NCBI GenBank assembly: GCA_040289515.1
Contig: PSLI01000004.1
Location: 11,111 to 75,110 of the forward strand
DNA length: 64,000 nucleotides
Reading direction: 5' to 3'
Source: Candidatus Sysuimicrobiota bacterium
Lineage (GTDB): Bacteria; Sysuimicrobiota; Sysuimicrobiia; Sysuimicrobiales; Sysuimicrobiaceae
Shown: positions 1 through 64,000 of the stretch, in pieces
Layout: every line of letters starts with the position of its first letter
Position numbering within the stretch: position 1 is the stretch's first letter
Program-made: the position numbers and the translations under genes
The notes under the pieces: generated by a model
Database searches by the model: none
The model's input: the letters and a program-made list of their open reading frames with translations, nothing else
What the model was told of the DNA's origin: nothing

Positions 1-1
1 C

Positions 2-73
2 ATTCTGGAGTTCCTGGCCGGCCGCCGCCCCCACTACGTGGCCAACCCCGAGGTGTTGGAAGGCGAAGGGTGA
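2..73 (+). CDS. 3' end of an unknown CDS, partial at the window edge
   Basis: The open frame from position 2 reads ILEFLAGRRPHYVANPEVLEGEG and ends at TGA 71-73. No family is recognisable from 23 aa. Confidence 0.2.
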   Translation: MLEFLAGRRPHYVANPEVLEGEG

Positions 74-812
74 GGGGGGTCCAGATGGCGACGGAGCTGA
101 CCGCGCGTCACGGCCTGTTCTGGGGAGGGGCGTTTTGCGAGCCACGTTCGGGGAAGTTCTACGAGCTTCGGTACCCCGCGGACCAGCGCCTGGTGGCGGG
201 GGGGGCGGAGGCGGGTCCGGAGGACGTGGCGGACGCGGTGACGGCCGCCGAAGAGGCCCTTGGGGGACTGGGGTCGTCTCGGGCCCGAGCAGCGGGGCAA
301 GCTCCTCTACCGCCTCGCGGACCTGCTGGAGCGCGAGGCGGACCGCCCGGCGGAGCTGGAGACCCTTTGCAACGGCCGGCCCATCCGGGAAATGCGGGCG
401 CAGCCGCCCATCATCCCCTCCTGGTACCGGTACTTCGCGGGGATGGTGGACAAACTGGAGGGTCAGATGGTCTCCGGGGGAGATGCCTGGCTCAACGACG
501 TAATCTGGGTGTCGTTGGGCGTGGTGGCGCAGATCACACCGTGGAACCACCCGCTCCTCATCGGCACCAAGAAAATCGCGCCGGCGCTGGCGGCGGGAGA
601 ACGGGTGGGAGACCATGCGGGAGTACATGGATACCAAGAGCGTGTGGGTGCGGTTGGACCCCACCCCATTCGACTGGTTCTCGGACGAACCCGCGGAGCG
701 CATGCGGATTCCCCTTTGGTCTGACATATGGCAAGGCGATTGTAGACGGGCTGCCGGCGCGTGTCAAGCTGGCAAGTGTATCTTGAAGCACCCCATACTT
801 GTGGTAGGCTAG
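70..812 (+). pseudogene. Aldehyde dehydrogenase pseudogene with frameshifts and an internal deletion
   Basis: ALDH N-terminus (ELTARHGLFWGGAFCEP...AEEALG) sits in frame 70. The middle region (KLLYRLADLLERE...ITPWNHPLLIGTKKIAPALAAGE) is in the frame starting 260. A C-terminal remnant (REYMDTKSVWV) is in a third frame from 615. About 300 aa of the catalytic core are missing. Confidence 0.6.
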
Positions 813-824
813 GAACGTGACCGT

Positions 825-1535
825 ATGATCAGGCCAAACGTCCTGGGGCGACCTACCGCCGTAGAGGCGGTGCTGCAGAAGCTGGAGCGCCTGGTGGCAG
901 AGGGGCGGCTTCCCGGTAGGCGACTGCCCCCGGAGCGCGAGCTGGCAGCACAGTTGCAGACCAGCCGTGCCACCCTGCGGGAAGCTCTGCGTGTGTTGCG
1001 CTCCCTAGGGGTGGTGGAGGCCGCTCCCCGACGGGGCACGCGTCTGGTGAACCCCCTGCCCCTGCCCTTGAAACTGGCCCTGCCGGACCTGGCACGGTTC
1101 GCCAACCCCGCGGAGATCCTGGAGGCGCGGCTTGTAGTGGAACCCGTGGTGACGGCGCTGGCAGCGGTGCGATCGAGCCCCGCGGACTGGCAGCGGCTGG
1201 AGGCGTGTGTTGCGGAGGGGCGCCGCGCGCGCACGCTGGCCGGGTTCGAACGACAGGACCGGGAGTTCCACGTGCGTCTGGCGGAGTGTGCGGGTAACCC
1301 GCCCTTGGCCTTCTTCTCCACCCTGCTGCAGGGGATCCGGGACGAGGCCACGTGGGGCGAGCTCAAGCGGAAGGATCTGGCCCAACCGGGGCACCGGGAG
1401 GCCTACGTGGAGGATCACGCGGCGATTCTGGCCGCCCTGCGGGCCCGCAACGCGGAGGAAGCCCGGGACCGCATGCGGCTGCACCTGCTGCGGGTCCAAG
1501 AGAACCTGTTCGGGGCCGCCGCCCGGTCCATCTGA
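825..1535 (+). CDS. GntR/FadR-family transcriptional regulator
   Basis: N-terminal GntR HTH (PPERELAAQLQTSRATLREALRVLRSLGVVE) followed by an FCD-like C-terminal domain. 236 aa. Confidence 0.8.
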   Translation: MIRPNVLGRPTAVEAVLQKLERLVAEGRLPGRRLPPERELAAQLQTSRATLREALRVLRSLGVVEAAPRRGTRLVNPLPLPLKLALPDLARFANPAEILEARLVVEPVVTALAAVRSSPADWQRLEACVAEGRRARTLAGFERQDREFHVRLAECAGNPPLAFFSTLLQGIRDEATWGELKRKDLAQPGHREAYVEDHAAILAALRARNAEEARDRMRLHLLRVQENLFGAAARSI

Positions 1536-1557
1536 CCCATCTGGATCGGAGGCGCGT

Positions 1558-2292
1558 ATGAAGCGAGCACGCGTTTGGTTCCACGGACAGGCTCACGAAG
1601 CACGCATCGAGGGAGACGTGGCAGTGCTGGCCTCTGGCCAGCGGGTGGCCCGGGGGGAGGTCCGGCTGCTGCCTCCTACCCTACCCACCAAGATCATCTG
1701 CGTGGGGTTCAACTACCGCGACCACGCGCAGGAACTGCAGGTGGAGATTCCCAAGGAGCCCCTGTTCTTCCTCAAACCTCCCAGCGCCCTGGTAGCACCC
1801 GGGGAACCCATCGTGTACCCGGCGCACACCTGGCGGCTGGACTACGAGGGGGAGCTGGCGGTGGTCATCGGGCAACGCTGCCGCCACGTGGGCCCGGAGG
1901 AGGCACGGGAAGTGATCCTGGGCTACTCGGTCCTGAACGACATCACAGCCCGGGACGTGCAGAAGGGGGAAAGGCAGTGGGTGCGCGCTAAGGCCTTCGA
2001 TGGCTCTGCGCCGTACGGGCCATGGGTAGAGACCGAACTGGACCCCACCGACGTGCGCCTGGTCACCCGCGTGAACGGCGAGGTACGCCAAGACTCCTCC
2101 ACCCGCAACATGATCTTCGACGTGTTCGAGCTGGTGGCGGAGGCTTCCCGGTACATGACCCTGGAGCCTGGGGACGTGATCGCCACGGGGACACCGCCGG
2201 GAGTGGGACCGGTGCAACCCGGGGACGTGGTGGAGATCACCGTCGAGGGGGTGGGGACGCTGGTGAACCCGGTGGTGGCGGGGCCCCGGTGA
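1558..2292 (+). CDS. Fumarylacetoacetate hydrolase (FAH) family protein
   Basis: FAH-fold motifs KIICVGFNYRDHA, DYEGELAVVIG, GDVIATGTPPGVG. ATG at 1558 lies inside a longer ORF. Confidence 0.8.
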   Translation: MKRARVWFHGQAHEARIEGDVAVLASGQRVARGEVRLLPPTLPTKIICVGFNYRDHAQELQVEIPKEPLFFLKPPSALVAPGEPIVYPAHTWRLDYEGELAVVIGQRCRHVGPEEAREVILGYSVLNDITARDVQKGERQWVRAKAFDGSAPYGPWVETELDPTDVRLVTRVNGEVRQDSSTRNMIFDVFELVAEASRYMTLEPGDVIATGTPPGVGPVQPGDVVEITVEGVGTLVNPVVAGPR

Positions 2293-2371
2293 GCCTTCCG
2301 GCCCGGAGGTCGGCGGTTACGGCCTCAGGAGGGTATGAGGAGACCAGGACGCAACAGGCTTCGGAGATACG

Positions 2372-2447
<76 letters not shown>

Positions 2448-2458
2448 ACGCGCCCAGG

Positions 2459-2467
2459 ATTGTACCA
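2459..2467 (-). promoter_or_regulatory. Putative extended -10 (TGgTACAAT) for tRNA-Ala
   Basis: The reverse complement reads TGGTACAAT about 12 nt upstream of the tRNA 5' end. No clear -35. Confidence 0.3.
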
Positions 2468-2528
2468 CACCCAGGCCCCCGCGGGCGCCGGCGGCGTATC
2501 ATGGAAGCCGGAAGACCAGGAGGCGGCG

Positions 2529-3005
2529 ATGCTGGAACCGGGTGCGCCGGCACCGGAGTTTGAGCTGGTGGATCAAGCGGGCCAACGGGTGCGGCTCCGA
2601 GACTTCCGGGGCCGCCGCGTGGTCCTGTACTTCTATCCCAAGGACGGCACCCCCGGCTGCACCCGGGAGGCTTGCTCGTTTCGGGACGTACACGGCCAGC
2701 TGCAGCGGGCGGGGGTGGTGGTGCTGGGCGTGAGCCCCGACAGCCCGGAGTCCCACACCAGGTTCCGAGAACGTCACAACCTGCCCTTCCCCCTGCTATC
2801 GGACCCCCAGGGGCAGGCGGCGCGGGTGTATGGGGCGTGGGGCCAGAAGACCATGTACGGCCGGAAGCGCTGGGGGGTGGTGCGGACCACCTTCCTCATC
2901 GGCCCGGACGGGCGGATCGAACGCGTGTGGCGCCGGGTCAGGCCCGACGGCCACGGCGCGGAAGTCCTGGCCGCGCTCCAGGCCGAATCGCGGGAGGGGG
3001 CATGA
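2529..3005 (+). CDS. bcp: Thiol peroxidase Bcp (peroxiredoxin)
   Basis: APEFELVDQAG...YFYPKDGTPGCTREACSFRD. AGGAGG RBS ahead of ATG 2529. Confidence 0.85.
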   Translation: MLEPGAPAPEFELVDQAGQRVRLRDFRGRRVVLYFYPKDGTPGCTREACSFRDVHGQLQRAGVVVLGVSPDSPESHTRFRERHNLPFPLLSDPQGQAARVYGAWGQKTMYGRKRWGVVRTTFLIGPDGRIERVWRRVRPDGHGAEVLAALQAESREGA

Positions 3006-5317
3006 GGCACCAACCCGTGCGGCGGAGGTCGAGCGGCCGCCGGCGTTGGACCCGGTGGCTGGCCGCGGGGCTGGTAGCGCTGGCTGCAGCGGCCACCGTC
3101 GCAACCGTGAGCCTGGCCGTCCTGGTCAGCACGCTGCGAGCCAGCCTGCCGGACTTGGCTACCCTGTACCAGCCCCCGAACCAGGCCACGCGCATCTACG
3201 CGGCGGACGGGGAACTCATTGCCAGCCTGTACCGGGAGAACCGGGCGTCCGTGCGCCTGGAGGCCATCCCGGAGGTTCTGCAGCAGGCGGTGGTGGCCAT
3301 CGAGGACGAACGGTTCTACCAGCACCGGGGCGTGGATCCGCGGGGCATCCTACGGGCTACCTGGCGGAACCTGACCCGGCAAGCGGTGGTCGAGGGTGGC
3401 AGCACCATCACCCAGCAGCTGGCCCGCAACCTGTTCCTCAGCCCGCGGCGGAGCCTGGACCGCAAGCTGCAGGAGATGCTCCTGGCGGTGGAGATTGAGC
3501 GCCGGCTCACCAAGCAGGAGATCCTCGAGCGTTACCTCAACCAGGTGTACTTCGGCAACGGTGCGTACGGCGTGGAGATGGCCGCCCGCCTGTTCTTCGG
3601 CAAGAGCGTGCGCGCCCTGACTCTTCCGGAGGCAGCCCTGCTGGCGGGCGTCATCCAGGCCCCCTCACGGTATTCGCCCTTCGACCACTTCCCGCTGGCC
3701 AAGCGGCGGCAGGAGGTGGTGCTGGATCGCATGGTGGAGCTGGGCTTCCTAAGCCGGGAGGAGGCGGAGGAGGCCAAGAAGGCACCCCTGCGCCTGAACC
3801 CGGGCCCGCGAAATCTGGGCCTGGTGGGGGTTCGGGCCCCATACTTCGTCTCGTACATCCTTCCCTACCTGGTGGAGCGGCACGGGGAGGACGCCGTGTA
3901 CAACGGCGGCCTGCAGGTGTACACCACCCTGGATCCTCGTCTGCAGGCGCTCGCGCAGCAGGTGATCACCCAAGGCGTGGAGGAGGCGCGTCGTGCCGGA
4001 CTGCGGGTGACCCAGGGGGCTCTCGTGGCCCTGGAGCCCGGCTCGGGCAGGATCCTGGCGATGGTGGGCGGGGTGAACTTCCAGCGATCCCAGTTCAACC
4101 GGGCCTGGCAGTCTCGGCGTCAGCCCGGCTCCGCCTTCAAGCCCTTCGTGTACACCGCGGCCCTGGAAGCCGGCGTCTCACCCGACCGGGTTCTCCTGGA
4201 CGCCCCGGTGGGGTACCGGATCGCGGGGTGGGGTTACTGGTGGCCGAAGAATTACGATGGCACGTACTGGGGCCCTGTCTCCCTGCGGGTGGCGCTGGAG
4301 CAGTCCCGGAACATCCCCGCCGTGCGCATGCTGGCGGAGCTGGGGCCTCAGGCGGTGATCGATACCGCGCGGCGCATGGGGATCCGCAGCCCCCTGCAGC
4401 CCAACCTGTCCTTGGCGCTGGGAACCTCGGAGGTGACGCCTCTGGAGATGGCCGCGGCGTTTGCCACCCTGGCTGCGGGGGGCGTGTACGCGGAGCCCGT
4501 GGCCATTACCAAGGTGCTGGACGCCAAGGGGCGCGTGCTGGAGGAGGTCCGGCCCCAGCGGCGCCTGGCCCTGCGCCCGGAGGTGGCCTACCTGATGACG
4601 GACCTTCTGCGGGGCGTGATCCTGCGGGGCACTGGTCGGGCCGCGGATCCAGGTCGGCCCGCGGCGGGTAAGACGGGGACCACGGACGATTATCGGAATG
4701 CGTGGTTTGTGGGCTACACCCCGGAGCTGGCGGTGGCGGTGTGGGTGGGCAACGACGACAACAGCCCCACCAACCGCGTGGTCGGAGGGTCGGTACCCGC
4801 ACGGCTGTGGGCTCGGTTCGTCAGGCGAGCCCTGGCGGGCAGGCCCCCCGCGAACTTCCCGGTGCCCCCGGGAATCGTGCACGTACCGGTGTGCATGCAG
4901 GAACGTGCGGACGGCACGTGCGAGCGGCAGGCGTGGCGGGCGATCCTGCGGGAGCAGCAGGCTTCCCCACCTCCCAGTCCGGAAGCGGTCCAGGTCCCGC
5001 CCCCGGAGGATGCCTCCGTGCGGGCTCCGTCAGTAGTGCTGCTCCAACCGCAGCAGGGAGCTCCGGTAACATCCCCCTTTTTGGTGGAGGGCCGGGCCTG
5101 GCCCGGCGCCCGGGTGCGTTTGCGGGTCGTCATGGAGGGAGGCCCCGCACCGGTCACGGTGGTGGACACGCAGCTTTCCGCGGGGCCGGACGGCTTCTTC
5201 GCGTACACCGTGGAGTCAGCGCTGCGGTTTTCCGGGGCCCGGTACCGCATCGCGGCGGAGGCCACGGGACCCCAGGGTACCGTGGCAAGCGCCGCGGTGA
5301 CGGCGCAGGAACGCTAG
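3002..5317 (+). CDS. Penicillin-binding protein 1A (bifunctional transglycosylase/transpeptidase) with a ~130-aa C-terminal extension
   Basis: GT51 motifs (EDERFYQHRGVD, GGSTITQQLARN) and a transpeptidase domain (SAFKPF, KTGTT). ATG 3002 overlaps the bcp stop as ATGA. N-terminal TM anchor. Confidence 0.85.
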   Translation: MRHQPVRRRSSGRRRWTRWLAAGLVALAAAATVATVSLAVLVSTLRASLPDLATLYQPPNQATRIYAADGELIASLYRENRASVRLEAIPEVLQQAVVAIEDERFYQHRGVDPRGILRATWRNLTRQAVVEGGSTITQQLARNLFLSPRRSLDRKLQEMLLAVEIERRLTKQEILERYLNQVYFGNGAYGVEMAARLFFGKSVRALTLPEAALLAGVIQAPSRYSPFDHFPLAKRRQEVVLDRMVELGFLSREEAEEAKKAPLRLNPGPRNLGLVGVRAPYFVSYILPYLVERHGEDAVYNGGLQVYTTLDPRLQALAQQVITQGVEEARRAGLRVTQGALVALEPGSGRILAMVGGVNFQRSQFNRAWQSRRQPGSAFKPFVYTAALEAGVSPDRVLLDAPVGYRIAGWGYWWPKNYDGTYWGPVSLRVALEQSRNIPAVRMLAELGPQAVIDTARRMGIRSPLQPNLSLALGTSEVTPLEMAAAFATLAAGGVYAEPVAITKVLDAKGRVLEEVRPQRRLALRPEVAYLMTDLLRGVILRGTGRAADPGRPAAGKTGTTDDYRNAWFVGYTPELAVAVWVGNDDNSPTNRVVGGSVPARLWARFVRRALAGRPPANFPVPPGIVHVPVCMQERADGTCERQAWRAILREQQASPPPSPEAVQVPPPEDASVRAPSVVLLQPQQGAPVTSPFLVEGRAWPGARVRLRVVMEGGPAPVTVVDTQLSAGPDGFFAYTVESALRFSGARYRIAAEATGPQGTVASAAVTAQER

Positions 5318-5344
5318 CGGGGACGCAAGGCGAGGTGAGGACCC

Positions 5345-6091
5345 ATGGCAGGCCACTCCAAGTGGCACAACATCCGCATCAAGAAGGAGAAGATGGACAA
5401 GGTGCGGGGACGGCTGTTCAGCAAGCTGACCCGGGAGATCATCGTGGCCGCGCGGGAGGGAGGGGGCAACCCCGACACCAACGTACGGCTCCGCAGCGCC
5501 ATCGACCGGGCCCGGGACGCCGGGATGCCCAACGAGAACATCCAGCGGGCTATCGCCCGGGGCACGGGGGCCGTGAGCGGCGAGCACTACGAGGAGGTGA
5601 CCTACGAGGGCTACGGGCCCGGCGGAGTCGCTATTCTGGTCCGGGCAGCCACCGACAACCGCAACCGTACCGCCGCGGAGGTGCGGGCCGTGTTCCACCG
5701 CTACGAAGGGAGCTTGGCGGAAGCGGGTGCGGTAGCGTGGATGTTCGACCTGAAGGGCGTCATCCAGGTGGAGCGGCCGAAGGTCTCCGAGGACCAGCTG
5801 ATGCTGCAGGCCCTGGAGGCGGGGGCGGAGGACGTACGAGGGGAGGGGGATACCTACGACGTGCTCACTGCACCGGAGGACCTGGGGCGCGTGCGGGACG
5901 CCCTCGTGAAGGCGGGCATCCCCGTCACCCGGGCGGAGCTCCAGCAGGTGCCCAAGACCACCGTGCCCGTCTCGGGGCCGGAGGCAGAACGGGTGCTGCG
6001 CCTGCTGGACGCCCTTGAGGACCTGGATGACGTGCAGCAAGTGTACGCCAACTTCGACATCCCAGAGGAGATCCTTCAGCGGGTGGGCTAG
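5345..6091 (+). CDS. yebC: YebC/PmpR-family DNA-binding regulator
   Basis: MAGHSKWHNIRIKKEK signature. 248 aa. Confidence 0.9.
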   Translation: MAGHSKWHNIRIKKEKMDKVRGRLFSKLTREIIVAAREGGGNPDTNVRLRSAIDRARDAGMPNENIQRAIARGTGAVSGEHYEEVTYEGYGPGGVAILVRAATDNRNRTAAEVRAVFHRYEGSLAEAGAVAWMFDLKGVIQVERPKVSEDQLMLQALEAGAEDVRGEGDTYDVLTAPEDLGRVRDALVKAGIPVTRAELQQVPKTTVPVSGPEAERVLRLLDALEDLDDVQQVYANFDIPEEILQRVG

Positions 6092-6162
6092 GCAGTTTCC
6101 GGAAGCCACCTTCGGGCGGAAAGCAGGCGTCCCAGCCCCCGCCGCAGAATTCCCGTTCGAGG

Positions 6163-6660
6163 ATGTTGGTCGTGGGACTGGATCCCGGCTGGCGGTGCAC
6201 CGGCTACGCGGTGGTGCAGGGGAGCGCCGCAGGCCTGTGGGTGCGGGAGTTGGGGGTGCTGCGGACAGAGGCGACGGACCTTTCGGCGCGGCTGCGGGAA
6301 GTGTACCGGGAGGCCGTGGGGCTGCTGCGGGAGGCCAGGCCGCAGGTGGTGGCGCTCGAGGATTTGTTCAGCCATGCGCACCACCCCCGCACCGCGGTGC
6401 TCATGGGACACGTGCGGGGGGTTTTGTGCCTGGCGGCCGCGGAGTTTGGGGCGCAGGTACGCACATTGGCCCCCGCGGAGGTGAAGGGCGCGGTGTGCGG
6501 CAACGGGCGCGCCACCAAGGCGCAGGTGCAGGCAGCCGTCCGGGCGTCTCTAGGAGTGCAGGAGGCGTTGGACCCGCACGCGGCGGACGCCCTGGCCCTG
6601 GCGGTTACGATCCTCGCGCGGTCGGGGTTCCCCGTAAGGACCCCGGGGGTGGCGCGGTGA
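6163..6660 (+). CDS. ruvC: Holliday junction resolvase RuvC
   Basis: MLVVGLDPGWRCTGYAVV start. RNase-H fold resolvase. 165 aa. Confidence 0.9.
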   Translation: MLVVGLDPGWRCTGYAVVQGSAAGLWVRELGVLRTEATDLSARLREVYREAVGLLREARPQVVALEDLFSHAHHPRTAVLMGHVRGVLCLAAAEFGAQVRTLAPAEVKGAVCGNGRATKAQVQAAVRASLGVQEALDPHAADALALAVTILARSGFPVRTPGVAR

Positions 6661-7289
6661 TCGCCTTCCTGAAGGGGAGGGTGGTTCAGCGAGGGGAGGG
6701 GACCCTCGTGGTGGAGTGCGGGGGGGTGGGCTACGAGGTGGCCTTACCCGCCTACCTGGCGGACCAGTGGAACCCCCGGGAAGGCGACACGGTGGAGCTG
6801 CACGTTTCCTACCAGGTAAGTGCCAACCATCCCAAACCCCTGCTCGTGGGGTTCCTGCGCCGGGCGGAGCAGGAGTTCTTCGAGCGGTTCATCACCGTGG
6901 ACGGCATGGGGCCCACCCGGGCTGTGCGGGCCATGTCCCGGCCGGTGCACGAGATCGCGGACGCCATCGAGCGGCGGGACGTAAGCTTCCTCAAGCGGCT
7001 GCCGGGGCTGGGCGAGCGCACGGCCCAGAAAGTGGTGGCTTCCCTACACGGGAAGGTGGCCAAGTACGCCCTCCTGCGGGAGGACCTGCCCCCGGGCCCT
7101 GCGGGCGCTGCGGACTTCCGGGAGGAGGTCCTGGAGGTGCTGACCCGGCAGCTGGGGCACCGGCCCGCGGAGGCGCGGCGCATGGTGGAGGAGGCGCTGC
7201 GCCGCAACCCGGCCATCTCCAGCACGGAGGAGCTGTTCCAGGAGGTCTACCGGGCCCAGCGCCAGCACGTACCTGAGGAGGCTACGTGA
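6657..7289 (+). CDS. ruvA: Holliday junction branch-migration protein RuvA
   Basis: [10 protein letters not shown]...GVGYEV. GTG start overlaps the ruvC stop as GTGA. Confidence 0.85.
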
Positions 7290-8314
7290 GCCGCGAACGG
7301 TTCTCCACCAGCCAGCTTCCCCCAGAGGAGCTCAACTTCCTGCGCCAGCTCCGTCCCCGCAGCCTGGACGAGTGCGTGGGGCAGACGAAGGTGCGGGAGG
7401 GGCTTCGGATCGCCATCCAGGCCGCGCGGGCCCGCGGGGAGCCGTTGGACCACATCCTGCTGCACGGACCCCCCGGCCTGGGGAAGACCACCCTGGCCAA
7501 CGTGGTGGCTGGGGAGATGGGTGCCAAGCTGGTTCAGACCTCGGGCCCGGCCCTGGAGCGGGGTGGGGACCTGATGGGGATCCTCACCAACCTGGAGTAC
7601 GGGGATGTGCTGTTCGTGGACGAGATCCATCGCCTGCCGCGGGTCGTGGAAGAGTTCCTGTACCCGGCCATGGAGGACTTCTGCGTGCACTTCGTCCTGG
7701 ACAGGGGCGTACACGCTCGGACCCTGCGGTACACCCTGAAGCCCTTTACCCTCATCGGGGCCACCACCCGCGCGGGCCTGCTCACCTCGCCCCTGCGGGA
7801 ACGGTTCGGCATCTTTTACCACCTCGACTTTTACTCCCAGGAGGAGCTCAGCCAGCTGGTGTGCCGGTCTGCCCGCATCTTGGGCGTGCCCATCACCGAC
7901 GGCGGCGCGCGGGAGATCGCCCGTAGGTCCCGGGGTACCCCCCGTGTGGCCAACCGCCTGCTCCGCCGCGTGCGGGACTACGCCCAGGTGCGGTGCGAGG
8001 GCCGCGTGACGGAGGAGGTGGCGCGGGAGGCGCTGGAGTTCGAAGGGGTGGACGAGGTAGGCCTAGATGCCTTCGACCGGGAACTGCTGCGGGTGGTGGC
8101 GGAGGTGTACGGGGGCGGGCCGGTGGGGGTGGAGGCGCTGGCCGCCACCCTCAACGAGGAGCCCGACACGCTGGTGGAGGTGGTGGAGCCCTACCTGCTC
8201 AAGATCGGCTTTCTGACCCGGACGCCTGCGGGCCGACGGATCACCCCCGCAGCCTACGCGCATCTGGGCCTGCCCCTTCCCGGGGACGTCCGGAGCCAGG
8301 GTACGTTATTCTAG
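7286..8314 (+). CDS. ruvB: Holliday junction helicase RuvB
   Basis: AAA+ Walker [15 protein letters not shown] start overlaps the ruvA stop. Confidence 0.9.
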
Positions 8315-8361
8315 GACCCGCTTGCGGGTTTTACCGGACAGCAACGCCGCGGAGGGAGGCC

Positions 8362-8580
8362 ATGGCCGATCTGGGTCGTTTGCTGATGGTTTTCGGCGTG
8401 ATCCTGGTGCTCGTGGGTCTGTTCTTCGTGCTGGTGCCCCGCGCAAGCCTTCCGCGCCTTCCGGGGGACATCCTCATCCAGCGGGACGGCTTCACCTTTT
8501 ACTTCCCCGTGGTAACCAGCATCGTCATCAGCGTGGTCCTGACCTTGCTCCTCAACGCCTTGTGGTGGGCCAAGCGGTGA
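8362..8580 (+). CDS. DUF2905-family small membrane protein
   Basis: 72 aa, two TM helices, GDILIQRDGFTFYFP motif. GGAGGG RBS. Confidence 0.55.
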   Translation: MADLGRLLMVFGVILVLVGLFFVLVPRASLPRLPGDILIQRDGFTFYFPVVTSIVISVVLTLLLNALWWAKR

Positions 8581-9707
8581 GGCGGTGGGTCGCGATCCTG
8601 TCCGGGACGGCCCTGCTGGTCGCCTGCGGAGCACCCGCCTGCGCCCAGCGGGTGCAACTCATCCGGGTGGGCTTGCTGATGGGCCGGCCGGAGGTGGTGC
8701 TGAGCGCGGACGCGCCCTTGCGGGTGCTGGACGTGCAGCTGGACCGACAGGACCAGCTACCGGTGGGCGCGTGGGCCTTCCGGGCGGTGGCAGGCGGCAT
8801 TGAAGTACCCGGGGTGGCCCGCTACGGGCCCATGGTCCGGGTTTCCGCGGAACTGGATCGCCCCGTGCGGGTGGAGGACAAGCTGCGGGCGTACCGAGGC
8901 GTGGTGGAGCTGCGCCGCGGGGAGGCGGGGCTCACGGTGGTCAACGAGGTGGAGCTGGAGGCGTACCTGTACGGGGTCCTGAAGATGGAGATCAACCCCG
9001 CGTGGCCCGCGGAGGCGGTCAAGGCACAGGCGGTGGCGGCCCGCACCCTGGCGGTGGCCAGCCTGGGGCGGTTCGCCCGGGAGGGCTACGACATCCGGGA
9101 CACCACCGACTTCCAGGTGTACGGGGGCGTGACCTTCGAGGACCCGCGTGCCACCGCGGCGGTGGACGCGACCCGGGGACTGGTGATGACCTACCGGGGC
9201 CAGCCCATCCTGGCCGTGTACCACGCGGACTCCGGAGGCCGGACGGAGTCCAGCGAGAACGTTTGGGGGCAGGCGTACCCGTACCTCCGCGGGGTGGAGG
9301 ACCCCTACAGCGCGGGATCCCCGTACGAGCGCTGGAGCTACTCGGTGTCCGCAAACCAGCTGGAGGAATCCCTCCGGCGCGGCGGGGTGGCAGTGCGCGG
9401 CTTGCGAGCGGTCGAGGTGGCGGAGGTCAGTGAGTCCGGAAGGGCCCTGCGCGTGCGTTTGGTGGGCACGGAGGGTCTGGAGATCTCCGGCCACCGGCTG
9501 CGCATGCTCGTGGGGCCCGACGTGCTCCGCAGCACGCTGTTCTGGGTCCGTACCGAAGGCGGTATGGTAACCTTCGAGGGCCGGGGATGGGGTCACGGGG
9601 TGGGCCTGTCACAGTGGGGCGCGCGGGGGATGGCCCTGAGGGGCTTCGACTTTGTCCGCATCCTTCAGCACTACTACACGGGCGTACAGGTGGTGCCGGC
9701 CCCCTGA
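8577..9707 (+). CDS. SpoIID/LytB-domain protein (peptidoglycan lytic)
   Basis: AVYHADSGGRTESSENVWG motif. GTG start overlaps the previous stop. Signal-peptide-like N-terminus. Confidence 0.75.
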   Translation: MRRWVAILSGTALLVACGAPACAQRVQLIRVGLLMGRPEVVLSADAPLRVLDVQLDRQDQLPVGAWAFRAVAGGIEVPGVARYGPMVRVSAELDRPVRVEDKLRAYRGVVELRRGEAGLTVVNEVELEAYLYGVLKMEINPAWPAEAVKAQAVAARTLAVASLGRFAREGYDIRDTTDFQVYGGVTFEDPRATAAVDATRGLVMTYRGQPILAVYHADSGGRTESSENVWGQAYPYLRGVEDPYSAGSPYERWSYSVSANQLEESLRRGGVAVRGLRAVEVAEVSESGRALRVRLVGTEGLEISGHRLRMLVGPDVLRSTLFWVRTEGGMVTFEGRGWGHGVGLSQWGARGMALRGFDFVRILQHYYTGVQVVPAP

Positions 9708-9710
9708 GGA

Positions 9711-10289
9711 TCACGACTCCACGCGGACCCAGCCTCGCGTGAGAGGGTCCCACTCCTCCAGGGGGCGGCCCATGTAGTCGCGGCCCTCTACCTTGTAGCC
9801 CGCAGCCTGCAACCGGCGCTGGGCCTCCCTCCAGTATCGATAGTCCACCTGCCAGTGGCCGCGCCGCAAAGGGTTGGGATAGGCACCCAACCCTCCCAGA
9901 AGCTTGCGCAGGTTTGCTTCCTCGGAAGGGTCAGCCTGGATCTCCACGCCCTGGTTAACGGTCCCCACCGCCACCAGGTGAGGGTTAGCCAGCGGGCTGA
10001 GGGGGCTGGCACCTGGGTTGTGGCTGGCCACCGGGACTGGCACGCTGGGTGCCTGCGGCGCCGCCTGCGTCTGCCGTGCCCCTGCCGCCAAGGCGGCGGC
10101 CTCCCCCGCTATACCCTCTGCCTTTTTGGCGGCCCAACGGGCCTTGGCCTCCTCGATGAGGCGCTTGCGCTCCGCCTCCTTCTGCGGGTCCACCACCGGT
10201 CGGCGCGGCCGCTCCTGTTCGGCCACTGCAACCCTCCTGGGTACGTTCCCAACCGGATTATACGGGAAAGGCGGGGCCTTCGCGGGCAT
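9711..10289 (-). CDS. Hypothetical protein (Ala/Pro/Lys-rich N-terminus, conserved-looking C-terminal domain)
   Basis: Only substantial minus-strand ORF with coding-like composition. 192 aa. Convergent with the SpoIID gene. Confidence 0.45.
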   Translation of the reverse strand: MPAKAPPFPYNPVGNVPRRVAVAEQERPRRPVVDPQKEAERKRLIEEAKARWAAKKAEGIAGEAAALAAGARQTQAAPQAPSVPVPVASHNPGASPLSPLANPHLVAVGTVNQGVEIQADPSEEANLRKLLGGLGAYPNPLRRGHWQVDYRYWREAQRRLQAAGYKVEGRDYMGRPLEEWDPLTRGWVRVES

Positions 10290-10302
10290 CTCCGCCCGCG
10301 CA

Positions 10303-10311
10303 TGTTATACT
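10303..10311 (+). promoter_or_regulatory. Putative extended -10 (TGtTATACT) upstream of yajC
   Basis: TGTTATACT in the divergent intergenic region, about 85 nt upstream of the yajC start. -35 not evident. Confidence 0.25.
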
Positions 10312-10393
10312 GCAGCCGGCCACGCCTCCGGGAGAGGGGTGGCGGGGTGAAGGAATCCGGTCGGGGGCCGATGACAGGGACGAAGGAGGCGCC

Positions 10394-10738
10394 ATGATCT
10401 TCCTGCAGGCCCAGGGTGCGCAGGGACAGACCGGCCTCCTGCCCACCCTGGTGGTGTGGGCGCTGTTGCTGGTGATGTTCTACGTCCTCCTGATCCGCCC
10501 GCAGCAACAACAGCAGAAGCGGCGGAGGGAGATGTTGAGCAAACTGCGCAAGGGCGACCGGGTGGTCACCGTGGGCGGGCTGCACGCCACCATCACGGAT
10601 GTGCAGGACGACGTGCTGACTCTGGAGCTAGCGCCCAACGTCCGGGTGCGGGCGGACCGCACCGCGGTGGCGTCCGTGCGGAGCCGGCGCCCGGAGGCGG
10701 AAGGTAAGGAGCGGGAGGCCAAGGCCAAATCAGGGTAG
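10394..10738 (+). CDS. yajC: Preprotein translocase subunit YajC
   Basis: Single TM helix plus KGDRVVTVGGLHATI motif. Confidence 0.85.
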   Translation: MIFLQAQGAQGQTGLLPTLVVWALLLVMFYVLLIRPQQQQQKRRREMLSKLRKGDRVVTVGGLHATITDVQDDVLTLELAPNVRVRADRTAVASVRSRRPEAEGKEREAKAKSG

Positions 10739-10765
10739 AGGACCTGGCGGATTCGGGGGTGCGGG

Positions 10766-12031
10766 ATGTCGGTGGTACTAGAGGCCGAGCAGGAGAACCC
10801 CTTCGAGGCGGTCTGCCGGTGGATCGACCGGGCCTCCGCCCTCCTCGGCTACGATGAGTCCACCAGCAAGCCGTTAAAACACCCGCGGCGGTGCGTCGTG
10901 GTCTCCCTACCCGTGGAGATGGACGACGGGCGGGTGGAGGTCTTCACGGGCTACCGGGTGCAGTACGACACCGCGCGGGGGCCGTGCAAGGGGGGGGTGC
11001 GGTACCACCCCAACGTGAATCTGGATGAGATGAAGGCCCTGGCCGCGTACATGTCCATCAAGTGTGCGGTGGTGGATATCCCCTTCGGGGGTGGCAAGGG
11101 CGGGGTGGCCTGCGACCCTGCGCGCCTGTCGCACCGGGAGCTGGAGCGCATCACGCGCCGGTACACTGCGGAGATCTTTGACATCATCGGGCCCGATAAG
11201 GACATCCCCGCGCCCGACGTGGGCACCAACGCCCAGGTCATGGCGTGGATCATGGACACCATCTCCATGAAGCGGGGCTACCTGGAGCCTGGTACGGTCA
11301 CGGGCAAGCCCATTCCCCTGGGCGGCTCCCGGGGTCGGGAAGAGGCCACAGGCCGCGGCATCCTGGTGGTGGCCCGGGAGGCGTTCGCGCACCTGGACCT
11401 GTCCCTGGAGGGGGCGCGGGTGGTGGTGCAGGGCTTCGGCAACGTGGGCTACCACACCGCGCGCCTGCTGCACGAGGCCGGGGCCCGGGTGGTGGCGGTG
11501 AGCGACGTGCACGGGGGCATCTACCATCCGGACGGCCTCGTGCCCCGGCTGGTGCGGGAACACCTGGATCGGACGGGCAGCGTGGTCGGCTATCCCGGCA
11601 GCCGGACCCTGACCAACGCGGAGCTGTTGGAGCTAGAGTGCGACCTGCTCGTGCCCGCGGCCATCGAGAACCAGATCACCCGCCACAACGCCCACGCCGT
11701 CCGCGCGCGGGTGCTGGTGGAGGGAGCCAACGGGCCCACCACCCCGCAGGCGGACGAGATCCTGCGGCGGCGGGGCGTGTTCGTGGTGCCCGACGTCCTG
11801 GCCAACGCGGGTGGGGTGGTGGTGAGCTACTTCGAGTGGGTGCAGGACCGCTACGGGTACTTCTGGCGGGAAGACCAGGTGCGCAGCCGGCTAGAAGACA
11901 AGATGCGGCAGGCCTTCCGGGACGTGCTGGCGCTGGCAACCCAGCTGGGTGTGGACCTCCGCACGGGTGCTTTCTGCCTGGGAGTTCAGCGGATCGTGGA
12001 GGCCCGCCGGCTGAGGGGTCTGTATGCCTGA
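10766..12031 (+). CDS. gdhA: Glutamate dehydrogenase (Glu/Leu/Phe/Val dehydrogenase family)
   Basis: FGGGKGGVACDP and GFGNVG motifs. 421 aa. Confidence 0.9.
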   Translation: MSVVLEAEQENPFEAVCRWIDRASALLGYDESTSKPLKHPRRCVVVSLPVEMDDGRVEVFTGYRVQYDTARGPCKGGVRYHPNVNLDEMKALAAYMSIKCAVVDIPFGGGKGGVACDPARLSHRELERITRRYTAEIFDIIGPDKDIPAPDVGTNAQVMAWIMDTISMKRGYLEPGTVTGKPIPLGGSRGREEATGRGILVVAREAFAHLDLSLEGARVVVQGFGNVGYHTARLLHEAGARVVAVSDVHGGIYHPDGLVPRLVREHLDRTGSVVGYPGSRTLTNAELLELECDLLVPAAIENQITRHNAHAVRARVLVEGANGPTTPQADEILRRRGVFVVPDVLANAGGVVVSYFEWVQDRYGYFWREDQVRSRLEDKMRQAFRDVLALATQLGVDLRTGAFCLGVQRIVEARRLRGLYA

Positions 12032-12716
12032 ACCCAGCCCCACCCTAGCGCCCGGCCGGGTCACGGTGGAGGTGGTCAAGCAGGACCCCGAGGTGGCCGC
12101 CTACGTGGAGCGGGCCAACGAGTCCCTGGGCGTGCTGGGCTACACCGAGCACGGGGTCCGCCACGCGTCCCTGACCAGCCGCATCGCCTACAACATCCTG
12201 CGGCGGCTGGGCTACCCCGAGCGGGAGTGCGAGCTGGCCGCCATCGCCGCGTACCTGCACGACATCGGCAACCTCGTGAGCCGCCTCAACCACGAGCACA
12301 CGGGTGCCCTTCTGGCGGGCGCCATTCTGCAGCGGCTGGGCATGGACGCCGCAGAGCGGGCGGTGGTCATGAGCGCCATCGGCAACCACGAGGAGTCCCA
12401 CGGGCAGCCCGTCAGTGCGGTGGGGGCCGCGGTGATCCTGGCGGACAAGTCGGACGTGCACCGCAGCCGGGTCCGCAATCCCGATCCCGCCACCTTTGAC
12501 ATTCACGACCGGGTGAACTACGCGGTGGAGCACTCTTTTTTGCGGGTGGACGAGCGGACCAAGGAGATCACCCTGGAGCTCACCATCAACACGGACAAGG
12601 CCCCCGTCATGGAGTACTTCGAGATCTTTCTGTCCCGGATGGTCATGTGTCGGCGGGCCGCGGAGCACCTGGGCTGCGCCTTCAAGCTGCAGATCAACGG
12701 GGTGCGGTTCCTGTAG
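12024..12716 (+). CDS. HD-domain metal-dependent phosphohydrolase
   Basis: HASL...LHDIGN HD motif. Overlaps the gdh stop by 8 nt. Confidence 0.7.
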   Translation: MPEPSPTLAPGRVTVEVVKQDPEVAAYVERANESLGVLGYTEHGVRHASLTSRIAYNILRRLGYPERECELAAIAAYLHDIGNLVSRLNHEHTGALLAGAILQRLGMDAAERAVVMSAIGNHEESHGQPVSAVGAAVILADKSDVHRSRVRNPDPATFDIHDRVNYAVEHSFLRVDERTKEITLELTINTDKAPVMEYFEIFLSRMVMCRRAAEHLGCAFKLQINGVRFL

Positions 12717-12789
12717 CTGCTGAGGTCTGCGCGGCCGCGGCAGGTTTGACGGTCCCCCCGCAGAGGGCTATCCTCGACGCGGAGCCGCC

Positions 12790-14088
12790 ATGATCATCCT
12801 CTGCGTGGGCACCAGCCACCGGACGGCACCCGTGGAGGTGCGGGAGCGCGTGGCGTTCCCGGAGAGCCGCCTGGGGGTGGCTTCCGCGCTCCTCCGGGGC
12901 CGCGATGGGCTGCACGAGGCGGTCGTTCTGTCCACCTGTAACCGCACGGAGGCGTACGTGGTGGCTGAGGAGGCTTGCGCGGGAACCCGGGCGGTCCTGG
13001 ATTTCTGGGGTGACTACCACGGGCTTCTCCCACAGGAAATGGAGCCATACGTGTACGCCTTGGTGGGTCCGGACGCGGTCCGCCACGTGTTCCGGGTGGC
13101 TGCGGGGCTGGACTCCATGATGGTGGGTGAGGTGCAGATTCTGGGGCAGGTGCGGGAGGCGTTCCGCGCCGCCCGCACCGCGCGGGCCACCGGCCCCCTG
13201 CTGGACGCCCTGTTCCGGCATGCCATCGCCGCGGGCCGCCGGGTCCGCCAGCAGACGGGAATTGAGCGTGGTTCCCTCTCGGTGCCGCAGGCTGCGGTGC
13301 AGCTCGCTCAGCAGCTGCTGGGGGGGTTGGAGGGTCGGCAGGTGCTGGTCCTGGGCGCCGGGGAGATGGCGGAGCTCACCGTGCGCCACCTGGTGGAGGC
13401 GGGCTGCGGGGGCGTGGTGGTGTGCAACCGCACCCTGGAGCACGCGCGGCCGGTGGCAGAGCGGCTGGGAGGGGTGGCGGTCCGGTTCGATGAGCTGAGC
13501 TGCTACCTGAGCCGGGTGGACATCGTGGTCACGTCCACCGCGGCGCCGCACCCGGTGGTGGAACCCGAGCTGGTGGTGCAGGCGCTCGCGGGCCGCCGCG
13601 AGCCCCTGGTGTTCGTGGACATCGCGGTCCCCCGGGATGTCCACCCCGCGGTGGGCCAGCTGCCCGGGGTGCGGCTGTTCAACGTGGACGACCTGCAGGC
13701 CGTAAGCGAGGCCACCCGCCAGGCCCGGCAGGCGGAGGTGATGCAGGCAGAGCGCATCGTGGCGGAGGAAACGGAACGGTTTTTCGGCTGGCTACGATCC
13801 TTGAAGGTGGTCCCCCTCATCACCGCCCTGAGGGCCCGCGCGGAGGCGGTGGCGGAGGAGGAGTGGCGGAGGGCGTTGCCGCGGCTGCAGGGGCTGACGC
13901 ACGAGGAGCGGGAGGCGGTGCGGGCCCTAGTGCACGCGGTGGTGAACCGGCTGCTGCACGGGCCCATCGTGCGCCTCAAGGAGATCGCCCGGCGGGAGGA
14001 GCCGGTTTACGTGGAAGCCGCCCGGACCCTGCTGGGGTTCGAGGAGGAGGGGGTCCGGGCTGCCGCGGAATCTGAAGCAGGCCGTTGA
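12790..14088 (+). CDS. hemA: Glutamyl-tRNA reductase
   Basis: LSTCNRTE motif and NAD-binding GAGEMAE. Confidence 0.9.
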   Translation: MIILCVGTSHRTAPVEVRERVAFPESRLGVASALLRGRDGLHEAVVLSTCNRTEAYVVAEEACAGTRAVLDFWGDYHGLLPQEMEPYVYALVGPDAVRHVFRVAAGLDSMMVGEVQILGQVREAFRAARTARATGPLLDALFRHAIAAGRRVRQQTGIERGSLSVPQAAVQLAQQLLGGLEGRQVLVLGAGEMAELTVRHLVEAGCGGVVVCNRTLEHARPVAERLGGVAVRFDELSCYLSRVDIVVTSTAAPHPVVEPELVVQALAGRREPLVFVDIAVPRDVHPAVGQLPGVRLFNVDDLQAVSEATRQARQAEVMQAERIVAEETERFFGWLRSLKVVPLITALRARAEAVAEEEWRRALPRLQGLTHEEREAVRALVHAVVNRLLHGPIVRLKEIARREEPVYVEAARTLLGFEEEGVRAAAESEAGR

Positions 14089-15008
14089 CCCTGCGCGTTG
14101 GCACCCGAGCGAGCTCCCTCAGCCGCCTCCAGACGGACTGGGTCCTCAAGCAGCTACGATCCCTGGACCCGCGCGTGCGGTTCTCCGTGCTGCCCGTGCG
14201 CACCGCAGGAGACCGATCCGCTCGGCCCATCCCCGAGCTGGGCGGTGCCGGATGGTTCACGAAGGAGCTGGAACGCGCCCTGCTGGACGGCGTGGTGGAC
14301 CTGGTGGTGCACAGCCTGAAAGACTTGCCCACGGAGCCTACACCCGGGCTGGTGGTAGCCGCCGTGCCGCCCCGGGAGGACCCCAGGGATGCCCTGGTGG
14401 GTGCGTGGCCCAGCCTGGACGACCTGCCGGCGCAATCCCGTGTGGGGACCTCAAGCCCCCGGCGGAAGGCGCAGCTGCTGGCGTACCGCCACGACGTACA
14501 GGTCGTTCCCCTGCGCGGCAACGTGGACACCCGGTTGCGGAAGGTGGCTTTTGGGGAACCGAGCGCCGCGGTGCTGGCCGCCGCGGGCCTAGTGCGGGGC
14601 GGCTGGCAGGATCACATCCGTCAGCTCCTGGACCCGGACGTGATCCTGCCGGCACCCGGACAGGGGGCGCTGGCCGTCCAGGTGCGGGAGGCAGACCGGG
14701 CGCTGGTTGACCTCGTGGCCGGGCTGGACCACCCGCCCACGCACGCCGCCGTGCGGGCGGAGCGGGCATTCCTGAGGGCGTTGGGTGGCGGGTGCAGCTT
14801 GCCCGCGGCTGCCCTGGCGGAATTTCAGGAGGGGCGGCTGCGGCTGCGGGTTCGGGTGCTGTCGGAGGACGGCAGCCGTCAGGTGTCGGTGCAGCGCGAG
14901 GGCTCTTTGGACGAGCCGGAACGGTTGGGACAGCAAGCCGCAGCAGAGGTTCGTCCGTTTTTGGCCCTGGTGGGAGGCACGCGGTGGGTGCGCAGCGAGC
15001 CCCGCTAG
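14085..15008 (+). CDS. hemC: Hydroxymethylbilane synthase (porphobilinogen deaminase)
   Basis: LRVGTRASSLSRLQ start. TTG start overlaps the hemA stop. Confidence 0.9.
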   Translation: MTLRVGTRASSLSRLQTDWVLKQLRSLDPRVRFSVLPVRTAGDRSARPIPELGGAGWFTKELERALLDGVVDLVVHSLKDLPTEPTPGLVVAAVPPREDPRDALVGAWPSLDDLPAQSRVGTSSPRRKAQLLAYRHDVQVVPLRGNVDTRLRKVAFGEPSAAVLAAAGLVRGGWQDHIRQLLDPDVILPAPGQGALAVQVREADRALVDLVAGLDHPPTHAAVRAERAFLRALGGGCSLPAAALAEFQEGRLRLRVRVLSEDGSRQVSVQREGSLDEPERLGQQAAAEVRPFLALVGGTRWVRSEPR

Positions 15009-15769
15009 AGGGCCGCACGGTGCTGGTCACCCGACCCCAGGATCAGGCGCAGGGGCTACGGACAGCCCTGCAGGCTCTGGGGGCCACGGTGCACGCGGTG
15101 CCCGTGATCCGGATTCGCGCCCTGGAGGACCCAGGTGCGCTGCGCCGCGCCGCGAGCCAGCTGGGGACCTATCACTGGCTGGTGTTCACCAGCCGGAACG
15201 GTGTCTTTGCCCTCGCGGAGCAGCTGCCTTCCCCGGAGCCGCTGCCCGAGGGCGTGCGGGTGGCGTGCATCGGTCCGGCTACCGCGGAAGCCGTCCGGCA
15301 GCTGGGCTGGCCCGTGCACCTGCAGCCCAGCCAGTACGTGGCAGAGTCCCTGGTGGAGGCCTTCCAGGAGGTGGGGATGGGTGGCCGCCGGGTTCTCCTG
15401 GTTCGCGCACAGGAGGCGCGGGGCGCCCTACCCGAGGGCCTGCGCCGCCTGGGAGCCCAGGTGGAGGTGGTCTGCGCGTACCGCACGGAGCCTGCGTACA
15501 ATGAAGCGGGGCGCCTACAGGAGGTGCTGCGGCAGGGTGTGGACGTGACTACTTTCTGCAGCCCTTCCGCGGTGCGGGCCGCGGTGCAGCTGTGCGGGGG
15601 GGCAACGCTGCTCCTTGAGGCTGTGCCCGCGGTGTGCATCGGTCCGGTGACCGCCTCCGCCGCGCTTCGGGCGGGACTCCGGGTTGCGGCGGTAGCGCAC
15701 CCGCACACCCAGGAGGGGCTCGTGGAGGCGGTGGTACGTTTCGTGCGGGGACAAGGGGGGCAACCGTGA
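14984..15769 (+). CDS. hemD: Uroporphyrinogen-III synthase
   Basis: GRTVLVTRPQDQA...LVFTSRNGV. GTG 14984 overlaps the hemC 3' end. Start approximate. Confidence 0.7.
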   Translation: MGAQRAPLEGRTVLVTRPQDQAQGLRTALQALGATVHAVPVIRIRALEDPGALRRAASQLGTYHWLVFTSRNGVFALAEQLPSPEPLPEGVRVACIGPATAEAVRQLGWPVHLQPSQYVAESLVEAFQEVGMGGRRVLLVRAQEARGALPEGLRRLGAQVEVVCAYRTEPAYNEAGRLQEVLRQGVDVTTFCSPSAVRAAVQLCGGATLLLEAVPAVCIGPVTASAALRAGLRVAAVAHPHTQEGLVEAVVRFVRGQGGQP

Positions 15770-16746
15770 GCTTTCCCGCATACCGGAGCCGACGGTTGCG
15801 GCGCACGGAGGCACTCCGGCGCCTGTCCCGGGAGGTGGAGCTATCTAGCTCCCACCTCATCGCGCCCCTGTTCGTCAAGGAGGGCATCCCGAACCCCGTG
15901 CCCATCCCCTCCCTGCCGGGTCAGGTGCAGCACACCCTGTCCAGTCTCGTGCAGGAGGTGGGCGAGCTGGTGGAGCTGGGGGTAGGTGCGGTGATCCTGT
16001 TCGGGATCCCTGCCCACAAGGACCCGGTGGGAAGCGGTGCCTGGGACGACCAGGGGATCGTGCAGCGGGCCCTGCGGGCGCTGCGGTCGGAGTTCCAAGA
16101 CCGCGTGGTGCTGATGGCGGACCTGTGCCTGTGCGAGTACACCAACCACGGACACTGTGGGGTCCTGGCGGACGGCCCGGAGACGGTGGACAACGACCGC
16201 ACCCTGGAGCTGTACGCCCGCATCGCGACCAGCCAGGCCCGCGCGGGCGCGGACGTCATCGCGCCCAGCGGGGTGATGGACGGCCAGGTGGCCGCCATCC
16301 GCCGGGCCCTCGATGAGACGGGGTTCTCTCAGGTGGCCATCGTAAGCTACGCCGCCAAGTTTGCTTCGGCCTTCTACGGGCCGTTCCGGGAGGCCGCGGA
16401 GTCCGCGCCACGCTTTGGACACCGCCGAGCTTACCAGCTTGAGCCGGTCAACCTGCGGGCGGCGCTGCGCCGGGTGGCGGAGGAGGTGCAGGAGGGCGCG
16501 GACGCCGTGATGGTCAAGCCCGCCCTCCCGTACCTGGACGTGCTGCGGGAGGTGCGTCGACGCTTTTTCGTGCCCGTGGCCGCCTACTGCGTGAGCGGGG
16601 AGTACGCCATGGTGCACGCCGCGGCGCAGCGGGGCTGGCTGGATCTGGAATCTGCCATGATGGAGGTCCTGCTGTCCGTGCGGCGGGCGGGCGCGGATTG
16701 GATCCTCACGTACTTCGCCAAGGACGCGGCGCGGCACCTGCGGTGA
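15766..16746 (+). CDS. hemB: Porphobilinogen synthase (ALA dehydratase)
   Basis: GTG overlaps the hemD stop. Active-site lysine region PSGVMDG and CLCEYTNHGHCG. Confidence 0.9.
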   Translation: MSFPAYRSRRLRRTEALRRLSREVELSSSHLIAPLFVKEGIPNPVPIPSLPGQVQHTLSSLVQEVGELVELGVGAVILFGIPAHKDPVGSGAWDDQGIVQRALRALRSEFQDRVVLMADLCLCEYTNHGHCGVLADGPETVDNDRTLELYARIATSQARAGADVIAPSGVMDGQVAAIRRALDETGFSQVAIVSYAAKFASAFYGPFREAAESAPRFGHRRAYQLEPVNLRAALRRVAEEVQEGADAVMVKPALPYLDVLREVRRRFFVPVAAYCVSGEYAMVHAAAQRGWLDLESAMMEVLLSVRRAGADWILTYFAKDAARHLR

Positions 16747-18026
16747 GGCTGTCCTCCGAAGCCTTGTTCCAGCGGGCGCGGCAGGTGATGCCGGGGGGTG
16801 TCAGCAGCCCCGTGCGCGCCTTCCGCGCGGTAGGGGGCACGCCGCCGTTTTCGGTGCGAGGGATGGGCGCGTATGTGGTGGACGTGGAGGGCCGCCGCTA
16901 CGTGGACTGCGTGGGCTCGTGGGGTGCGCTGATCTTGGGCCACGCCCACCCCGCGGTGGTGCAGGCCGCGCAGGCGGCGGTGGCGGACGGCAGTAGCTTC
17001 GGGGCACCCACCCCGTGGGAGGTAGAGTTCTGTGAGCGCCTGTGCCGGGCCATCCCGGGCATGGAGCGGGTGCGGCTCGTGAACTCGGGTACCGAGGCGG
17101 TGATGAGCGCCGTGCGGGTGGCTCGCGCGGCCACGGGCCGTGAGGGGATCGTGAAGTTCGACGGGGGCTACCACGGGCACACAGACGCCCTCCTGGTGCA
17201 GGCGGGCTCCGGGGCGGCCACGTTCGGCGTGCCCGACAGCGCGGGCGTACCCGCCTCCGCGGTGCGGGCCTCCTTCTCCCTGCCGTGCAACGACCTGGAG
17301 GCGGCCCAGGCCCTGTTCCGGCATCGGGGCCACGAGATCGCGGCGGTCCTGGTGGAGCCCGTGGCGGGCAACATGGGGACGGTGGCCCCTCGGCCCGAGT
17401 TTCTGCAGGGGCTGCGCGCGCTCATCCAAGAGTACGGTGCGCTGCTGGTGCTGGAGGAGGTCATCACAGGCTTCCGCCTGCGCTCCGGGGCGGCGCAGGA
17501 CCTGTTTGGCGTGCGGGCCGACCTTGCGTGCTTGGGCAAGGTCATCGGCGGTGGGTTTCCCCTGGCCGCGTACGGGGGCAGGGCGGACCTCATGGGCTTG
17601 GTGGCCCCGGAGGGCCCCGTGTACCAGGCCGGAACCCTGTCGGGCAACCCTGTGGCCGTGCGGGCGGGCCTGGCCACCCTCCAGCAGCTGGAAGACGGAG
17701 GGGTGTACGGGCGGTTGGAGCAGCATGGTCGGATGCTGGAGGAGGGGCTGCAGGAGGCCGCCCGCAGGGCGGCTGTAGCCGTGCAGGTGAACCGCGTGGG
17801 CTCCATGCTGACGGTGTTTTTCTGCGCGCACCCGGTGGTGGACTTCGCCACGGCCCGGAAGTCCGACGGGGCCCGGTTCGCCCGCTTCTTCCACGCCATG
17901 CTGGAACGGGGGGTGTACCTGCCCCCCTCACCCTTCGAGTCGTGGTTCTTGTCCGCGGTCCACGGGACCCGGGAGGTGGCCCACATCCTGGCGGCCTCGC
18001 AGGAGGCGTTCCGGGAGGCGGCATGA
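16743..18026 (+). CDS. hemL: Glutamate-1-semialdehyde 2,1-aminomutase
   Basis: SEALFQRARQVMPGGVSSPVRAF. GTG overlaps the hemB stop. Confidence 0.9.
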   Translation: MRLSSEALFQRARQVMPGGVSSPVRAFRAVGGTPPFSVRGMGAYVVDVEGRRYVDCVGSWGALILGHAHPAVVQAAQAAVADGSSFGAPTPWEVEFCERLCRAIPGMERVRLVNSGTEAVMSAVRVARAATGREGIVKFDGGYHGHTDALLVQAGSGAATFGVPDSAGVPASAVRASFSLPCNDLEAAQALFRHRGHEIAAVLVEPVAGNMGTVAPRPEFLQGLRALIQEYGALLVLEEVITGFRLRSGAAQDLFGVRADLACLGKVIGGGFPLAAYGGRADLMGLVAPEGPVYQAGTLSGNPVAVRAGLATLQQLEDGGVYGRLEQHGRMLEEGLQEAARRAAVAVQVNRVGSMLTVFFCAHPVVDFATARKSDGARFARFFHAMLERGVYLPPSPFESWFLSAVHGTREVAHILAASQEAFREAA

Positions 18027-18763
18027 GCGGACAGGTGCTGGTGGTGATGCCCCTGTACAACGAGGAGGCCACCGTGGAGGAGGTCCTCCAGGCGGTGTTG
18101 CGCTATGCGCCGCCGGGCGCGGACGTACTGGTGGTGGACGACGGGTCCACGGACCGGTCCCCGGAAATCCTGGCGCGCTTCCCCCAGGTGAAGGTGATCC
18201 GCCACCCGGAGAACCGCGGCTACGGCGCGTCCTTAATCGATGGGTTCCGCTATGCCCTGGAGAGGGGCTACGAGGTGGTGGTTACCGTGGACTGCGACGC
18301 CCAGCACGAACCCTACCTCATCCCGGACCTGCTGAGCGCTTTGGAGAACGCGGAGATCGCCTCCGGGAGTCGCTACCTGCCCGGGTCCTCCCGCGGCCAG
18401 GAGCCTCCGCCGGACCGGGTGCGCATCAACCGGGAGGTGACGCAGCGGGTGAACGCCCTCACGGGCTACCAGCTCACCGACGCCTTCTGCGGCTTCAAGG
18501 CGTACCGGGCGGAGGCCCTGCGCCGGCTGCAGCTGGACGAACCCTCGTACGGGATGCCGCTGCAAGTGTGGGTGCAGGCGGCCCGGTGGGGGCTGCGCGT
18601 GCGGGAGATCCCCATCGGTCGCATTTACAAGAACCCGCACCGACGCTTCTGGGGAGGGCTGGACGATCCCGAGGTGCGGCTGCGCTACTACCTGCAGGTG
18701 CTGGAGCGGGAGGCCTCCCGCTGGCTGCGCCAGCCCACCTGCTCGGGGGAGGGAGGTCCGTGA
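18023..18763 (+). CDS. Family-2 glycosyltransferase (DPM1/GtrB-like, polyprenyl-phosphate sugar transferase type)
   Basis: MPLYNEE, VVDDGSTDRS, NRGYG, DCD motifs. ATG overlaps the hemL stop as ATGA. Confidence 0.8.
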   Translation: MSGQVLVVMPLYNEEATVEEVLQAVLRYAPPGADVLVVDDGSTDRSPEILARFPQVKVIRHPENRGYGASLIDGFRYALERGYEVVVTVDCDAQHEPYLIPDLLSALENAEIASGSRYLPGSSRGQEPPPDRVRINREVTQRVNALTGYQLTDAFCGFKAYRAEALRRLQLDEPSYGMPLQVWVQAARWGLRVREIPIGRIYKNPHRRFWGGLDDPEVRLRYYLQVLEREASRWLRQPTCSGEGGP

Positions 18764-19440
18764 GGACGATCCTGGTCCTTGCCCCGCACCCGGACGACGC
18801 GGAGATCGCCATGGGCGGCACCATGGCGGTCCTGGTGGCGCAGGGCTGGCGGGTGGTGATGTGCGACCTGACGGACGGTGAACCCACCCCCGTGGGGACA
18901 CCCGAGCGCAGACGCCAGGAGGCGGAGCAGGCGGCCCGCATCCTCGGGGTGGAGCGTCAGATCCTGGACCTGCCAAACCGTTTCCTGCTGGACGGGGTGG
19001 AGGCCCGCAAGAAGGTGGCCGCGGTGATCCGCGCGGTGCGGCCGGAGTGGCTGTTTGTGCCGTACTGGGAGGACGCACACCCTGACCACGTGCAGGCCGC
19101 AGCCCTGTGCGAGGCGGCACGGTTTTACGCCAAGCTCACCCACACGGACGTCCCGGGAGAGCCGTGGTACCCGCACCGCGTGGTGCACTTCTTCTCCACC
19201 CACTACCGAATGGTTCGCCGTCCCTCCTTCGTGTTCGACATCAGCGACACCCTGGAGCGCAAAATGGAAAGCCTTCGCGCGTACGAGAGCCAGTTCGGAC
19301 CCGAGCGGGGCAAGCAGGCAGTTCTGGAGGCGGTGCTCCACGCGGCTCGCTACTTCGGTTCCCTCGTGGGCGTCCTGTACGGGGAGCCCTTCCTGCTGCG
19401 GGAGGAGCTCGGGGTGCGAAATCTGGAGGCACTGGTGTGA
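18760..19440 (+). CDS. bshB: PIG-L/LmbE-family N-acetylglucosaminyl deacetylase, BshB1-like
   Basis: HPDDAEIAMGGT, CDLTDGE, AHPDH and AYESQF motifs parallel bacillithiol BshB1. GTG overlaps the GT2 stop. Confidence 0.7.
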   Translation: MRTILVLAPHPDDAEIAMGGTMAVLVAQGWRVVMCDLTDGEPTPVGTPERRRQEAEQAARILGVERQILDLPNRFLLDGVEARKKVAAVIRAVRPEWLFVPYWEDAHPDHVQAAALCEAARFYAKLTHTDVPGEPWYPHRVVHFFSTHYRMVRRPSFVFDISDTLERKMESLRAYESQFGPERGKQAVLEAVLHAARYFGSLVGVLYGEPFLLREELGVRNLEALV

Positions 19441-20969
19441 CCCGGTCCGAAGAACTCTCCCTGCCCACCCGCCACGGGGAGGTGCTGTGCGTCCCGGAGT
19501 TTGGCCGCTGGCTGGAGGTGGCGGAGCAAAACGCCCGCAGGCTGGAGTCCCAGCGGGTGCTGCGGGAGCTGCGGGAGCAGGCCCGGCGCGAGCTGGTGCA
19601 GCGCGCGGGAGCACTGCTGGAGCGCTGGGGCCTGCACCGCCCCGAAGTGGGCGCCGGCCCGTGGGTCGGTACGGGCCACCAGCCCGCCCTGTACCACCCT
19701 GGGATCTGGATCCGCACGTGGGCGGTGGCGGCCTGCCAGCAGCGCGGTGCCGTGGGGGTGCACGTGGGGGTGGACTCGGACGAGTGCGAGCGTTTCGGAG
19801 CGCGGGTTCCCCGCCGGGACGACGGCAGGCTGCGGGTAGTGGAGCGCGTCCTGGCAGAGGGGGGCCGGGACGTGCCCTTCGAGTGCCTGCCGGCTCCCGC
19901 AGAAGAGGCCTGGCGCGCCTTCTGCGCACGCCTTCAGGAGGACGTGGCCACCCTGGGGCTTCCGGAGGTTGAAGGGCGCCTGGCGCGCGCGGAGCGGGCC
20001 GGGCTGGCGAGCTTGGCCCGTGCCCGGCACCTGGGCGAATTCGGGGCCGGCCTGCGCCGGCATCTGGAGCTGGACTGCGCGCCGGTCCGGTACCTGGAGG
20101 TGACCGCCTCGGAGCTTTCTAGAACCCGGGCGTTCGCCCGCTTCGCTAGCTGGATCGCGCAGGACGCAGAGCGCTTCTGGGCATGCCACAACCAGGCCCT
20201 GGAGGACTACCGGCGCCAGCAGGACCTGCGGTCGCCCGCGCAGCCGTTCCCCAACCTGCGGCGGGAAGGTGGACGGGTGGAACTACCCTTCTGGCTGGTG
20301 CGGGATGGAGTGCGGCAGCCCGTGTTCGTGCAGCCAAACCGTCCTCCCGTGGCCTTCTGCCGGGGTGCGGCGGTGGGAGAGCTGTCAGAGGAGGGGCTGG
20401 AGGGCCTGCGGCCCCGGGCGGTGACCCTCACCCTGTTCCTGCGCCTGGCGGTGTGCGACCTGTTCGTGCACGGGCTGGGAGGTGCCCGGTACGACCGGGT
20501 TACCGACCGGCTGGTGCGGGAGTTCTTTGACGTGGAACCGCCGCCGTTCGCGGTGCTGACCGCCACCTACCACCTGCCCCTGGCACGGCATCCGGATCCC
20601 CGGGCCGCGTACCAGACCGCCCAGCGCCTGTGGCAGGACCTCCACCACAACCCGGACCGTCACCTTCCACGGGACGGCGAAGTGGCCAACCTGGTGGAGG
20701 AGAAGTGGCGGTGCATCCAGGCCTTGGAAGCACCGGGCCTACCCCGCCGGACCCGCCGGGAGCTCACGCAGCGCATCCGGGCCCTCAACGAGGCGCTCCG
20801 GGCCCGCCTGCAGGACCGAATCCGTCAGGTGGAGGCGGAGCTGGAGAGCCTGCGGCGCGACGTGGAAGAACACCAGGTGGCCGCGGACCGCACCTACCCC
20901 TTTTTCTTGTTCGACCCGGAGCTCCTGCGCACGTACTTCCGGGCGAGGGAGGAAGCGCGTTGCCGGTAG
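19437..20969 (+). CDS. Hypothetical 510-aa protein, possible bacillithiol cysteine-adding enzyme BshC-like
   Basis: By eye it resembles BshC at GTGHQPALYHPG (cf. GGQQAGLLTGPLY), HVGVDSDECE (cf. WVAGEDHDLDE) and LFVHGLGGARY (cf. AFIAGPGEINY). It also has a C-terminal coiled coil, as BshC does. Needs an HMM check. Confidence 0.4.
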   Translation: MTRSEELSLPTRHGEVLCVPEFGRWLEVAEQNARRLESQRVLRELREQARRELVQRAGALLERWGLHRPEVGAGPWVGTGHQPALYHPGIWIRTWAVAACQQRGAVGVHVGVDSDECERFGARVPRRDDGRLRVVERVLAEGGRDVPFECLPAPAEEAWRAFCARLQEDVATLGLPEVEGRLARAERAGLASLARARHLGEFGAGLRRHLELDCAPVRYLEVTASELSRTRAFARFASWIAQDAERFWACHNQALEDYRRQQDLRSPAQPFPNLRREGGRVELPFWLVRDGVRQPVFVQPNRPPVAFCRGAAVGELSEEGLEGLRPRAVTLTLFLRLAVCDLFVHGLGGARYDRVTDRLVREFFDVEPPPFAVLTATYHLPLARHPDPRAAYQTAQRLWQDLHHNPDRHLPRDGEVANLVEEKWRCIQALEAPGLPRRTRRELTQRIRALNEALRARLQDRIRQVEAELESLRRDVEEHQVAADRTYPFFLFDPELLRTYFRAREEARCR

Positions 20970-21040
20970 CACGTCATGCGGAGAGGGTGCGGGCCTCCCC
21001 GGTTTGGGGAACTCGGGCAGCTTCCGGTCCCCCGAGCCCC

Positions 21041-21673
21041 GTGGTCACGGAGGGGCTGGGCCGGCGTTTTGGGCCCGTGGTGGCGCTGCACGACGTCACC
21101 CTGCGGGTACAGCAGGGTCAGTGCCTGCTGCTGGTGGGGCCCAACGGCTCCGGGAAGACCACCCTGTTGCGGGTTCTGGCCACCGCGCTGCGCCCCACGG
21201 AGGGACGCGCGTGGGTGTGGGGCTATGAGGTGACCGCGGAAGGGTGGCGGGTGCGAGAGGTGTGCGCGTACCTGGGCACCGCCCCGGGGGTGTACGGGGC
21301 GCTTTCGGGCTTCGAGAACTTACGCCTGGCCGCGGACCTGTGCGGAAAGCCCGTTGGGCGTGTCCCTGAGCTGCTGGCGCGGGTCGGGCTGATGCCGGCG
21401 GCGCACCGGCTGGTGGCCAGCTACAGCCTCGGGATGCGCCGGCGGCTGGCCCTGGCCCGGGCCTTCCTGCAGGAGCCCCTGGTGGCGCTGTTGGACGAGC
21501 CTTTTGTGGGCCTGGATGAGGAGGGTCGGGAGCTGGTGCGGCAGCTGGTGGAGGAGGTCAAAAGCCGCGCTGGGGCCGTGGTTCTGGCCACTCACGACGG
21601 GGACCGGGCGCGGGGCCTGTACGACCGGGTCGTGTGCCTGGAGGCGGGCAGTTTGCGGGCAGCGGGCGGATGA
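21041..21673 (+). CDS. ccmA: Heme exporter ATP-binding protein CcmA
   Basis: Walker A GPNGSGKTT and ABC signature. Start ambiguous (TTG 20960, GTG 20984 or GTG 21041). Confidence 0.75.
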   Translation: MVTEGLGRRFGPVVALHDVTLRVQQGQCLLLVGPNGSGKTTLLRVLATALRPTEGRAWVWGYEVTAEGWRVREVCAYLGTAPGVYGALSGFENLRLAADLCGKPVGRVPELLARVGLMPAAHRLVASYSLGMRRRLALARAFLQEPLVALLDEPFVGLDEEGRELVRQLVEEVKSRAGAVVLATHDGDRARGLYDRVVCLEAGSLRAAGG

Positions 21674-22323
21674 GAGCAGCTCGCCGCGTCCTGGCCCTGG
21701 TGCGCAAGGATCTGGTGCTGGAGTGGCGGGGCAGGGACGTGCTGGTGCCCGCGGGTGCCTTCGGGCTCGCGGTGTTGCTGGTGCTGGGCCTGGTTTCCGG
21801 CGGCGGGCCGCAGGACGCGCCCACCTTACTGTGGGTTTCTGTGCTGCTGGCCTCCGTGCTGGCGGCGGGCCGCAGCGCGGAGCGGGAAGGAGAGGAGGGA
21901 ACGCTGGAAGTGCTGCTGCTGTACCCGGGCAGCCGCGAGGACCTGTTCTGGGGGCGACACCTGGCCCTGTGCGTGCTGCTGGGAGCGCTGGCTTTGGGCC
22001 TGTGGGCCGCACAGCTGTTCCTGTTCAACGCTCCGGCCCGCGGGTGGCCCGCCGTGCTGCTGGCGGGGACGCTGGCGACAGTGGGGCTGAGTGCGTCGGG
22101 CACCCTGCTGGCGGCCCTGCTGGGCCACGTGCGGGCGGGTCGGCTGCTGTTGCCCTTGCTGTTCTTGCCCACCTCGGTTCCCGTGCTGCTGGCCGGTGTG
22201 CGTCTCACGGAGGCGGCCGCCGCGGGCACCACACTCGGCCCGTGGTGGGGCGTGCTGGTGGTGTTCGACCTGTTGTTCCTGCTGGTGGGTCCCGTGCTGT
22301 TTGAGGTGGCGGTGGAGGGCTAG
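21670..22323 (+). CDS. ccmB: Heme exporter membrane protein CcmB
   Basis: ATG overlaps the ccmA stop as ATGA. Polytopic; CcmB position and length. Confidence 0.75.
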   Translation: MRAARRVLALVRKDLVLEWRGRDVLVPAGAFGLAVLLVLGLVSGGGPQDAPTLLWVSVLLASVLAAGRSAEREGEEGTLEVLLLYPGSREDLFWGRHLALCVLLGALALGLWAAQLFLFNAPARGWPAVLLAGTLATVGLSASGTLLAALLGHVRAGRLLLPLLFLPTSVPVLLAGVRLTEAAAAGTTLGPWWGVLVVFDLLFLLVGPVLFEVAVEG

Positions 22324-22962
22324 GTGCGGGCCTTCGCCATGGGCGCAACGGCGGCGCTGTTGGCCCTGGGGCTGTGGCTGGCCCTGAGAGCGTCTCCCCC
22401 AGACGCTTACCAGGGGGAATACGTGCGGATCATGTACGTGCACGTGCCTGCCGCCGTGTCCAGCTACGCCGCCGCAGCGGTGGCCTGCGTGAGCGGCGCC
22501 CTGTACCTGTGGCGGCGCCGGTCGGAGTACGACGCGTGGGCCCGTGCGGGGGCGGAGCTGGCCAGCTTGTTCGCGGGCCTCACCCTGCTGACCGGGATGC
22601 TGTGGGGCAAGCCCGTGTGGGGTGTGTGGTGGGCGTGGGATGCCCGGCTGGTCTCCACCGCGGTGCTGTTCCTGCTGTACGTGGGTTGCCTGCTGGTGCG
22701 GGACCTGTCGGAGGATCCGGTGCGCGGCCGCCGCCTGGCGGCGGCTTTGGGCGTGGTGGCCTTCCTAGACGTGCCGCTGGTGCACTACTCCGTGGTGTGG
22801 TTCCGAACGCTGCACCAGGGCCCCTCCATTAGACCTGGAGCCGTGCAGATGGCACCGGAGTTTTTGGCCCCCCTGGCGGTGAACGTGCTGGCCTACCTGG
22901 TGCTGTCGGGCTTCCTCCTGGTAGAACGGGCCCGCCTGGCGCGCCTGGAGGCGGAGCGGTGA
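22324..22962 (+). CDS. ccmC: Heme exporter protein CcmC
   Basis: WWD domain LWGKPVWGVWWAWDARL. Confidence 0.8.
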   Translation: MRAFAMGATAALLALGLWLALRASPPDAYQGEYVRIMYVHVPAAVSSYAAAAVACVSGALYLWRRRSEYDAWARAGAELASLFAGLTLLTGMLWGKPVWGVWWAWDARLVSTAVLFLLYVGCLLVRDLSEDPVRGRRLAAALGVVAFLDVPLVHYSVVWFRTLHQGPSIRPGAVQMAPEFLAPLAVNVLAYLVLSGFLLVERARLARLEAER

Positions 22963-23087
22963 GGGCTTGGGGGTGGGTGCTGGCCGCGTACGGATGCGCG
23001 GCCGTGCTGCTCGGAGCTTACGCGTGGCGGTTGTGGCGGCGTCTGGAGCGAGCCTCGGGTGGCCGTGCGAGGGAGGGCGACGCGTGA
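22959..23087 (+). CDS. ccmD: Heme exporter protein CcmD (42-aa small membrane protein, below the ORF-track cutoff)
   Basis: VRAWGWVLAAYGCAAVLLGAYAWRLWRRLE... is a single TM helix. GTG overlaps the ccmC stop. Correct position between ccmC and ccmE. Confidence 0.5.
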   Translation: MRAWGWVLAAYGCAAVLLGAYAWRLWRRLERASGGRAREGDA

Positions 23088-23092
23088 GGCGG

Positions 23093-23485
23093 ATGCGCGT
23101 GCTGTTGGCGGTGCTCCTGACCGCCGGGTCCCTGGGCTACGTGGTGGCCGGAGGGCTGCGGGAGGCGGTGGTGTACTACCTCACGCCCACGGAGGTGCGT
23201 TCCATGCGCCCGGAGCCCCACAGGCCCGTACGGGTGGGCGGGCAGGTACTGCCCGGCTCCCTGCGAAGGGAAGGGCCGGAGGTGCGCTTCATCCTCTGGG
23301 ACGGCCAGACCCAGCTGCCCGTACGCTTCCGGGGTACCGTGGAAGGGCTGCTAGCGGAGGCACAGGGCGCCGTGGTGGAGGGCCGGGTGGTGGAGGGGAT
23401 CCTCCACGCCCGCACCGTGGTGGTCAAGCACTCGGAGGAGTACACCCCGTCCCGAACTCCGCACGACCGCCCCCGCGGACCGTAA
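23093..23485 (+). CDS. ccmE: Cytochrome c-type biogenesis heme chaperone CcmE
   Basis: MRVLLAVLLTAG anchor, YYLTPTEV, VRVGGQV. The usual heme-binding H-x-x-x-Y region appears divergent. Confidence 0.75.
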   Translation: MRVLLAVLLTAGSLGYVVAGGLREAVVYYLTPTEVRSMRPEPHRPVRVGGQVLPGSLRREGPEVRFILWDGQTQLPVRFRGTVEGLLAEAQGAVVEGRVVEGILHARTVVVKHSEEYTPSRTPHDRPRGP

Positions 23486-23540
23486 GGCCGCTTGACGGTG
23501 AGCGAAAGGCGCGCGGAAAATCGTGACAGGACCTTGACGG

Positions 23541-23566
23541 CGGGGGCCACCGAGCCCCCGTTTGCG
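23541..23566 (+). terminator. Terminator-like hairpin after ccmE
   Basis: A perfect 7-bp G/C stem CGGGGGC-cgagc-GCCCCCG followed by TTTGCGTT. Confidence 0.3.
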
Positions 23567-23693
23567 TTCTGGGCCGAGACGAAGAGGAATCCGGGCACCG
23601 GAAGTCAAAGACACACGCCAGCTCCTCGGTCAGGGAGGCAGGTTGCTGCGACGCGAAGCCAGCTGTTCGTGCAACTGCAGGGTCCCAGGGAGC

Positions 23694-24545
23694 TTGCGAC
23701 TCTCTCTGTCGGTGGCGATGGCGGCGTGGGTGCTGGCGGGCTGCCAGCCGTACGTCCGGGTGAGCAGCCCCGTCCGGGAGGTCTACGAGCCCCTGGAGGG
23801 GTTCGCGGTGCGCATGAACTTCATGCCCCGCAAACCCGACGCGGACGGGGGCCGGAAGATCTACGAGGCGCGGTGCGCGGTCTGCCACGGACCGCAGGGG
23901 CGCGGGGACGGGCCCATGGCCCAGCAGCTCACGGCCCCGGAGAAGAACCCGTACACCGACTTTTTGAGCCTGTTCCGCATCCATCGCAAGGCGGAACCGT
24001 TGCCGAGCCGGCCCGCCCGGTTTGACAACCTGGATCAGATGCGGCTAAACGCCCCCTTCGCTATGTTCGAGACCATCGCCCGCGGGCGTCCCCACACCGC
24101 CATGCCCGGGTTCCAGCACCCCGCCTACGGTGCCACGGACGGCGGCGAGCCGCGCCTACGGGATCAGGAGATCTGGGACGTGCTGTTCTGGGAGTGGAGC
24201 CGCACCACCAGCCGGGAGCGCCTGGTGCAGGGCCGGCGGATCTACAACCAGCTGTGCGCCCGCTGCCACGGCGTAGGAGGGGACGGGAATGGGCCGGAGG
24301 CGGGCCGCATCCGGCAGCAAGTGTGGACGTGGGCGCGGGGCGTGGGGCCGGGTGTTTTCACGGACCGGGACTGGATGGCGTACCGCAAGCCCACGGAGCT
24401 GTACCAGCGGATTTCAGAAGGGGTGCGGCGGCGAGGGCTGGAGCTGATGCCGGCCTACGCCGACAAGCTGTCGGCGGACCAGATCTGGACCGTGGTAGAG
24501 TACCTGTGGACGTTCGTGTACACACCCCCGAAGGACCTGCGGTAG
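23694..24545 (+). CDS. Diheme c-type cytochrome, probable lipoprotein
   Basis: Two CxxCH motifs (CAVCHG, CARCHG). A TTG start at 23694 gives a lipobox LAGC. The alternative ATG at 23718 is in the same frame. Confidence 0.75.
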   Translation: MRLSLSVAMAAWVLAGCQPYVRVSSPVREVYEPLEGFAVRMNFMPRKPDADGGRKIYEARCAVCHGPQGRGDGPMAQQLTAPEKNPYTDFLSLFRIHRKAEPLPSRPARFDNLDQMRLNAPFAMFETIARGRPHTAMPGFQHPAYGATDGGEPRLRDQEIWDVLFWEWSRTTSRERLVQGRRIYNQLCARCHGVGGDGNGPEAGRIRQQVWTWARGVGPGVFTDRDWMAYRKPTELYQRISEGVRRRGLELMPAYADKLSADQIWTVVEYLWTFVYTPPKDLR

Positions 24546-24556
24546 GAGGTGGCCGG

Positions 24557-25201
24557 GTGGATCGTCGCACGTTCTTAAAGGCCCTGAGCGCGCTGCCCGT
24601 GGTGGGGGCTGTGGGAGCCTTCCTGGCGCCCTTGCTGCGCTACCTGAAGCCGAACCTGGAACGGGGACTGGGCCTGCCGCAGGGGAAGCTACCGCCCGAC
24701 CTGGCGGAGGGGGACCTCCCCACGGGCGAGCCGCTGCCCATCGCTACCTTGGAGGAGCTGCGGGAACCGTGGTCCAGCAAGTTCTTCGTGTTCACGCAGA
24801 AGTACCCACAGTACACCCCGGAGCTGGCCAAGGCGGCCACGGTGCCGGGGGTGGCCATCAAGCTGCCGTGGAAGCTGCCCTTTCCGGGCTACAAGGGAGG
24901 GAAGGAGCCCACGGACATCGTGATCTTCTCCCGCATCTGTCCGCACCTGGGCTGCATCTTCAACTACGTGCCCAACTGGCGGGAGGTGACGGCGGGCTAC
25001 GGGGGCTACGTACCGCCGGAGGACCGGCGGCACGGGCTGCTCGCGTGCCCGTGCCACCTGTCCATCTACGATCCCGCGGACCGGGAACTTCCTGGCCGGG
25101 TGCTGTCGGGCCCCGCGCCCCGGCCGCCCCGCTACTTCACCTACGAGATCCGGGGCGGGGTGATCGTGGTCACCGGGGCGGAACCCGGCGGGATCGCCTG
25201 A
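24557..25201 (+). CDS. Rieske [2Fe-2S] protein with Tat signal
   Basis: RRTFLKAL twin-arginine motif. CPHLGC and CPCHLS cluster-binding boxes. RBS AGGAGG. Confidence 0.85.
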   Translation: MDRRTFLKALSALPVVGAVGAFLAPLLRYLKPNLERGLGLPQGKLPPDLAEGDLPTGEPLPIATLEELREPWSSKFFVFTQKYPQYTPELAKAATVPGVAIKLPWKLPFPGYKGGKEPTDIVIFSRICPHLGCIFNYVPNWREVTAGYGGYVPPEDRRHGLLACPCHLSIYDPADRELPGRVLSGPAPRPPRYFTYEIRGGVIVVTGAEPGGIA

Positions 25202-25214
25202 GGGAGCCGGAGCC

Positions 25215-26363
25215 GTGTGGGACCGGTTGCGAGAGTGGTTCCGGGAGCGCAAGGAAAAGCTGGACCTGTTCGACGAGACCCACGTCGACCGCCAGGACAA
25301 CCCCCTGTACATCCTCGGCCAGATCGTCTACTTCGCGTGGATCGCCGTGGTGGTAAGCGGCATCCTCCTCATGATCTGGTACGAGCCTACCACCCACGGC
25401 GCGTACAACTCCATTCTGCGCATCCAGCGGGAGGTGCCCCTGGGTTGGCTGACCCGCGGCGTGCACAAGTACGGCGCGGACATGCTGATCCTGGCCATCA
25501 CCCTGCGCATCTACCGGATGTATTTCCTGGGAGAGTACAAACGGCCCAACGAACTGTCGTGGATGATCCTGTTCGGCTCCCTGGTGCTGGCCATGATCTC
25601 CGGGCTCACGGGCTACCTGCTCATCTGGAACCAGCGGGCCTTCTGGGCGGCCAAGGTGGTGCTCACGGTGGCCGTGTACCTGGACCAGCTCCCCCTGATC
25701 GGCCAAACGCGGTTCGGCAGCGCCATCGCCTTCGCCTTCCTGGGCGGGCCGGCGGAGGGGCAGGGAACCCTCACCCGGTTCTACGCCATCCACTTCGGGA
25801 TCTCCGCGCTGCTGCTGGTGGCCTCGGAGGTGTACTTCTACTTCACCCGCCGGCGCCGGTTCGTCCTGTCCCCCACGGCCCTGGTGATCCTGCTGGCTAT
25901 GCTGGTGGTAACGAGCTACGTGTTCCCCGCAGAGATGGGCCGCCGGGCCGACCCCAACCGCACGCCCCTGCCCATCCTGTCCGACTGGTACTTCCTGGCC
26001 CTGTACCAGTACGTGAAGTATACCCCGCCCCTGTGGGCGGGCCTGGGCCCCGGGCTTTTGATCGCTTACGGCATGCTGGTCCCCTTTTTGGACCGCAGCA
26101 AGGGCCGCAGGCCCTCCGAGCGCCCCTTCTTCACGGTGGTGGGGGTCATGGCCCTGACGTACTTCCTCGTGTTCACGGCCCTCATCCTGTTCAACATCGC
26201 GGTGATCGGCCGGGATCCCCACGTGGTCCTACTGGTGACCGCGGCGACTTTGACCCTGGGCCTGGTGCTGGAGTTCCGCTACCGGCGACGGAAGAAGCTG
26301 GCGGAGCTCGCCGCACCGACTCCCGCGCCGCGCGCGGCGCCAGCTCGGGCCGCGGCGGGGTGA
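25215..26363 (+). CDS. Cytochrome b (full-length b6 plus subunit-IV-like) lacking both heme bH histidine ligands
   Basis: Collinear with cytochrome b6 (GWLTRGVHKYGADM..., TRFYAIHFG...). Helix B has H84 but R98 at the second His position. Helix D has H193 but Y207/F208 where the second His is expected. SDWY sits in place of PEWY. Confidence 0.85.
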   Translation: MWDRLREWFRERKEKLDLFDETHVDRQDNPLYILGQIVYFAWIAVVVSGILLMIWYEPTTHGAYNSILRIQREVPLGWLTRGVHKYGADMLILAITLRIYRMYFLGEYKRPNELSWMILFGSLVLAMISGLTGYLLIWNQRAFWAAKVVLTVAVYLDQLPLIGQTRFGSAIAFAFLGGPAEGQGTLTRFYAIHFGISALLLVASEVYFYFTRRRRFVLSPTALVILLAMLVVTSYVFPAEMGRRADPNRTPLPILSDWYFLALYQYVKYTPPLWAGLGPGLLIAYGMLVPFLDRSKGRRPSERPFFTVVGVMALTYFLVFTALILFNIAVIGRDPHVVLLVTAATLTLGLVLEFRYRRRKKLAELAAPTPAPRAAPARAAAG

Positions 26364-26370
26364 GGGGGCG

Positions 26371-26634
26371 TTGGAAGTCGTGCGGTTCGCGGCAAGCTTC
26401 GGTGTGGCCGTGTTGAGCCTGCACGGAGCCTGGCAGGCATTCGGGCTGGCTTGGGCGGACCCACGGGCGGAGCGCTGGCTCGTCCTGGGCGTGTACCTGG
26501 CCGCCCTGCTGGCCTCAGGAGCATGGGCGGGCTACCTCGTCTACGCCGCGGACCGCAGGGCGGGACGGGTGCGGCGACGGGTGGGGCTGTACGAGCGGTG
26601 GCTGGCAACGCCTCGGGGAGGGAGGGGGCCGTGA
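26371..26634 (+). CDS. Small two-TM membrane protein
   Basis: 87-aa hydrophobic ORF immediately after cytochrome b. Confidence 0.4.
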   Translation: MEVVRFAASFGVAVLSLHGAWQAFGLAWADPRAERWLVLGVYLAALLASGAWAGYLVYAADRRAGRVRRRVGLYERWLATPRGGRGP

Positions 26635-26831
26635 GGAAGGACCGCAGCACATGGCACTTCGCCCTGGCCGGTTTCCTGGCGGTGCTGGCCCTAGCCGGAG
26701 TGGCCCTTATGGTGTACGGGGAGTGGTTTGACCAGCGGCTGGTGGCCTCCGGGGCCCTGGGCGTGATCCTGGTTTTGTACGCGGCCATCGTAGTGCTGTT
26801 CCGGAAGGCGGGTCTCACCGCGGAGGAGTAG
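26631..26831 (+). CDS. Small two-TM membrane protein
   Basis: 66 aa, VRKDRSTWHFALAGFLAVLALAGVALMVYGEW... GTG overlaps the preceding stop as GTGA. Confidence 0.4.
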   Translation: MRKDRSTWHFALAGFLAVLALAGVALMVYGEWFDQRLVASGALGVILVLYAAIVVLFRKAGLTAEE

Positions 26832-26832
26832 G

Positions 26833-28008
26833 GTGTACCGACGGCTGCTTTTGAGCCTGCAGAGCGCCACCCTGAGGCTGGACACCGTCCTAAACCGCGT
26901 CCTGCCCCAGGACTTCAACCCCCTGTACTACACGGGCGGGCTTGCGAACCTGTTCCTCACCATCCTGGTGGTGTCGGGGATCCTCATTTTCCTGTACTAC
27001 GAGCCCAGCCTGGAGGGCGCGTACGCCTCCGTGGAGTTCCTGACCCGGGACGTGCCCTACGGGGTGGTGTTCCGGGGGATCCACCGGTACGCCGCGGACG
27101 CCTACATGGTGGCGATCCTGCTGCACCTGTTCCGCAACTGGTTCACGGACCGCTACCGGGAGGCGCGGGACAGCCAGTGGCTGTCGGGCATGTTCCTGCT
27201 GGTGGTCTCGGGCTTTGCGGGCTTCACGGGCTACCTGCTGGTGTGGGACGAGCGAGCCCAGCTGCTTACAAGCCTCACGGCGCAGGCCCTACGGTCGGTG
27301 CCCCTGGTGGGAGGCTGGCTGGCCCGGGTGTTCCTGGGCGGGCCGGGTGTGAGCGACACGACCCTGTCCCGGTTCCTGTACCTGCATGTGGGGCCCGCCA
27401 TGACCGTGTACGTGCTCCTGTGGTGGCACTACGTACGCCTGCGCCACCCCAAGATCTGGCCTCCCGCGGTGTGGGTGCTGTTCAGCCTGGGCCTGCTGTT
27501 CATCCTCGCCTCCGCGCTGCCCGCGGCCAGCGGCCGTCCCGCGCAGCCGGGCGCGACCCCGGGGGGGTTCGCGGTGGATTGGTTCTTCCTCTGGCCGTAC
27601 GTGCTCGCCCGGTGGCTGGCGCCAGCCTGGGCCATGGTCCTGGTGGGAGCCCTTGTGGCGTACGGCATGGTCATCCCCTACACCCTACGGGAGACGCCCG
27701 AGCAGCGCGGCCTGCGGGCCCTGGGCCAGGCGGTGGTGGTGGAGGAGAACTGCACCGGCTGCGAGCTGTGCTACTACGACTGCCCGTACAACGCCATCTA
27801 CATGGTACCCAGTCCCTACCCCGGCAAGAGCCGGGCCGCGGCCAACCGCAAGCTGCTGGCGGTGGTGGTGGACTCCCGGTGTGTGGAGTGCGGGATCTGC
27901 ATCGGCGCCTGCCCGTTCGAGGCGCTGGAGCTGCCCAGGATGCTGGAAAAGGACGTGCAGCAGAGAATCCGGCGGGGCGCCCAGGTGGAGGCGCCCGTCC
28001 CTTCGTGA
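26833..28008 (+). CDS. Cytochrome b N-terminal domain (four His ligands intact) fused to a C-terminal 2x[4Fe-4S] ferredoxin domain
   Basis: H84/H98 and H185/H199 are at canonical spacing in helices B and D. The C-terminus carries CTGCELCYYDCP and CVECGICIGACP. Confidence 0.8.
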   Translation: MYRRLLLSLQSATLRLDTVLNRVLPQDFNPLYYTGGLANLFLTILVVSGILIFLYYEPSLEGAYASVEFLTRDVPYGVVFRGIHRYAADAYMVAILLHLFRNWFTDRYREARDSQWLSGMFLLVVSGFAGFTGYLLVWDERAQLLTSLTAQALRSVPLVGGWLARVFLGGPGVSDTTLSRFLYLHVGPAMTVYVLLWWHYVRLRHPKIWPPAVWVLFSLGLLFILASALPAASGRPAQPGATPGGFAVDWFFLWPYVLARWLAPAWAMVLVGALVAYGMVIPYTLRETPEQRGLRALGQAVVVEENCTGCELCYYDCPYNAIYMVPSPYPGKSRAAANRKLLAVVVDSRCVECGICIGACPFEALELPRMLEKDVQQRIRRGAQVEAPVPS

Positions 28009-28017
28009 GGCGCAGCC

Positions 28018-28452
28018 ATGGGGACAGCACCGGAGCGCACCCCGCAAGCCAATCCCCAAGGACCGGCGCGGGTGGTGGGGTTTTTGTGTGACTGGGCGGT
28101 GCGCAGCGAGGGACTGCTGAACGCGGACGACACCCTGGTGGGCATGCCCCACGTGACCGTGATCCGGGTGCCCTGTTCCGGTTTCGTAAAGCCCGCGTGG
28201 CTGGAGCTGGCCCTGCGCAGTGGTGCTGCGGGCACCTTCGTGTGCGGGTGCCCCATGGGCGACTGCCTGAACCGGGAGGGTAACTGGATCATGGAGGGCC
28301 GCATCGACCAGCTGCGCAAGCGGCTGAGCCGCCAGAAGGTGGATCCCGACCGGGTGGCCTTTTTCGCCTTCGGGCTGCACGAGCGGGAGGCCTTCCTTCA
28401 AGCCGTGGCGGAGTTCGTGAACAGGCTCGCCGGATCCGGAGGGAACCGGTGA
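28018..28452 (+). CDS. MvhD/FlpD-like iron-sulfur protein (methyl-viologen-reducing hydrogenase delta-subunit family)
   Basis: FLCDWA, VIRVPCSGFV and FVCGCPMGDC cysteine pattern typical of PF02662-type proteins. Confidence 0.65.
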   Translation: MGTAPERTPQANPQGPARVVGFLCDWAVRSEGLLNADDTLVGMPHVTVIRVPCSGFVKPAWLELALRSGAAGTFVCGCPMGDCLNREGNWIMEGRIDQLRKRLSRQKVDPDRVAFFAFGLHEREAFLQAVAEFVNRLAGSGGNR

Positions 28453-28565
28453 TGCGGTTCGGCCCGAAGCGGTGGAAGACGTACCTGTGGTACGTTGTCT
28501 TCTACCTCCTGTTCTTCGCCCTGCTCCTGTTCGTAGCCGCCTTCGGGTTGGTGGCGGAGGCGTAG
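28452..28565 (+). CDS. Unannotated 37-aa single-TM peptide
   Basis: MRFGPKRWKTYLWYVVFYLLFFALLLFVAAFGLVAEA. ATG overlaps the MvhD-like stop as TGATG. It is absent from the ORF track because it is under 60 aa. A CcoQ-like position. Confidence 0.4.
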   Translation: MRFGPKRWKTYLWYVVFYLLFFALLLFVAAFGLVAEA

Positions 28566-28579
28566 GGCGGGAGGGTCGC

Positions 28580-29974
28580 ATGCTGGTGTGGATGTTCACG
28601 GACGAGCGGTGGAGTTCTGCCCGCAGGTTCCTGTACGCGGGCACCCTGTGGGCGCTGGTGGCCCTGGCGTACGAGGCCCTGGCGGCCGCCCAGCGGGCGT
28701 GGCCGGCCCTGCTGTCGGAGTTTCCATGGGCTTCCCACGGGCGGGTGGTGGCCTTAAGCCACGACCTGTGGGTTTTCGGCTTTTTGTCCCAGCTGCTGGT
28801 GGCCTCGGCCCTGCGGGTGATGGGGCAGACGGACCGGGAGGGGATCTGGAGCGAGCCCGTAGCGCACCTGGCTGTTTGGCTGTGGAACCTAGCCCAGGCC
28901 CTGAGCTGGTGGTGGCTGTCGGTGGGCTGGACCCGGGGAAGGCCGCTGGCGGAGGCCCCGTGGCCGGTGGACGGGCTGCGTGTGCTGGCCGCTTTGGCGC
29001 TGTGGTGGGTGGTGCGCAACAGCCTGGTTCGGTCGTCCCGGCGGGAAGCTGGCTTGGCCCTGGTGGCGGTGGCCTTCGCGGGTCTGCCGCTGGTGCTGGT
29101 GCTGGGCAAGGGGCTGTTCTCGCCCTTCGACAACCCTTACCACGGCCTCCTGGACGCCCTGAGCCAGGCCTTCCTGCGGGCGGGCTTGGTGTGGCTGTGG
29201 CTAGTACCTCTGGCGGGCGGTGTGTCTTTGTACGTGCTGTCCGCCCTTACGGGCCGGCCGGGTCTGTCGGAGGGCATGGGCCTTTCGGCGGTGGTGGGGC
29301 TGGTGAGCTTTGGCGCCCTGGCGGGGCCTGCGGAGTTTGTATGGGGCCCGGTCCCCTTCTGGGTGCAGACCGTGGGCACCGTGGCGCGGGGCCTGCTGCT
29401 GCTGCCCGCGGCGACCCTCCTGGCCGGCGTGGTTCGGTCCCTGGACGGCCATTGGCGCAGCCTGGGGAACCACCCGGGCGTGGTGCTCACCCTGGCGGGA
29501 TGGCTCGCGGTGTTCTGCGGGGCGGCGGCGGACGCCCTCGCCTCCCTGGTGGGGCCCAGCCGGCTGGTGCACCTGTCCCTGTGGGGTGAGGGTGTTCGGG
29601 TGCTCCTGCTGACCGGCGCGGGTGCGGTGGCCGCCGGATGCGTGTACCTGTTGACCCCTCATGTGCTGGGCCGATCCCTGGTCAGCAGGGCTGCCGCGTG
29701 GCGCCACCTCTGGCTGGTGGTGGTGGGATGGTCGCTTTCCGCCCCCTTCCTTCTGCTGGGCGGGTTGGTGCAGGGTGCGGTGTGGGTCACGGGCACAGTC
29801 CCCTTCGCGCACGCGGTGCAGGCCGTGCGGCCCTTGCTGGGGGGGGGCTTTGTGGGCCTGCTGGTGGCGTGGGCCGCGCAGGGAGTGTTCGCGTGGAATG
29901 TGTTCCTGACCGCGGACTCCGGGGAGCCCGTGCCCGCCGCAGAGCAGGAGCTGGCCGCGGTGGCGGGGTCCTGA
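28580..29974 (+). CDS. Polytopic (about 12 TM) membrane protein in the CcoN/NorB position, with no canonical heme-copper-oxidase metal ligands
   Basis: ATG 28580 is preceded by GGGAGGG. 464 aa, Trp-rich. The single His residues do not form the HH and HxH ligand pattern of HCO subunit I. Confidence 0.55.
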   Translation: MLVWMFTDERWSSARRFLYAGTLWALVALAYEALAAAQRAWPALLSEFPWASHGRVVALSHDLWVFGFLSQLLVASALRVMGQTDREGIWSEPVAHLAVWLWNLAQALSWWWLSVGWTRGRPLAEAPWPVDGLRVLAALALWWVVRNSLVRSSRREAGLALVAVAFAGLPLVLVLGKGLFSPFDNPYHGLLDALSQAFLRAGLVWLWLVPLAGGVSLYVLSALTGRPGLSEGMGLSAVVGLVSFGALAGPAEFVWGPVPFWVQTVGTVARGLLLLPAATLLAGVVRSLDGHWRSLGNHPGVVLTLAGWLAVFCGAAADALASLVGPSRLVHLSLWGEGVRVLLLTGAGAVAAGCVYLLTPHVLGRSLVSRAAAWRHLWLVVVGWSLSAPFLLLGGLVQGAVWVTGTVPFAHAVQAVRPLLGGGFVGLLVAWAAQGVFAWNVFLTADSGEPVPAAEQELAAVAGS

Positions 29975-29989
29975 GGTGCAGGAGGTGTC

Positions 29990-30451
29990 GTGGTGAGGGA
30001 TCCCGTAGCGCACCTGGTGCGACTGGCGGTGGCGGCCGTGCTGTGCGGGTTCGTGGCCACCGTGCTCCTGCCAGCGTTGGACCCCGCGGTGCGCACGGCG
30101 CGGGCAGCGCCCCTGTCGGCGCAGGCGGCGCGGGGACGGTGGGTGTACGCCCGGGAGGGGTGTGCGGCCTGTCACACCCAGCAGGTGCGTACGGTGGAGG
30201 CGGGGTTCGGCATGGTGCGCCGGAGGGGCGACGTGGGAGAGGCTTCCTCGCCAAGCCAGTACGCGGGGCAGGACCCGGCCCTGTTGGGGCGGCTGCGGAT
30301 GGGGCCGGACCTGACGCACGTGGCCTCCCGTGCCTCCGCGGAAGAGCTGCGTTCGCTAGTTCGGTCCGGCACGGGAGGGATGCCCGCGTACCGGCACCTG
30401 CCCGATCCGGAACTGGCGGACCTCGTGGCGTACCTGCTGACCCTGCGATAG
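29990..30451 (+). CDS. CcoO/NorC-like membrane-anchored monoheme cytochrome c
   Basis: GRWVYAREGCAACHTQQVR matches the CcoO GxxVYxxEGCxxCHSQ signature. A downstream ...GPDLTHV...GMPAY box and an N-terminal TM anchor are present. Confidence 0.6.
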   Translation: MVRDPVAHLVRLAVAAVLCGFVATVLLPALDPAVRTARAAPLSAQAARGRWVYAREGCAACHTQQVRTVEAGFGMVRRRGDVGEASSPSQYAGQDPALLGRLRMGPDLTHVASRASAEELRSLVRSGTGGMPAYRHLPDPELADLVAYLLTLR

Positions 30452-30459
30452 GAGGAAGG

Positions 30460-30999
30460 ATGGAGGCCCAAACGCCGCGACCGTCCCGCTGGCTGGCGCT
30501 GCTGTACGTGCTGCTGCCTCTGTGGGCAGTGACGTACCTGTTCGTGGCGGGAGGACTGGTGGCTCCGGAGGTCCGGCCGGTGGCCCGGAACGTGGAGGGC
30601 GTCTCGGCGGGTGTCGGCGCGGCACCGGACGGGTCCGAGCAGGTGCTGGGGATCCTCGAGGTGGTGCCTGAGGACGCGCGGGACGACCAGCCGCCCCGTC
30701 CGGTTACCGCGGCCATGCTGGCGCAGGCGAAGGCACGGTACGACACCCTGTGCGCCGTCTGCCACGGCCCGGAAGGCCGGGGCGACGGCCCCGCGGGCGC
30801 GGCTCTTAACCCCAAGCCGGTCAACTTCCATTTCCGCGCTTTCCAGGAGCGCATGCCCGTGGGTGCCACGCACTGGGTGATCAAGAACGGCCTGGGTAAC
30901 ACCGCCCGCCGCAGCGGGATGCCCGCCTTTGGCCAGCTGCCTGACGACCAGATCTGGGCCCTGGTGGAGTACATACGGCGGCTGGGCCGCCGGCCATGA
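30460..30999 (+). CDS. Membrane-anchored monoheme class-I cytochrome c
   Basis: CAVCHG heme site, GMPAF Met-ligand region, N-terminal TM helix. RBS GGAGGAAGG. Confidence 0.75.
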   Translation: MEAQTPRPSRWLALLYVLLPLWAVTYLFVAGGLVAPEVRPVARNVEGVSAGVGAAPDGSEQVLGILEVVPEDARDDQPPRPVTAAMLAQAKARYDTLCAVCHGPEGRGDGPAGAALNPKPVNFHFRAFQERMPVGATHWVIKNGLGNTARRSGMPAFGQLPDDQIWALVEYIRRLGRRP

Positions 31000-31979
31000 G
31001 CGCTCCCGCCAACCCCGACGTGGCCCTGGCGTCCGCGTATGCACCGGTTCGGGAGGACTTGGAGCGCCTGCAGGCCCTCCTGCAGGAGGAGCTCGCGTCC
31101 CACGACCCCTTCCTGCGCGAGCTGGTGTCCCACGTGCTGCAGACGAGGGGCAAGATGGTGCGGCCGGCTCTGGCGTTCCTCTGCGCGCGGCTCGCGGGCG
31201 GAGGAGGCGCCCACCGGGACCTGGTGGCCGCGGCGGTGGAGCTCATCCACGTGGCCAGCCTGATCCACGACGACGTCATCGACGAGGCGGACCGGCGCCG
31301 GGGCCAGGCCACCCCCAACGCCCGCTGGGGCAACCACGTGGCGGTGCTTCTGGGCGACTACCTGTTCAGCAAGGCTTTCCACCTCCTCAGCCGGGTGGGC
31401 CGGGACGACGTGGCCAGCCGGGTGGCGTTCGCCACCGTGCGCATGAGTCAGGCGGAGCTGCTGCAGGTGAAGTATGGCAGTACCCCCCACACGGACGAGT
31501 CGGTGTACTTCGCCATCGTGGAGGGGAAGACCGCCCAGCTGGTCTCCTCCGCGTGTGCGGGAGGGGTCCTGGTGGGCGGGGGTGACGGCGGCCTGGCGGA
31601 TCGGCTTGGCACCTTTGGGCTGCACTGGGGAGTAGCCTTCCAGATCACCGACGACACCCTGGACCTCACCAGCGACCCGGAGGTCCTGGGCAAGCCCATC
31701 GGTAGCGACGTGCGGGGGGGCAAGGTCACCCTACCCCTCATCCACGCCCTGCGCCACGCGGACTCCCAAGACCGCCAGCGGCTGGAGGCTTGGATCCGCT
31801 TGGGGGAGCTGGAACCCTTGCGGCAGGCCCTGGAGCGGTCCGGATCCCTCGCCTACGCCCTGGAGGTGGCCCGGCAGCATGCCCGCAGGGCCCTGCGGAT
31901 CCTGGACACCCTGCCCAGCAGCCCCGAACGCGACAGCCTCGCAGCCCTTACGGAGTTCGTGGTCTCCCGCCACCATTAG
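30996..31979 (+). CDS. Polyprenyl diphosphate synthase (hepta/octaprenyl type)
   Basis: LIHDDVIDEADRRRG and FQITDDTLD DDxxD boxes. ATG overlaps the previous stop. Confidence 0.85.
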   Translation: MSAPANPDVALASAYAPVREDLERLQALLQEELASHDPFLRELVSHVLQTRGKMVRPALAFLCARLAGGGGAHRDLVAAAVELIHVASLIHDDVIDEADRRRGQATPNARWGNHVAVLLGDYLFSKAFHLLSRVGRDDVASRVAFATVRMSQAELLQVKYGSTPHTDESVYFAIVEGKTAQLVSSACAGGVLVGGGDGGLADRLGTFGLHWGVAFQITDDTLDLTSDPEVLGKPIGSDVRGGKVTLPLIHALRHADSQDRQRLEAWIRLGELEPLRQALERSGSLAYALEVARQHARRALRILDTLPSSPERDSLAALTEFVVSRHH

Positions 31980-32083
31980 CGGCAGCTGGTGGAACGCCGG
32001 CGCCTCCGCTACACTGCCTGTCGGTGGACGGGCGCAGGTGGGTGCGGGTGCTCGCCGGGCCGCTGCGGAAGCTGCGGGAGGCC

Positions 32084-33223
32084 ATGGTGTCCTTCGCCGT
32101 GGCCACTACCTCCCGGCACCTGGAGGCCAACCGAGACGCGGTGGTGCGCCGGTGGCGGGCGTGGCTCCATGGGCGGGCGGCGCGGTACGCGGAGCACCCC
32201 GACCTTGCGGAGCGCTGGGGTGCGCAGACAGTGGATCTCTTGGTGCGGGTGATGCGGGCCCAAGGCGAGGCGGAGGGTTCGGAAGCGCGGGACCGGGTGT
32301 TCGAGTACGCGCACCGCGTGGCCACTGAACAGCTGGCCCTGGGCTTCCGGCTGGAGGAGATCCTGCAGGCTTTGAGCCTGCTGCGCAGCAGCGTGTCCTG
32401 GCAGGTGCAGGTCATGTTGAGCCGGCGGCTGTGGGTGGCCTTCCCGCCCGACGTCATGCGGGCCACCCAGCGGGTCCACGAGGCCATCGACCTGCAGATG
32501 CTGGCCATTGGGCAGGCGTACCTGGAGACCCGGGATCGGGTGATCCGCCAGAAGCAGCGGGACCTGGAGGAGAGCAACGCCAAGCTGCGGACCCTGCTCC
32601 GGGAGATGCACCACCGGATCAAGAACAACCTGCAAACCCTGGCGGATCTTTTGTACCTGGAGACCCTGGGCGCGGAGGAACCCGCCCGCAGGAGCCTGCT
32701 GGACAGCATCGGCCGGGTGAAGAGCATCGCCGCAGTCCACCAGATGCTGTCCGCAGACCACATCGAGGCGGTGGAGGTGCGGCGGCTGGCGGAACGCATC
32801 GGGGAGATTCTGGGGCGGGACCTGACCCGCGGGGGCCGTGCGGTGCGCGTGGAGGTACGGGGTCCGGAGGTGTGGCTGCCCAGCAAGCAGGCCACCGCCC
32901 TGGCCCTGGTACTTACCGAGCTGCTGCACAACGCCACCGAGCACGCCTTCCCCCACGGCCGGGGCCGGGTGGCGGTGGAGCTGGGACGGGAGGCGGGTGA
33001 GGTGTGGGTGCGGGTGCGCGACGACGGTGTGGGGCTCCCTGCGGACTTCTCCGTGGAGCGGGACGGCCACCTGGGGCTGCGCATCGTGCAGGACCTGGTG
33101 AGCCGGGAGCTGCGGGGAACGTTCGCCCTGCGGTGCGAGGCTGGCACGGTGGCGGAGGTGCGGTTCCGGCCGCCGCAGGCGGGCGAGGGTGCGGAACGGG
33201 TGGTGGGGGAGGTGCGGGTGTGA
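32084..33223 (+). CDS. Cytoplasmic sensor histidine kinase (HisKA_2-type, HHRIKNNLQ box)
   Basis: H-box EMHHRIKNNLQTL. ATPase N-box ELLHNATEHAF, then DDGVGLP, then GLGLRIV. No TM segments. Confidence 0.75.
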   Translation: MVSFAVATTSRHLEANRDAVVRRWRAWLHGRAARYAEHPDLAERWGAQTVDLLVRVMRAQGEAEGSEARDRVFEYAHRVATEQLALGFRLEEILQALSLLRSSVSWQVQVMLSRRLWVAFPPDVMRATQRVHEAIDLQMLAIGQAYLETRDRVIRQKQRDLEESNAKLRTLLREMHHRIKNNLQTLADLLYLETLGAEEPARRSLLDSIGRVKSIAAVHQMLSADHIEAVEVRRLAERIGEILGRDLTRGGRAVRVEVRGPEVWLPSKQATALALVLTELLHNATEHAFPHGRGRVAVELGREAGEVWVRVRDDGVGLPADFSVERDGHLGLRIVQDLVSRELRGTFALRCEAGTVAEVRFRPPQAGEGAERVVGEVRV

Positions 33224-33801
33224 AGGACCGGCTGCGCATCCTCATCGCGGACGACGAGGCCATCCGCGTCATGACCTTGCGCACGCAGCTGCGGGCCCTG
33301 GGGTTTGAGGTGGTGGCGGAGGCCACCAACGGCCAGGAGGCGGTGGACCTGGCCGACCGCCACCAGCCGGATTTGGCCATCCTGGACATCAAGATGCCGG
33401 GGCTGGACGGGATCGCGGCCGCGCGGGAGATCACCGCCCGCCGCCCCGTCCCCGTGATCTTGCTCACCGCCTACAGCGAACCGGAGCTGGTGGAGCGGGC
33501 CACGGAGGCGGGGGTGTTCGCGTACCTGGTGAAGCCCGTGAGCGAGGAGGATCTGCTGCCCACCATCCTGCTGGCGCGGGCGCGGTTTGAGGAGTTCCGG
33601 CTGCTGCGCAGGGAGGTGGAGGACCTGCGGGAGGCCCTGGAGGCCCGGAAGATCATCGAGCGGGCCAAGGGGATCCTCATGAAGCGGCTGGGGATCAGCG
33701 AGGTGGAGGCCTTCCGCCGCATGCAGGTGCAGAGCCAGAAGGAGAACAAGAAGCTGGTGGAGATCGCGCGGGCCATCGTGACCGCCCACGGGGTGCTGTA
33801 G
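33220..33801 (+). CDS. Response regulator with ANTAR RNA-binding output domain
   Basis: REC domain (ILIADDE...DLAILDIKMPGLDG) plus ANTAR (KIIERAKGILMKRLGISEVEAFRRMQ). GTG overlaps the kinase stop. Confidence 0.85.
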   Translation: MKDRLRILIADDEAIRVMTLRTQLRALGFEVVAEATNGQEAVDLADRHQPDLAILDIKMPGLDGIAAAREITARRPVPVILLTAYSEPELVERATEAGVFAYLVKPVSEEDLLPTILLARARFEEFRLLRREVEDLREALEARKIIERAKGILMKRLGISEVEAFRRMQVQSQKENKKLVEIARAIVTAHGVL

Positions 33802-34214
33802 TGGAACCCTCCGGCAGCCAGGACAGGTGGGAGGCCCTGTTGGAGGACCTGGCCCGGGTGGTGCGGGCCCACGGGGAGCTCCTGCGGCTGGAAGGGCAGG
33901 CGGCCGTGCAGGACGTGGTCCGGGGTGGCCTGGGCCTGCTGGCCGGGCTGTCCGCGGCCGCGGGTGCCCTTCTGTTTTTGCCCGCGCTCCTGGCGCTGTT
34001 CCTGGCGAGGTGGCTGCAGCCGTGGGCGGCGGGGCTGGTGAGCTGGTGCGCGGTGGCGGCGGTGGCGCTAGGACTGAGCGCGTGGGGCTGGCGCAGGCTC
34101 CGCCGGCCTAAGCTGGCCCGGGTACGGGAGGTGCTTCAGGAGGATGCCCGGTGGATCCGCGAGTTGACCGCGTCTGTGCGGAGCTCCGGGCGGCCCGGCT
34201 CCGGGTCGCCCTGA
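33801..34214 (+). CDS. YqjE/holin-X-like membrane protein
   Basis: 137 aa with a central hydrophobic hairpin. Confidence 0.45.
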   Translation: MEPSGSQDRWEALLEDLARVVRAHGELLRLEGQAAVQDVVRGGLGLLAGLSAAAGALLFLPALLALFLARWLQPWAAGLVSWCAVAAVALGLSAWGWRRLRRPKLARVREVLQEDARWIRELTASVRSSGRPGSGSP

Positions 34215-34362
34215 GCCTATCGCAGCTGGTGGAGCAGGTGCGGGCCGGCCGCGGGCCAGCGCTACCCGACGGCGCCCTCGTGCTGGCGGGCGCGGTGGTG
34301 CTGGCCGCGGTGTTGCTGGCGAGCCTGTGGGAACGGCGGTACAATGCCACCGGAGGTGGCGG

Positions 34363-34530
34363 ATGCCCTTCGGGATCGGGACGACCGAGCTTGTCATCAT
34401 CCTCCTCATCGCCCTGTTGATCTTCGGCCCCGCGCGCCTGGCTGGCATCGGGAGCTCCCTGGGGAAGGCTATCCGGGACTTTCGGAAGTCGGTCCGGGAA
34501 GAGGACTCCGACGAGGCGGCCAAGAAGTAG
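34363..34530 (+). CDS. tatA: Sec-independent translocase TatA/E
   Basis: MPFGIGTTELVIILLIALLIFGPARL. RBS GGAGGTGG. Confidence 0.8.
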   Translation: MPFGIGTTELVIILLIALLIFGPARLAGIGSSLGKAIRDFRKSVREEDSDEAAKK

Positions 34531-34581
34531 CGCGGGGCGCTGGAGGGGGAACTGGCGGGCGGCCGGTGGGGTGGTGGGCGG

Positions 34582-34842
34582 GTGACGCGACGCAGCCGGC
34601 GGCCGTGGGGGGCGGTGCTGCTGGTGGTGCTGGCCGGGGGGATCCTTGGGCACGTGGTGGCCGAAGCCGCCTCCTCCGTGCCGGCGCTGGCGTTTCTGGC
34701 ACGCTCCGTGGAGCCCGGCCTGGACCCGGCCCTGCACCTCGACCTGGGCCTTGTGACCTTCACCCTGGGCTTCACCGTACGCCTGAACCTCGCGGTGGTG
34801 CTCGGGGTGGTGTTCACCCTGTGGCTGTGGCGCTGGTTGTGA
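34582..34842 (+). CDS. Small membrane protein (DUF4321-like)
   Basis: 86 aa, two TM helices. Sits beside radC/mreB. Confidence 0.4.
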   Translation: MTRRSRRPWGAVLLVVLAGGILGHVVAEAASSVPALAFLARSVEPGLDPALHLDLGLVTFTLGFTVRLNLAVVLGVVFTLWLWRWL

Positions 34843-34889
34843 GGGCTTGTGGTCGCAAAGCGGCTTTCGGGCACGTTTAATCGTACGGA

Positions 34890-35582
34890 ATGGGAATCTC
34901 CGGGCCCACCATCCGCGAACTGCCCTTGGAGGCGAGGCCGCGGGAGCGGCTGCTGGCCTCCGGCCCTGAGGCCCTCGCGGATCGGGAGCTGCTCGCCGTC
35001 CTGCTGCGGGCGGGCACCCGGTCCCGCTCCGCGCTGCACGTGGCGGACGACCTGCTGCGCCGGTTTGGAGGCCTGCGGGGCCTCAGCCGCGCGCGGGCCG
35101 AGGAGCTGGGCACCCTGCGCGGCGTGGGGCAGGCTAAGGCAGCTACCCTGGTGGCCGCTTTCGAGCTGGCCCGGAGGATACAGGGCCCGGACCCCGCCAG
35201 CCGGCCCGCGGTGCGCAGCGCCGCAGACGCCGCAGCTTTGCTGGGCCCCCGCCTGGCCCACCGCGAGCAGGAGCACTTCTGCGTGCTGCTCCTGAATACC
35301 CGCCACGAGGTCATCGGCCTGGTGGAGGTGTCCCGCGGCGGCCTCAACGCCGCCTCCGTGGAACCCCGGGAGGTGTTTCGGGAGGCCATCCGTCGCGGCG
35401 CCTGTGCGGTGATCGTGGCTCACAACCACCCCTCTGGCAACCCAGAACCCAGTCCCGACGACGTGCGCCTGACCACCGGTCTTCGGCAGGCGGGGAGTCT
35501 GGTGGGGGTAGCGGTGCTGGACCACCTGGTGGTGGGGGATGGACGATTTGTCAGCCTGCGGGAGCGGGGGTTAGGATTCTAG
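34890..35582 (+). CDS. radC: RadC-family JAB-domain protein (UPF0758)
   Basis: HhH N-terminus plus [18 protein letters not shown] motif. Confidence 0.85.
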
Positions 35583-35625
35583 GGGCTGCGGTAGTGCCGC
35601 GGCCAGCACCTCCTCGGAGGCCGGA

Positions 35626-36660
35626 ATGATCCGGAACGGGTTCCTCAGCCGCTTCTCTCGGGACATGGGCGTCGACCTGGGCACCGCCAACACCGTGGTG
35701 TACGTGCGGCACGAGGGCATCGTGTTGCGGGAGCCTTCGGTGGTGGCCAAGCGGGCGGACGGTGCCATCCTGGCGGTGGGCGACGAGGCCAAGCGCATGA
35801 TCGGCCGCACGCCGTCGGACATCCTGGCGGTGCGCCCCCTCAAGCACGGCGTCATCGCGGACTTCGACACCACCGCGGCCATGCTCAACTACTTCATCCG
35901 CAAGGGCATGCGGGGCCGGTCCCTGCTCCGGCCGCGGGTCATCGTGGGGATCCCCTCCGGGGTCACGGAGGTGGAAAAGCGGGCGGTCATCGACGCTACC
36001 CTGCAGGCGGGCGCGCGGGAAGCGTACCTCATCGAGGAGCCCATGGCGGCCGCCATCGGCGCGGGCCTACCTGTCTCCGAGCCGGTGGGCAGCATGGTGG
36101 TGGACATCGGGGGCGGAACCACGGAGGTGGCGGTGATCGCCCTCGGCGGGATCGTCGCCAGCAAGTCCATCCGCATCGGCGGGGACGAGATGGACGAGGC
36201 CATCATCCAGTACGCGCGCAAGGCCTACAGCCTCCTCATCGGGGAACGCACCGCGGAGGAGATCAAGATCGCCATCGGGTCCGCGTACCCCCTGCGGGAG
36301 GAGCAGGCCGCGGAGGTGCGGGGGAGGGACCTGGTCTCCGGGCTGCCCCGCACGGTGCGCATGACCAGCGCGGAGATCCGGGAGGCGCTGCGGGAGCCGG
36401 TGGCGGCCATCGTGGACGCGGTGAAGCAAACCTTGGAGCGTACGCCCCCCGAGCTGGCCGCGGACATCGTGGAGCGCGGGATCGTACTGGCCGGGGGCGG
36501 CTCGCTGCTGCGTGGGCTGGACCGGCTCCTGGCGGAGGAGACGGGGATGCCCGTCACGCTTACGGACGACCCCCTCTCCGCGGTGGTACTGGGGACGGGG
36601 CGGGCTCTGGAGGAGATCGACACCCTCAGGAAGGCCCTGGTGGGCAACAAGCGCGCCTAG
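35626..36660 (+). CDS. mreB: Rod shape-determining protein MreB
   Basis: [13 protein letters not shown] actin-fold signature. 344 aa. Confidence 0.95.
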
Positions 36661-36667
36661 CAGCGGG

Positions 36668-37498
36668 ATGATTCTCACGGGATCGAGAAGGCGGGCGGGG
36701 ACTCTGGTAGTCCTGCTGCTGGGGGCGGGCGTTCTGCTGACGCTGCAGCTGCGTACCCCGGACCGCCGGGCTCTGGGGCCGGTGGGCCGTGCGGTGCTGT
36801 CGGTGATCCTGCCCGCACAGGTTTCCCTGACCCGGGCCACGGACGCCGTGGCCCGCTCCTGGCGCGCGCTCAACGAGATCGGGCAGCTGCGGGCGGAGAA
36901 CGCCCGGCTGCGGGCGGAGGCAGAGCGGCTGCGTCGGGAGGTGGCGCAGCTGCAGGAGGTTTCGGCGGAGGCAGAGCGGCTGCGGCGGCTGGTGGGATTC
37001 CGTCCGCCGCCCTCCTACGCCACGGTGGCCGCGCGGGTGGTCACGCGCGACCCGAGCCGCTGGTACACCACCCTCACCGTGGACCGCGGCAGCCGTGACG
37101 GGCTTTCCCGCGACGATCCCGTGGTGACCGCGGACGGCCTGGTGGGCCGGGTGTTCGAGGTGTACCCCACTGCTGCGCGGGTACTGCTGGTGACCGACCC
37201 GCGCAGCGCCGTGGGGGTGCTTGTCCAGAGCACCCGGGAGGCCGGGGTGGTGGAGGGTACCGCAACGGAGTGGCTGCGGCTGCGCTACCTGTCCCGGTCC
37301 GCCCCCCTTCGGGAGGGGGACCTGCTGGTGACCTCTGGCCTGGGCGGGGTGTTCCCCAGGGGGATCCGGGTCGGGGTCGTGCGCACGGTGGTCCGCACCG
37401 CGGGCGCGCTGTTCCAGGAAGCGGAGGTGGAGCCCGCCACGGACCTGTCGCGCCTCGAAGAGGTGTTGGTGATGGTGCGGGGCGCGGGCTCCAGGTAG
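36668..37498 (+). CDS. mreC: Rod shape-determining protein MreC
   Basis: N-terminal TM, coiled coil, DGLVGRV beta-domain. Confidence 0.85.
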   Translation: MILTGSRRRAGTLVVLLLGAGVLLTLQLRTPDRRALGPVGRAVLSVILPAQVSLTRATDAVARSWRALNEIGQLRAENARLRAEAERLRREVAQLQEVSAEAERLRRLVGFRPPPSYATVAARVVTRDPSRWYTTLTVDRGSRDGLSRDDPVVTADGLVGRVFEVYPTAARVLLVTDPRSAVGVLVQSTREAGVVEGTATEWLRLRYLSRSAPLREGDLLVTSGLGGVFPRGIRVGVVRTVVRTAGALFQEAEVEPATDLSRLEEVLVMVRGAGSR

Positions 37499-37500
37499 CC

Positions 37501-38049
37501 GTGGGGACGGGTCGTTTGTGGAACCTGTTGGCCCGCCTGCTGGCGTGCGCGGGATTGTTGCTGCTGGCGGTGGTGGTGGAGGGTGCCTGGGGGTGGAGGA
37601 TGAATTTCGCTGGCGGCGCTCTCGAACCGGTGGTCGTGGTGGTGCTGGCAGTGGGGGTTCGCACGGTGCCCGAGCTGGCAGCGCTTGTAGGCTTGGCCGC
37701 CGGTTTGTTGCAGGACTTGGCCGGGGGCCACGCGTTGGGGCTTGCGGGGATCTCGAAGCTGCTGTTGGGCTTCTGGGCCAGCACCGCTGCGCGGACGGTA
37801 GCGCTGGACAGTCCGTGGGCTTCCTCGGCCCTTGCGGCGGCGGGCACGGCGGGATCACGTGCGGTGGAGGCGGCCCTGCGTTGGCTGGCGGGTGAGCCCG
37901 CACCAGCCCTACTGCCCTGGGCAGGCGGAGTGGCGGTGAGCTCGTGCTATAATGCGTTGGTTGCGCCCCTGGTGTTCGCCGGCTTCCAAACGGTGAAACG
38001 GTGGCCGCGGCGCATGCGGCGGGCGGCACCCTCCCGGCTAGCCTCGTAG
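37501..38049 (+). CDS. mreD: Rod shape-determining protein MreD
   Basis: Polytopic small membrane protein directly after mreC. GTG start, approximate. Confidence 0.65.
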   Translation: MGTGRLWNLLARLLACAGLLLLAVVVEGAWGWRMNFAGGALEPVVVVVLAVGVRTVPELAALVGLAAGLLQDLAGGHALGLAGISKLLLGFWASTAARTVALDSPWASSALAAAGTAGSRAVEAALRWLAGEPAPALLPWAGGVAVSSCYNALVAPLVFAGFQTVKRWPRRMRRAAPSRLAS

Positions 38050-38092
38050 CCTCCGGGGACCGCCCGGGTGACTTTTGGGGCGCCGGGCTCGC

Positions 38093-39874
38093 ATGGAACC
38101 ATCGAAGTCGGTTGACCTCACCACGCGGCTGGCATCCCTGGGCGTGGGCCTCACCGTGGCGCTGGCAGCCCTTGGGCTGCGCCTGTGGCAGCTGCAGATC
38201 CTCCAGGCTGACTACTACGCGCAGCTGGCGGACGTCAACCGCCTGCGGGTGCACCGCCTGCCTTCCCCGCGGGGGCTGATCCTGGACCGCCGCGGCACCC
38301 CGTTGGTGACCAACCGGCCAGCCTTCTCCGTTTGGGTGGTGCCCGCGGAGGTTGTGGACCCGGGCCGGGTGCTACCCCAGCTGGCGCGCGTGGTGGGCGT
38401 CCCGGAAGACGACCTTTGGGCCCGGTGGGAGCGCAGCCGGCGTCGTCCCTTCGAGCCCATGCGGGTCCGCCGCGACGTGGGGATCCGGGTGGTCACGGCG
38501 CTAGAGGAGCGGCGGCAGAGTCTGCCTGGCGTGCAGGTGGAAGCGGAGCCGGTGCGGGTGTACCCCTTTGGACCTGCAGCCGCCCACGTCCTGGGTTATC
38601 TGGGGGAGGTGAGCCCCGAGGAGTTGGAGGCGTTGCGGCCCCGGGGCTACCGGGCGGGCGACCTCATCGGGAAGGCGGGTGTTGAACGCGCGTACGACGA
38701 GGTGCTCCGGGGGAGCGATGGCGAGCACGCGGTGGAGGTGGACGCCGCGGGCCGGCCGCTGCGCGTGCTGAGGGAGCAGCCCGGTCAGCCCGGGCACACC
38801 CTGGTGCTGGCCTTGGACCGGGAGCTGCAGGAGGAGGCCGCCCGACAGCTGCAGGGCCGTTCGGGTGCCGTGGTGGCCATGGATCCCTGGACCGGGGAGG
38901 TCCTGGCCATGGCCAGCAGCCCCTCCTTCGATCCCAACCTGTTCTCCGTGGGTATCTCGGAGCAGGACTGGCAGCGGTTGTCCGCGGACCGCCGCAACCC
39001 CCTGCTGAACCGGGCCACGGCCAGCGCTTACGAGCCCGGGTCGGTGTTCAAGGTGGTCACGGGCCTCGCGGCCCTCCAGGAAGGGCGCGCGGCCTCAAGC
39101 TCCCGGTTCTTGTGTAAGGGATCCTTGCAGCTGGGCCGGTGGGTGTTCCGGGATCTGGTGGCGCACGGGGTTGTGGACTTCACCACGGGGGTGGCTCAGT
39201 CATGCAACGTCATGTTCTGGACGCTGGGCTTGGCCCTGGGTCCGGACCTGCTGGCGGAGTACGCGCAACGCCTGGGCTTCGGCAGCCCCACGGGGGTAGA
39301 CCTGCCCCTGGAGGTGCCGGGCATGATCCCGGACCCTGCCTATAAGCAGCGGACCTGGCAAGAGCCGTGGTACCCCGGGGACACGCTCAATATGGCGATT
39401 GGGCAGGGCTTCGTGCTGGTCACCCCTCTCCAGGTGGCCAGGGCTATGAGTGCGGTGGCAAACGGCGGGATTCTGCTGCGGCCGCGCCTGGTCCGGGCGG
39501 TGGTGTCCCCGGAAGGGCACGTGGTGCGGACCTTTTCGCCGGAAGCGCAGGCGCGCCTGCCGGTGTCCGACCAGGCTCTGGCAGCCCTCCGGAGGGGGCT
39601 TGTGGCGGTGGTGGACCGCGGCACGGGACAGGCTGCCAGGGTGGAAGGACTGCAGGTGGCCGGCAAGACCGGCAGCGCGGAGACCGCCAGGGGACGTCCG
39701 CACGCGTGGTTTGCTGGTTACGCGCCCGCCAGTCAGCCGCGCATCGTGGTGGTGGTTCTGGTGGAGCATGGATACCGGGGAGGCGTCAGCGCCGCACCCA
39801 TCGCGCGAGCCATCCTGGAACGCTGGTGGACCGGGCTGCGATCGGCCCGGGGGGGAAATCTGTGGGCCCGGTGA
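38093..39874 (+). CDS. mrdA: Penicillin-binding protein 2 (elongasome transpeptidase)
   Basis: PRGLILDRRG, SVFK and KTGSAE motifs. An alternative TTG start at 38075 is possible. Confidence 0.85.
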   Translation: MEPSKSVDLTTRLASLGVGLTVALAALGLRLWQLQILQADYYAQLADVNRLRVHRLPSPRGLILDRRGTPLVTNRPAFSVWVVPAEVVDPGRVLPQLARVVGVPEDDLWARWERSRRRPFEPMRVRRDVGIRVVTALEERRQSLPGVQVEAEPVRVYPFGPAAAHVLGYLGEVSPEELEALRPRGYRAGDLIGKAGVERAYDEVLRGSDGEHAVEVDAAGRPLRVLREQPGQPGHTLVLALDRELQEEAARQLQGRSGAVVAMDPWTGEVLAMASSPSFDPNLFSVGISEQDWQRLSADRRNPLLNRATASAYEPGSVFKVVTGLAALQEGRAASSSRFLCKGSLQLGRWVFRDLVAHGVVDFTTGVAQSCNVMFWTLGLALGPDLLAEYAQRLGFGSPTGVDLPLEVPGMIPDPAYKQRTWQEPWYPGDTLNMAIGQGFVLVTPLQVARAMSAVANGGILLRPRLVRAVVSPEGHVVRTFSPEAQARLPVSDQALAALRRGLVAVVDRGTGQAARVEGLQVAGKTGSAETARGRPHAWFAGYAPASQPRIVVVVLVEHGYRGGVSAAPIARAILERWWTGLRSARGGNLWAR

Positions 39875-40989
39875 GAGCCTCGGTCAGGGAACCCTCCCGC
39901 CCGGGCGCCCTCCGCCACGTGGACTGGGTGCTGGTCGCCTGCACCCTGACCCTGGTAGCCATCGGTACCGTGGCGGTGGCCAGCGCCAGCAGCACCCCTG
40001 AGCAACCCCTTGGGCTGCTGCGGCCGCGGCTGGTTCACACGGCGGTGGGGCTGGCAGTTCTGGCGGGGTTTGCAGCGCTCCCCTACCGGACTCTGGGGGA
40101 GGTGTGGAAGTTCGCCTACGGCTCGAGTCTCGTGCTGTTGGTGGCGACGGACGTGGTGGGCCGGACAGCCCTGGGCGCCCAGCGGTGGCTGCACGTGGGC
40201 CCGGTGAGCCTGCAGCCCTCGGAGGTAGCGAAGCTGGGGCTCATCGTGGCACTGGCGTGGTCCCTGAGCCGGCGCAAAGAGCCGCCGACGCGGGCGGTGG
40301 ACCTGGTTCCGTGCCTGGCCCTTGCGGGCCCCATGGTGGCCCTGGTGTTCCTGCAGCCCGACCTGGGTAGCGCCATGAGCTTCGTGGCCGTGGCCGCGGG
40401 CATGTTGTGGGCGGCGGGCGTGCCCGCACGGCTGATGGGCGCCGTTGCCCTGGGGGGGTTGCTGGCCGCGCCTTTGGCTTGGCCCCTGCTGAAGCCCTAC
40501 CAGCGAACCCGCCTGCTGGCCTTCCTCGACCCCGGCGTGGATCCCCTCGGCGCAGGCTACAACCTCATCCAGTCCAAGATCGCCATCGGCTCGGGCGGCC
40601 TGTGGGGAAAGGGTCTGTTCGCGGGCACCCAGAACACCCTGCAGTTCCTGCCCATGCAGCACACAGACTTCGTGTTCTCCGTGATCGGGGAGGAGCTGGG
40701 GTTCGTGGGCACAATAGGGGTGTTGGTGCTGTTCTGGGTGTGGTTGCTGCGGGTGCTGCGGGTGGCGGCCTCCACCCGGGACGCCTTCGGCAGCTACCTG
40801 TGTGTGGGTGTGGCGAACCTTGTGGCGTTCCACGTGCTGGTGAACGTGGGGATGACGGTGGGCTTGGCCCCTGCCACGGGAATCCCCCTCCCCTTCGTGT
40901 CCTATGGGGGCACCGCCCTGGTGACCCAACTGGCCGCGGTGGGGATGGTCCTCAGTGTGGCCCTCCGCAGGCCCAAGATCCGCTTCTAA
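39862..40989 (+). CDS. rodA: Peptidoglycan glycosyltransferase RodA (SEDS family)
   Basis: SEDS motifs LQPSEVAKL, QTDFVFSVIGEELG, PFVSYGG. GTG overlaps the mrdA 3' end. Start approximate. Confidence 0.85.
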   Translation: MGPVRASVREPSRPGALRHVDWVLVACTLTLVAIGTVAVASASSTPEQPLGLLRPRLVHTAVGLAVLAGFAALPYRTLGEVWKFAYGSSLVLLVATDVVGRTALGAQRWLHVGPVSLQPSEVAKLGLIVALAWSLSRRKEPPTRAVDLVPCLALAGPMVALVFLQPDLGSAMSFVAVAAGMLWAAGVPARLMGAVALGGLLAAPLAWPLLKPYQRTRLLAFLDPGVDPLGAGYNLIQSKIAIGSGGLWGKGLFAGTQNTLQFLPMQHTDFVFSVIGEELGFVGTIGVLVLFWVWLLRVLRVAASTRDAFGSYLCVGVANLVAFHVLVNVGMTVGLAPATGIPLPFVSYGGTALVTQLAAVGMVLSVALRRPKIRF

Positions 40990-41002
40990 GCTCGGAGGAG
41001 GT

Positions 41003-42661
41003 ATGCGACGGCTCATCGTGGCGAACGTGGAACCTTTCGAGACCCGGGTGGCGGTGTTCGAGGACGGGCAAGTAGTGAACCTGTTCGTGGAGCGGGGCGA
41101 GCCCCTGGCGGGCAACGTATACAAGGCCCGGGTGGCCAACGTACTGCAGGGGATGGATGCCGCCTTCGTGGACATCGGCCTGGAGCGCAACGCCTTTTTG
41201 CAGGTGGGCGACGTGCGCAGCCAGCGCATCGGGGGTGAGGAGCTGGAGGATGCGATCGGGCGGGGCGCCATCCAGCAACGGCTGCGGGTGGGCCAGGAGA
41301 TCCTTGTGCAGGTCACCAAGGAGCCCATGGGCAGCAAGGGGGCCCGGGTGACGACCTACATCGCCATCCCGGCCCACTACCTGGTCCTCATGCCCACCGT
41401 CCCGTACGTGGGGGTGTCCCGCAAGATCGAGAGTGAGGGCGAGCGGCGCCGACTCCGGGAGTTGGCCCAGCGGCTGCGGCCGCAGGGGATGGGGCTGATC
41501 GTGCGCACGGCCGCACAGGGCGCCACGGAGAAGGACCTGCAGGACGACCTGCGCTACCTGCTCAGCGTGTGGAACCGGGTGCTGGAGCGGGCGCGCACGA
41601 GCCGGGCACCTGCCCTCCTGTACCAGGACCTGCGCCTGCTCCGCCGCGTGGCCCGCGACCTGTTTACGGGGGAGGTGGAACGGTTCGTGGTGGACTCCCC
41701 GCGGGAGTACGAGCGGCTGGTGGACCTGGTGGGATCCTACGCGCCCCACCTGCGGGACCGCCTGGAGCTGTACCGGGGCAGCGAGCCCATCTTCGAGCAC
41801 TACGGGGTGGAACGGGAGATCGAGACGGCCCTGCGGCGCAAGGTGTGGCTGCCCTCGGGGGGAACCCTGGTGGTGGACCGTACGGAAGCCCTCACGGTGA
41901 TCGACGTGAACACGGGCCGCTACGTGGGAAAACAGGACCTGGCCACCACCATCCTGCACACCAACCTGGAGGCCGTGCGGGAAGTGGTGCGGCAGATCCG
42001 GCTGCGGGACATCGGCGGCATCATCCTGGTGGACTTCATCGACATGGACAACGAGAAGCACCGCCAGCAAGTCTTCCGGGCTCTGCAGGAGGCGGTGCGG
42101 CAGGATCGCTCCAAGACCCACGTGATGGACCTGACACAGCTGGGACTGGTGGAGATCACCCGCAAGCGGGTGCACCAGGATCTGGAGGCGGTGCTGCGGA
42201 TGCCGTGCCCCTACTGCGACGGGCGGGGCCGCGTGCTGTCCCCGCAGACGGTGGCCAACCGCATCCGGCGGCAGCTGCGGGCCCTGTGCGCGGCCTGCCG
42301 GGATCCGGTCCTGGTGCTCCGGGTGCACCCCCTGGTGCACGCGGAGCTGCTACGGGACGGGGTGTGGCTGCGGAAGGTGGAAGAGCAGACGGGAAAGGCC
42401 ATCCGGGTGATCCCCAAGGAGGCGCTGCACGTGGAGCAGTTTGAGACCTCAGGCGCCGCCTGTCCGGAGGAGGCGGAGGTGGTGCCCGCGTCCTCCCAAC
42501 GGGCGTATCCGTGGGGTCCGGAGGAGGTGCTGGACGTGGCCGCGGAGCGGGACGAAGAGTTGGAGCGGGCGGAACCCCGCCGGCAGCCCGTGGGCTGGTG
42601 GGACCGCCTGCGCCGGTGGCTGGCGGAGCGACGGACGGCGCAGACGGGCCCGCGGCTATAA
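41003..42661 (+). CDS. rng: Ribonuclease E/G family (RNase G-like)
   Basis: S1 domain plus catalytic domain (DVNTGRYVG, IIVDFIDM). RBS GGAGGAGG. Confidence 0.85.
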   Translation: MRRLIVANVEPFETRVAVFEDGQVVNLFVERGEPLAGNVYKARVANVLQGMDAAFVDIGLERNAFLQVGDVRSQRIGGEELEDAIGRGAIQQRLRVGQEILVQVTKEPMGSKGARVTTYIAIPAHYLVLMPTVPYVGVSRKIESEGERRRLRELAQRLRPQGMGLIVRTAAQGATEKDLQDDLRYLLSVWNRVLERARTSRAPALLYQDLRLLRRVARDLFTGEVERFVVDSPREYERLVDLVGSYAPHLRDRLELYRGSEPIFEHYGVEREIETALRRKVWLPSGGTLVVDRTEALTVIDVNTGRYVGKQDLATTILHTNLEAVREVVRQIRLRDIGGIILVDFIDMDNEKHRQQVFRALQEAVRQDRSKTHVMDLTQLGLVEITRKRVHQDLEAVLRMPCPYCDGRGRVLSPQTVANRIRRQLRALCAACRDPVLVLRVHPLVHAELLRDGVWLRKVEEQTGKAIRVIPKEALHVEQFETSGAACPEEAEVVPASSQRAYPWGPEEVLDVAAERDEELERAEPRRQPVGWWDRLRRWLAERRTAQTGPRL

Positions 42662-42700
42662 TCGTGTCGGCCACGCAGCAACAGGTGGGAGGTCGGTGCG

Positions 42701-45375
<2,675 letters not shown>

Positions 45376-45379
<4 letters not shown>

Positions 45380-45801
45380 GGGGTCGGGTGCTGGCGGTGG
45401 ATTACGGGAGCCGCCGCATCGGTCTGGCCCTCAGCGACCCCACGGGGGTAGCCACCCAGATGCTGCCCGACGTGCGGCGGCACGGGGACGACCCGCGGGC
45501 CGCCCAGGAGGTGGCGGAGGTGGCGCACCGCTACGAGGTGCGGACCATCGTGGTGGGTTTGCCGCTGCGCCTGGACGGGACCGAGGGTCCTCAGGCCCAG
45601 GCGGCGCGTCGGTTTGCACGCCTTCTGGAGCGCACCGCCGCGCTGCCCGTGCGCCTGTGGGACGAGCGACTCACCTCGGTGCAGGCGGAGCGGATCCTCC
45701 TGGAAGGAGGACTCCGCCGCAAACGGCGCCGCCAGCTGCGGGATCGTCTGGCGGCCGCCCTGGTGCTGCGCAGCTTCCTCCAAGCACAACCGGACTCCTG
45801 A
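45376..45801 (+). CDS. ruvX: Putative pre-16S rRNA nuclease / Holliday-junction resolvase-like RuvX (YqgF)
   Basis: LAVDYGSRRIGLALSD motif. GTG overlaps the alaS stop as GTGA. Confidence 0.85.
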
Positions 45802-45936
45802 GACCCACCCCGCGCGGAGCAGACGAACGGACCCTCCGGGAGGTATCATAGCCATGAGCAACGGTCCGGGGTGCCGCGCGCCGCGGCCGCGACGGGTGGG
45901 CCTCCCGCTGTTGCCACACTCTGCGGAGGTGCGGAC

Positions 45937-46221
45937 GTGGGCCGGGCGGACGGCACGCAGCTGGATGTAATCACCGTGAGCGACGAGCAGGGGCACCAGC
46001 ACGAGTTCACGGTGCTGGAGTACGTGGAGGTGGAGGATCGGCGCTACGTGGTGGTGGTCCCCACAGACGCCCCGGAGGACGAGGCCGCGGTGGTCCTGCG
46101 GGTGGAGGGCGATACCCTGGTGAGCGTGGACGACGACGAGGAGTTCGAACAAGTGGTGGCCGCCCTGGAGGGTAGCGCCGACGACCTCGAGGGGGAGGAA
46201 GTAGAGGAGGACTCGCAGTAG
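45937..46221 (+). CDS. DUF1292-family acidic protein
   Basis: ITVSDEQGHQHEFTVLEYVEV...acidic tail. GTG 45937 is preferred (RBS GGAGGT) over the track's ATG 45871. Confidence 0.55.
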   Translation: MGRADGTQLDVITVSDEQGHQHEFTVLEYVEVEDRRYVVVVPTDAPEDEAAVVLRVEGDTLVSVDDDEEFEQVVAALEGSADDLEGEEVEEDSQ

Positions 46222-46250
46222 GGCTGCGGGGTTGGCATCTGGCACACCGG

Positions 46251-47210
46251 TTGGTGGCCGTTCTGGCCGCGGGAACTGCGGCTTTTGCTGTGCACGGGTG
46301 GAGTGCGCCTGTCTCCAGACAGCCGGTGGTGTTGGTGATCCCGCCCGGGGCGGACGCGTCCTCTGTGGCCGAACGGTTGCACCGGCACGGGCTGGTCCGC
46401 AGCCCCGCCGCCTTCCGGCTGCTGGCCCGCTGGCAGGGTCTCGATGGACGCATCCAGGCGGGTGAGTACCGCTTTTCCGGCGGGGAGAGTATGGGTGCGA
46501 TCCTCCGGCGGCTGGCTGCCGGCGACGTGATTCGGCACCGCCTTGTCCTTCCCGAGGGGCTGTCCGCGCGCGAGCTGGCCCGGCGCCTGCAAGAACAGAG
46601 AGTGGTGGAGGCAGAAGCCTTCCTTGCGGAGGTCCGGCGTGCCCACCGGTACTGGATTCCGCAGATGGAGGGCAACACCACCGGCAGCGTGGAAGGGTAC
46701 CTGTTTCCCGACACGTACGAGTTTCCCCGGGGCTACTCCGCGGACCGGGTGGTGGCGGCCATGGTGGCTCGCTTCCATGAGGCCACCGCACCCCTGTGGT
46801 CGCTGGCCCGGCCGTTCGGGCTTTCACCTCACCAGGTGGTGACCTTGGCCTCCCTGGTGGAGCGGGAGGCCCGGCACGACGGGGAGCGGGCTCGGATCGC
46901 GGGCGTCCTGTACAACCGACTGCGCCTGGGTATGCCGCTGCAGGTGGACGCCACGGTCCTGTACGCCCTCGGCCAGCACAAGGAACGCGTGCTGTACAGG
47001 GACCTGGAGGTGGACTCCCCGTACAACACGTACCGCAGGGTGGGTCTGCCCCCCGGGCCCATCGCCAACCCTGGTCTGGCAAGCCTACTGGCGGCGTTGC
47101 AGCCTGAGGCACACGACTACCTGTACTACGTGGCCCGTCCGGATGGCACCCACGTGTTCAGCCGCAGCCTGGCGGAGCACGAGCGTGCCCGCAAGGCCCT
47201 GCAGAAGTAG
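46251..47210 (+). CDS. mltG: Endolytic murein transglycosylase MltG (YceG)
   Basis: YceG-like motifs EGYLFPDTYEF, ASLVEREA and the C-terminal catalytic region. Confidence 0.85.
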   Translation: MVAVLAAGTAAFAVHGWSAPVSRQPVVLVIPPGADASSVAERLHRHGLVRSPAAFRLLARWQGLDGRIQAGEYRFSGGESMGAILRRLAAGDVIRHRLVLPEGLSARELARRLQEQRVVEAEAFLAEVRRAHRYWIPQMEGNTTGSVEGYLFPDTYEFPRGYSADRVVAAMVARFHEATAPLWSLARPFGLSPHQVVTLASLVEREARHDGERARIAGVLYNRLRLGMPLQVDATVLYALGQHKERVLYRDLEVDSPYNTYRRVGLPPGPIANPGLASLLAALQPEAHDYLYYVARPDGTHVFSRSLAEHERARKALQK

Positions 47211-47212
47211 GG

Positions 47213-47740
47213 ATGCGGCCGGGCGAGGGTTGGATCCCTCACTTGGCGGTGCTCCGTGTAAGCCACGTCCCCCTGGAGCTGCTGCTTCGGCGGGGGATTC
47301 GGGGCGTGGTGTTCGACCTGGACAACACCCTGGTCCCGTACGGCTCCTGCCACGTCCCGGAGGACGTGCACGAGTGGCTGGAGCGCTTCCGGGCCTGCGG
47401 CCTGCGGGGAGCCGTGGTGTCCAACGCCCTGCCCTGGAGGGTGCGGGGGCTTGCGCAACGCCTGGGCTGGCCTGCGGTGGCGGGCTGGCCCAAGCCCAGT
47501 CCGGCGCGGCTGCGCAGGGCCATGACCGTACTGGGCACCACGCCCGGGACCACCGCCCTCGTAGGCGACCAGCTGTTTACGGACATCTGGCCCGGGAACC
47601 GGTTGGGGCTGTTCACCATCCTGGTGGAGCCCCTGGACCGGCGGGAGTTCCCTACCACCCGCATCAGCCGCTGGCTGGAGGGCCTCGCCGGGCGCGACAG
47701 GATGGCCGAGCAGGGCAGGACTCCGGCGGGGACGGGTTGA
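47213..47740 (+). CDS. YqeG-family HAD-IIIA phosphatase
   Basis: VVFDLDNTLVPY and GDQLFTDI motifs. Confidence 0.7.
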   Translation: MRPGEGWIPHLAVLRVSHVPLELLLRRGIRGVVFDLDNTLVPYGSCHVPEDVHEWLERFRACGLRGAVVSNALPWRVRGLAQRLGWPAVAGWPKPSPARLRRAMTVLGTTPGTTALVGDQLFTDIWPGNRLGLFTILVEPLDRREFPTTRISRWLEGLAGRDRMAEQGRTPAGTG

Positions 47741-47759
47741 AGCACAGCCAGAGCCGGCC

Positions 47760-48131
47760 ATGGCGCTGCGGGACTTCCTGAAGGAGATCCTGGCCAGCGT
47801 GGAAGGGGCGCTGGGGGTGGCGGTCGTACGCCTGGACGGCGAGGTGGTGGACGCCCACACCCTGGACGGGGGTCTGCGGATCGAGAAGGTCGCTCCGGAC
47901 CTGGGGATTCTGGCCAAGGTGTCCGCGTACGCCGCCCGCAAGCTGAGCGCCGGCCCGGTGGACTACTCCGTGGTGTCGGCGGAAAAGTACGTGCTGCTTT
48001 TGTCCGCGGTGGAGGTGGACTACGCTCTCGTGATCGCCCTCCGGCAGGGTGGAAATCTTGGGAAGGCGCGCCTGCTGATGAAGAAGAACCTGGAACGGGT
48101 GGCCGCCCAGCTGCGCAGCCTCGGCTCGTGA
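47760..48131 (+). CDS. Roadblock/LC7-domain protein
   Basis: About 120 aa with a Roadblock/LC7 alpha-beta pattern. Confidence 0.55.
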   Translation: MALRDFLKEILASVEGALGVAVVRLDGEVVDAHTLDGGLRIEKVAPDLGILAKVSAYAARKLSAGPVDYSVVSAEKYVLLLSAVEVDYALVIALRQGGNLGKARLLMKKNLERVAAQLRSLGS

Positions 48132-49024
48132 CCGCTCGACTCTACGGGATCCCGGCGGCCGCGTGGGCTGTGCTGTGCTTTGTGGTGGGTGCCGCCTGGG
48201 CTTCAGGTCTGGCCGAAGGAGAGGCGCTGTTCATCCGCGGACGGTATCGGGAGGCCGCCGCGGCATTCCGCCAGGCGCTTTTGGCAAGGCCCCGCGACCC
48301 GTGGTTGTGGCTGTGGTACGGCGCCTCTTTGGTGCAGGCAGGGGACCTCCGGGGGGCTCTCCACGCCCTCCGGCCGGCCACGGGCTCCAGCGTGGAGGCG
48401 CACGCGTGGCTGTGGGCAGGTGCCGCGTACGAGGGCCTGGGGATGGACAGCCAGGCCCGAAACGCCTACCGGCGGGCATTGGCTCGCAGCCAGGACGCGG
48501 CCTCCGCGTACTGGGCCCGCCGGAAGCTGCGCGCTCTGACGGCAGAATCTGCCCCGGAGCTGCCGGCCACGGACCCCGGCACGTACGAGCGCCTGGCGGT
48601 GCGCTACAACCCGCGGCTTTCCGCCTGGGAGGCCCGCCGCATCGGGCGGGCACTGGTGGAGCTTGGGCGGCACTTCAACGTGGACCCGAGACTCACCGCT
48701 GCCCTGGTGGTGGTGGAGTCCGGGTTCGAGCCGCGTGCTGTCTCGCCTGCGGGCGCCCTGGGGCTGGGCCAGCTCATGCCCGAGGTGGCACGGGCCGTGG
48801 CGGTACGGGATCCCTTCTCCATCGAGGAGAACCTGTACGGTACCGTGCGGGTGCTGCGGGGACACCTGGACCGGTACGGTTACCACCGTGTGGATTTGGC
48901 CCTGGCCGCGTACAACGCGGGCTCCGGTGCCGTGCGCCGCCACGGCGGGGTTCCGCCCTTTGTTGAGACCCGCTGGTACGTGTTCCGCGTAAGCCGCCTG
49001 TATTTGCGCTTCCTGGGCCAGTAG
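48128..49024 (+). CDS. Lytic transglycosylase (SLT domain) with N-terminal TPR-like repeats
   Basis: ESGFEP...GLGQLMP...AYNAG SLT catalytic motifs. GTG overlaps the previous stop. Confidence 0.75.
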   Translation: MTARLYGIPAAAWAVLCFVVGAAWASGLAEGEALFIRGRYREAAAAFRQALLARPRDPWLWLWYGASLVQAGDLRGALHALRPATGSSVEAHAWLWAGAAYEGLGMDSQARNAYRRALARSQDAASAYWARRKLRALTAESAPELPATDPGTYERLAVRYNPRLSAWEARRIGRALVELGRHFNVDPRLTAALVVVESGFEPRAVSPAGALGLGQLMPEVARAVAVRDPFSIEENLYGTVRVLRGHLDRYGYHRVDLALAAYNAGSGAVRRHGGVPPFVETRWYVFRVSRLYLRFLGQ

Positions 49025-49082
49025 GTGGTGGCCCCGAACTTGCTCCCTAGCTGCCCGTGACGCCGCGAAAAGGGGGTGCAGT

Positions 49083-50207
49083 GTGGTGCGCGGGAGGTTG
49101 TGGTGGACGACACTGGCGTTGGCAGCGGTGCTGCTGACCGCGTGCGGCCAGCGTGCCTCCCCGGTCACGGTGCGGGTAGGGGTGGTGCTGCCCCTTACCA
49201 GCGGGGTGGCCTCGGCGGCCGGCAGCGCTCTGCGGGGCGCGCAGATGGCCGCGGACGACGTGAACGGGGAGCGCGCGGTGCGGCTCGTGCTGGTGACGCA
49301 CGACGACGGCGGCTCCCCTCAGAAGGCCATCGAGCTGTTCCAGCAGCTGAGCTCCGACGCGAGAGTGGCGGCGGTTGTGGGTGCCTTCACGGACGCGGTA
49401 GCCGTCCAGCTTTCCGCGGTGGCCGCGGCGCTCCAGACGCCCCTGGTGAGCCCCGGGGCCACGGGCCCGGTTCCGTTCTCCGGCCAGTACTTCTTCCGGA
49501 CCGCGCTGCCGTCCTCCGTGCAGGGCAAGGCGCTGGCCGAGTATGCCCTGGCGAAGGCCCTGCGACGGGCCTCGGTGGTGCAGGACCGCAACGAGTATGG
49601 GACCGCGGTGGCAGAGGGGTTCGCCCAAGCCCTGCGGGCTGGGGGCGGGGAGGTGCTCAGCCAGCACGTGTTCGCGGACGGGACGCGGGACTTCACCGAG
49701 GTGGTACGGTCCCTGCGCCGGGAGCAGCCGCAGATGGTGCTGTTTGCGGGTTACCCCGACGAGGGGGCGACTTTCCTCCGGCAGATGGCGGACTCTGGTC
49801 TGAGCGTGCCCCTGCTGGTGCCGGACTCCTTCGCCAATGAGGAGGCCGCTTCCCTTCTGTCGGGCAAAGGGGCGGTGGTGGCGTCCGTGTTCTTCGCCGA
49901 AAGTCCGTTTCCCCGGGTGCGCAGCTTCGTGCGGGAGTTCCGCACCCGCTACGGCCGGCAGCCAGATGCCTTCGCAGCCCAGGCCTACGACGCCGTACGG
50001 GTGGTGGCCCTGGCGGCCAAGCGCCTGGGTGCTTCCGTGTACCGCGCGCCGGACAGCATCGAACGTCCCACGCTCCGGGACGCCCTGGCATCCACGCGGG
50101 ATTACCCCGGGGTCACAGGCACCATCACTTTCGACCGCCTGGGCAACCCCGCCCGGGACGTGCAGCTCCTGCGGGTGGACGGGGGTAAGCTGGTGCTCCT
50201 CCCGTAG
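49083..50207 (+). CDS. ABC-transporter substrate-binding lipoprotein, branched-chain amino acid (LivK/PBP1) type
   Basis: Lipobox LLTACGQ and a type-1 periplasmic binding fold. No cognate permease or ATPase is adjacent. Confidence 0.75.
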   Translation: MVRGRLWWTTLALAAVLLTACGQRASPVTVRVGVVLPLTSGVASAAGSALRGAQMAADDVNGERAVRLVLVTHDDGGSPQKAIELFQQLSSDARVAAVVGAFTDAVAVQLSAVAAALQTPLVSPGATGPVPFSGQYFFRTALPSSVQGKALAEYALAKALRRASVVQDRNEYGTAVAEGFAQALRAGGGEVLSQHVFADGTRDFTEVVRSLRREQPQMVLFAGYPDEGATFLRQMADSGLSVPLLVPDSFANEEAASLLSGKGAVVASVFFAESPFPRVRSFVREFRTRYGRQPDAFAAQAYDAVRVVALAAKRLGASVYRAPDSIERPTLRDALASTRDYPGVTGTITFDRLGNPARDVQLLRVDGGKLVLLP

Positions 50208-50348
50208 GCCCGGGTTGGTCCGGACGTTGCTCTGAAGAGTTTTCGAAAGATCTGTGGACGTTGCGGGAAGGATGCGAAGCGGCCGGAGTAGAACCGGTTA
50301 ACCCACGCGGGTCGGCTCCACGGCCGACCGAATCCACGGGCGGGAGGG

Positions 50349-51341
50349 ATGGACCTGAGGCGCTGGGCTCATTGGGTTGCAGCGGTGGTGGGGCTGGCGG
50401 TGGTGGCCTCCGGGGCGGCCACCGCGCAGCCCCGGCGGTTCGTGAACGTGGCCACGGGGGGTACCGCGGGGGTGTACTTCCCCCTGGGCAGCGCCCTCGC
50501 CAGGCTGTGGACCGAGCGCATCCCGGGCCTGCAGGCCACCGCGCAGGCCACGGGTGCCTCCGTGGCCAACGTGCGACTGCTGCAGCGGGGCGAGGTGGAG
50601 GTGGCCTTCGCGCAGAACGACATCGTGTTCTATGCCTTCCACGGTGTGGAGATGTTCAGCCGTGACCCGCAGACCCGCCTGCGGAGCATGGCCATGCTCT
50701 ACCCGGAGACGGTGCAGATCGTCACCCTGCGCCAGAAAAACATCAAATCCGTGGCGGATCTGGCTGGCAAGCGGGTGGCGGTGGGCGCACCCGGGAGCGG
50801 CACCGAGGTGAACGCGCGCCAGATCCTGCGCCTGTACGACATCGGGTATGCCCAGACGCGCCAAACTCACGGCCTACCCCGCACTGTGCAGGCAGACTTC
50901 CTCAGCTTTGCGGAGGCCGCGGACCAGCTCAAGGATGGGATCATCGACGCGGCTTTCCTGACCGCGGGGGTGCCCACCGCGGCCGTGCAGGACATCGCCG
51001 CCGCCCGGGACCTGCAGCTGGTGCCCATCCCTGAGGCCGCGGCCGCCCGTCTGCGGGAGCGCTACCCGTACTACGCGCCCGTGGTCATCCCCGCCAACAC
51101 CTACCGCGGGCAGCCGGAGCGGGTACCCACGGTGGCCGTCATGGCCATGCTGGTCACGCGGTCCGACCTGCCGGAGGATCTCGTTTACGACCTCACCCGG
51201 ACCCTTTGGGAGAACGTCACGGTGCTCCACCAGGCGCACGCCCGCGGGCGGGACATCCGGCTGCAGAGCGCGCGCACTGGCATGCCCATCCCCCTGCACG
51301 CGGGCGCCTTGCGCTACTACCGGGAGCGGGGGGTGCTCTGA
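50349..51341 (+). CDS. TAXI-family TRAP-transporter solute receptor
   Basis: FVNVATGGTAGVYFPLG and the TAXI fold. Signal peptide. No TRAP membrane component follows. Confidence 0.75.
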   Translation: MDLRRWAHWVAAVVGLAVVASGAATAQPRRFVNVATGGTAGVYFPLGSALARLWTERIPGLQATAQATGASVANVRLLQRGEVEVAFAQNDIVFYAFHGVEMFSRDPQTRLRSMAMLYPETVQIVTLRQKNIKSVADLAGKRVAVGAPGSGTEVNARQILRLYDIGYAQTRQTHGLPRTVQADFLSFAEAADQLKDGIIDAAFLTAGVPTAAVQDIAAARDLQLVPIPEAAAARLRERYPYYAPVVIPANTYRGQPERVPTVAVMAMLVTRSDLPEDLVYDLTRTLWENVTVLHQAHARGRDIRLQSARTGMPIPLHAGALRYYRERGVL

Positions 51342-51403
51342 GGCGGGTGGGGGTGAAGGGGAAGACGAGCCGTCCACCGCAGGTGGGGAGCGCTGACGGG
51401 AAG

Positions 51404-51598
51404 GTGCCCGTGTACCCCATCCGAACCGTGGCGCAGCTGACGGCTTTTTCACCGCCCCGTACGCGGGGCGGGCACCGGCTGTTCAGCCAGGAGGATGTGG
51501 AGCGGCTGCTGTGGATCAAGCGGATGGTGCAGGAGCGGGGACTGAGCCTGCAGGGTGTGAAGCGCCTGCTGGAAGCGGGCCCCCGCCGGCGGCGGTGA
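51404..51598 (+). CDS. Short MerR-family (HspR-like) HTH protein
   Basis: VYPIRTVAQLTAF...GGHRLFSQEDVERLLWIKRMVQERGLSLQGVKRLLE. Start uncertain (GTG 51347, 51353 or 51404). Confidence 0.5.
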   Translation: MPVYPIRTVAQLTAFSPPRTRGGHRLFSQEDVERLLWIKRMVQERGLSLQGVKRLLEAGPRRRR

Positions 51599-52452
51599 GC
51601 GAGGTGGCGCAGCCGGGTGCTGGCACGTGGGAGGCGGAAGCCCTGGTGGCCGAGGCCGGGGAGGCTCCCGCGGTGTACCGGGGTTTATCGACCGAGTACA
51701 CGGACGTGGGCCGCCTGGTAGACTACCTGGGCGACCGGCTGTTCTCAGGGGTCGTGCGGGTGACCCTCCCGGGCCGGGAAGCGCACGTGGTGCTGTTTCG
51801 GGGCAAGCCGCAGGCCGTCCGTTATCTGGTGGAGGGGAGGACCCTGGAAGCAGAGCAGGCCGTCCGGGCTCTGCTGGCGGACAGCCGGTGGATGGACGGT
51901 GAGGTGTGGGTGCACCCCCTGCCGGAGGAGCTGTTCCCTGAGGAGTGGGAGGACCGAGAGCCCCTGGCGTGGGAGTCCGCACAGGTCGCGCGCTTGACCC
52001 AGCGGGAAGAAGACGGCCCGCAACCCGCCCCGGAAAGCGCGGCCGCGGAAGGCCCGCTGCTGGTTTTGTCGGGCCTACAGCCGCAGCCTTCCGCGAAGGG
52101 GGCCCCGCGCGAGCCGAAGCCCGAGCCCGAGGCCACGGTGGACGTGGTGGCATGGGTGCGGTTGCTGGAGGGCCTGGTGGCGCGGTTCAAGCGGTACCGG
52201 GGACCGACCGCCGCCGGCCGGCTGGAGGCCGAAGTGAACGTGGCCCTGCACGGCAGCGGGCTGAGGTTGCACCGGGGGCGCGTGGAGGGCCAGGCCCTTG
52301 ACCCCCAGGTCCTGTCGGCGGCCGTCGTGCGGGCCGTGGGGCTCCTCAAGGGAATGGCGGGGCAAGCCTTCGCGGAGCACAGCGTGAGCGGAGTCGCCCG
52401 CGAGGCAGGCATCCGCGACGAGGCCCCTCTCAAACGCCTGCTGGAGCTGTAA
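51595..52452 (+). CDS. Hypothetical protein
   Basis: 285-aa ORF with coding composition. GTG overlaps the MerR-like stop. Confidence 0.4.
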   Translation: MSEVAQPGAGTWEAEALVAEAGEAPAVYRGLSTEYTDVGRLVDYLGDRLFSGVVRVTLPGREAHVVLFRGKPQAVRYLVEGRTLEAEQAVRALLADSRWMDGEVWVHPLPEELFPEEWEDREPLAWESAQVARLTQREEDGPQPAPESAAAEGPLLVLSGLQPQPSAKGAPREPKPEPEATVDVVAWVRLLEGLVARFKRYRGPTAAGRLEAEVNVALHGSGLRLHRGRVEGQALDPQVLSAAVVRAVGLLKGMAGQAFAEHSVSGVAREAGIRDEAPLKRLLEL

Positions 52453-52463
52453 GGAGGTCGCGG

Positions 52464-53237
52464 GTGCGACAGGTGGCATGGCTGGCGTTGTCGGTGCTGG
52501 TACTGGTCGCGGTGGCCGCGGTGGTGGTGCTGCAGCGGCCCGTCCGGGCGGCGGAAGTGCAGCGGCAGCACACCCTGGTCAGTGCGGGGCTAGTTTTGTT
52601 CCCGCTTCTGGCAGGGGGAGCGGGTTTTGCGGCCGCGCTCAGCTACCGGCCCAAGGACCGGGAGCGGGCAGTGTGGACCAGCTTGGGAGCCGCCTGCGTT
52701 CTATGGGGAACCGGACGGGCGGTGTTCTGGTACGAGCAGGCGGTGGGGCAGGCGCCCAGCTTCCCGTCCGCGGCGGAGCTGCTCACCGCGGGGTTCTTCG
52801 TGTTGGGTCTTTGGGCCGTCTATCAGGAGTACCGCGCTGTGCGGGAGCTGGTGGGGCCCGCCCAGCGGGCGGCCATAGTGGCGGTGGTGTTGGCAACCCT
52901 GGTGGCCGGCTACGCCCTGTTTTTGCGGCCGGTGGTGACCGCCGCGCCCTGGGGGCTCAAGGAGGGAACAAGCCTGGCCTTGTCCGTGGCCGGCCTCGCC
53001 ATGATTCCCTTGGCCACCGCACCGGTTCTGGCCTTCCTCGGCGGGCTGGAGGGCTACGTGTGGGGACTGATCTCCGCCTCCCTGATCTGCATCTCCGTGG
53101 CCGTGATGTGGTACAGCAACGCGGTGTTCTTTGACACCTGGTTTGCGGGCCACCGCAGCAACCTGCTGCAGATGGTCGGGTTCGCCCTGCTGGCGATGGG
53201 ATCCTTCTGGCACCGGGCGCTGATGCGGGAGGGATAG
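52464..53237 (+). CDS. Hypothetical polytopic membrane protein
   Basis: 257 aa, about 7 TM helices. Confidence 0.5.
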   Translation: MRQVAWLALSVLVLVAVAAVVVLQRPVRAAEVQRQHTLVSAGLVLFPLLAGGAGFAAALSYRPKDRERAVWTSLGAACVLWGTGRAVFWYEQAVGQAPSFPSAAELLTAGFFVLGLWAVYQEYRAVRELVGPAQRAAIVAVVLATLVAGYALFLRPVVTAAPWGLKEGTSLALSVAGLAMIPLATAPVLAFLGGLEGYVWGLISASLICISVAVMWYSNAVFFDTWFAGHRSNLLQMVGFALLAMGSFWHRALMREG

Positions 53238-54167
53238 GTGCTCTACCGGCTGCCTGCGGGAGACGTTCGGGAGGAGTGGAGCGCGATTTCCGGGGAACAG
53301 CTGCGTATCCTCGTGGAAGGGCTGCGCGGCCAGGACTTCTGCGGGTACGTGGAGCTGCGCTGGCCCGACTGTGAGGGCGCCTTGATTCTGTCCGGGGAGG
53401 GGCAGGTGTTCGCCGTCTTTCAGGCGGACGCGGTGGACCTGCGGGGGCCCGAGGCCCTCCGTCACATCACCAGCCGCATGGCCCGCGTGCAGCCTCGGGC
53501 GCGGGTGGTCGCCCTGCCGTACACCCTGGGCCCCCTCCTGGGAGCGCTGAGCGAGCTGCAGCCGCTGCATATGGGGTTGCACACCCGTTTCGTGGACCTG
53601 GAGCGGTTGAGTGCCCGCCTGGTGAGGGATGGGCTGTCGGGGCTGATGGTGCTGGAGGGGGATGGTTGGTGGGGGTTTTTGCCCTTCGGGGAAGAGGGGA
53701 ACGGCGCGGTGTACTACGACGGGCGCACGGTGATGGGGGAGGACCGCACCAAGCTCATCGAGAGCCTGGTGGGGTTGGGTGCCCAGGTCGAGGTGTGGGT
53801 CAGGTCCTCCCCGGCAGCACAACCCGTGGAGTTCGAGTGCCCGGCGGAGGTGCAGGAGCACTCCGCGCCCGCCCCGGCGCCGACGCCAGTGGAGCCGGGA
53901 TGGCAAGCGTACAGGGGTTCGGAGACGTTCGTGGCGATCCCAGCCCTGGTTGAGCCTCCGGGCCCCGGCGGAGCCCTGCAGGAGCTCCGGGATCGGTTCG
54001 GGGAGCTGGGCGTGGAACTGGCCCGTCGGCTGGACGGGACCCGCACGCTGGAGGAGGTTCAGACCGAACTCGGCCGATCCTGCGCCGAGTTGGAACCGAT
54101 CTTGCTCTACCTCCAACAGCGGAAGTGGATGGCCCGTTACTTCCGCCGACGGGGGTCGCATCGGTGA
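53238..54167 (+). CDS. Hypothetical protein (possible DUF4388-like N-terminal domain)
   Basis: 309-aa ORF with coding composition and a GTG start. Confidence 0.45.
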   Translation: MLYRLPAGDVREEWSAISGEQLRILVEGLRGQDFCGYVELRWPDCEGALILSGEGQVFAVFQADAVDLRGPEALRHITSRMARVQPRARVVALPYTLGPLLGALSELQPLHMGLHTRFVDLERLSARLVRDGLSGLMVLEGDGWWGFLPFGEEGNGAVYYDGRTVMGEDRTKLIESLVGLGAQVEVWVRSSPAAQPVEFECPAEVQEHSAPAPAPTPVEPGWQAYRGSETFVAIPALVEPPGPGGALQELRDRFGELGVELARRLDGTRTLEEVQTELGRSCAELEPILLYLQQRKWMARYFRRRGSHR

Positions 54168-54922
54168 GGAGGCGTGCGAGTGCAGAGCTACCCGACGAGA
54201 GCGCGGCCGTGGCCTTGTTCCGGCAGTACCGCGCCACGGGCGACCCCGTGCTGCACGCCCGCATCTGCGCCGCCTACGCTCCTCTGGTGCACCGCATCGC
54301 GCGCGCCTACCGGTCCAGCGGCGAGCCCCTGGAGGATCTCCTGCAGGCGGGCTACGTGGGCCTGCTGCTGGCCGTGAGCCGCTTCGACCCGGACCGCGGG
54401 GTGAAGTTCCAGACCTACGCCTCGCACCTCATCGTGGGGGAGATCCGACACTACCTGCGGGACCAGGCGGCGGTGATCCGCCGGCCGCGGTGGCTCGGAA
54501 AGCTCAGCCGGCAGCTGGAGACCACGGTGGAGCGCCTGCAGCGCGCGGCGGGACGCCTGCCCACCGTGGAGGAGATCGCGCAGGCCATGAACATGGCCCC
54601 GGAGGGTGTCCGGGTCATCCTGCAGGCGCGGGCGGCGGCAAACCCCCTCTCTTTAGACGGTACGCAGGAGGGGGTTCGGCACATTCGGCACCTCCGCTAT
54701 GACAGCTTCCAGCTACCCGTGGAGGACCGCATCGCGGTCCAGCAGGCCATGGAGCGGCTGACGGAGTTTCAGCGGAAGGTCCTGTACTTGCTCTTCTACC
54801 AGGACCTGACGGAGACCGAAGCTGCCCGGCGGCTGCGGATCTCCCAGAAGCACGTGTCACGGGTGATGCACAAGGCGTTGCGGCAGATGGCACAGGTCCT
54901 GCGGGGTGCTGTGTGGTCGTAG
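54164..54922 (+). CDS. RNA polymerase sigma factor, group 3 (SigB/F/G family)
   Basis: Regions 2, 3 and 4 present (DLLQAGYVGLLLAVSRFDP, YASHLIVGEIRHYLRD, LTETEAARRLRISQKHVSR). Confidence 0.8.
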   Translation: MRRRASAELPDESAAVALFRQYRATGDPVLHARICAAYAPLVHRIARAYRSSGEPLEDLLQAGYVGLLLAVSRFDPDRGVKFQTYASHLIVGEIRHYLRDQAAVIRRPRWLGKLSRQLETTVERLQRAAGRLPTVEEIAQAMNMAPEGVRVILQARAAANPLSLDGTQEGVRHIRHLRYDSFQLPVEDRIAVQQAMERLTEFQRKVLYLLFYQDLTETEAARRLRISQKHVSRVMHKALRQMAQVLRGAVWS

Positions 54923-54955
54923 CCGCCACACCAGACCGAGGGGGAGGAAGCCAAC

Positions 54956-55309
54956 ATGTCGGACCTGCGGAAGATCCTGGGCGAGCTGACCCAGCTGGAC
55001 GGCGTGAGCGCGGCCCTGGTGGTGGGCCGGGACGGCTTCGTGATCGAGGGCGCGGCCACGGAAGACGTGGACCTGGAGGCCCTGGCGGCGGTCACCGCCA
55101 GCAGCCTTGCAGCCTCCGACGCCCTGTCCGTGGATCTGGGCCGCGGCAGGCTGTTCGGCCTCATGCTGGAATACGAGGGCGGGCCTCTGGTGGTGTCGCC
55201 CGTGGGGCCGGAAGCCATGCTGGTCATCGTGGGCAACGGTACCGCCAACCTGGGCCGCATCCGACTGGAGCTGAAGAAGCGGCAGCAGGCCGTGGCCGAC
55301 GCCCTGTAG
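54956..55309 (+). CDS. Roadblock/LC7-domain protein
   Basis: LDGVSAALVVGRDGFVIE motif. [13 protein letters not shown]. Confidence 0.6.
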   Translation: MSDLRKILGELTQLDGVSAALVVGRDGFVIEGAATEDVDLEALAAVTASSLAASDALSVDLGRGRLFGLMLEYEGGPLVVSPVGPEAMLVIVGNGTANLGRIRLELKKRQQAVADAL

Positions 55310-55323
55310 GCGGGGAGGTCACA

Positions 55324-56046
55324 TTGCACCGCACAGCCTGGCGCGTGGACCTGCCGGGCCTGGCCCCCTACGGGGCCACCTGGCAGCTTCAGCGGGAGCT
55401 CGTGGCGTACCGCCAGCAGGGTCGGACACCCGATGTGCTGCTCCTGGTGGAGCACGCGCCCGTCATCACCTGCGGCCGCGCCACCCGCCCCGAGCACCTC
55501 CGTACGCCCCGCGAGGCCCTCCAGCGGATGGGGTTCGAGGTGCACGACGTGGAGCGGGGCGGCAGCGTGACCTACCACGGCCCCGGCCAGCTGGTGGGCT
55601 ACCCCATCGTGGACCTGCGGGCCTACGGGGAGAACGTGGTGGGGTACGTGCGCCTCCTGGAGGAGTCCGTCATCCGCACCTTGCGGGCTTTCGGGGTGGT
55701 TGGGTCCCGCCGGCCGGGTTTTCCGGGCGTGTGGGTTGGCGGGGAGAAGGTAGCAGCCGTGGGGGTGGCCGTCAAGCGCCGGGTCACCCTGCACGGGTTC
55801 GCCCTCAACGTGAACACCGAGCTGGCTGCCTTCCGGGTGATCAACCCCTGCGGCATCGACTATACCCCCACCTCCCTCCAGCGGATCCTGGGCCGGACCG
55901 TGCCCCTGGACGAGGTCCGCGAGGCCTACGCGGCCGCCTTCGAGGAAGTCTTCGGCCTGCGGCTGGTGCGGGTCGCGCTGGACCAGCTGCCCGCTGTCGG
56001 CATGGGAGCGCCTCCAGCACCTGCCAGCCCCGCGCGCCCCGCGTGA
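55324..56046 (+). CDS. lipB: Octanoyltransferase LipB
   Basis: LLLVEHAPVITCGR, TYHGPGQLVGYP and the catalytic KVAAVG lysine. TTG start. Confidence 0.8.
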   Translation: MHRTAWRVDLPGLAPYGATWQLQRELVAYRQQGRTPDVLLLVEHAPVITCGRATRPEHLRTPREALQRMGFEVHDVERGGSVTYHGPGQLVGYPIVDLRAYGENVVGYVRLLEESVIRTLRAFGVVGSRRPGFPGVWVGGEKVAAVGVAVKRRVTLHGFALNVNTELAAFRVINPCGIDYTPTSLQRILGRTVPLDEVREAYAAAFEEVFGLRLVRVALDQLPAVGMGAPPAPASPARPA

Positions 56047-56112
56047 TAGACTGCTGCGTAGGCGGCGGGTCTGGCAGGCTCGCGGCCGGATGCCACGAGG
56101 AGGTGCGAACCG

Positions 56113-56409
56113 ATGCCCACCGTATACCTGCCCGCGCCCCTGCGGCGGCTCACCGGGGGCGTGTCCCGAGTCCACGTGCCGCCCGGAACCGTGGCGGACG
56201 TACTAAGCGCCCTGGACGAACACTTCCCGGGCATACGGGCGCAACTGTGCGACGAGAACGGTTCCGTGCGGGCCTTCATCAACGTGTTCGTGAACGGCTC
56301 GGAGATCCGGACCCTGCAGGGCCAGCAGACCCCTGTGGGCGAGGAGGACGAGGTGTCCATCGTCCCCGCCATGGCGGGTGGGGGTCCCCGGAGGTGGCTT
56401 TGTCGCTAG
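56113..56409 (+). CDS. cysO: MoaD/ThiS-family sulfur carrier CysO-like, with an 8-aa extension after the Gly-Gly
   Basis: The sequence tracks M. tuberculosis CysO closely, ending ...VSIVPAMAGG. It then continues GPRRWLCR before the stop. Confidence 0.75.
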   Translation: MPTVYLPAPLRRLTGGVSRVHVPPGTVADVLSALDEHFPGIRAQLCDENGSVRAFINVFVNGSEIRTLQGQQTPVGEEDEVSIVPAMAGGGPRRWLCR

Positions 56410-56505
56410 TTCCCCGTCCGGCCGGCCCCCATCGGTAGGTATCCAGCAGGCCCCCGGAGGGCATGCGTGAGTCCGGGTGCGCCGCACCCCTCCCCCGCGG
56501 GCCCG

Positions 56506-57315
56506 ATGGCGCTGCCGGAGCTGCGGTTCTTCCCCACCCCGCAGGTGCTGCCGCACGAGGAGCACGACCCCCAACGGGTGGAACGGTTGGTGCGCCGGCT
56601 GGAGGAGGAGGGGGTACTGCGGAACCCTCCCGTGGTCGCGGAGCTGGGGGACGGACGGGTGGTGGTCTTGGACGGTGCCAACCGGGTGGCGGCCCTGGCC
56701 CGCATGGGAGCACCGCACCTACCGGTGCAGGTCGTCCCCTACCAGGATCCCTCCGTGGTCCTGGACCGGTGGCACCACCTGCTGGTAACAGTACCGGAGG
56801 GGTTTCCGCGAACGCAGGCGGAGGGCCTGGGCCTTCAGCCCAGCGACCCTGAGGTGGCGTCCCGGCGCCTGGCGTCCGGCGACTTGGTGGCATACGTGCG
56901 GGTGGGCGACAGCGCGTACGGCTTGCCCCGGGCGTCCACCTTGGTGGAGGATGCAGAGCGCCTGCGGCAATTGGTACATGCCTACCGGGGCCGGCACCCC
57001 TACCACCGGGTGGACTGTGAGGACCTGGAGGAACTGGCCGCCCGGTACGGGTCGCCCCGGGCCCTGGTGGCGTTCGGGCGGTTTCAGAAGGCGGAGATCC
57101 TGGAGCTGGCTCGCAACGCAGCCAAGCTGCCCGCAGGGGTCACACGCCACGTGGTGCCCGGCCGCGTCCTGCGGCTCAACCTGCCCCTGCTGGTGGCGTT
57201 CCGGCCCGGGTCCCCGGAGGAGAAGGACGCGTGGCTGGCCACGTGGGTGCAGCAGCGGCTGCGGGACGGGCGCGTGCGCTACTACCCGGAGCCCACCATC
57301 CTGTTCGACGAGTGA
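56506..57315 (+). CDS. ParB/sulfiredoxin-fold protein, candidate free L-serine kinase (SerK/SbnI-like)
   Basis: ParB/Srx box VVVLDGANRVAALARMG. Embedded between cysO and cysM. Start approximate (ATG 56506 or GTG 56467). Confidence 0.5.
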   Translation: MALPELRFFPTPQVLPHEEHDPQRVERLVRRLEEEGVLRNPPVVAELGDGRVVVLDGANRVAALARMGAPHLPVQVVPYQDPSVVLDRWHHLLVTVPEGFPRTQAEGLGLQPSDPEVASRRLASGDLVAYVRVGDSAYGLPRASTLVEDAERLRQLVHAYRGRHPYHRVDCEDLEELAARYGSPRALVAFGRFQKAEILELARNAAKLPAGVTRHVVPGRVLRLNLPLLVAFRPGSPEEKDAWLATWVQQRLRDGRVRYYPEPTILFDE

Positions 57316-57338
57316 ACCGGCGAAGGAGCGTGCGGAGC

Positions 57339-58277
57339 GTGGCGTACCGATTCGAGACCAAGACGCCCCGGATCGGCGAGGATGTGCTGCAGCGTATCGG
57401 CAACACGCCCCTGCTGCGCCTGCGGCGGGTGACCCGGGGCTTGCCGGAGGGTGTGGAGGTGTACGTGAAGGCGGAGTGGTTCAACCCCGGGGGGTCCGTG
57501 AAGGACCGGCCCGTGCTGCGCATGATCGAGGACGCGGAACGCGCGGGCCTGGTGACCCCGGACAAGGTGCTGCTGGACTCCACCTCCGGGAATGCGGGCA
57601 TCGCGTACGCCATGATCGGTGCGGTGAAGGGGTACCGGGTGAAGCTGGTGATGCCCGCCAACGCCAGCGAGGAGCGCAAGCGCATGATCCGCGCGTACGG
57701 GGCGGAGCTGGTGTTTAGCGACCCCCTGGAGGGGTCCGACGGTGCCATCCTGCTAGCCCGCCGGATCCAGGAGGAGGACCCCGACCGCTACTACAAGCCC
57801 GACCAGTACAACAACCCGTCGAACTGGAAGGCCCACTACGACACCACCGGGCCGGAGATTTTGGCGCAGACAGACGGCCGCGTCACCCACTTCGTGGGGA
57901 CCCTGGGGACCACGGGGACGGTGGTGGGCGTGGGGCGCCGGCTGCGGGAGGCCAGCCCGGAGGTGGAGATCGTAGCCGTGGAGCCCGACAGCCCCCTGCA
58001 CGGCATCGAGGGGCTGAAGCACATCGCCAGCTCCATCCGGCCGGGGATTTACGACCCCTCCGTCCACCACCGGACGATGGGCGTAAGCACCGAGGTGGCC
58101 TACGCGATGGCGCGGAGGCTGGCACGGGAGGAGGGCCTGTTCGTGGGGGCGTCCACGGGTGCGGCGGTGTGGGCGGCGCTGCAGGTGGCCCGAGACTTGC
58201 GGGAGGGGTTGGTAGTGGCCCTGGGTCCGGACGGGGGGGACCGCTACCTGAGCACCGCCCTGTGGCGGGACGCGTAG
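57339..58277 (+). CDS. cysM: Cysteine synthase, CysM-type (O-phosphoserine sulfhydrylase-like)
   Basis: PLP lysine region GGSVKDRP plus STSGNAGIAYA and GTTGTVVG. Start is one of three in-frame GTGs (57312, 57330, 57339). Confidence 0.85.
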   Translation: MAYRFETKTPRIGEDVLQRIGNTPLLRLRRVTRGLPEGVEVYVKAEWFNPGGSVKDRPVLRMIEDAERAGLVTPDKVLLDSTSGNAGIAYAMIGAVKGYRVKLVMPANASEERKRMIRAYGAELVFSDPLEGSDGAILLARRIQEEDPDRYYKPDQYNNPSNWKAHYDTTGPEILAQTDGRVTHFVGTLGTTGTVVGVGRRLREASPEVEIVAVEPDSPLHGIEGLKHIASSIRPGIYDPSVHHRTMGVSTEVAYAMARRLAREEGLFVGASTGAAVWAALQVARDLREGLVVALGPDGGDRYLSTALWRDA

Positions 58278-58307
58278 GCCCCTGGCGTGTGGTATGTTGC
58301 TAAAGGG

Positions 58308-58742
58308 ATGCCGGACGGTTGGGCGGGCCCCGGAACGGACGCGGAGCGGCTCCAGGTAAGCCGTGCGCACCTGGAGACCATCGTGGCGCATGCCCGGGCG
58401 GAGCTGCCGAACGAGTGTTGCGGGGTGCTGGCAGGCCGCCACGGTCGCGTGGAGTGGGTGCGGCCAGTGGCCAACGCGGACCGCAGCCCCTACACGTACC
58501 GTATGGACCCGCAGGAGCTGCTACGGGCCTATCGCGAGGCCGACGCGGAGGGGCTGGAGGTGCTGGGCTACTACCACTCCCACCCCGCCACGCCCGCGGT
58601 GCCGTCCCGCACGGACGTGGTGCGGGCCACCGACCCCTTCGCGGTGTACGTCATCGTGTCCTTGGCCACTGATCCACCCGAGATCCGGGCGTACCGGATC
58701 CTGGATGGGCGCTACCGGGAGCTGGAGTTGAGTGTGGCATGA
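58308..58742 (+). CDS. mec: JAMM/MPN+ metalloprotease Mec-like (CysO C-terminal peptidase)
   Basis: NECCGVL...YYHSHPATPAVPSRTD JAMM motif (E-x-n-H-S/T-H-x7-S-x2-D). Confidence 0.8.
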   Translation: MPDGWAGPGTDAERLQVSRAHLETIVAHARAELPNECCGVLAGRHGRVEWVRPVANADRSPYTYRMDPQELLRAYREADAEGLEVLGYYHSHPATPAVPSRTDVVRATDPFAVYVIVSLATDPPEIRAYRILDGRYRELELSVA

Positions 58743-59197
58743 GGTTCTCCACGCGGGCGGAGTACGGGCTGCGGGCCCTGATTGACCTCGCTTTGTTCGG
58801 GGCAGAAGGTCCGGTGCAAACCCACGACATCGGGCGTCGCCAGGGCCTGCCGGAGCCCTACCTGAACCAGCTGCTGGCGCAGCTGCGGCGGGCGGGACTG
58901 GTGGTGAGCAAGCGCGGGCCCCACGGCGGCCACCGCCTGGCACGTCCTCCGGAGGCCATTCGGCTGCACGAGGTGTTCCGGGTGCTGGAAGGGAGCACCG
59001 CCCCGTGGGAGTGCGTGGATCGCGACGACCCCGCCTGTACGTACGCCTACGGCTGCGGGCTCCGACCCCTGTGGCTGCGCCTGAAGGAGGCTACCGACCA
59101 GGTCCTTCGCAACACCACCCTGGCGGACCTGCTGCCCAGCTTTGTGGCGCCTCTGGAGTCCCGCCCGGCCGGACACCGCACCCGCTCGGTGCTATAA
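58739..59197 (+). CDS. Rrf2-family transcriptional regulator (IscR/CymR-like, Cys-cluster type)
   Basis: Rrf2 [21 protein letters not shown]. Cys residues in [17 protein letters not shown]. Confidence 0.8.
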
Positions 59198-59346
59198 TCG
59201 ACTTGCGAGCGTCGGTTCGGAACACGATCGGGAACAGGGTTTTCCTGGAAACGCGGGTTGTGTCCGACCGAGTGGGCGGCGGGAGCAAGCCCCGCAGGAG
59301 CGTTGTCCAGGAGGGCCCTGTTCCTCGTTTGTTGCACGGCAGGCGC

Positions 59347-60003
59347 ATGGAGATGCTGGTGGCGCAGCAGCGGCAGTCGGTTCGATCCAGCGAAAGGTCG
59401 GATCCTCCGGCCGGCGGGGAGGCCGACCGCGCGCGGTTTGAGGCCCTGGTGCGGGAGCACCTGGACAGCCTGTACGGGGCGGCCCTGCGCCTAACCCGCA
59501 ATCGCAGCGACGCGGAGGATCTCCTGCAGGAAACCCTCCTGAAGGCGTGGCGGTCCTTCCACACCTTCGCGGAAGGGACCAACGCGCGGGCGTGGCTGTT
59601 TCGCATCCTCATGAACGCCCACATCGACCGGTACCGGAAGACCACCCGGGAGCCGGAGACCGCGGACATGGAGGACGTGGGCGAGTTTTACCTGTACAAC
59701 AAGGTGCAGGAGTCTGAGCTGCTGCGCCGCGTGGGCGACCCCGAGAAGCTCCTGGAGCGGGTGATGGAGCACGAGGTCCGCGAAGCACTGGAATCCCTCC
59801 CGGAACATTTCCGGAGCGTGGTGATCCTGGCGGACCTGCAGGGGTTCTCCTACCGGGAGATCGCGGACATCCTGGGGATCCCCATGGGCACCGTGATGTC
59901 CCGGCTGTTCCGTGGCCGCCGGCTGCTCCAGCGGAAGCTGTGGGACTACGTACGATCCCACCACCGGATCACCGTGGCGGAGGGGGCCGCCGTTGGACTG
60001 TAG
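59347..60003 (+). CDS. ECF RNA polymerase sigma factor (SigR/SigE-like)
   Basis: Region 2 [17 protein letters not shown] and region 4 [21 protein letters not shown]. Confidence 0.8.
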
Positions 60004-60220
60004 GGAGTTCGAGGCCAAGCTGTGGGCGTTCCTCGATGGCGAGCTGGAGGCTGCAGTGTGCGCGGAGCTGCGGGCCCACCTGGAGCACTGCCCCGGCTGT
60101 CTGCAGCACTACCGGTTCGAGGACGCCCTGCGCCTGTTCGTACGCCGCTGCTGCTACGAACGCGCCCCGCAAGCTTTCCGCGACCGGCTGGTCCAGCTGC
60201 TGGCCCGGCTGGAGGAGTAG
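59993..60220 (+). CDS. Zinc-binding (ZAS) anti-sigma factor, RsrA-like
   Basis: [38 protein letters not shown] carries the HxxxCxxC ZAS motif. TTG start overlaps the sigma gene by 11 nt. Confidence 0.6.
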
Positions 60221-60261
60221 CCCCTGGCCGGCCTGATGTGCCAGGGGCCGGCCTTGGCGCT

Positions 60262-61155
60262 GTGCGGCGAGCTGCCATCGACGTGGGAACCCACTCCGTG
60301 CGCCTGCTGGTGGCGGAGCTGGCAGGCGGTACGGTGCGCCCCGTGCTCCGCCGACTGGAGGTGACCCGGCTGGGGGAAGGGGTGGACCGCACGGGGGTCC
60401 TGCTGCCCCAGGCCATCGGCCGCACCGTGCGCGCGGTGCGGGAGTTTTGGCAGTTGAGCCGGGAGGCAGGCGCGCAGCGCACCGTGGTCGTGGGCACCAG
60501 CGCGGTGCGGGAGGCTGCCAACCGCGCCACCCTCCTTCGCGACCTCAAGCCCTTGCAGGTGCGGATCCTCACGGGGAAGGAGGAGGCGGAGCTGGCCTAC
60601 CTGGGCGTGCGGGCAGGCCTTCCGGGCGTGCCGGACCCGCTGCTGGTGGTGGACGTGGGGGGCGGCAGCACGGAGCTCGTGCTGGGACGTGGGGAACGCG
60701 TGCTGTACAAGGCCAGCCTGCCGGTGGGCTCGGTGCGGCTGACGGAGCGGTACCTGCACGCAGACCCGCCTGCGGAGGTGGAGCTGCAGGCGGTGGAGCA
60801 GGACGTGGCGGACCACCTCGCCGCGCACCGGGCGGCCTTGGCGGGCGCACGGGTGGCTGTGGGCGTGGGCGGGACAATTACCTCCCTGGCCGCGGTGGAC
60901 CTGAGCCTGGACCCGTACGACCCGCAGCGGGTGCACGGGCACCGAATGAGCGCAGGGCGCGTGGATTCCCTGGCGCGTGGGCTGTGCACCATGCCCCTGG
61001 CCTTGCGTCGGCGCCTGCCGGGCTTGATGCCCGAGCGTGCGGACGTGGTGTGCGCGGGCGCCCGGGTGGTACGGACGGCCCTCCAGGTGCTGCAGGTGAC
61101 CGAACTGGTGGTCAGCGAGAGCGACCTTCTGTGGGGAGCCGTGCTCCGCCTGTGA
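60262..61155 (+). CDS. Ppx/GppA-family exopolyphosphatase/guanosine pentaphosphatase
   Basis: AAIDVGTHSVRLLV, VVGTSAVREAANR and DVGGGSTEL motifs. Confidence 0.8.
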   Translation: MRRAAIDVGTHSVRLLVAELAGGTVRPVLRRLEVTRLGEGVDRTGVLLPQAIGRTVRAVREFWQLSREAGAQRTVVVGTSAVREAANRATLLRDLKPLQVRILTGKEEAELAYLGVRAGLPGVPDPLLVVDVGGGSTELVLGRGERVLYKASLPVGSVRLTERYLHADPPAEVELQAVEQDVADHLAAHRAALAGARVAVGVGGTITSLAAVDLSLDPYDPQRVHGHRMSAGRVDSLARGLCTMPLALRRRLPGLMPERADVVCAGARVVRTALQVLQVTELVVSESDLLWGAVLRL

Positions 61156-61200
61156 GGACCCGGCGGGCAGCGGGCGTCTAGCTTGCCGTAGCATGGAGCC

Positions 61201-62676
61201 ATGCGGACCAAGCTGGGACTGCTGGTGGTGGTGCTAGCGGCGGTCGCCGGGCTGCTGTGGTCTCTGGGGGTGGGGTTTCCCAGCGCCCCCGGGCCGGTGG
61301 ACGCGTTCCGGGTTCGGCGCGGCGACCTGGAGGTAACCCTCGCGGTCACGGGGGTGGTGGAGGCCCGCACCGTGGACTTGGCGTTCTCGGTGCCGGGTCG
61401 GCTGCTTCGGGTGGCAGCAGAGGGAGAGCAAGTGGCCGCAGGCCAGGTGGTGGCGACCCTGGAGGCCGGGGAGCTGCAAGCCGACGTGGAGCAGGCCCGC
61501 CACGCGCAGCGGGCCGCGGAGGAGGAGGTCCACCGGGCTCGGGCGCAGGTGCGCGCCAGCATGGAAGAGGTGCGCAGGGCCGCCGGCGCGGTGCAGGCAG
61601 CCCTGGCGCAGGTGCAGCAGGCCCAGGCGAACGTGGGCGTGGCCCGCGCGAGGCTACAGGAGCTGCGGGCGACCCCCCGGCGGGAGGACCTGCAGCAGGC
61701 AGAAGCGGCTTGGAAGGCGGCGCACGCGGCCTGGGAACAGGCCCGCCAGGTGCTCCAGGCGCAGGAGGAGCTGTACCGGCAAGGTGCCACCAGCCGCGCC
61801 CAGTACGATGCGGCACGGGCCCAGCACGACGGCGCGTGGGCGCAGCTGCAGCAGGCGGAGGCCCAGCTGGACCGCGTGCGCTCGGGTCCGTCGCAGGAAG
61901 CCCTCGCGTCCGCCCGGGAGCAGCTTCGCCAGGCGGAAGCGGCGTACCGGGTGGCCCTGGCTCAGCTGGAGCAGGCTCGGGCCGCACGTTCGGCCGCGCA
62001 GGGGGCTTGGGAGCAGGCACGGGCCGTGGCCGCTTCAGCCGTGGAGCGGGCCCGCCAGGCCCAGGCGGCACGGTGGGCTGCGGAGGAGCGGTTGGGCCGG
62101 GCCGTGCTGCGGGCGCCGTTTCCCGCTGAGGTGACCCGCACCTACCTGCGGGAAGGTGCTTACGCCGCGCCGGGTGTGCCCGTCCTCACCCTGACGGACG
62201 CCAGCCGTTGGGTCACCGCGGAGGTGGAGGAGGCGGACGTGGGCAAAATCCGGGTGGGCCAGCGCGCGCGGGTGACGGCAGACGCCTACCCGGGGCTGGT
62301 TCTGACCGGACGGGTTCTCCGGCTGGCAGGTCAGGTGGACACCAAGGTGGGCACCCGGGTGGTGCGGGTACGGGTGGAGCTAACTCCCCCCGCCCGCTTG
62401 CGGGTGGGGACAGGTGTGGACGTGGACGTGGTGGTGCGGAAAGTCCCCCGAGCGCTTTTGGTGCCCCTGGAGGCGGTGGTGTCCGTGGCGGACGGCGGAA
62501 GCCAGGTGTACGTGATCGAAGGGGGCGCGGTACGGGTCCGGTCGGTGCAGATGGGCGAACGCAACGAGGCGTACGTAGCGGTGCTGGCGGGCCTGCGGGA
62601 GGGAGACTTGGTAGCCGTGGCGGAGCCCGGGAGGCTCCGGGACGGCCAGCGGGTGCTGGTGCGGTCGGTGCGATGA
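61201..62676 (+). CDS. Efflux membrane-fusion protein (HlyD/MacA family) with a long coiled coil
   Basis: N-terminal TM, lipoyl/beta-barrel segments and a roughly 250-aa alpha-helical hairpin. Confidence 0.8.
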
Positions 62677-63416
62677 CAGCCGTGGTGGAGCTGCAGGAGG
62701 TGACCAAGGTGTACCGCCTGGGCGCGGTGGAAGTGCGGGCCCTGCGCGGGGTGCGGCTGGTGATCGAGCGGGGGGAGTTCGTGGCCATCATGGGGCCCTC
62801 GGGGTCGGGGAAGTCCACCCTGCTCAACATCGTGGGCTGCCTGGATCGGCCCACGGAGGGCCGCTACCTGCTGGATGGTCAGGACACCCGCCACCTGGAC
62901 GACGACGCCCTCAGCGAGGTGCGGAACCGCAAAGTGGGGTTCGTGTTCCAGACGTTTAACCTGCTGCCGCGGCTTACGGCCCTGCAGAACGTGGAGCTGC
63001 CCCTCCTGTACGCGGGCGTGCCTCGCCCGATGCGACGTCGGCGGGCCGCGGAGCTGCTGGCGCGGGTGGGGCTGTTGGATCGTGCCCACCACCGCCCCCA
63101 GGAGCTATCGGGCGGGCAGCAGCAGCGGGTTGCCATCGCCCGGGCGCTCGCCAACGACCCCGCCATCGTGCTGGCGGACGAGCCCACGGGGAACCTGGAC
63201 AGCCGTTCCGGAGAAGAGGTGCTGGCGTTGTTCCAGGAGCTCAACGACGGGGGGGTGACCATCTTCCTGGTGACCCACGACCGGGAGGTGGCCGAGCACG
63301 CGCGCCGCATCGTCCACCTGCGAGACGGGCGGCTGGTACGGGACGAGCCGGTGGCGTCTCCCCGCAGGGCCCGGGAGGTGCTGGTGCGCATAGCCGCAGG
63401 GCCGGAGGCGTTGTAG
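62673..63416 (+). CDS. ABC transporter ATP-binding protein, MacB/LolD type
   Basis: [40 protein letters not shown] overlaps the previous stop as ATGA. Confidence 0.85.
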
Positions 63417-63425
63417 GAGGTCGGT

Positions 63426-64000
63426 GTGGGGCTGCTGGAGGCGCTGCGGGTAGCCCTGGAGGCGCTCCGGGCCAACCTTCTGCGGTCGGTCCTCACCACC
63501 CTGGGGGTGGTGATCGGGGTTGCCGCGGTGATTACCCTGGTGTCCGTCGGGCAGGCAGCCCGCAGCCGCGTGGTGGGGGAGTTCGCCAGATTGGGCCCCG
63601 ACCTGCTGTGGGTACTTCCCGGCAAGGCGGAGGAGGGCCGGCAGTTTGCCCCCCAGGAGGGTCGCCTCACCCTCACCTTCTCGGACGCGGAGGCGGTGCA
63701 GCGGGAGGCCCGCGGGGTGGCGGCGGTCGCGCCGTGGCTTCAGACCTCCATCGAGGTCGCAGGCGGCGGGCGGCGTGAGGTGACCACGGTGATCGGCACC
63801 ACCCCCAGCTACCTGCAGGTGCGGGCCCTGCGGGTGCAAGTGGGCCGGTTCTTACAGGAGGCGGACGAGCAGCGGCGCAAGCGGGTGGTGGTCCTGGGCC
63901 CGGTCCTGGCTGCCCAGCTGTTCCGGTCCCCGGAGCTGGCCCTCGGACGTCGCGTGGTGGTCGCCGGGCGCGCCTTCGAGGTGGTGGGGGTTCTGCGGGC
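63426..64000 (+). CDS. ABC transporter permease, MacB/FtsX family (5' partial, runs off the window)
   Basis: LRANLLRSVLTTLGVVIGVAAVI is a canonical FtsX N-terminus. RBS GGAGGT. No stop within the window. Confidence 0.75.
   Translation, partial: MGLLEALRVALEALRANLLRSVLTTLGVVIGVAAVITLVSVGQAARSRVVGEFARLGPDLLWVLPGKAEEGRQFAPQEGRLTLTFSDAEAVQREARGVAAVAPWLQTSIEVAGGGRREVTTVIGTTPSYLQVRALRVQVGRFLQEADEQRRKRVVVLGPVLAAQLFRSPELALGRRVVVAGRAFEVVGVLR

Follow-up and report, generated by a model that had tools for sequence, protein, structure and literature searches.

A Rieske/cytochrome b operon lies on the forward strand of the window, a 64,000-nucleotide stretch of contig PSLI01000004.1 from a Candidatus Sysuimicrobiota bacterium. 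Its genes and their products are as follows.

23562..24545, + strand: dihaem c-type cytochrome with CAVCH and CARCH motifs (PF00034 73 bits and PF13442 69.6 bits, two stretches each)
24560..25201, + strand: Rieske [2Fe-2S] protein with CPHLGC and CPCH boxes, a Tat-type RRTFLK N-terminus and one transmembrane (TM) anchor
25215..26363, + strand: cytb1, a full-length 8-TM cytochrome b of 382 amino acids with a GTG start
26371..26634, + strand: S1, a small hydrophobic protein of 87 amino acids (ORF, GC3 0.83)
26631..26831, + strand: S2, a small 2-TM membrane protein of 66 amino acids (start-codon and hydrophobicity analysis)
26833..28008, + strand: cytb2::Fd, a second cytochrome b with 6 TM helices (PF00033 108 bits, and Fer4 families)
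28018..28452, + strand: MvhD/FlpD-like iron-sulfur protein, cytoplasmic (PF02662 87.6 bits, cutoff 22.3)
28472..29974, + strand: CcoN-like (cbb3 oxidase subunit I-like) 12-TM protein (PF00115 69 bits)
29990..30451, + strand: CcoO/FixO-like monohaem cytochrome c with a CAACH motif (PF02433 49 bits, PF13442 42 bits)
30460..30999, + strand: membrane-anchored monohaem cytochrome c with a CAVCH motif (PF13442 and PF00034; start refined)

The Rieske gene is the only one of the operon and its stop codon lies 13 bp upstream of cytb1. Its ORF as listed spans 24194-25201, with the real start near 24560, and the protein scores 16.9 bits against PF00355, below the 20.3 cutoff. The first-pass annotation, which placed cytb1 downstream of a dihaem cytochrome c and of a Rieske protein that is intact, is borne out by the translations. 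Related loci also have the dihaem cytochrome c gene upstream of Rieske, and its product is likely the high-potential acceptor of the Rieske cluster; its exact start codon is uncertain. Downstream of cytb1, S1 is 35-71% conserved in CSP1-3 loci by tblastn and is probably a small subunit of the complex. The GTG start codon of S2 overlaps the stop codon of S1 (GTGA), and the gene has a ribosome-binding site rich in GGAGG. In the ORF at 26451-26831, the C-terminal ~80 residues are ~70% conserved in close relatives. Loci L074, L079, L081, L083 and L088 likewise have two small ORFs at the S1/S2 position; L082, a near-duplicate of L081, does not.

Cytb1 matches the Pfam profiles PF00033 (102.1 bits, cutoff 27.2) and PF00032 (32.2 bits, cutoff 20.7), and its best sequence matches are b6 chains (E about 1e-33). 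As the first-pass annotation held, it aligns collinearly with cytochrome b6 plus subunit IV, both parts lying within a single 382-residue chain. It resembles canonical bc1, b6f and Gram-positive bc cytochromes in fold, domain order (PF00033 then PF00032), bL ligand pair and bL-side glycines. As in canonical Rieske/cytochrome b complexes, a Rieske gene lies directly upstream; SDWY, compared with PEWY or PDWY, is recognisable as a Qo motif with an acidic residue. Unlike b6f, the protein is not divided between a 4-TM b6 and a 3-TM subunit IV, and it has no cysteine for haem ci (haem cn); Ile33 aligns with b6 Cys35. None of the ten operon proteins reaches any cutoff of the curated NCBIfam models for bc, b6f and cbb3 subunits; cytb1 scores 138.9 against 'cytochrome b6' (cutoff 325). 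An AlphaFold2 single-chain model of cytb1 has low confidence (pLDDT 63.7). Residues 77-104 and 185-211 lie in continuous helices in this model, for which Foldseek gave TM scores of about 0.55-0.59 to full-length cytochrome b chains.

The positions of cytb1 that bear on haem binding and quinol oxidation are as follows.

25464-25466, + strand: His84, bL ligand, retained
25506-25508, + strand: Arg98 at a bH ligand position (codon CGC)
25569-25571, + strand: Leu119, where the bH-packing glycine is expected
25791-25793, + strand: His193, bL ligand, retained
25827-25829, + strand: Glu205, invariant in the family
25833-25838, + strand: Tyr207/Phe208 at the other bH ligand position (codons TAC TTC)
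25980-25991, + strand: SDWY, replacing PEWY

Helix B aligns with solved cytochrome b6 chains without gaps, RGVHKYGADMLILAITLRIYRMY lying over a 23-residue b6 segment. His84 corresponds to b6 His86, a ligand of haem bp/bL, and Arg98 to b6 His100, a ligand of haem bn/bH. In helix D, His193 corresponds to b6 His187, and b6 His202 falls on Tyr207 if one gap is allowed or on Phe208 at the b6 spacing of 15. Thus only His84 and His193 remain of the four histidines of helices B and D, and residues other than histidine occupy the bH columns. The alignments and the codon readout agree with the first-pass annotation on all of these residues and on the change of PEWY to SDWY; no alignment made here placed histidines at both second-ligand columns. 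Nor is the helix B/D register shifted: the paralogue cytb2 aligns gap-free over helix B with the same numbering, His84/His98. A register shift or misalignment is therefore excluded by the gap-free helix B, both against b6 and against the in-operon paralogue, and by the predicted helix boundaries. Three of the four haem-space glycines (Gly35, Gly49 and Gly133) are kept; the bH-side one, in helix C, is Leu119. As judged from these alignments, cytb1 lacks a binding site for the inner (cytoplasm-side) haem bH and keeps the ligand pair of the outer haem bL.

The ef-loop motif SDWY keeps the acidic residue, Trp and Tyr of PEWY, with Pro replaced by Ser. Known variants of PEWY include PDWY, PVWY and PPWF.

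The same substitutions recur in orthologues. The cytb1 family was represented by 93 relatives with 42-96% identity, from CSP1-3/Sysuimicrobiota, Armatimonadota, Anaerolineae and Melainabacteria, and compared with 117 canonical cytochrome b representatives. Position 98 is Arg in 91/93 and Lys in 2/93 of the family; it is His in 117/117 of the canonical set, a difference far beyond chance. His84 and His193 are the only histidines invariant among the 93 relatives. The helix-C glycine (equivalent to bovine Gly116, which packs on haem bH) is present in 117/117 canonical sequences; the family has Ala in 43, Leu in 17, Ser in 15, Gly in 11, Phe in 5 and Cys in 1. Gly35 of helix A is kept in 92/93, the bL-side glycines are invariant, and SDWY, within 'LPILSDWYFLA', is at least 95% conserved. 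Compared with canonical cytochromes b, cytb1 lacks both bH ligands and the bH-packing glycine, and has the family-specific invariant Glu205. The His/Arg pattern is common to 120/120 of the closest database clusters and occurs in 80 genome loci of CSP1-3, Armatimonadota, Anaerolineae and Melainabacteria. Loss of the bH ligands is, on this comparative evidence, a conserved family trait of a protein under selection. A pseudogene or recent decay is excluded by the fixation of the pattern in 120 clusters and 80 loci, down to 42% identity, and by the highly conserved Qo site.

Position 207 is Tyr in 40, Phe in 35, Leu in 8, His in 7 and Arg in 2 of the 93 relatives. A MAFFT alignment of 152 sequences placed the canonical helix-D His on Glu205; phmmer and plain spacing placed it on Tyr207 or Phe208. 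The seven members with His exactly at 207 indicate that 207 is the ancestral site and that Glu205 is a separate, family-specific residue. Arg98 and Glu205 probably take up the space left by haem bH and so stabilise its pocket. It is highly improbable that this pocket instead holds a haem ligated in an unconventional way, by Tyr207, Glu205 or a small-subunit His, or in a five-coordinate state. Such a haem would be in keeping with the near-universal Gly35, with the occasional His at 207 and with the invariant Arg101, whose counterpart in canonical bc1 structures binds a bH propionate. Two other cytochromes b, P0188 and P0233, pair a helix-B Arg with a kept helix-D His. Against it, position 207 varies (Y/F/L/H/R), Arg is no haem ligand, and the bH-packing glycine of helix C is replaced by Leu, Ala, Ser or Phe. 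Alternative His ligands are excluded: cytb1 has no other conserved His (the sole one after residue 193, His336, is not conserved), and in Vampirovibrio L074, the one other locus compared, neither small ORF has a residue that matches the histidines of S1 and S2.

The next large gene, starting ~470 bp downstream of cytb1, encodes a second cytochrome b. This gene (26833-28008), its Fe-S domain and the MvhD-like protein were absent from the first-pass annotation. Cytb2 is 33% identical to cytb1 and, in alignment to b6, has all four haem ligands (His84, His98, His185 and His199) and the bH-packing glycine. Its C-terminus is a 2x[4Fe-4S] ferredoxin domain with eight Cys, predicted to lie on the cytoplasmic side. 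Across 68 sequences, from the window and 67 genome loci, conservation of the four His and of the eight Cys is 95% or higher. The MvhD-like protein, which has five Cys in its translation, is presumed to be an electron adaptor docking on this domain.

Conservation of the two cytochromes was compared in the same 68 sequences. In cytb1 the cd and ef segments of the Qo site have column entropies of 0.28 and 0.31 bits, and conservation reaches 95% or more in 15/20 and 16/21 of their columns. The corresponding values in cytb2 are 1.61 and 1.82 bits, with 4/20 and 1/21 columns. Helices A-D are conserved to a similar degree in both. The Trp of the DW motif is present in 64/66 Rieske-less relatives of cytb2, compared with 27/68 of the cytb2 proteins from operons of the cytb1 type. 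By these measures the two subunits are reciprocally specialised, the Qo site being kept in cytb1 and relaxed in cytb2. The quinol site of cytb2 is relaxed rather than demonstrably dead, because the conserved Asp249 and a G-Y-x3-W-D segment are kept.

The genes stay together in other genomes. A Rieske homologue lies directly upstream of cytb1 in 75/76 loci with enough sequence, cytb2::Fd lies downstream of cytb1 in 59/60, and the MvhD-like gene follows cytb2 in 58/59. Loci L083 and L084 have the same genes in a different order, again with a single Rieske gene; L088 has the usual order. In Vampirovibrio and other Melainabacteria the order is CcoN-CcoO/P-cytochrome c-Rieske-cytb1-two small ORFs-cytb2::Fd-MvhD. 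The L083 variant operon additionally encodes a PyrK/AsrB-like NAD_binding_1 and Fe-S protein, an NAD(P)-binding flavoprotein. Among distant relatives, L157 and L120 have the MvhD domain fused to cytb::Fd in one polypeptide, and an MvhD-like tail is present on 45/57 fused ORFs of the cytb::Fd type.

Joint inheritance of cytb1, cytb2, one Rieske gene and the MvhD-like gene across several phyla, together with the lost bH ligands of cytb1 and the reciprocal specialisation of the two cytochromes, counts in favour of a natural heterodimeric Rieske/cytochrome b core, of which cytb1, with bL only, and cytb2::Fd would be the two halves. On sequence and analogy, this reading has about an even chance of being correct. 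Quinol would be oxidized at the Qo site of cytb1. The first electron would pass to the Rieske cluster, the c-type cytochromes and an oxidase, and the second would reduce haem bL of cytb1. From there it would cross between the subunits to the bL haem of cytb2, and then move through bH and the two [4Fe-4S] clusters to the MvhD-like protein and a cytoplasmic acceptor. In the L083-type variant, the path to the acceptor would include the NAD(P)-binding flavoprotein. Both this flavoprotein and the MvhD fusions of the distant relatives would count for a cytoplasmic exit. The first-pass annotation had concluded that electrons cannot cross the membrane by way of bL, bH and Qi. This stands for the cytb1 subunit but probably not for the whole enzyme, which most likely has a transmembrane route through the partner subunit, since cytb2 has all four His and bL-to-bL transfer is possible.

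Several observations count against the heterodimer. By our reasoning, transfer of the low-potential electron to cytoplasmic Fe-S clusters would run against the membrane potential. The single-chain model of cytb1 is poor, and the cytb1-cytb2 contact is deduced from genomes and analogy. Furthermore, in 55 metagenome loci with relatives of cytb2::Fd::MvhD, neither a Rieske-motif ORF nor a cytochrome b of the Arg type was detected on the available fragments of 1.5-15 kb, so the module is probably able to work alone; these genes are often next to haem-copper oxidase genes. Conversely, at least two loci, L079 and L081 (the latter with its upstream sequence cut), have a cytb1-type gene and two small ORFs with no adjacent cytb2.

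These loci, together with the Asp249 and partial cd segment kept in cytb2, would suit two separate enzymes. One would be a (cytb1)2-Rieske-cytochrome c complex without a Q cycle, putting both electrons on the high-potential chain, with bL as a transient store or a structural haem. The other would be an independent (cytb2::Fd)2-MvhD membrane-anchored oxidoreductase through which the quinone pool communicates with a redox partner in the cytoplasm. This arrangement is unlikely, though to be taken seriously. The invariant bL ligands and bL-side glycines argue that bL is used, co-linearity of the genes holds almost without exception in the different phyla, also where gene order has changed, and the Qo site of cytb2 is relaxed only when cytb1 is present. 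Symmetric bH knock-outs of bc1 do not support growth (PMC4152375), which argues against a working cytb1 homodimer; such a dimer would need unprecedented bypass chemistry.

The same heterodimer might also run in reverse, from NAD(P)H or ferredoxin through MvhD and the Fe-S domain to cytb2 bH and the cytb1 Qo site, helping quinone reduction or driving reverse electron flow from cytochrome c. This is distinctly unlikely. By our reasoning, movement of electrons from the cytoplasm to the outside would be favoured by the membrane potential. The L083 flavoprotein would suit it, as would L120, where a cytochrome b fused to Fer2-FAD-NAD modules adjoins cytb::Fd::MvhD. Sysuimicrobiota are predicted, in the abstract of PMC11604079, to be chemoautotrophs on H2 or sulfide. 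On the other hand, the window operon has no NAD(P) module, and in Melainabacteria and Fimbriimonadaceae the operon sits with cbb3-type oxidase genes, which suit forward quinol oxidation.

For the forward-running heterodimer, the closest precedent is engineered. Cytochromes b of bc-type complexes are dimers, and PMC4152375 reports that bL-to-bL transfer between monomers can sustain turnover: bc1 with a bH knock-out (H212N) in one monomer and a Qo knock-out in the other supported growth through the bL-bL bridge. In these cross-inactivated forms, built as fusions or from two plasmids (Ekiert et al. 2014, PMC4152375; Czapla et al. 2013, PMC4330944), one cytochrome b has a working Qo site and no bH. 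Its partner has bH and an impaired Qo site, and function, including growth in vivo, needs bL-to-bL transfer. They are laboratory mutants of a homodimer, in which electrons end at Qi. Here the asymmetry is natural and lies in two diverged genes, the subunit with haem bH carries a cytoplasmic Fe-S domain, and the heterodimer itself is deduced.

A cytoplasmic exit has a parallel in the anammox complexes Kustd1480-1485 and Kuste4569-4574, for which PMC12954380 proposes that the inner-haem electron goes through Fe-S clusters to a cytoplasmic module rather than to Qi. They have an NAD(P) oxidoreductase subunit, as the L083 variant has an NAD(P)-binding flavoprotein. The model for anammox is a symmetric homodimer in which every monomer contains haems bP, bN and cN; in the present family bN is missing from one subunit, and its partner carries the fused Fe-S domain. 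Electron export is a proposal in both cases. The full-text literature searched, in the parts available, contained no description of a natural complex of this kind with a missing bH or with two cytochromes b.

The genes of aerobic Melainabacteria have been discussed before as a 'Complex III/IV fusion' operon, with an annotation as cytochrome b6f PetB/PetC (Matheus Carnevali et al. 2019, PMC6349859, citing Soo et al.). They belong to the same family and operon type and have the same His/Arg pattern. In the available sections of that paper they are treated as b6f subunits, and those sections contain no mention of the missing bH ligand, the second cytochrome b or the Fe-S/MvhD module. Read as b6f, the genes have been used in arguments on the origins of cyanobacterial respiration and photosynthesis. 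They are members of a distinct, laterally distributed family with one subunit lacking the inner haem and are not b6f subunits, so those arguments need revisiting. Genome annotation pipelines that take PetB/QcrB matches as a sign of complex III will likewise mis-describe such organisms.

In systems such as QmoABC, HdrDE and NarGHI, a dihaem membrane cytochrome b links an outer-side quinol site to cytoplasmic Fe-S clusters, and QmoB contains an MvhD-like domain. These cytochromes are of the NarI/HdrE type rather than of the bc fold, and the complexes lack both a Rieske protein and a bifurcating site of the Qo type.

A bolder version of the forward scheme, possible but doubtful, is that the complex is a widespread obligate heterodimer in Melainabacteria, Armatimonadota, CSP1-3 and some Chloroflexota. 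Transfer from bL to bL would be its sole productive route, and the electron would leave by way of MvhD and the fused ferredoxin domain, reducing NAD(P)+ or a ferredoxin-like carrier in the cytoplasm instead of completing a Q cycle. The natural relevance of the bL-bL "bus bar" has so far been tested by engineered mutants only. If true, a natural enzyme with this as its sole route would settle its use in nature and provide a tractable study system. Delivery of the low-potential electron to cytoplasmic iron-sulfur carriers would be a new output of the Qo site, so far only proposed, for anammox bacteria, and the whole would amount to a complex III that bifurcates electrons from quinol and is coupled to an oxidase.

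The CcoN-like protein, for which Met37 is a possible alternative start, is 25% identical (130 bits) to the intact CcoN of Vampirovibrio. Alignment to 3mk7_A and 9g6b_A showed that it lacks all six canonical His ligands of haem b, haem b3 and CuB; at the first of these sites, the multiple alignment has a His displaced by one residue from the ligand column. Among 26 orthologues compared, the loss is common to nine close orthologues and the Melainabacteria copies keep all six. Relative to the Melainabacteria operon, then, CcoN in the lineage of the window has additionally lost its metal ligands. Membership of the CcoN-like protein in the oxidase family adjoining the Rieske-less cytb::Fd::MvhD genes was considered and excluded, because it shows no similarity to the COX1 proteins of L120 (E 0.007) and L157 (E 0.12) and matches the Vampirovibrio CcoN instead. 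The membrane-anchored monohaem cytochrome c at the end of the operon is 84-91% identical in close relatives.

The histidine ligands of the inner haem (bH/bn) are missing from cytb1, the first of two cytochromes b encoded in the operon.

Genes of the operon, in window coordinates
23562-24545, + strand: dihaem cytochrome c
about 24560-25201, + strand: Rieske protein (CPHLGC...CPCH, Tat motif)
25215-26363, + strand: cytb1, GTG start, 382 aa, full-length cytochrome b by Pfam
26371-26634, + strand: S1, small hydrophobic protein
26631-26831, + strand: S2, small two-TM protein, GTG start overlapping the S1 stop
26833-28008, + strand: cytb2::Fd (cytb2), about 470 bp downstream of cytb1
28018-28452, + strand: MvhD/FlpD-like protein
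28472-29974, + strand: CcoN-like protein
29990-30451, + strand: CcoO-like cytochrome c
30460-30999, + strand: further cytochrome c

cytb1 scores over the cutoff for both Pfam cytochrome b domains (PF00033, 102 bits; PF00032, 32 bits). In a phmmer search of all PDB chains its top match was cytochrome b6 (E about 1e-33), with bc1 cytochromes b next and b6f subunit IV matching the C-terminal part. The alignment with b6 is gap-free in helix B, where His84 corresponds to b6 His86, the bp/bL (outer haem) ligand, and Arg98 to b6 His100, the bn/bH ligand. The helix-D counterpart of His193 is b6 His187, and b6 His202, the second ligand there, coincides with Tyr207 if one gap is allowed or with Phe208 at the b6 spacing of 15. 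The paralogue cytb2, 33% identical over 305 residues, aligns ungapped and with the same numbering in helix B and has His84 and His98. The codons, CGC at 25506-25508 (Arg98) and TAC TTC at 25833-25838 (Tyr207/Phe208), lie where the first-pass annotation placed them; SDWY is encoded at 25980-25991. A low-confidence AlphaFold2 model of cytb1 (pLDDT 63.7, pTM 0.61) has unbroken helices at 77-104 and 185-211, placing both substitutions inside helices B and D, and Foldseek aligned it along its entire length with full-length chains of cytochrome b. Thus the earlier claim that both bH ligand positions have lost histidine was confirmed by the b6 and paralogue alignments, the codons and the helix prediction, and the PDB alignment puts the residues named here in the helix-B/D ligand columns. 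cytb1 very probably binds haem bL only.

The substitutions are shared by the 120 closest database clusters and by 80 genome loci, which answers the question about orthologues raised in the same annotation. The source organism is a member of CSP1-3 ('Candidatus Sysuimicrobiota'), its best genome match being a 'Candidatus Tepidifontimicrobium thermophilum' MAG (96% amino-acid identity). All 120 clusters (64-95% identity) have His84, Arg98, His193 and an invariant SDWY, with no His at 207/208. The 80 loci carry the pattern H...R / H...E-x-[YF] / LPILSDWYFLA and include Fimbriimonadaceae, one Anaerolineae MAG and about 20 Melainabacteria/Vampirovibrionales genomes (42-49% identity). Among 1.84 billion cluster representatives searched, 4966 cytochrome b relatives were found, headed by the Arg-type family (Arg at the helix-B bH ligand position) as a small, sharply separate group; among the best 150 of the 4966, all 117 full-length canonical proteins have His at this site.

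In a 93-sequence alignment of the cytb1 family His84 and His193 are the only invariant histidines, and residue 98 is Arg in 91 members and Lys in two. Position 207 is occupied by Y40, F35, L8, H7 and R2; since seven members still have His there, it appears to be the ancestral ligand site and the helix-B change would have come first. The bH-packing glycine of helix C, equivalent to bovine Gly116, is Gly in 117/117 canonical representatives. The family has A43/L17/S15/G11/F5/C1 at this position (Leu119 in the window), and Gly49 and Gly133, the glycines on the bL side, do not vary. As judged from sequence, the glycine loss is a signature independent of the ligand loss. The variability at 207 and the loss of this glycine both argue against a haem kept in the bH pocket through unconventional ligation, which is unlikely. 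Glu205 (25827-25829), two residues ahead of the lost helix-D ligand, is found in 93/93 members and not in canonical cytochromes b. Arg101, the usual partner of the bH propionate, is also present in 93/93 despite the predicted absence of haem bH. A buried pair of Arg98 with Glu205 may replace the haem, and both Glu205 and Arg101 may be in a buried ion pair with Arg98.

Two unrelated Rieske-adjacent cytochromes b, P0188 (locus L086:6550-8110) and P0233, have Arg at the helix-B bH site and keep the helix-D His; their neighbourhood encodes multihaem c-type cytochromes and NiFe-hydrogenase-type cytochromes b. Judging by their sequences, the inner-haem site seems to have been modified independently in these two.

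The second cytochrome b, cytb2, has all four haem histidines (84, 98, 185, 199) and the bH-packing glycine. Just six TM helices precede a C-terminal 2x[4Fe-4S] domain with eight conserved Cys, and from the six helices and the cytoplasmic N-terminus this domain is predicted to lie in the cytoplasm beside haem bH. Hence the earlier conclusion that electrons lack a bL to bH to Qi (inner quinone site) route holds for the cytb1 subunit but is incomplete for the complex, in which the adjacent cytb2 has four His. Column entropies were compared in the same 68 sequences (the window and 67 genome loci). In the cd segment of the outer quinol site (Qo), entropy is 0.28 bits for cytb1, with 15/20 columns at least 95% conserved, versus 1.61 bits and 4/20 for cytb2; in the ef segment it is 0.31 bits (16/21) versus 1.82 bits (1/21). 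Conservation of helices A-D is similar in the two. cytb2 retains Asp249 and a G-Y-x3-W-D stretch, so its quinol site appears relaxed, not erased.

A metagenome scan with the cytb2 profile gave two groups of loci. The first consists of 25 window-type loci with the same architecture. The second comprises 55 remoter cytb::Fd loci (31-38% identity), whose 1.5-15 kb fragments contain no Rieske-motif ORF and no Arg-type partner. An MvhD domain is fused at the C-terminus of the Rieske-less cytb::Fd in 45/57 ORFs (Pfam-confirmed in loci L157 and L120), which argues that MvhD is a true partner of the Fe-S domain. In the 'DWFY' motif of these relatives D is kept in 66/66 and W in 64/66, and window-type cytb2 has the Trp in just 27/68; the quinol site of cytb2 is thus relaxed where cytb1 is present. 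Likewise, the bH loss in cytb1 appears to coincide with the presence of cytb2. The Rieske-less loci (L115-L169, e.g. L157:6980-8503 and L120:4397-8587) hold a large family of four-His bc-type cytochromes b fused to 2x[4Fe-4S], usually with MvhD/FlpD. In both annotated loci, L157 and L120, the gene adjoins SCO1 and haem-copper oxidase genes. In some loci a further cytochrome b accompanies cytb::Fd; the one in L120 carries fused Fer2-FAD-NAD(P) modules.

Cytochromes b of the bc type form dimers in which the two bL haems lie near enough for electron exchange (PMC4152375). In Rhodobacter bc1, Ekiert et al. removed bH (H212N) in one monomer and blocked Qo in the other, and photosynthetic growth continued via the bL-bL bridge; symmetric bH knock-outs did not grow photosynthetically (PMC4152375). 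By analogy, the cytb1/cytb2 gene pair looks like a natural version of this cross-inactivated bc1. cytb1 would provide the Qo site and bL, cytb2 would provide bL, bH and the Fe-S exit, and the one Rieske gene would serve a single active Qo site. The high-potential electron would pass from Rieske to c-type cytochromes and an oxidase, which is cbb3-type in the Melainabacteria operons; coxABC is widespread in Sysuimicrobiota (PMC11604079). The low-potential electron would pass from bL(cytb1) to bL(cytb2), bH, [4Fe-4S]x2, MvhD and a cytoplasmic acceptor. That cytb1 and cytb2 touch is predicted from gene linkage and by analogy, and it is possible that the two act in separate enzymes: the cytb::Fd::MvhD unit appears functional without cytb1 in other lineages, and loci L079 and L081 have a cytb1-type gene with no adjoining cytb2. 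Against this, no route is known by which the bL electron could leave a cytb1 homodimer (PMC4152375). The linkage is nearly constant: in genome loci long enough to show it, cytb1 is followed by cytb2::Fd in 59/60 and by MvhD in 58/59, and it has Rieske ahead of it in 75/76. With the cytb1/cytb2 pairing, the question whether electron transfer between monomers has a physiological role can be put to a direct test.

A variant operon is found in a low-GC organism (L083:946-8471 and L084, the context of P0142). The L083 order is Rieske, cytb2::Fd, FlpD, Fer4 protein, Fer4_22 (AsrA-like), NAD_binding_1+DHODB_Fe-S_bind (PyrK/AsrB-like), cytb1-like and two small TM proteins. The cytb1-like protein is Arg-type, has 686 aa and PDWY, and carries a charged insert of about 300 aa in the A-B loop. 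In both loci two further Fe-S proteins and the PyrK/AsrB-like NAD(P)-binding flavoprotein thus sit between MvhD and the cytb1-like gene, a gene content that points to a cytoplasmic partner at the pyridine-nucleotide or ferredoxin level. An unproven proposal for anammox Rieske/cytochrome b complexes resembles the low-potential exit of this operon type (PMC12954380).

cytb1 lacks one defining feature of canonical cytochrome b, the four histidines, yet has the fold, the domains, the Rieske adjacency and the bL site, and is therefore a variant within Rieske/cytochrome b complexes, to which the cytb1/cytb2 system belongs. In Melainabacteria the operon type has been called a 'complex III/IV fusion', under a b6f PetB/PetC annotation (PMC6349859); the accessible text of that paper was not found to mention ligand loss, a further cytochrome b or an Fe-S/MvhD module. 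The Sysuimicrobiota paper (PMC11604079) does not deal with the complex. In the open-access literature searched, neither a bH-less cytochrome b of the cytb1 type nor a naturally heterodimeric bc core was found described, and a conserved, apparently single-haem cytochrome b whose partner carries a fused ferredoxin domain would surprise a specialist.

The S1/S2 site lies between both cytochrome b genes, and two small ORFs are found there also in Vampirovibrio (L074), L079, L081, L083 and L088, which suggests that S1 and S2 are conserved small subunits without family assignment. No NCBIfam model covers any subunit of the window operon. Genes for cofactor supply flank the operon on both sides. Upstream (12790-23485, + strand) are hemA, hemC, hemB and hemL, then ccmA/B/C/E. 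The long ORF between the haem-biosynthesis and ccm genes (19107-20969, + strand) had no Pfam match at E <= 0.001 in its C-terminal 497 aa (19476-20969). Directly downstream, and at the same position in most CSP1-3 loci, is a polyprenyl diphosphate synthase for the quinone side chain (30996-31979, + strand).

The CcoN-like protein (cbb3 subunit I-like) has lost all six His ligands of haem b, haem b3 and CuB. The same loss is common to nine orthologues of the window's subclade (46-76% identity), so the protein appears to be a conserved cofactor-less relic. The gene is missing altogether from most other CSP1-3 loci, and the CcoN copies in Melainabacteria and Fimbriimonadaceae operons keep all six ligands.

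What the first reader, a model, noticed from the sequence alone, without database searches (positions are those of the whole stretch)
26833..28452. Second cytochrome-b domain with all four His ligands fused to a 2x[4Fe-4S] ferredoxin, followed by an MvhD/FlpD-like protein
The 26833-28008 protein has the H84/H98 and H185/H199 ligand pairs at canonical 14-residue spacing. This is the opposite state to the upstream cytochrome b. After two further TM helices it ends in two CxxCxxCxxxCP clusters. The next gene, translated from 28018, has the FLCDWA/PCSGF/CGCPMGDC cysteine pattern of MvhD/FlpD electron-transfer subunits. Together these suggest a di-heme b to 2x[4Fe-4S] to [2Fe-2S] wire linking the quinol/Rieske side of the membrane to a cytoplasmic Fe-S acceptor or donor. 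I am not aware of a described bc-type complex with this architecture.
Basis: partly seen in the sequence, partly recalled or inferred. Interest (0 to 1): 0.8.

Follow-up and report, generated by a model that had tools for sequence, protein, structure and literature searches.

The report
Two-cytochrome-b complex III with cytoplasmic Fe-S wire
The window encodes an uncharacterised respiratory complex III variant, conserved in two bacterial phyla, in which a one-haem cytochrome b is paired with a two-haem cytochrome b whose tail carries iron-sulfur clusters that could link membrane quinol oxidation to cytoplasmic redox chemistry.

Summary
Window 26833-28008 encodes a 391-aa cytochrome b with His84/98/185/199. 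It has helices A-F only and is fused to a 2x[4Fe-4S] ferredoxin domain. Window 28018-28452 encodes an MvhD/FlpD protein.

All four His, all eight Cys and four MvhD Cys are conserved in 80 independent loci, so this is not an assembly artefact. The window matches Candidatus Sysuimicrobiota (CSP1-3) best.

The gene order cyt c, Rieske, cytochrome b1, cytochrome b2-Fd, MvhD holds in 33/33 Sysuimicrobiota and 18/18 Melainabacteria-type loci that have enough flank. In Aquificota, Nitrospirota, Nitrospinota and Deltaproteobacteria, cyt b, Fd and MvhD form one polypeptide. This supports a physical haem bH to [4Fe-4S]x2 to [2Fe-2S] wire on the cytoplasmic side.

The upstream cytochrome b keeps only the haem bL ligands and an invariant SDWY Qo motif. 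My best reading is an asymmetric b1/b2 heterodimer. It would have one Qo site, obligatory bL-to-bL transfer, and an Fe-S branch at bH. The direction of electron flow and the cytoplasmic partner are unresolved.

The fusion clade was noted at sequence level in 2014 as "PDWF-FeS", there without a Rieske protein. I found no description of the Rieske-linked two-cytochrome-b form. I class it as a new variant of a known kind.

The parts
23562..24545 (+). Di-haem cytochrome c (two CxxCH motifs); the start codon is uncertain. Probable high-potential acceptor of the Rieske protein.
   Evidence: Pfam Cytochrom_C 5e-20 and Cytochrome_CBB3 3e-19, two stretches each. Present upstream in 33/33 Sysuimicrobiota and 18/18 Melainabacteria-type loci with enough flank.
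24557..25201 (+). Rieske [2Fe-2S] protein with a twin-arginine N-terminus (VDRRTFLK).
   Evidence: GTG start with GGAGGTGG upstream. The CPHLGC and CPCH boxes are invariant in 56 loci, and Ser and Tyr of CPCH(L/F)S(I/V)Y are invariant. Weak TAT_signal hit.
25215..26363 (+). Cytochrome b1: 382 aa, about eight TM segments by hydropathy (a fused b6 plus subunit IV type). It has the haem bL ligands only (His84, His193). The bH positions are Arg98 and Tyr207. The Qo motif LSDWYFL is invariant.
   Evidence: Pfam Cytochrome_B 4.5e-29 plus Cytochrom_B_C. The alignment to cytochrome b6 shows Arg and Tyr at the bH ligand positions. These features are conserved in 60 loci of two phyla. It is 33% identical to cytochrome b2 over 305 aa.
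26371..26634 (+). Small membrane ORF s1 (87 aa, about 2 TM); no known family.
   Evidence: ORF and translation. tblastn matches at the same position in most Sysuimicrobiota loci. No Pfam or NCBIfam hit.
26631..26831 (+). Small membrane ORF s2 (66 aa, 2 TM). It overlaps the s1 stop by 4 nt and ends 1 nt before cytochrome b2-Fd.
   Evidence: GTG start with GGGAGGGAGGGGG upstream. A 77-aa gene is called at this place in a 92%-related contig. Conserved by tblastn.
26833..27687 (+). Cytochrome b2, membrane part of the fusion (residues 1-285). It has helices A-F, four haem ligands (His84/98/185/199) and a relaxed Qo-like motif VDWF.
   Evidence: AlphaFold2 mean pLDDT 81.6 and pTM 0.80, with helices at 30-55, 77-105, 112-137, 175-202, 212-228 and 264-284. 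Foldseek aligns about 300 columns to bc1 cytochrome b chains, E about 1e-10.
27742..28008 (+). C-terminal 2x[4Fe-4S] ferredoxin domain of the fusion (residues 304-391), predicted to be cytoplasmic.
   Evidence: Two CxxCxxCxxxCP motifs and Pfam Fer4 families. All 8 Cys are kept in 79 of 80 loci; the exception is a contig end. An even number of TM helices and the positive-inside bias (11 K+R in 63 n-side residues against 6 in 93 p-side residues) place it on the N-terminal, cytoplasmic side.
28018..28452 (+). MvhD/FlpD-type protein, predicted to bind a [2Fe-2S] cluster through Cys24, 53, 78 and 83. No signal peptide.
   Evidence: Pfam FlpD 8e-25. 5ODC_D at 1.2e-15 with aligned Cys. Four Cys invariant in 66 loci. 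Downstream of cytochrome b2-Fd in 38/40 and 22/23 loci. Fused to cyt b-Fd in other phyla.
28452..28565 (+). 37-aa single-TM ORF between MvhD and the CcoN-like gene.
   Evidence: Translation. A 38-aa gene is called at the same place in a related contig.
28580..29974 (+). CcoN-like (C-family haem-copper oxidase subunit I) homologue that has lost the haem and CuB histidine ligands. Lineage-specific neighbour, not part of the conserved core.
   Evidence: Pfam COX1 4e-19; NCBIfam ccoN 79 bits against a cut-off of 583. The alignment to 9G6B/3MK7 CcoN shows non-His residues at the positions of the conserved CcoN histidines. Eleven Sysuimicrobiota sequences (the window plus 10 loci) lack them and 17 Melainabacteria CcoN keep them.
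29990..30451 (+). FixO/CcoO-like mono-haem cytochrome c (CAACH).
   Evidence: Pfam FixO 7e-13.
30460..30999 (+). Membrane-anchored mono-haem cytochrome c (CAVCH). Its end overlaps the start of the polyprenyl synthase gene at 30996.
   Evidence: Pfam Cytochrome_CBB3 1e-11 on the longer ORF. Gene model.

Best explanation
Cytochrome b2-Fd and MvhD are subunits of an asymmetric Rieske/cytochrome b complex, a complex III variant.

Cytochrome b1 carries the single working Qo site, with the invariant SDWY motif and a b6-like cd1 helix. It binds only haem bL. Cytochrome b2 is its paralogue. It binds bL and bH and has a relaxed Qo-like pocket. After helix F it continues into a cytoplasmic 2x[4Fe-4S] domain, onto which the [2Fe-2S] protein MvhD docks.

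I propose that b1 and b2 form a heterodimer in place of the usual cytochrome b homodimer. Quinol oxidised at Qo(b1) sends one electron to Rieske, then the di-haem cytochrome c, then an oxidase. The other electron goes to bL(b1), must cross to bL(b2), and then goes to bH(b2). At bH the chain is wired to the cytoplasm through [4Fe-4S], [4Fe-4S] and [2Fe-2S].

My committed reading, held modestly, is that the b1/b2 specialisation funnels the low-potential electron of each quinol oxidation into this Fe-S branch and on to a cytoplasmic acceptor encoded elsewhere. This would be quinone-based bifurcation with an external low-potential exit. The same wire could also run inwards.

Shown here: cofactor ligands, domain order, topology, conservation, synteny, and fusion in other phyla. 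Inferred: the heterodimer, cluster-to-haem distances, direction of flow, and the identity of the partner.
For: - Ligands and domains are present and conserved in 80 loci.
- cyt c, Rieske and b1 lie upstream in 51/51 loci with enough flank, and MvhD lies downstream in 60/63. Stop and start codons abut or overlap (26363/26371, 26634/26631, 26831/26833, 28008/18), which indicates one operon.
- Rosetta-stone evidence: cyt b-Fd-MvhD is a single 630-720 aa polypeptide in Aquificota, Nitrospirota, Nitrospinota and Deltaproteobacteria, including the cultured Hydrogenivirga caldilitoris and Hydrogenobacter hydrogenophilus.
- b1 has lost both bH ligands (Arg/Lys98, Tyr/Phe207) in 60/60 loci of two phyla. 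It keeps the bL ligands and an invariant Qo motif. A Qo site with bL but no bH needs an exit for the low-potential electron. The only co-conserved candidate is the di-haem paralogue, which is 33% identical.
- The cd1 helix of b2 (ERAQLLTSL) lacks the b6-like xWAxKxV kept by b1. Its Qo-motif Trp is Val in 24/45 Sysuimicrobiota.
- Six TM helices plus the positive-inside rule put Fd on the bH (n) side.
- In the solved Mvh-Hdr complex, MvhD is an electron connector. The Fd domain and MvhD here match consecutive segments (571-645 and 648-769) of the HdrA2 model.
- Engineered bc1 dimers show that bL-to-bL transfer between monomers can sustain the enzyme (PMC4330944 and PMC4152375, listed).
Against: - No structure or coordinates were available, so the bL-bL, bH-[4Fe-4S] and [4Fe-4S]-[2Fe-2S] distances are untested.
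- In many lineages the cyt b-Fd-MvhD protein works without any Rieske or b1 nearby (Kao & Hunte). b2-Fd/MvhD could therefore be a self-sufficient module that is merely co-transcribed here.
- No cytoplasmic acceptor or donor (HdrA, NuoF, hydrogenase) lies within 10 kb of the gene in a 92%-related contig.
- Thermodynamics, from my own reasoning: an electron that has crossed to the n side against the membrane potential is unlikely to reach ferredoxin potential. Related loci that pair the fusion with a NuoF-like NADH module argue for inward flow, from cytoplasm to haems, in those lineages.
- Whether b2 keeps a Qi quinone site could not be decided from sequence.
Confidence: 0.5

Rival explanations
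1. Independent module. Cytochrome b2-Fd plus MvhD forms its own, probably homodimeric, membrane oxidoreductase, as it must in the Rieske-less lineages. It would be a di-haem transmembrane wire between a p-side quinone pocket (the xDWF site) and cytoplasmic Fe-S clusters. This is functionally like QmoC/QmoB, NarI-NarH or di-haem succinate:menaquinone reductase. It is only co-transcribed with a separate Rieske/b1/cyt c quinol:cytochrome c reductase, in which both quinol electrons go to the Rieske protein and bL is vestigial.
For: The triple fusion occurs as an orphan gene or without a Rieske or second cytochrome b in Aquificota, Nitrospirota, Deltaproteobacteria and Nitrospinota. Kao & Hunte report no Rieske in the clusters of the PDWF-FeS clade. 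All four haem ligands, and the Asp and aromatic residues of the Qo-like motif, are kept throughout the family. Pyrobaculum cytochrome b also lacks a bH ligand, so bH-less cytochromes b exist elsewhere.
Against: Adjacency of b1 and b2-Fd is 51/51 across two phyla that are only about 40% identical in these proteins. The loss of bH in b1 is strictly conserved together with an intact Qo motif, which would leave bL a dead end. The Qo-motif Trp of b2 is replaced by Val in half of the Sysuimicrobiota.
Confidence: 0.25
2. Electron input rather than output. A cytoplasmic reductant (NAD(P)H through a flavoprotein, ferredoxin, or a hydrogenase/Hdr-type partner docking on MvhD) feeds electrons through [2Fe-2S] and 2x[4Fe-4S] into haem bH. 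From there they either reduce quinone at a Qi site of b2, as proposed for ferredoxin-driven cyclic flow at haem cn of b6f, or cross to the p side towards cytochrome c and a haem-copper O2/NO reductase.
For: Two loci of one assembly place a NuoF-like gene (Complex1_51K, SLBB, NADH_4Fe-4S) between two cyt b-Fd-MvhD paralogues inside a COX2-COX1-CtaB-SCO1 cluster. One member of the clade is fused to a ferredoxin plus a flavin oxidoreductase domain (Kao & Hunte). The family sits next to haem-copper-oxidase genes in Sysuimicrobiaceae, Melainabacteria, Aquificota and four further loci. NirS, hemerythrin and Rrf2 are neighbours in some loci. Both cytochromes b are most similar to cytochrome b6 but have no Cys for haem ci. 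Flow from the n side to the p side is favoured by the membrane potential (my own reasoning).
Against: If the target were simply Qi, nothing explains why b1 has lost its own bH. No NAD(P)H- or flavin-binding gene is in the operon of the window or its relatives. The CcoN-like neighbour in the window has no metal ligands, so it cannot be the acceptor there.
Confidence: 0.2
3. The fusion is an artefact, a decaying gene, or a non-catalytic protein, for example a redox sensor or assembly factor.
For: A neighbouring gene, the CcoN-like one, has clearly lost its catalytic ligands, so degenerate respiratory genes do exist in this operon.
Against: The ORF is intact with a Shine-Dalgarno sequence. All haem and cluster ligands are kept in 80 independent assemblies, apart from one gene cut short by a contig end. 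Hundreds of database proteins match, and 173 clusters at the 50% identity level match the helix E/F plus Fd segment at E<=1e-10. The AlphaFold model is confident.
Confidence: 0.03

Closest known systems
'PDWF-FeS' clade of cytochrome b (Kao & Hunte 2014, Genome Biol Evol, PMC4122944)
   Same: A bc-type cytochrome b (PF00033) with an xDWF Qo motif, followed by a 4Fe-4S domain and an MvhD domain. It is known from sequence only and its function is unknown. The window protein has VDWF and the same domain order.
   Different: The described members are single polypeptides, and the paper says no Rieske protein is in their clusters. Here MvhD is a separate gene, and the pair is embedded in a Rieske, cytochrome b, cytochrome c operon with a bH-less paralogue. 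That paper discarded any cytochrome b lacking one of the four His, so b1-type proteins were invisible to it.
Cytochrome b6f / bc1 (Rieske/cytochrome b) complexes
   Same: [quoted passage not shown]
   Different: There are two non-identical cytochromes b. One lacks haem bH and so has no Qi site of its own. The other lacks helices G-H and carries Fe-S clusters on the n side. There is no Cys for haem ci. Known complexes are homodimers.
QmoABC of sulfate reducers (from my own knowledge: QmoC is a di-haem cytochrome b fused to a 2x[4Fe-4S] HdrC-like domain, and QmoB is HdrA-like with an MvhD-like domain)
   Same: The same cofactor logic: a membrane di-haem b, two [4Fe-4S] clusters and an MvhD-type module linking the quinone pool to a cytoplasmic redox enzyme.
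   Different: The QmoC haem domain belongs to the NarI/HdrE family, not the bc-type family. Qmo has FAD-containing HdrA-like subunits, and none is encoded here. No Rieske protein or bifurcating Qo site is involved. Not tested here with tools.
MvhADG-HdrABC complex (PDB 5ODC)
   Same: MvhD homology (1.2e-15) with aligned cysteines. MvhD acts there as a [2Fe-2S] connector next to a ferredoxin-type domain. The Fd plus MvhD segments here are collinear with the C-terminus of HdrA2.
   Different: There is no hydrogenase and no HdrA, HdrB or HdrC in the operon. The partner on the other side is a membrane cytochrome b.
Anammox Rieske/cytochrome b complexes with an extra NAD(P)-oxidoreductase-like Fe-S flavoprotein subunit (from my own knowledge; the operon type is mentioned in PMC3578206)
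   Same: The idea that a Rieske/cytochrome b complex has a third, cytoplasm-facing redox exit, so that Qo bifurcation can reduce a low-potential acceptor.
   Different: The extra subunits differ (flavoprotein and multihaem c, against fused ferredoxin plus MvhD). The cytochrome b there is split into b6 and subunit IV and is, as far as I know, a normal di-haem protein. Not tested here.
Engineered cross-inactivated B-B fusion bc1 complexes (PMC4330944, PMC4152375)
   Same: They show that a dimer in which the electron must pass from bL of one monomer to bL of the other is catalytically competent. This is the step the natural b1/b2 pair would depend on.
   Different: Those are laboratory constructs of two full di-haem cytochromes b. 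Here the asymmetry would be natural and ancient.

Membership tests
bc-type cytochrome b (Pfam PF00033; Rieske/cytochrome b complexes) | Four-helix bundle A-D with two His pairs ligating haems bL and bH | tested here: met
   Pfam 7e-31. His84/98/185/199 align to the four haem-ligand His of cytochrome b6. They are invariant in 80 loci. The fold matches bc1 cytochrome b.
bc-type cytochrome b (Pfam PF00033; Rieske/cytochrome b complexes) | Qo motif (PEWY or a variant) in the ef loop, plus a cd1 helix that forms the Rieske docking site | tested here: inconclusive
   The motif is VDWF. Asp is near-invariant, but Trp is Val in 24/45 Sysuimicrobiota. The cd1 helix lacks the b6-like WAxK pattern that b1 keeps.
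bc-type cytochrome b (Pfam PF00033; Rieske/cytochrome b complexes) | Encoded with a Rieske iron-sulfur protein | tested here: met
   The Rieske gene at 24557-25201 has invariant CPHLGC and CPCH boxes. It lies upstream in 51/51 loci with enough flank.
bc-type cytochrome b (Pfam PF00033; Rieske/cytochrome b complexes) | Qi quinone-reduction site next to haem bH | not testable with these tools
   The Qi residues of bc1 and b6f are not conserved enough to be recognised by alignment, and no ligand-containing model was available.
bc-type cytochrome b (Pfam PF00033; Rieske/cytochrome b complexes) | Complete C-terminal part (helices E-H, or subunit IV) | tested here: not met
   Only helices E and F are present (212-228 and 264-284), followed by the ferredoxin domain. 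There is no Cytochrom_B_C hit, unlike b1.
'PDWF-FeS' cytochrome b clade (Kao & Hunte 2014) | Cytochrome b with an xDWF motif fused to a non-Rieske 4Fe-4S domain | tested here: met
   VDWF at 248-251 and two CxxCxxCxxxCP motifs. The window protein is 27-34% identical to triple-fusion proteins in alignment A1 and aligns with them through the Fd domain.
'PDWF-FeS' cytochrome b clade (Kao & Hunte 2014) | MvhD domain in the same polypeptide | tested here: not met
   MvhD is a separate gene 9 nt downstream in the window, in Sysuimicrobiota and in Melainabacteria.
'PDWF-FeS' cytochrome b clade (Kao & Hunte 2014) | No Rieske protein in the gene cluster | tested here: not met
   Rieske and a second cytochrome b are always present upstream in the two phyla.
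2x[4Fe-4S] bacterial-type ferredoxin domain | Two CxxCxxCxxxCP motifs in a ferredoxin-type fold | tested here: met
   Cys307/310/313/317 and Cys350/353/356/360, each followed by Pro. Fer4, Fer4_7, Fer4_21 and Fer4_9 score above their cut-offs. The AlphaFold model shows short strands and helices, with lower pLDDT of 52-77.
MvhD/FlpD (Pfam PF02662) | Family HMM above the gathering score, and four cysteines able to bind [2Fe-2S] | tested here: met
   87.6 bits against 22.3. Cys24/53/78/83 align with Cys of 5ODC_D and are invariant in 66 loci. Their role as ligands is inferred.
MvhD/FlpD (Pfam PF02662) | Association with a group 3c [NiFe] hydrogenase or an HdrA-type flavoprotein | tested here: not met
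   No such gene is in the operon or within 10 kb downstream in a 92%-related contig. The rest of the genome could not be searched.
QmoC / HdrE / NarI-type cytochrome b-FeS proteins | Haem domain of the NarI/HdrE family | tested here: not met
   The haem domain hits only bc-type families (PF00033, PF13631). This is a functional analogy, not membership.
cbb3-type oxidase subunit CcoN (for the neighbour at 28580-29974) | The conserved CcoN histidines that ligate haem b, haem b3 and CuB | tested here: not met
   In the alignment to 9G6B/3MK7 CcoN the HH pair is Ala-Glu, the helix-VI His is Ala/Gly, and the helix-X HxH is Val/Arg. Eleven Sysuimicrobiota sequences lack them and 17 Melainabacteria sequences keep them. 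The ccoN model scores 79 bits against a cut-off of 583.

The most novel reading that the evidence does not exclude
This is a natural, obligately heterodimeric Rieske/cytochrome b complex. It would be the standard complex III of Sysuimicrobiota and of aerobic Melainabacteria. Every low-potential electron from the single Qo site must hop from bL to bL and then leaves through haem bH, two [4Fe-4S] clusters and MvhD to reduce a cytoplasmic acceptor. That would be quinone-based electron bifurcation with an external low-potential output. It would let quinol-level donors such as sulfide or H2 supply reducing power to the cytoplasm without reversed complex I.
Probability: 0.2. Interest if true: 0.9.

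Novelty: new variant of a known kind. Interest (0 to 1): 0.7.

Why it matters
Two points of bc-complex mechanism have only been approachable with engineered enzymes or by hypothesis. One is whether electron transfer between the two bL haems of a dimer is physiologically used. The other is whether Qo-site bifurcation can deliver its low-potential electron to something other than the Qi quinone.

A naturally asymmetric complex with one Qo-bearing, bH-less cytochrome b and one di-haem cytochrome b wired to cytoplasmic Fe-S clusters would make both directly testable.

The operon is conserved in the sister lineage of Cyanobacteria (Melainabacteria), where the genes were annotated simply as petB and petC. 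The arrangement therefore also bears on how b6f-type complexes and their n-side electron input evolved. The related single-polypeptide form occurs in cultured Aquificota, which gives experimental access.

Tried and rejected
- **Assembly artefact or fused gene call:** rejected. The fusion is intact in 80 independent loci and more than 480 proteins.
- **Cytoplasmic partner nearby (HdrA, hydrogenase, NuoF, flavoprotein):** none is in the operon. Downstream of the operon the related contig shows polyprenyl synthase, a two-component system, TatA, RadC and MreBC. Cytochrome c maturation genes lie upstream in the window.
- **NCBIfam:** no curated family reaches its cut-off for any protein of the operon. 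The best partial hits are ExtP-type cytochrome b and HdrA2.
- **Third homologue search, with b1:** returned only close Sysuimicrobiota relatives and added nothing on distribution.
- **AlphaFold2 of b2-Fd:** gave a confident fold, but the tool returns no coordinates. Haem-to-cluster distances could not be measured and no multimer could be modelled.
- **CcoN-like neighbour as the terminal oxidase of the complex:** rejected. It lacks the conserved metal-ligand histidines.
- **Whether the short COX1 paralogues beside triple fusions elsewhere are orthologues of the window's CcoN-like gene:** they are not. There is no significant BLASTP hit.
- **Literature:** searches for Rieske plus MvhD, for Melainabacteria complex III, for Sysuimicrobiota respiration, for bH-less cytochrome b, and for anammox or bifurcating bc complexes found no description of the two-cytochrome-b, Rieske-linked form. 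Soo et al. 2017 (Science) is not held and could not be read.
- **Deciding from sequence whether b2 has a Qi site:** inconclusive.


Full report
**Observation**

The ORF at 26833-28008 on the + strand starts with GTG, preceded by GGAGGAG, and encodes 391 aa. Pfam finds Cytochrome_B (7e-31, residues 23-204) and a series of 4Fe-4S dicluster families over residues 300-373. His residues lie at 84, 98, 185 and 199. Two CxxCxxCxxxCP runs lie at 307-318 and 350-361. phmmer against solved structures puts the four His on the haem ligands of cytochrome b6.

The next ORF, 28018-28452, is a 144-aa MvhD/FlpD protein. Pfam gives 8e-25, and 5ODC chain D matches at 1.2e-15. Cys24, 53, 78 and 83 fall on MvhD cysteines.

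**Not chance, not an artefact**

A scan of one genome per species returned 154 related places, of which 80 were kept. In those 80 loci the four His are invariant. The eight Cys are present in every locus except one where the contig ends inside the gene. Four MvhD Cys are invariant in 66 loci, and Cys76 is variable. More than 480 database proteins share the two-domain architecture. A search of 1.8 billion cluster representatives with only helices E-F plus the ferredoxin domain found 173 clusters at E<=1e-10. Most are 360-770 aa with the match at about residues 200-390, so cytochrome b-ferredoxin fusions form a large family.

**Source organism and operon**

The window is about 93% identical at protein level to Candidatus Tepidifontimicrobium thermophilum, of the phylum Sysuimicrobiota (CSP1-3). 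NCBI often labels these MAGs Armatimonadota. G+C is about 70% and nearly all genes are on the + strand.

The operon reads as follows:

| Coordinates | Gene |
|---|---|
| about 20.9-23.5 kb | cytochrome c maturation genes |
| 23562-24545 | di-haem cytochrome c |
| 24557-25201 | Rieske protein |
| 25215-26363 | cytochrome b1 |
| 26371-26634 and 26631-26831 | two small membrane ORFs |
| 26833-28008 | cytochrome b2-Fd |
| 28018-28452 | MvhD |
| 28452-28565 | 37-aa membrane ORF |
| 28580-29974 | CcoN-like protein |
| 29990-30451 | FixO-like cytochrome c |
| 30460-30999 | a further cytochrome c |
| 30996-31979 | polyprenyl synthase |

Stops and starts abut or overlap throughout.

**Synteny**

tblastn of the window proteins against the 80 loci shows the order cyt c, Rieske, b1, b2-Fd, MvhD in all 33 Sysuimicrobiota loci and all 18 Melainabacteria-type loci (Obscuribacterales) that have enough upstream sequence. 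MvhD follows in 38/40 and 22/23. The proteins of the two phyla are only about 40% identical, so the arrangement is old or has been transferred as a unit.

The CcoN-like and FixO-like pair is found only in the window's close relatives. Melainabacteria instead have an intact CcoN and CcoO upstream.

**The upstream cytochrome b**

b1 is a full-length cytochrome b with Cytochrom_B_C and about eight TM segments. Against cytochrome b6 it keeps the two bL (bp) ligands, His84 and His193. It has Arg98 and Tyr207 where the bH (bn) ligands should be. In 60 loci, position 98 is Arg (Lys once) and position 207 is mostly Tyr or Phe and almost never His (one His in 60). The bL ligands and the motif LSDWYFL, the PEWY equivalent, are invariant. 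b1 also keeps a b6-like cd1 helix (FWAAKVV).

b2 has ERAQLLTSL at the cd1 position and a relaxed motif, VDWF, in which Trp is Val in 24 of 45 Sysuimicrobiota. b1 and b2 are 33% identical over 305 residues, through helices E and F. So b1 looks like the Qo subunit without a bH or Qi end. b2 looks like a di-haem wire with a degraded Qo pocket.

**Topology**

The AlphaFold2 model was built from an alignment of 34 sequences and has mean pLDDT 81.6 and pTM 0.80. It shows helices A-F and the surface helices of the cd and ef loops, followed by a small domain of short strands and helices. Foldseek aligns about 300 columns to bc1 cytochrome b chains.

By established knowledge, the N-terminus of cytochrome b and b6 lies on the n side. 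Six helices therefore put the C-terminal ferredoxin domain on the same cytoplasmic side, where haem bH lies. Loop charges agree: 11 K+R in 63 n-side residues against 6 in 93 p-side residues. MvhD has no signal peptide.

**Fusion evidence from other phyla**

In Aquificota the homologue is one 647-aa protein containing cytochrome b, 2x[4Fe-4S] and FlpD/MvhD. It continues with a further TM helix and a domain of about 120 aa. The same triple fusion occurs in Hydrogenivirga caldilitoris, Hydrogenobacter hydrogenophilus, Candidatus Magnetobacterium, Nitrospira, Nitrospinae and Deltaproteobacteria, with all ligands conserved. This is strong evidence that the ferredoxin domain and MvhD act together with the haem domain.

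NCBIfam adds that the ferredoxin domain and MvhD match consecutive parts (571-645 and 648-769) of the HdrA2 model. The module is thus collinear with the HdrA2 C-terminus.

**Contexts of the wider family**

Some triple fusions are orphans. Many lie beside haem-copper-oxidase genes:
- Hydrogenivirga and another Aquificota locus: COX2-like, COX1 and SCO1, with a hemerythrin and a 413-aa membrane protein (NnrS-like in L077) downstream. The Hydrogenivirga locus also has a nirS cluster and an Rrf2 regulator.
- Three further loci: COX2-like, COX1, CtaB and SCO1, plus a second short COX1 that lacks the CuB His-His pair. A fourth locus has COX2-like, COX1, SCO1 and the same kind of short COX1, but no CtaB, and lies beside a nirS cluster.
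- Two loci of one assembly: a NuoF-like NADH-binding gene sits between two triple-fusion paralogues.

These contexts show that the family can work without a Rieske protein. In some lineages its cytoplasmic partner is probably an NAD(H) module.

**Mechanism**

The shown parts are the cofactor ligands, domain order, sidedness, conservation, synteny and fusion. From these I infer a chain bL, bH, [4Fe-4S], [4Fe-4S], [2Fe-2S] that spans the membrane and ends in the cytoplasm.

b1 has an intact Qo motif, a dedicated Rieske protein and haem bL, but no bH. Its low-potential electron needs an exit, and the only co-conserved candidate is the di-haem paralogue. I therefore propose a b1/b2 heterodimer with obligatory bL-to-bL transfer. 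Engineered cross-inactivated bc1 dimers show that this step is competent (PMC4330944 and PMC4152375).

The specialisation gives one Qo site on b1 and one n-side exit on b2. This is easier to explain if Qo-derived electrons are funnelled into the Fe-S branch than if the branch merely feeds a Qi site, so I lean towards output to a cytoplasmic acceptor.

Against this, an electron carried to the n side against the membrane potential is unlikely to be reducing enough for ferredoxin (my own reasoning). The NuoF-linked relatives also suggest inward flow. Direction, partner, and the presence of a Qi site in b2 remain open.

**Comparison with what is known**

Kao & Hunte 2014 (PMC4122944) named a 'PDWF-FeS' clade. 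It comprises cytochromes b of Magnetospirillum magneticum and Turneriella parva carrying a 4Fe-4S domain and MvhD, and one from Alicycliphilus fused to ferredoxin and a flavin oxidoreductase. They found no Rieske protein in those clusters. They also removed every cytochrome b lacking one of the four His, and they noted that Pyrobaculum cytochrome b lacks a bH ligand.

The Melainabacteria operon was described as a complex III/IV combination with petB and petC, without mention of the ferredoxin domain, MvhD or a second cytochrome b (PMC6349859). Two papers on Sysuimicrobiota/CSP1-3 do not discuss complex III.

Functionally the nearest analogue is QmoABC (from my own knowledge). The nearest concept is the proposed third redox exit of anammox Rieske/cytochrome b complexes (from my own knowledge).

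The window proteins are members of the bc-type cytochrome b, ferredoxin and MvhD families. They fit the PDWF-FeS clade in domain order. They differ from it in having MvhD as a separate gene and in being linked to a Rieske protein and a bH-less paralogue.

**Verdict**

The novelty is narrower than claimed, but the Rieske-linked pair of a one-haem and a two-haem cytochrome b with a cytoplasmic Fe-S branch appears undescribed. It is conserved in two phyla, where it may be the principal complex III. I rate it a new variant of a known kind, with interest 0.7.

Noticed in passing
window 28580-29974 (+): A CcoN-like protein (C-family haem-copper oxidase subunit I) in which the conserved haem and CuB histidines are replaced: the HH pair by Ala-Glu, the helix-X HxH by Val/Arg, and the helix-VI His by Ala/Gly. 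The same loss is seen in 10 related Sysuimicrobiota loci, while the 17 Melainabacteria CcoN beside the homologous operon keep all the His. It is still followed by a FixO-like haem c subunit.
   Followed up: partly
window 25215-26363 (+): The upstream cytochrome b has a strictly conserved Arg (Lys once in 60 loci) at the first bH ligand position and mostly Tyr or Phe at the second. It contains no cysteine at all, so haem ci is excluded.
   Followed up: yes
window 24557-25201 (+): Rieske box II reads CPCH(L/F)S(I/V)Y, with Ser and Tyr invariant in 56 loci. From memory, these are the hydrogen-bond donors that raise the potential of bc1 and b6f Rieske clusters. This is odd next to an Asp-type (SDWY) Qo motif, which Kao & Hunte associate with low-potential systems.
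   Followed up: partly
window 26371-26634, 26631-26831 and 28452-28565 (+): Three small hydrophobic ORFs (87, 66 and 37 aa) with no family match are wedged between the cytochrome b genes and after MvhD. The first two are conserved by tblastn in Sysuimicrobiota. Melainabacteria have two unrelated ORFs of 134 and 157 aa in the same gap.
   Followed up: partly
L082 6583-12049 and L088 3559-9085 (assembly GCA_040960175.1): Two paralogous cyt b-Fd-MvhD genes flank a NuoF-like gene (Complex1_51K, SLBB, NADH_4Fe-4S) inside a COX2-COX1-CtaB-SCO1 cluster. Both paralogues in L082 keep all four haem ligands; those in L088 were not checked.
   Followed up: partly
L082 12674-14068, L087 9992-11365 (-), L088 9645-11045, L089 8900-10306 (-): A short COX1 paralogue (457-468 aa) lies beside the triple-fusion gene. 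It lacks the CuB His-His pair but keeps an HxH at about residue 335-357. It is about 29% identical to the long COX1 of L082 and L087 and is unrelated to the window's CcoN-like protein.
   Followed up: partly
L077 7959-9902; P0121, P0195, P0223: Triple-fusion proteins have an additional TM helix after the MvhD domain, followed by a C-terminal domain of about 120 aa with no Pfam match. By topology this domain should be periplasmic.
   Followed up: no
L051 5309-7210 (Candidatus Obscuribacter phosphatis): The b1 orthologue is 633 aa, about 250 aa longer than in the window. The extra C-terminal region has no Pfam hit.
   Followed up: no
L081 1-9800 and 12345-14411 (Hydrogenivirga caldilitoris); L089 10366-15893: cd1 nitrite reductase and haem d1 biosynthesis genes adjoin the cyt b-Fd-MvhD / COX1 cluster in both loci. 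In L081 a hemerythrin, a 413-aa membrane protein and an Rrf2 regulator also adjoin it. This hints at a link with O2 or NO metabolism.
   Followed up: no
window 1-64000: G+C is 68-74% throughout, with positive GC skew in every 2-kb bin and real genes almost all on the + strand. The many long opposite-strand ORFs are by-products of the high G+C.
   Followed up: no
L010, L013, L014, L020 and others, about 1300-4700: In most other Sysuimicrobiota loci about 3.3 kb separates CcmE from the di-haem cytochrome c gene. In the window and its close relatives they are adjacent. The inserted genes were not inspected.
   Followed up: no

Follow-up and report, generated by a model that had tools for sequence, protein, structure and literature searches.

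A CcoN-like membrane protein without haem or copper ligands in a Rieske/cytochrome b operon of Candidatus Sysuimicrobiota

In the window (the whole stretch of Sysuimicrobiota DNA that was analysed, 64,000 nucleotides in length), a membrane protein of 464 amino acids (aa) is encoded between a small peptide and two cytochromes c, in the place that the catalytic subunit would hold in a cbb3 oxidase gene cluster. The locus raises the question of whether this protein is related to the haem-copper oxidases (HCO) and, as it lacks their ligands, what it might do beside a quinol-oxidising complex.

The four-gene module and its operon

The module lies at 28449-30999 on the + strand, and all four genes were found as open reading frames where the initial annotation had placed them, each with a GGAGG Shine-Dalgarno-like motif 5-10 nt before it. 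The first gene (28449-28565, GTG start) encodes a single-helix peptide of 38 aa, or of 37 aa should translation begin at the ATG at 28452; GGAGGG lies before the gene, and its start and the FlpD stop codon overlap. Pfam and NCBIfam profile searches gave no match for this peptide, which occupies the slot of ccoQ in ccoNOQP-type clusters. Its sequence (..RFGPKRWKTYLWYALFYLLFFALLLFVAAFGLVAEA) is kept in 11 of 11 related loci, even where the CcoN-like protein is only 45% identical. The second gene (28580-29974) encodes the 464-aa protein, a CcoN-like 12-helix membrane protein without haem or copper ligands (pseudo-CcoN; assigned by Pfam COX1, AlphaFold2 and Foldseek).

The third gene (29990-30451) encodes a CcoO/FixO-type membrane-anchored monohaem cytochrome c of 153 aa, which contains EGCAACHTQQVR. 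It matches Pfam FixO with 49 bits (cut-off 29.6) over profile positions 7-116 of 219, and NCBIfam PRK14487 over positions 16-148 of 212, but falls below the NCBIfam ccoO cut-off (37 vs 201) and lacks some 50-60 residues relative to the CcoO family profiles (212-232 positions). Its CAACH and MPAY methionine motifs align with those of FixO-like partners from other phyla, with CxxCH and MPxY kept in all copies aligned (n=7, from four contexts). The FixO-like gene lies directly 3' of the CcoN-like gene in every locus long enough to show it. The fourth gene (30460-30999) encodes a monohaem cytochrome c of 179 aa that resembles one half of CcoP, carries a CAVCH motif and is anchored in the membrane by a hydrophobic helix at its N-terminus. 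This protein matches Pfam Cytochrome_CBB3 (46 bits) and, weakly, NCBIfam ccoP (25 bits), with a better match to cytochrome 579 (63 bits).

The likeness to ccoQ-N-O-P proposed in the initial annotation holds for the order of peptide, N-like, O-like and c-type cytochrome genes but not for the last product: this third cytochrome of the comparison has a single CxxCH, whereas the CcoP of cbb3 oxidases is dihaem. The window ORFs that were scanned include no ccoGHIS genes.

The module belongs to an 11-gene Rieske/cytochrome b operon, also on the + strand, in which the place of pseudo-CcoN and the gene order are kept in 11 of 11 related loci. The operon begins with a dihaem cytochrome c gene (23562-24545; two cytochrome c domains), whose position is kept in all related loci. 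It is followed by a Tat-exported Rieske iron-sulfur protein (24557-25201; GTG start at 24557 with GGAGG upstream), recognised by a twin-arginine signal, CPHLGC...CPCH boxes and a weak Pfam Rieske match. Cytochrome b no. 1 (25215-26363; Pfam Cytochrome_B and Cytochrom_B_C) is the most conserved protein of the operon and is without the two N-side haem histidines, having R and Y/F in place of the second histidine of helix B and helix D. Two small membrane proteins predicted as ORFs (26371-26634 and about 26631-26831, the latter from a GTG at 26631 with GGGAGG upstream) are represented by one fused 145-aa ORF in related locus L001. Cytochrome b no. 2 (26833-28008; Pfam Cytochrome_B and Fer4 families) has four haem histidines and carries a fused 2x[4Fe-4S] ferredoxin domain, and an FlpD/MvhD-like iron-sulfur protein (28018-28452; Pfam FlpD, 87.6 bits) directly precedes the module. 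Downstream, the start of a polyprenyl diphosphate synthase ORF (30996-31979) overlaps the stop of the last cytochrome c gene, to which it is translationally coupled; a Pfam polyprenyl_synt domain is found at the same position in L001 and in a further related locus, L002.

A CcoN homologue without haem or copper ligands

The 464-aa protein is a true CcoN homologue, descended from the catalytic subunit of a cbb3 oxidase. Residues 14-420 match Pfam PF00115 (COX1) with 69.5 bits against a gathering cut-off of 34.8, and full-length matches are obtained to the CcoN of three solved cbb3 oxidases (E 4e-21 to 3e-13), with that of P. stutzeri (3mk7_A) at E 5e-21. The AlphaFold2 model (pLDDT 86.8, pTM 0.89) has 12 long transmembrane helices, and Foldseek ranks cbb3 CcoN chains (TM 0.84-0.87, E down to 6e-19) above NorB, followed by subunit I of the A and B families. 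The match to the NCBIfam ccoN equivalog TIGR00780 is 78.9 bits against a cut-off of 583. These results support the option of a degenerate, repurposed or very divergent relative that the initial annotation had offered. The other option, an unrelated protein beside a CcoO homologue, is rejected: the COX1 threshold is passed, CcoN is matched over its full length and gives the best superposition, and no unrelated family claims the protein. CcoN is the best match in sequence and in fold alike, and no alignment recovers the six canonical histidines that would have overturned the initial reading.

The absence of HH and HxH pairs noted at the outset is correct, as neither motif occurs anywhere in the protein, whose ten histidines are at positions 53, 61, 96, 188, 291, 298, 331, 361, 376 and 411. 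Across the superfamily, six invariant histidines serve as ligands: two of the low-spin haem, one of the high-spin haem and three of CuB/FeB. In the profile alignment, the ligands H60, H207, H257, H258, H345 and H347 of P. stutzeri CcoN correspond to S, A, A, E, V and V, respectively. Y251, which in the active site of haem-copper oxygen reductases is cross-linked to a histidine of CuB, is replaced by G (G, A or T among relatives), and both W203 and E323 are replaced by A. A pairwise HMMER alignment sets H61 opposite H60, but family members carry any of S, Q, H, W, R, L or V at the equivalent site, so it is not a conserved ligand. The ligand columns lack histidine in 22 of 22 close and distant orthologues, and all 119 homologues of P0039, a relative linked to Alternative Complex III (ACIII), have only 0-2 of the six ligand histidines. 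Since the same columns are affected throughout, neither misalignment nor sequencing error explains the absence. The membrane helices contain no conserved Met, Lys or Cys, and their only conserved histidine, H376, is outside the six ligand columns and equivalent to P. stutzeri H384. From the loss of the six histidines and the known chemistry of the family, it follows that the protein binds no haem b, haem b3 or CuB and reduces neither O2 nor NO. A widespread gene annotated as an oxidase is almost certainly not one.

The ligand-less family and its relation to known systems

Ligand-less CcoN-like proteins form more than 100 clusters at 50% identity in several phyla and are mostly annotated 'cbb3 oxidase subunit I'; we found no published description of the set. 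No histidine is present at any of the six columns in 111 of 173 aligned sequences (151 database cluster representatives, 21 close family members and the window protein). We propose a grouping defined by the COX1 fold, 0-2 of the six ligand histidines, retention of R55, E125 and H384 (P. stutzeri numbering), and a FixO-like gene that is fused or lies immediately downstream. The window protein fits this definition, with R55, E125, H376 (equivalent to H384) and an adjacent FixO-like gene. Together these proteins constitute a large, diverse and selected family of which the window protein is one branch, although whether the family is monophyletic is not settled.

Members occur in several genetic contexts. 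Five distant relatives are located after actABCDEF genes at the 3' end of ACIII operons, and others adjoin Rieske/cytochrome b complexes with a ferredoxin module. Actinobacterial relatives adjoin a Rieske/b6 operon and cytochrome c maturation genes; downstream of one relative lies a caa3-type COX2 gene. The ligand-less COX1-like domain is fused to FixO in five cluster representatives and to cupredoxin in one. According to a supplementary table of the paper describing the phylum, nearly every Sysuimicrobiota MAG has one 'ccoN', one 'ccoO' and no ccoP, with one to three copies of coxABC.

Among known systems, the C-family cbb3 complex CcoNOQP (P. stutzeri 3mk7/5djq) is the best match to the large subunit in both sequence and fold; the CcoO-like partner keeps the CxxCH and Met, and pseudo-CcoN keeps the CcoN structural residues R55, E125, W267, H384 and Q406. 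NorB likewise has 12 helices and a membrane-anchored monohaem cytochrome c as partner, and gives the next-best fold match (4xyd_A and 3o0r_B, TM about 0.79), but its sequence similarity to the 464-aa protein is lower than that of CcoN and it keeps the six histidines, of which none remains here. NorB also has FeB glutamates, and the 464-aa protein has none. The eNOR, bNOR, sNOR, gNOR and nNOR families are likewise mined HCO members with non-canonical active sites that were annotated as oxidases, but they keep their haems and metal site (Murali et al. 2024, PMC11214002), whereas all six histidines are replaced in pseudo-CcoN. Physical and genetic coupling of a quinol:cytochrome c oxidoreductase to an HCO is established for complex III-cbb3 (6xkw, 8smr) and for ACIII-caa3/aa3 (PMC5928083). 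In these supercomplexes the HCO partner is a working oxidase, whereas the large subunit here is without a redox centre, so the electron chain must end elsewhere.

The CcoN-like gene is under purifying selection (dN/dS 0.12-0.33) and its ORF is intact in every locus. Positions that are at least 90% conserved make up 55% of the periplasmic-side loops, 18-31% of the helices and 25% of the cytoplasmic-side loops, and the loop motifs of the periplasmic side hardly change even where overall identity falls to 45%. What the protein has in common with true CcoN is chiefly Gly, Pro and Trp residues, in addition to R55, E125, Q406 and H384. When compared with L001, the CcoN-like and CcoO-like proteins are the fastest-evolving in the operon (46% and 50% identity, respectively), while cytochrome b is 90% identical; this rapid evolution fits a scaffold better than a catalytic subunit.

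Possible functions

The explanation that we favour, although we put its chances at about even, is that pseudo-CcoN has no catalytic activity and serves in the membrane as a platform for cytochromes c on the periplasmic side, relaying electrons from the quinol-oxidising complex; this function is inferred. The conserved periplasmic-side loops would dock the CcoO-like cytochrome c, the second anchored cytochrome c and the 38-aa peptide, producing a haem c module beside the Rieske/cytochrome b complex encoded upstream or, in other phyla, beside ACIII (a contact inferred from gene order only). High-potential electrons leaving the quinol oxidiser could then pass through the module to a separate terminal acceptor. 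In this phylum the acceptor would most likely be an A-family oxidase (coxABC), which is a guess. The module may be the remnant of a complex III-cbb3 supercomplex that gave up its oxidase chemistry and retained its scaffold and cytochromes c. The mitochondrial bc1 core proteins, non-catalytic structural subunits derived from a processing peptidase, provide an analogy only, without homology, for an enzyme fold kept in a respiratory complex under purifying selection after its chemistry was lost; a structural role is undemonstrated here.

Some features sit uneasily with a platform. Twelve helices are costly for anchoring cytochromes that have membrane helices of their own, which hints at a further role, and a scaffold on the periplasmic side does not explain the conserved cytoplasmic ends of the protein (MLxWMFTDExWS at the N-terminus and WNVFLTxDSGEPVPAAE at the C-terminus). 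There is no experiment or structure for any member, and expression is unproven: a published but sparse metatranscriptome table gives 0 TPM for 'ccoN' in 12 of 12 columns, with petB detected in 10.

A wider claim can be made only tentatively, and we consider it less than probable: cofactor-free CcoN paralogues would be a widespread, unrecognised branch of the HCO, the first without any redox machinery in subunit I, acting as obligate structural subunits through which a cytochrome c relay is joined to ACIII or to a Rieske/cytochrome b complex. The partner in Sysuimicrobiota and in part of the Actinomycetota would be a new type of Rieske/cytochrome b complex whose second electron reaches the cytoplasm via the cytochrome b-[4Fe-4S]-MvhD arm, in a quinol-based electron-bifurcating or reverse-flow machine. 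If this is true, genome surveys that score the gene as ccoN and infer high-affinity O2 respiration from it are wrong for many uncultured lineages.

Electron flow in the opposite direction through the same module is an unlikely alternative. The c-haems associated with pseudo-CcoN would take electrons from periplasmic donors and pass them to cytochrome b no. 2, [4Fe-4S] and FlpD, driven by the membrane potential, to generate a low-potential cytoplasmic reductant; or the module would be the high-potential arm of a quinol-based electron-bifurcating Rieske/cytochrome b complex. The operon has suitable parts, namely two cytochromes b, one without N-side ligands and the other with all four ligands and 2x[4Fe-4S], followed by FlpD/MvhD. 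The combination of ferredoxin module, Rieske/b complex and ligand-less CcoN/CcoO pair recurs in Actinomycetota MAGs, and the cytoplasmic tail of the CcoN-like protein is kept in the Sysuimicrobiota and Actinomycetota lineages but not in those linked to ACIII. The phylum description (PMC11604079) also portrays these bacteria as chemoautotrophic, with H2 or sulfide as donors. However, most sampled members follow ACIII operons without a cytoplasmic ferredoxin/FlpD module, so the family as a whole cannot work in this way, and evidence is lacking both for redox potentials and for the direction in which electrons move. Conservation of the whole 12-helix fold at high model confidence, which is more than a docking surface needs, would instead fit a redox-independent ion- or proton-conducting or coupling subunit that adds charge translocation to the neighbouring quinol oxidiser, comparable to the antiporter-like subunits of complex I and the NrfD-like subunits of ACIII. 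R55, E125, Y363, H384, Q406 and N454 (P. stutzeri numbering), in or near helices, are nearly invariant in the ligand-less groups and in true CcoN, and a buried Arg or Lys is often found at or beside the former H345/H347 positions. We nevertheless regard ion conduction as quite unlikely: conserved charged or polar residues do not form an unbroken series across the membrane, and conservation within the protein is lowest in the helix cores. Moreover, T215, Y223, S240, H243, Y317 and N333, which we take to line the proton-input (K-type) channel of cbb3 CcoN, are V, L, G, A, V and S here.

The neighbourhood of cytochrome c genes could also reflect a role in cytochrome c or haem handling (as a chaperone, assembly platform or haem-delivery partner) rather than a permanent respiratory subunit. 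Actinobacterial loci place the gene right after the maturation genes ResA-CcdA-ResB-CcsA, and here it shares a gene block with ccmABCDE and with hemA, hemC, hemB and hemL for haem biosynthesis. This role is very unlikely, as the four c-type cytochromes of the operon also explain such clustering, maturation genes are not adjacent to the ACIII-linked members, and the FixO and cupredoxin fusions favour a permanent partnership. That the protein is still a catalytic O2 or NO reductase, with its metals held by non-histidine ligands, is highly improbable. CcoN is its nearest relative in sequence and fold, and altered-site HCO families do exist, such as gNOR (Asp for one His) and those with His/Met or His/Lys haems (PMC11214002). 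However, the six ligand positions are A, S, G, V, E or Q and vary among close relatives, no conserved Met, Lys, Cys or Tyr lies at or beside them, Y251, W203 and E323 are lost, and the ccoN equivalog score (79 bits vs 583) is far below its cut-off. Barely credible is a decaying, functionless relic carried in the operon, even though the CcoN-like protein is the least conserved of the operon and its transcript value is zero in the metatranscriptome table. The intact ORFs, the dN/dS values and the near-invariant periplasmic-side loop motifs given above contradict decay, as does the persistence of the family across phyla in so many clusters.

A CcoN-like protein without haem or copper ligands

The 464-aa membrane protein encoded at 28580-29974 (+ strand) is a homologue of subunit I of the haem-copper oxidases (HCOs) and shares its fold. 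It scores 69.5 bits against Pfam COX1 (threshold 34.8), and CcoN of the solved cbb3 oxidases aligns to residues 11-451 with E-values of 4e-21 to 5e-21. An AlphaFold2 model made with 21 homologues as input (pLDDT 86.8, pTM 0.89) has 12 long helices; in a Foldseek comparison with the PDB, cbb3 CcoN chains rank first (TM 0.84-0.87, E-values down to 6e-19), followed by NorB (TM about 0.79) and then by A- and B-family subunit I. The initial annotation, whose four genes and coordinates are correct, had allowed for either a degenerate or repurposed relative or an unrelated protein lying beside a CcoO homologue. Because of the COX1 score, the CcoN alignment and the AlphaFold2/Foldseek ranking, the latter is rejected: only COX1/ccoN models match and the best structural matches are all HCO subunit I, which rules out an unrelated family (such as NnrS or a transporter). 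The former is supported by CcoN homology and fold in the absence of the ligands. The MAG to which the window belongs is GAL15 (CSP1-3, Sysuimicrobiota): a "hypothetical protein" of "candidate division GAL15 bacterium" matches the 464-aa protein at 100% identity, and the names found on related loci, Candidatus Tepidifontimicrobium and Candidatus Sysuimicrobium, are those of genera of Sysuimicrobiota.

Among specialists, six histidines in subunit I count as the invariant hallmark of the HCO superfamily. According to a 2024 HCO survey, these active-site residues are completely conserved in all HCO families, with the exception of a single gNOR substitution (PMC11214002). To number the corresponding positions, we reconstructed P. 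stutzeri CcoN residues 12-465 from a printed alignment, in which known residues landed on their published numbers; PMC3578206 confirms H207, H257 and H258 as CuB ligands, plus W203. In the profile alignment, H60, H207, H257, H258, H345 and H347 are replaced in the 464-aa protein by S, A, A, E, V and V, respectively, and Y251, W203 and E323 by G, A and A. H61 can be aligned opposite H60 in a pairwise HMMER comparison, but its position is variable among orthologues. Searching the raw sequence for motifs confirms the initial observation that HH and HxH pairs are absent, and this search, pairwise HMMER, MAFFT and the numbered profile alignment together exclude a mis-registration that hides histidines. 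The sole conserved His within the membrane helices, H376, equals P. stutzeri H384, a column outside the six ligand columns that is conserved in P. stutzeri CcoN as well. All of the ligands have thus been lost and, given known HCO chemistry, the 464-aa protein therefore cannot bind haem b, haem b3 or CuB as in any known HCO. The module to which it belongs is like the CcoNO(P) core of cbb3 oxidases in its working, and is derived from that core.

Operon context and selective constraint

The gene lies in a closely packed operon on the + strand (23562-31979), with intergenic gaps of 0-15 nt or overlaps. Pfam/NCBIfam domains identify a dihaem cytochrome c (23562-24545), a Rieske protein (24557-25201), a first cytochrome b (25215-26363), a second cytochrome b fused to a 2x[4Fe-4S] domain (26833-28008), an FlpD/MvhD-like protein (28018-28452), the CcoN-like protein itself, a FixO/CcoO-like monohaem cytochrome c (29990-30451) and a membrane-anchored monohaem cytochrome c (30460-30999). 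Two small membrane proteins (26371-26831) are encoded between the two cytochromes b, a 38-aa peptide (28449-28565) precedes the CcoN-like protein, and the last gene (30996-31979) is assigned as a polyprenyl synthase from the Pfam domain found at the same position in the related loci L001 and L002.

Several of these proteins are atypical. The Rieske protein has CPHLGC and CPCH boxes approximately 30 residues apart and falls below the Pfam Rieske threshold (16.8 vs 20.3 bits). Although the first cytochrome b lacks both N-side haem (bH) histidines (R in helix B, Y/F in helix D), no other protein of the operon is as conserved. The second retains all four histidines along with its ferredoxin fusion, and is followed by the FlpD/MvhD-like gene (26833-28452 for the pair). 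In the window and in its close relatives, the genes for the small membrane proteins (26371-26634 and 26631-26831) have a 4-nt overlap; in L001 and L002, which represent a more distant lineage, both are contained in one 145-aa ORF (L001 5822-6259).

The 464-aa protein is under purifying selection: its dN/dS is 0.18-0.33 against five orthologues (61-77% identical), and 0.12 between two close orthologues. Gene order from the dihaem cytochrome through the last cytochrome c is identical in 11 of 11 related loci, and the 38-aa peptide is kept in 10 of these by tblastn and in all 11 when the upstream region is translated. Conservation within the operon is lowest for the CcoN-like and CcoO-like proteins, with 46% and 50% identity to L001; values elsewhere are 90% for cytochrome b, 80% for the Rieske protein and 79% for the cytochrome b-ferredoxin fusion. 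Within the CcoN-like protein, conservation at the 90% level is reached by 55% of periplasmic-side loop positions vs 18-31% of positions in helices, and the conserved loop motifs are WxSHGR, GWTRGR..GEAPWP.D, LGKGLF.PF.NPY.G..DAL.QAF, FVWGPVPFW.QTVG and QGA.W.TGTVPF. The periplasmic-side face is the one that carries CcoO in cbb3 oxidases. For an HCO, such a distribution of constraint is unusual.

The wider family and its partners

Among 1.84 billion cluster representatives, a family profile matched 2917 proteins at E < 1e-3 and 429 at E < 1e-30. We read the histidine columns in an alignment of 173 sequences comprising about 150 of the best database matches, close family members and the window protein: all six histidines are present in 20 of these, five in 5 and none in 111. 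A second search was seeded with a member linked to Alternative Complex III (ACIII, act genes), and every homologue examined (119/119) carries only 0-2 of the six; R55 is retained in 113 of them, and E125 and H384 in 118 each. Where members are named, they are labelled "cbb3-type cytochrome c oxidase subunit I", and their MAGs are assigned to Armatimonadota, Verrucomicrobiae, Methylomirabilota, Mycobacteriales and Frankiaceae. Fully liganded sequences fall in two places of a neighbour-joining tree, with partly liganded ones scattered; since this tree is too crude, we draw no conclusion as to whether the histidines were lost once or repeatedly. The CcoN-like proteins P0047, P0169, P0027, P0030 and P0044 have partial ligand sets. 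P0047, for example, retains H60, H345 and H347 for the haems and H207 for CuB, with Q and Y in place of the CuB ligands H257 and H258. Such proteins may represent steps on the way from working oxidases to ligand-less forms, or else enzymes whose metal site is different.

The genetic partnership with a haem-binding CcoO homologue is obligate. A FixO-like gene is directly downstream in every locus long enough to show it, CxxCH and an MPxY Met motif are present in 7 of 7 aligned FixO-like copies (from four contexts), and natural fusions of the ligand-less COX1-like protein to FixO occur in five cluster representatives. One further representative is a cupredoxin fusion (P0124, at 5020-7104 of locus L021): a ligand-less COX1-like protein with a C-terminal plastocyanin/azurin-like domain, directly followed by a caa3-type COX2 gene.

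The family is also linked to quinol-oxidising complexes. Five distant members terminate ACIII operons, in the order ActA-B-C-D-E-F, a one-helix protein of about 125 aa, COX1-like, FixO-like and cytochrome c. In actinobacterial loci, ResA-CcdA-ResB-CcsA separates the members from a neighbouring Rieske/b6 operon that has an additional 2x[4Fe-4S] ferredoxin gene, and the cupredoxin fusion of L021 is flanked by such a set as well as by its COX2 gene. The constants of this survey are therefore a ligand-less CcoN, an electron-carrier domain on the periplasmic side and a neighbouring quinol-oxidising complex.

In the Mycobacteriales/Frankiaceae-type MAGs (L022 1181-5677 and 5827-12130, also L003 and L021), the operon encodes Rieske protein, b6, subunit IV and cytochrome c, together with a 117-aa 2x[4Fe-4S] ferredoxin and a 104-aa membrane protein. 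It is oriented divergently to the adjoining ResA-CcdA-ResB-CcsA genes and ligand-less COX1-like/FixO pair, and the three-way association is the same as that in the window, in a different phylum. The conserved one-helix protein of the ACIII operons (121-128 aa) is always encoded between ActF and the ligand-less COX1-like gene (L014 7622-7990, L016 7570-7935, L017 3427-3801, L019 3434-3820 and L020 1242-1619). Pfam gives no match for this protein, and it does not resemble the small proteins of the window operon. The ending ..KNP.A.RS.L..R..KA...PP.AP..P..(Y/F)(E/D) is shared by four copies and absent from the fifth, in L019.

Possible function and consequences for annotation

We propose that the 464-aa protein may serve as a non-catalytic membrane platform, with the peptide, the CcoO-like cytochrome and the second cytochrome c held on its conserved periplasmic face. 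The Rieske/dihaem c branch, or in ACIII-linked members ActA/ActE, would supply the module with electrons, and a separate terminal enzyme would accept them from it; the most plausible one is an A-family oxidase, and oxidases of this family are present in Sysuimicrobiota according to the phylum paper (PMC11604079). Sequence and gene context are the only basis for this functional inference, and we give the mechanism as a whole an even chance. Alternatively, the same module could belong to a bifurcating or reverse-flow complex, as its high-potential arm or its input, which we consider unlikely; the two-cytochrome-b set looks like a Rieske/b complex in which the second electron exits to the cytoplasm rather than to the Qi site.

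A scaffold leaves unexplained the conserved cytoplasmic N- and C-termini and the retention of all 12 helices. An ion-conducting or coupling subunit is a rather doubtful candidate, and a role in handling cytochromes or haem is improbable. That the protein is still an enzyme with odd ligands is hardly credible: no conserved Met, Lys or Cys was found in the membrane helices. The module fails the defining tests of oxidase/NOR membership (six His, Tyr, dihaem CcoP and NCBIfam equivalog scores). A functionless relic is the least tenable reading, with a pseudogene excluded by dN/dS and conservation.

In the supplement of PMC11604079, nearly every MAG has one "ccoN", one "ccoO", two petB, 1-3 coxABC and no ccoP, and the 464-aa-type gene is what is scored there as ccoN (K00404, cbb3 oxidase subunit I). 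In the metatranscriptome table of that paper, "ccoN" is zero, while 10 of 12 columns have petB transcripts; the zero is also unexplained by a scaffold, and the table is too sparse to settle expression. If the protein is indeed ligand-less, Sysuimicrobiota have no cbb3-type oxidase and only A-family oxidases. K00404 "subunit I" annotations in MAGs of this phylum, of Verrucomicrobiae, Methylomirabilota and Mycobacteriales/Frankiaceae, and in those labelled Armatimonadota, are not evidence of microaerobic respiration.

No description of a ligand-less CcoN family was found in the literature searched, which did not cover subscription-only papers; this absence is not proof of novelty. Homology to CcoN is ordinary. 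What is not ordinary is the loss of the whole redox centre in a large, widespread and selected family that keeps the HCO fold and the CcoO partner with none of the six histidines, together with the constant location of this family next to ACIII and Rieske/b complexes. The family offers a natural example of a respiratory enzyme turned pseudoenzyme subunit, with a bearing on supercomplex evolution and on the non-catalytic role of the HCO scaffold, and its fixed place after ACIII and unusual ferredoxin-bearing Rieske/cytochrome b complexes points to uncharacterised exits of the quinol-oxidising step.

Elsewhere in the window, several long ORFs with gene-like codon usage (51511-54167, +; 54796-56175, -; 60154-61194, -) lack any Pfam match with an E-value of 1e-5 or below. 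Upstream of the Rieske/b operon and on its strand are hemA (12790-14088), hemC (14085-15008), hemB (15634-16746), hemL (16698-18026) and ccmB, ccmC, ccmD and ccmE (21634-23485); the presence of ccmA is implied only by the ABC_tran-CcmB gene in L001, without a mapped copy in the window. With the operon and its polyprenyl synthase gene, which is translationally coupled to the last cytochrome gene, the hem and ccm genes form a long one-strand respiratory gene block (12790-23485 and 30996-31979 for the parts flanking the cytochrome genes).
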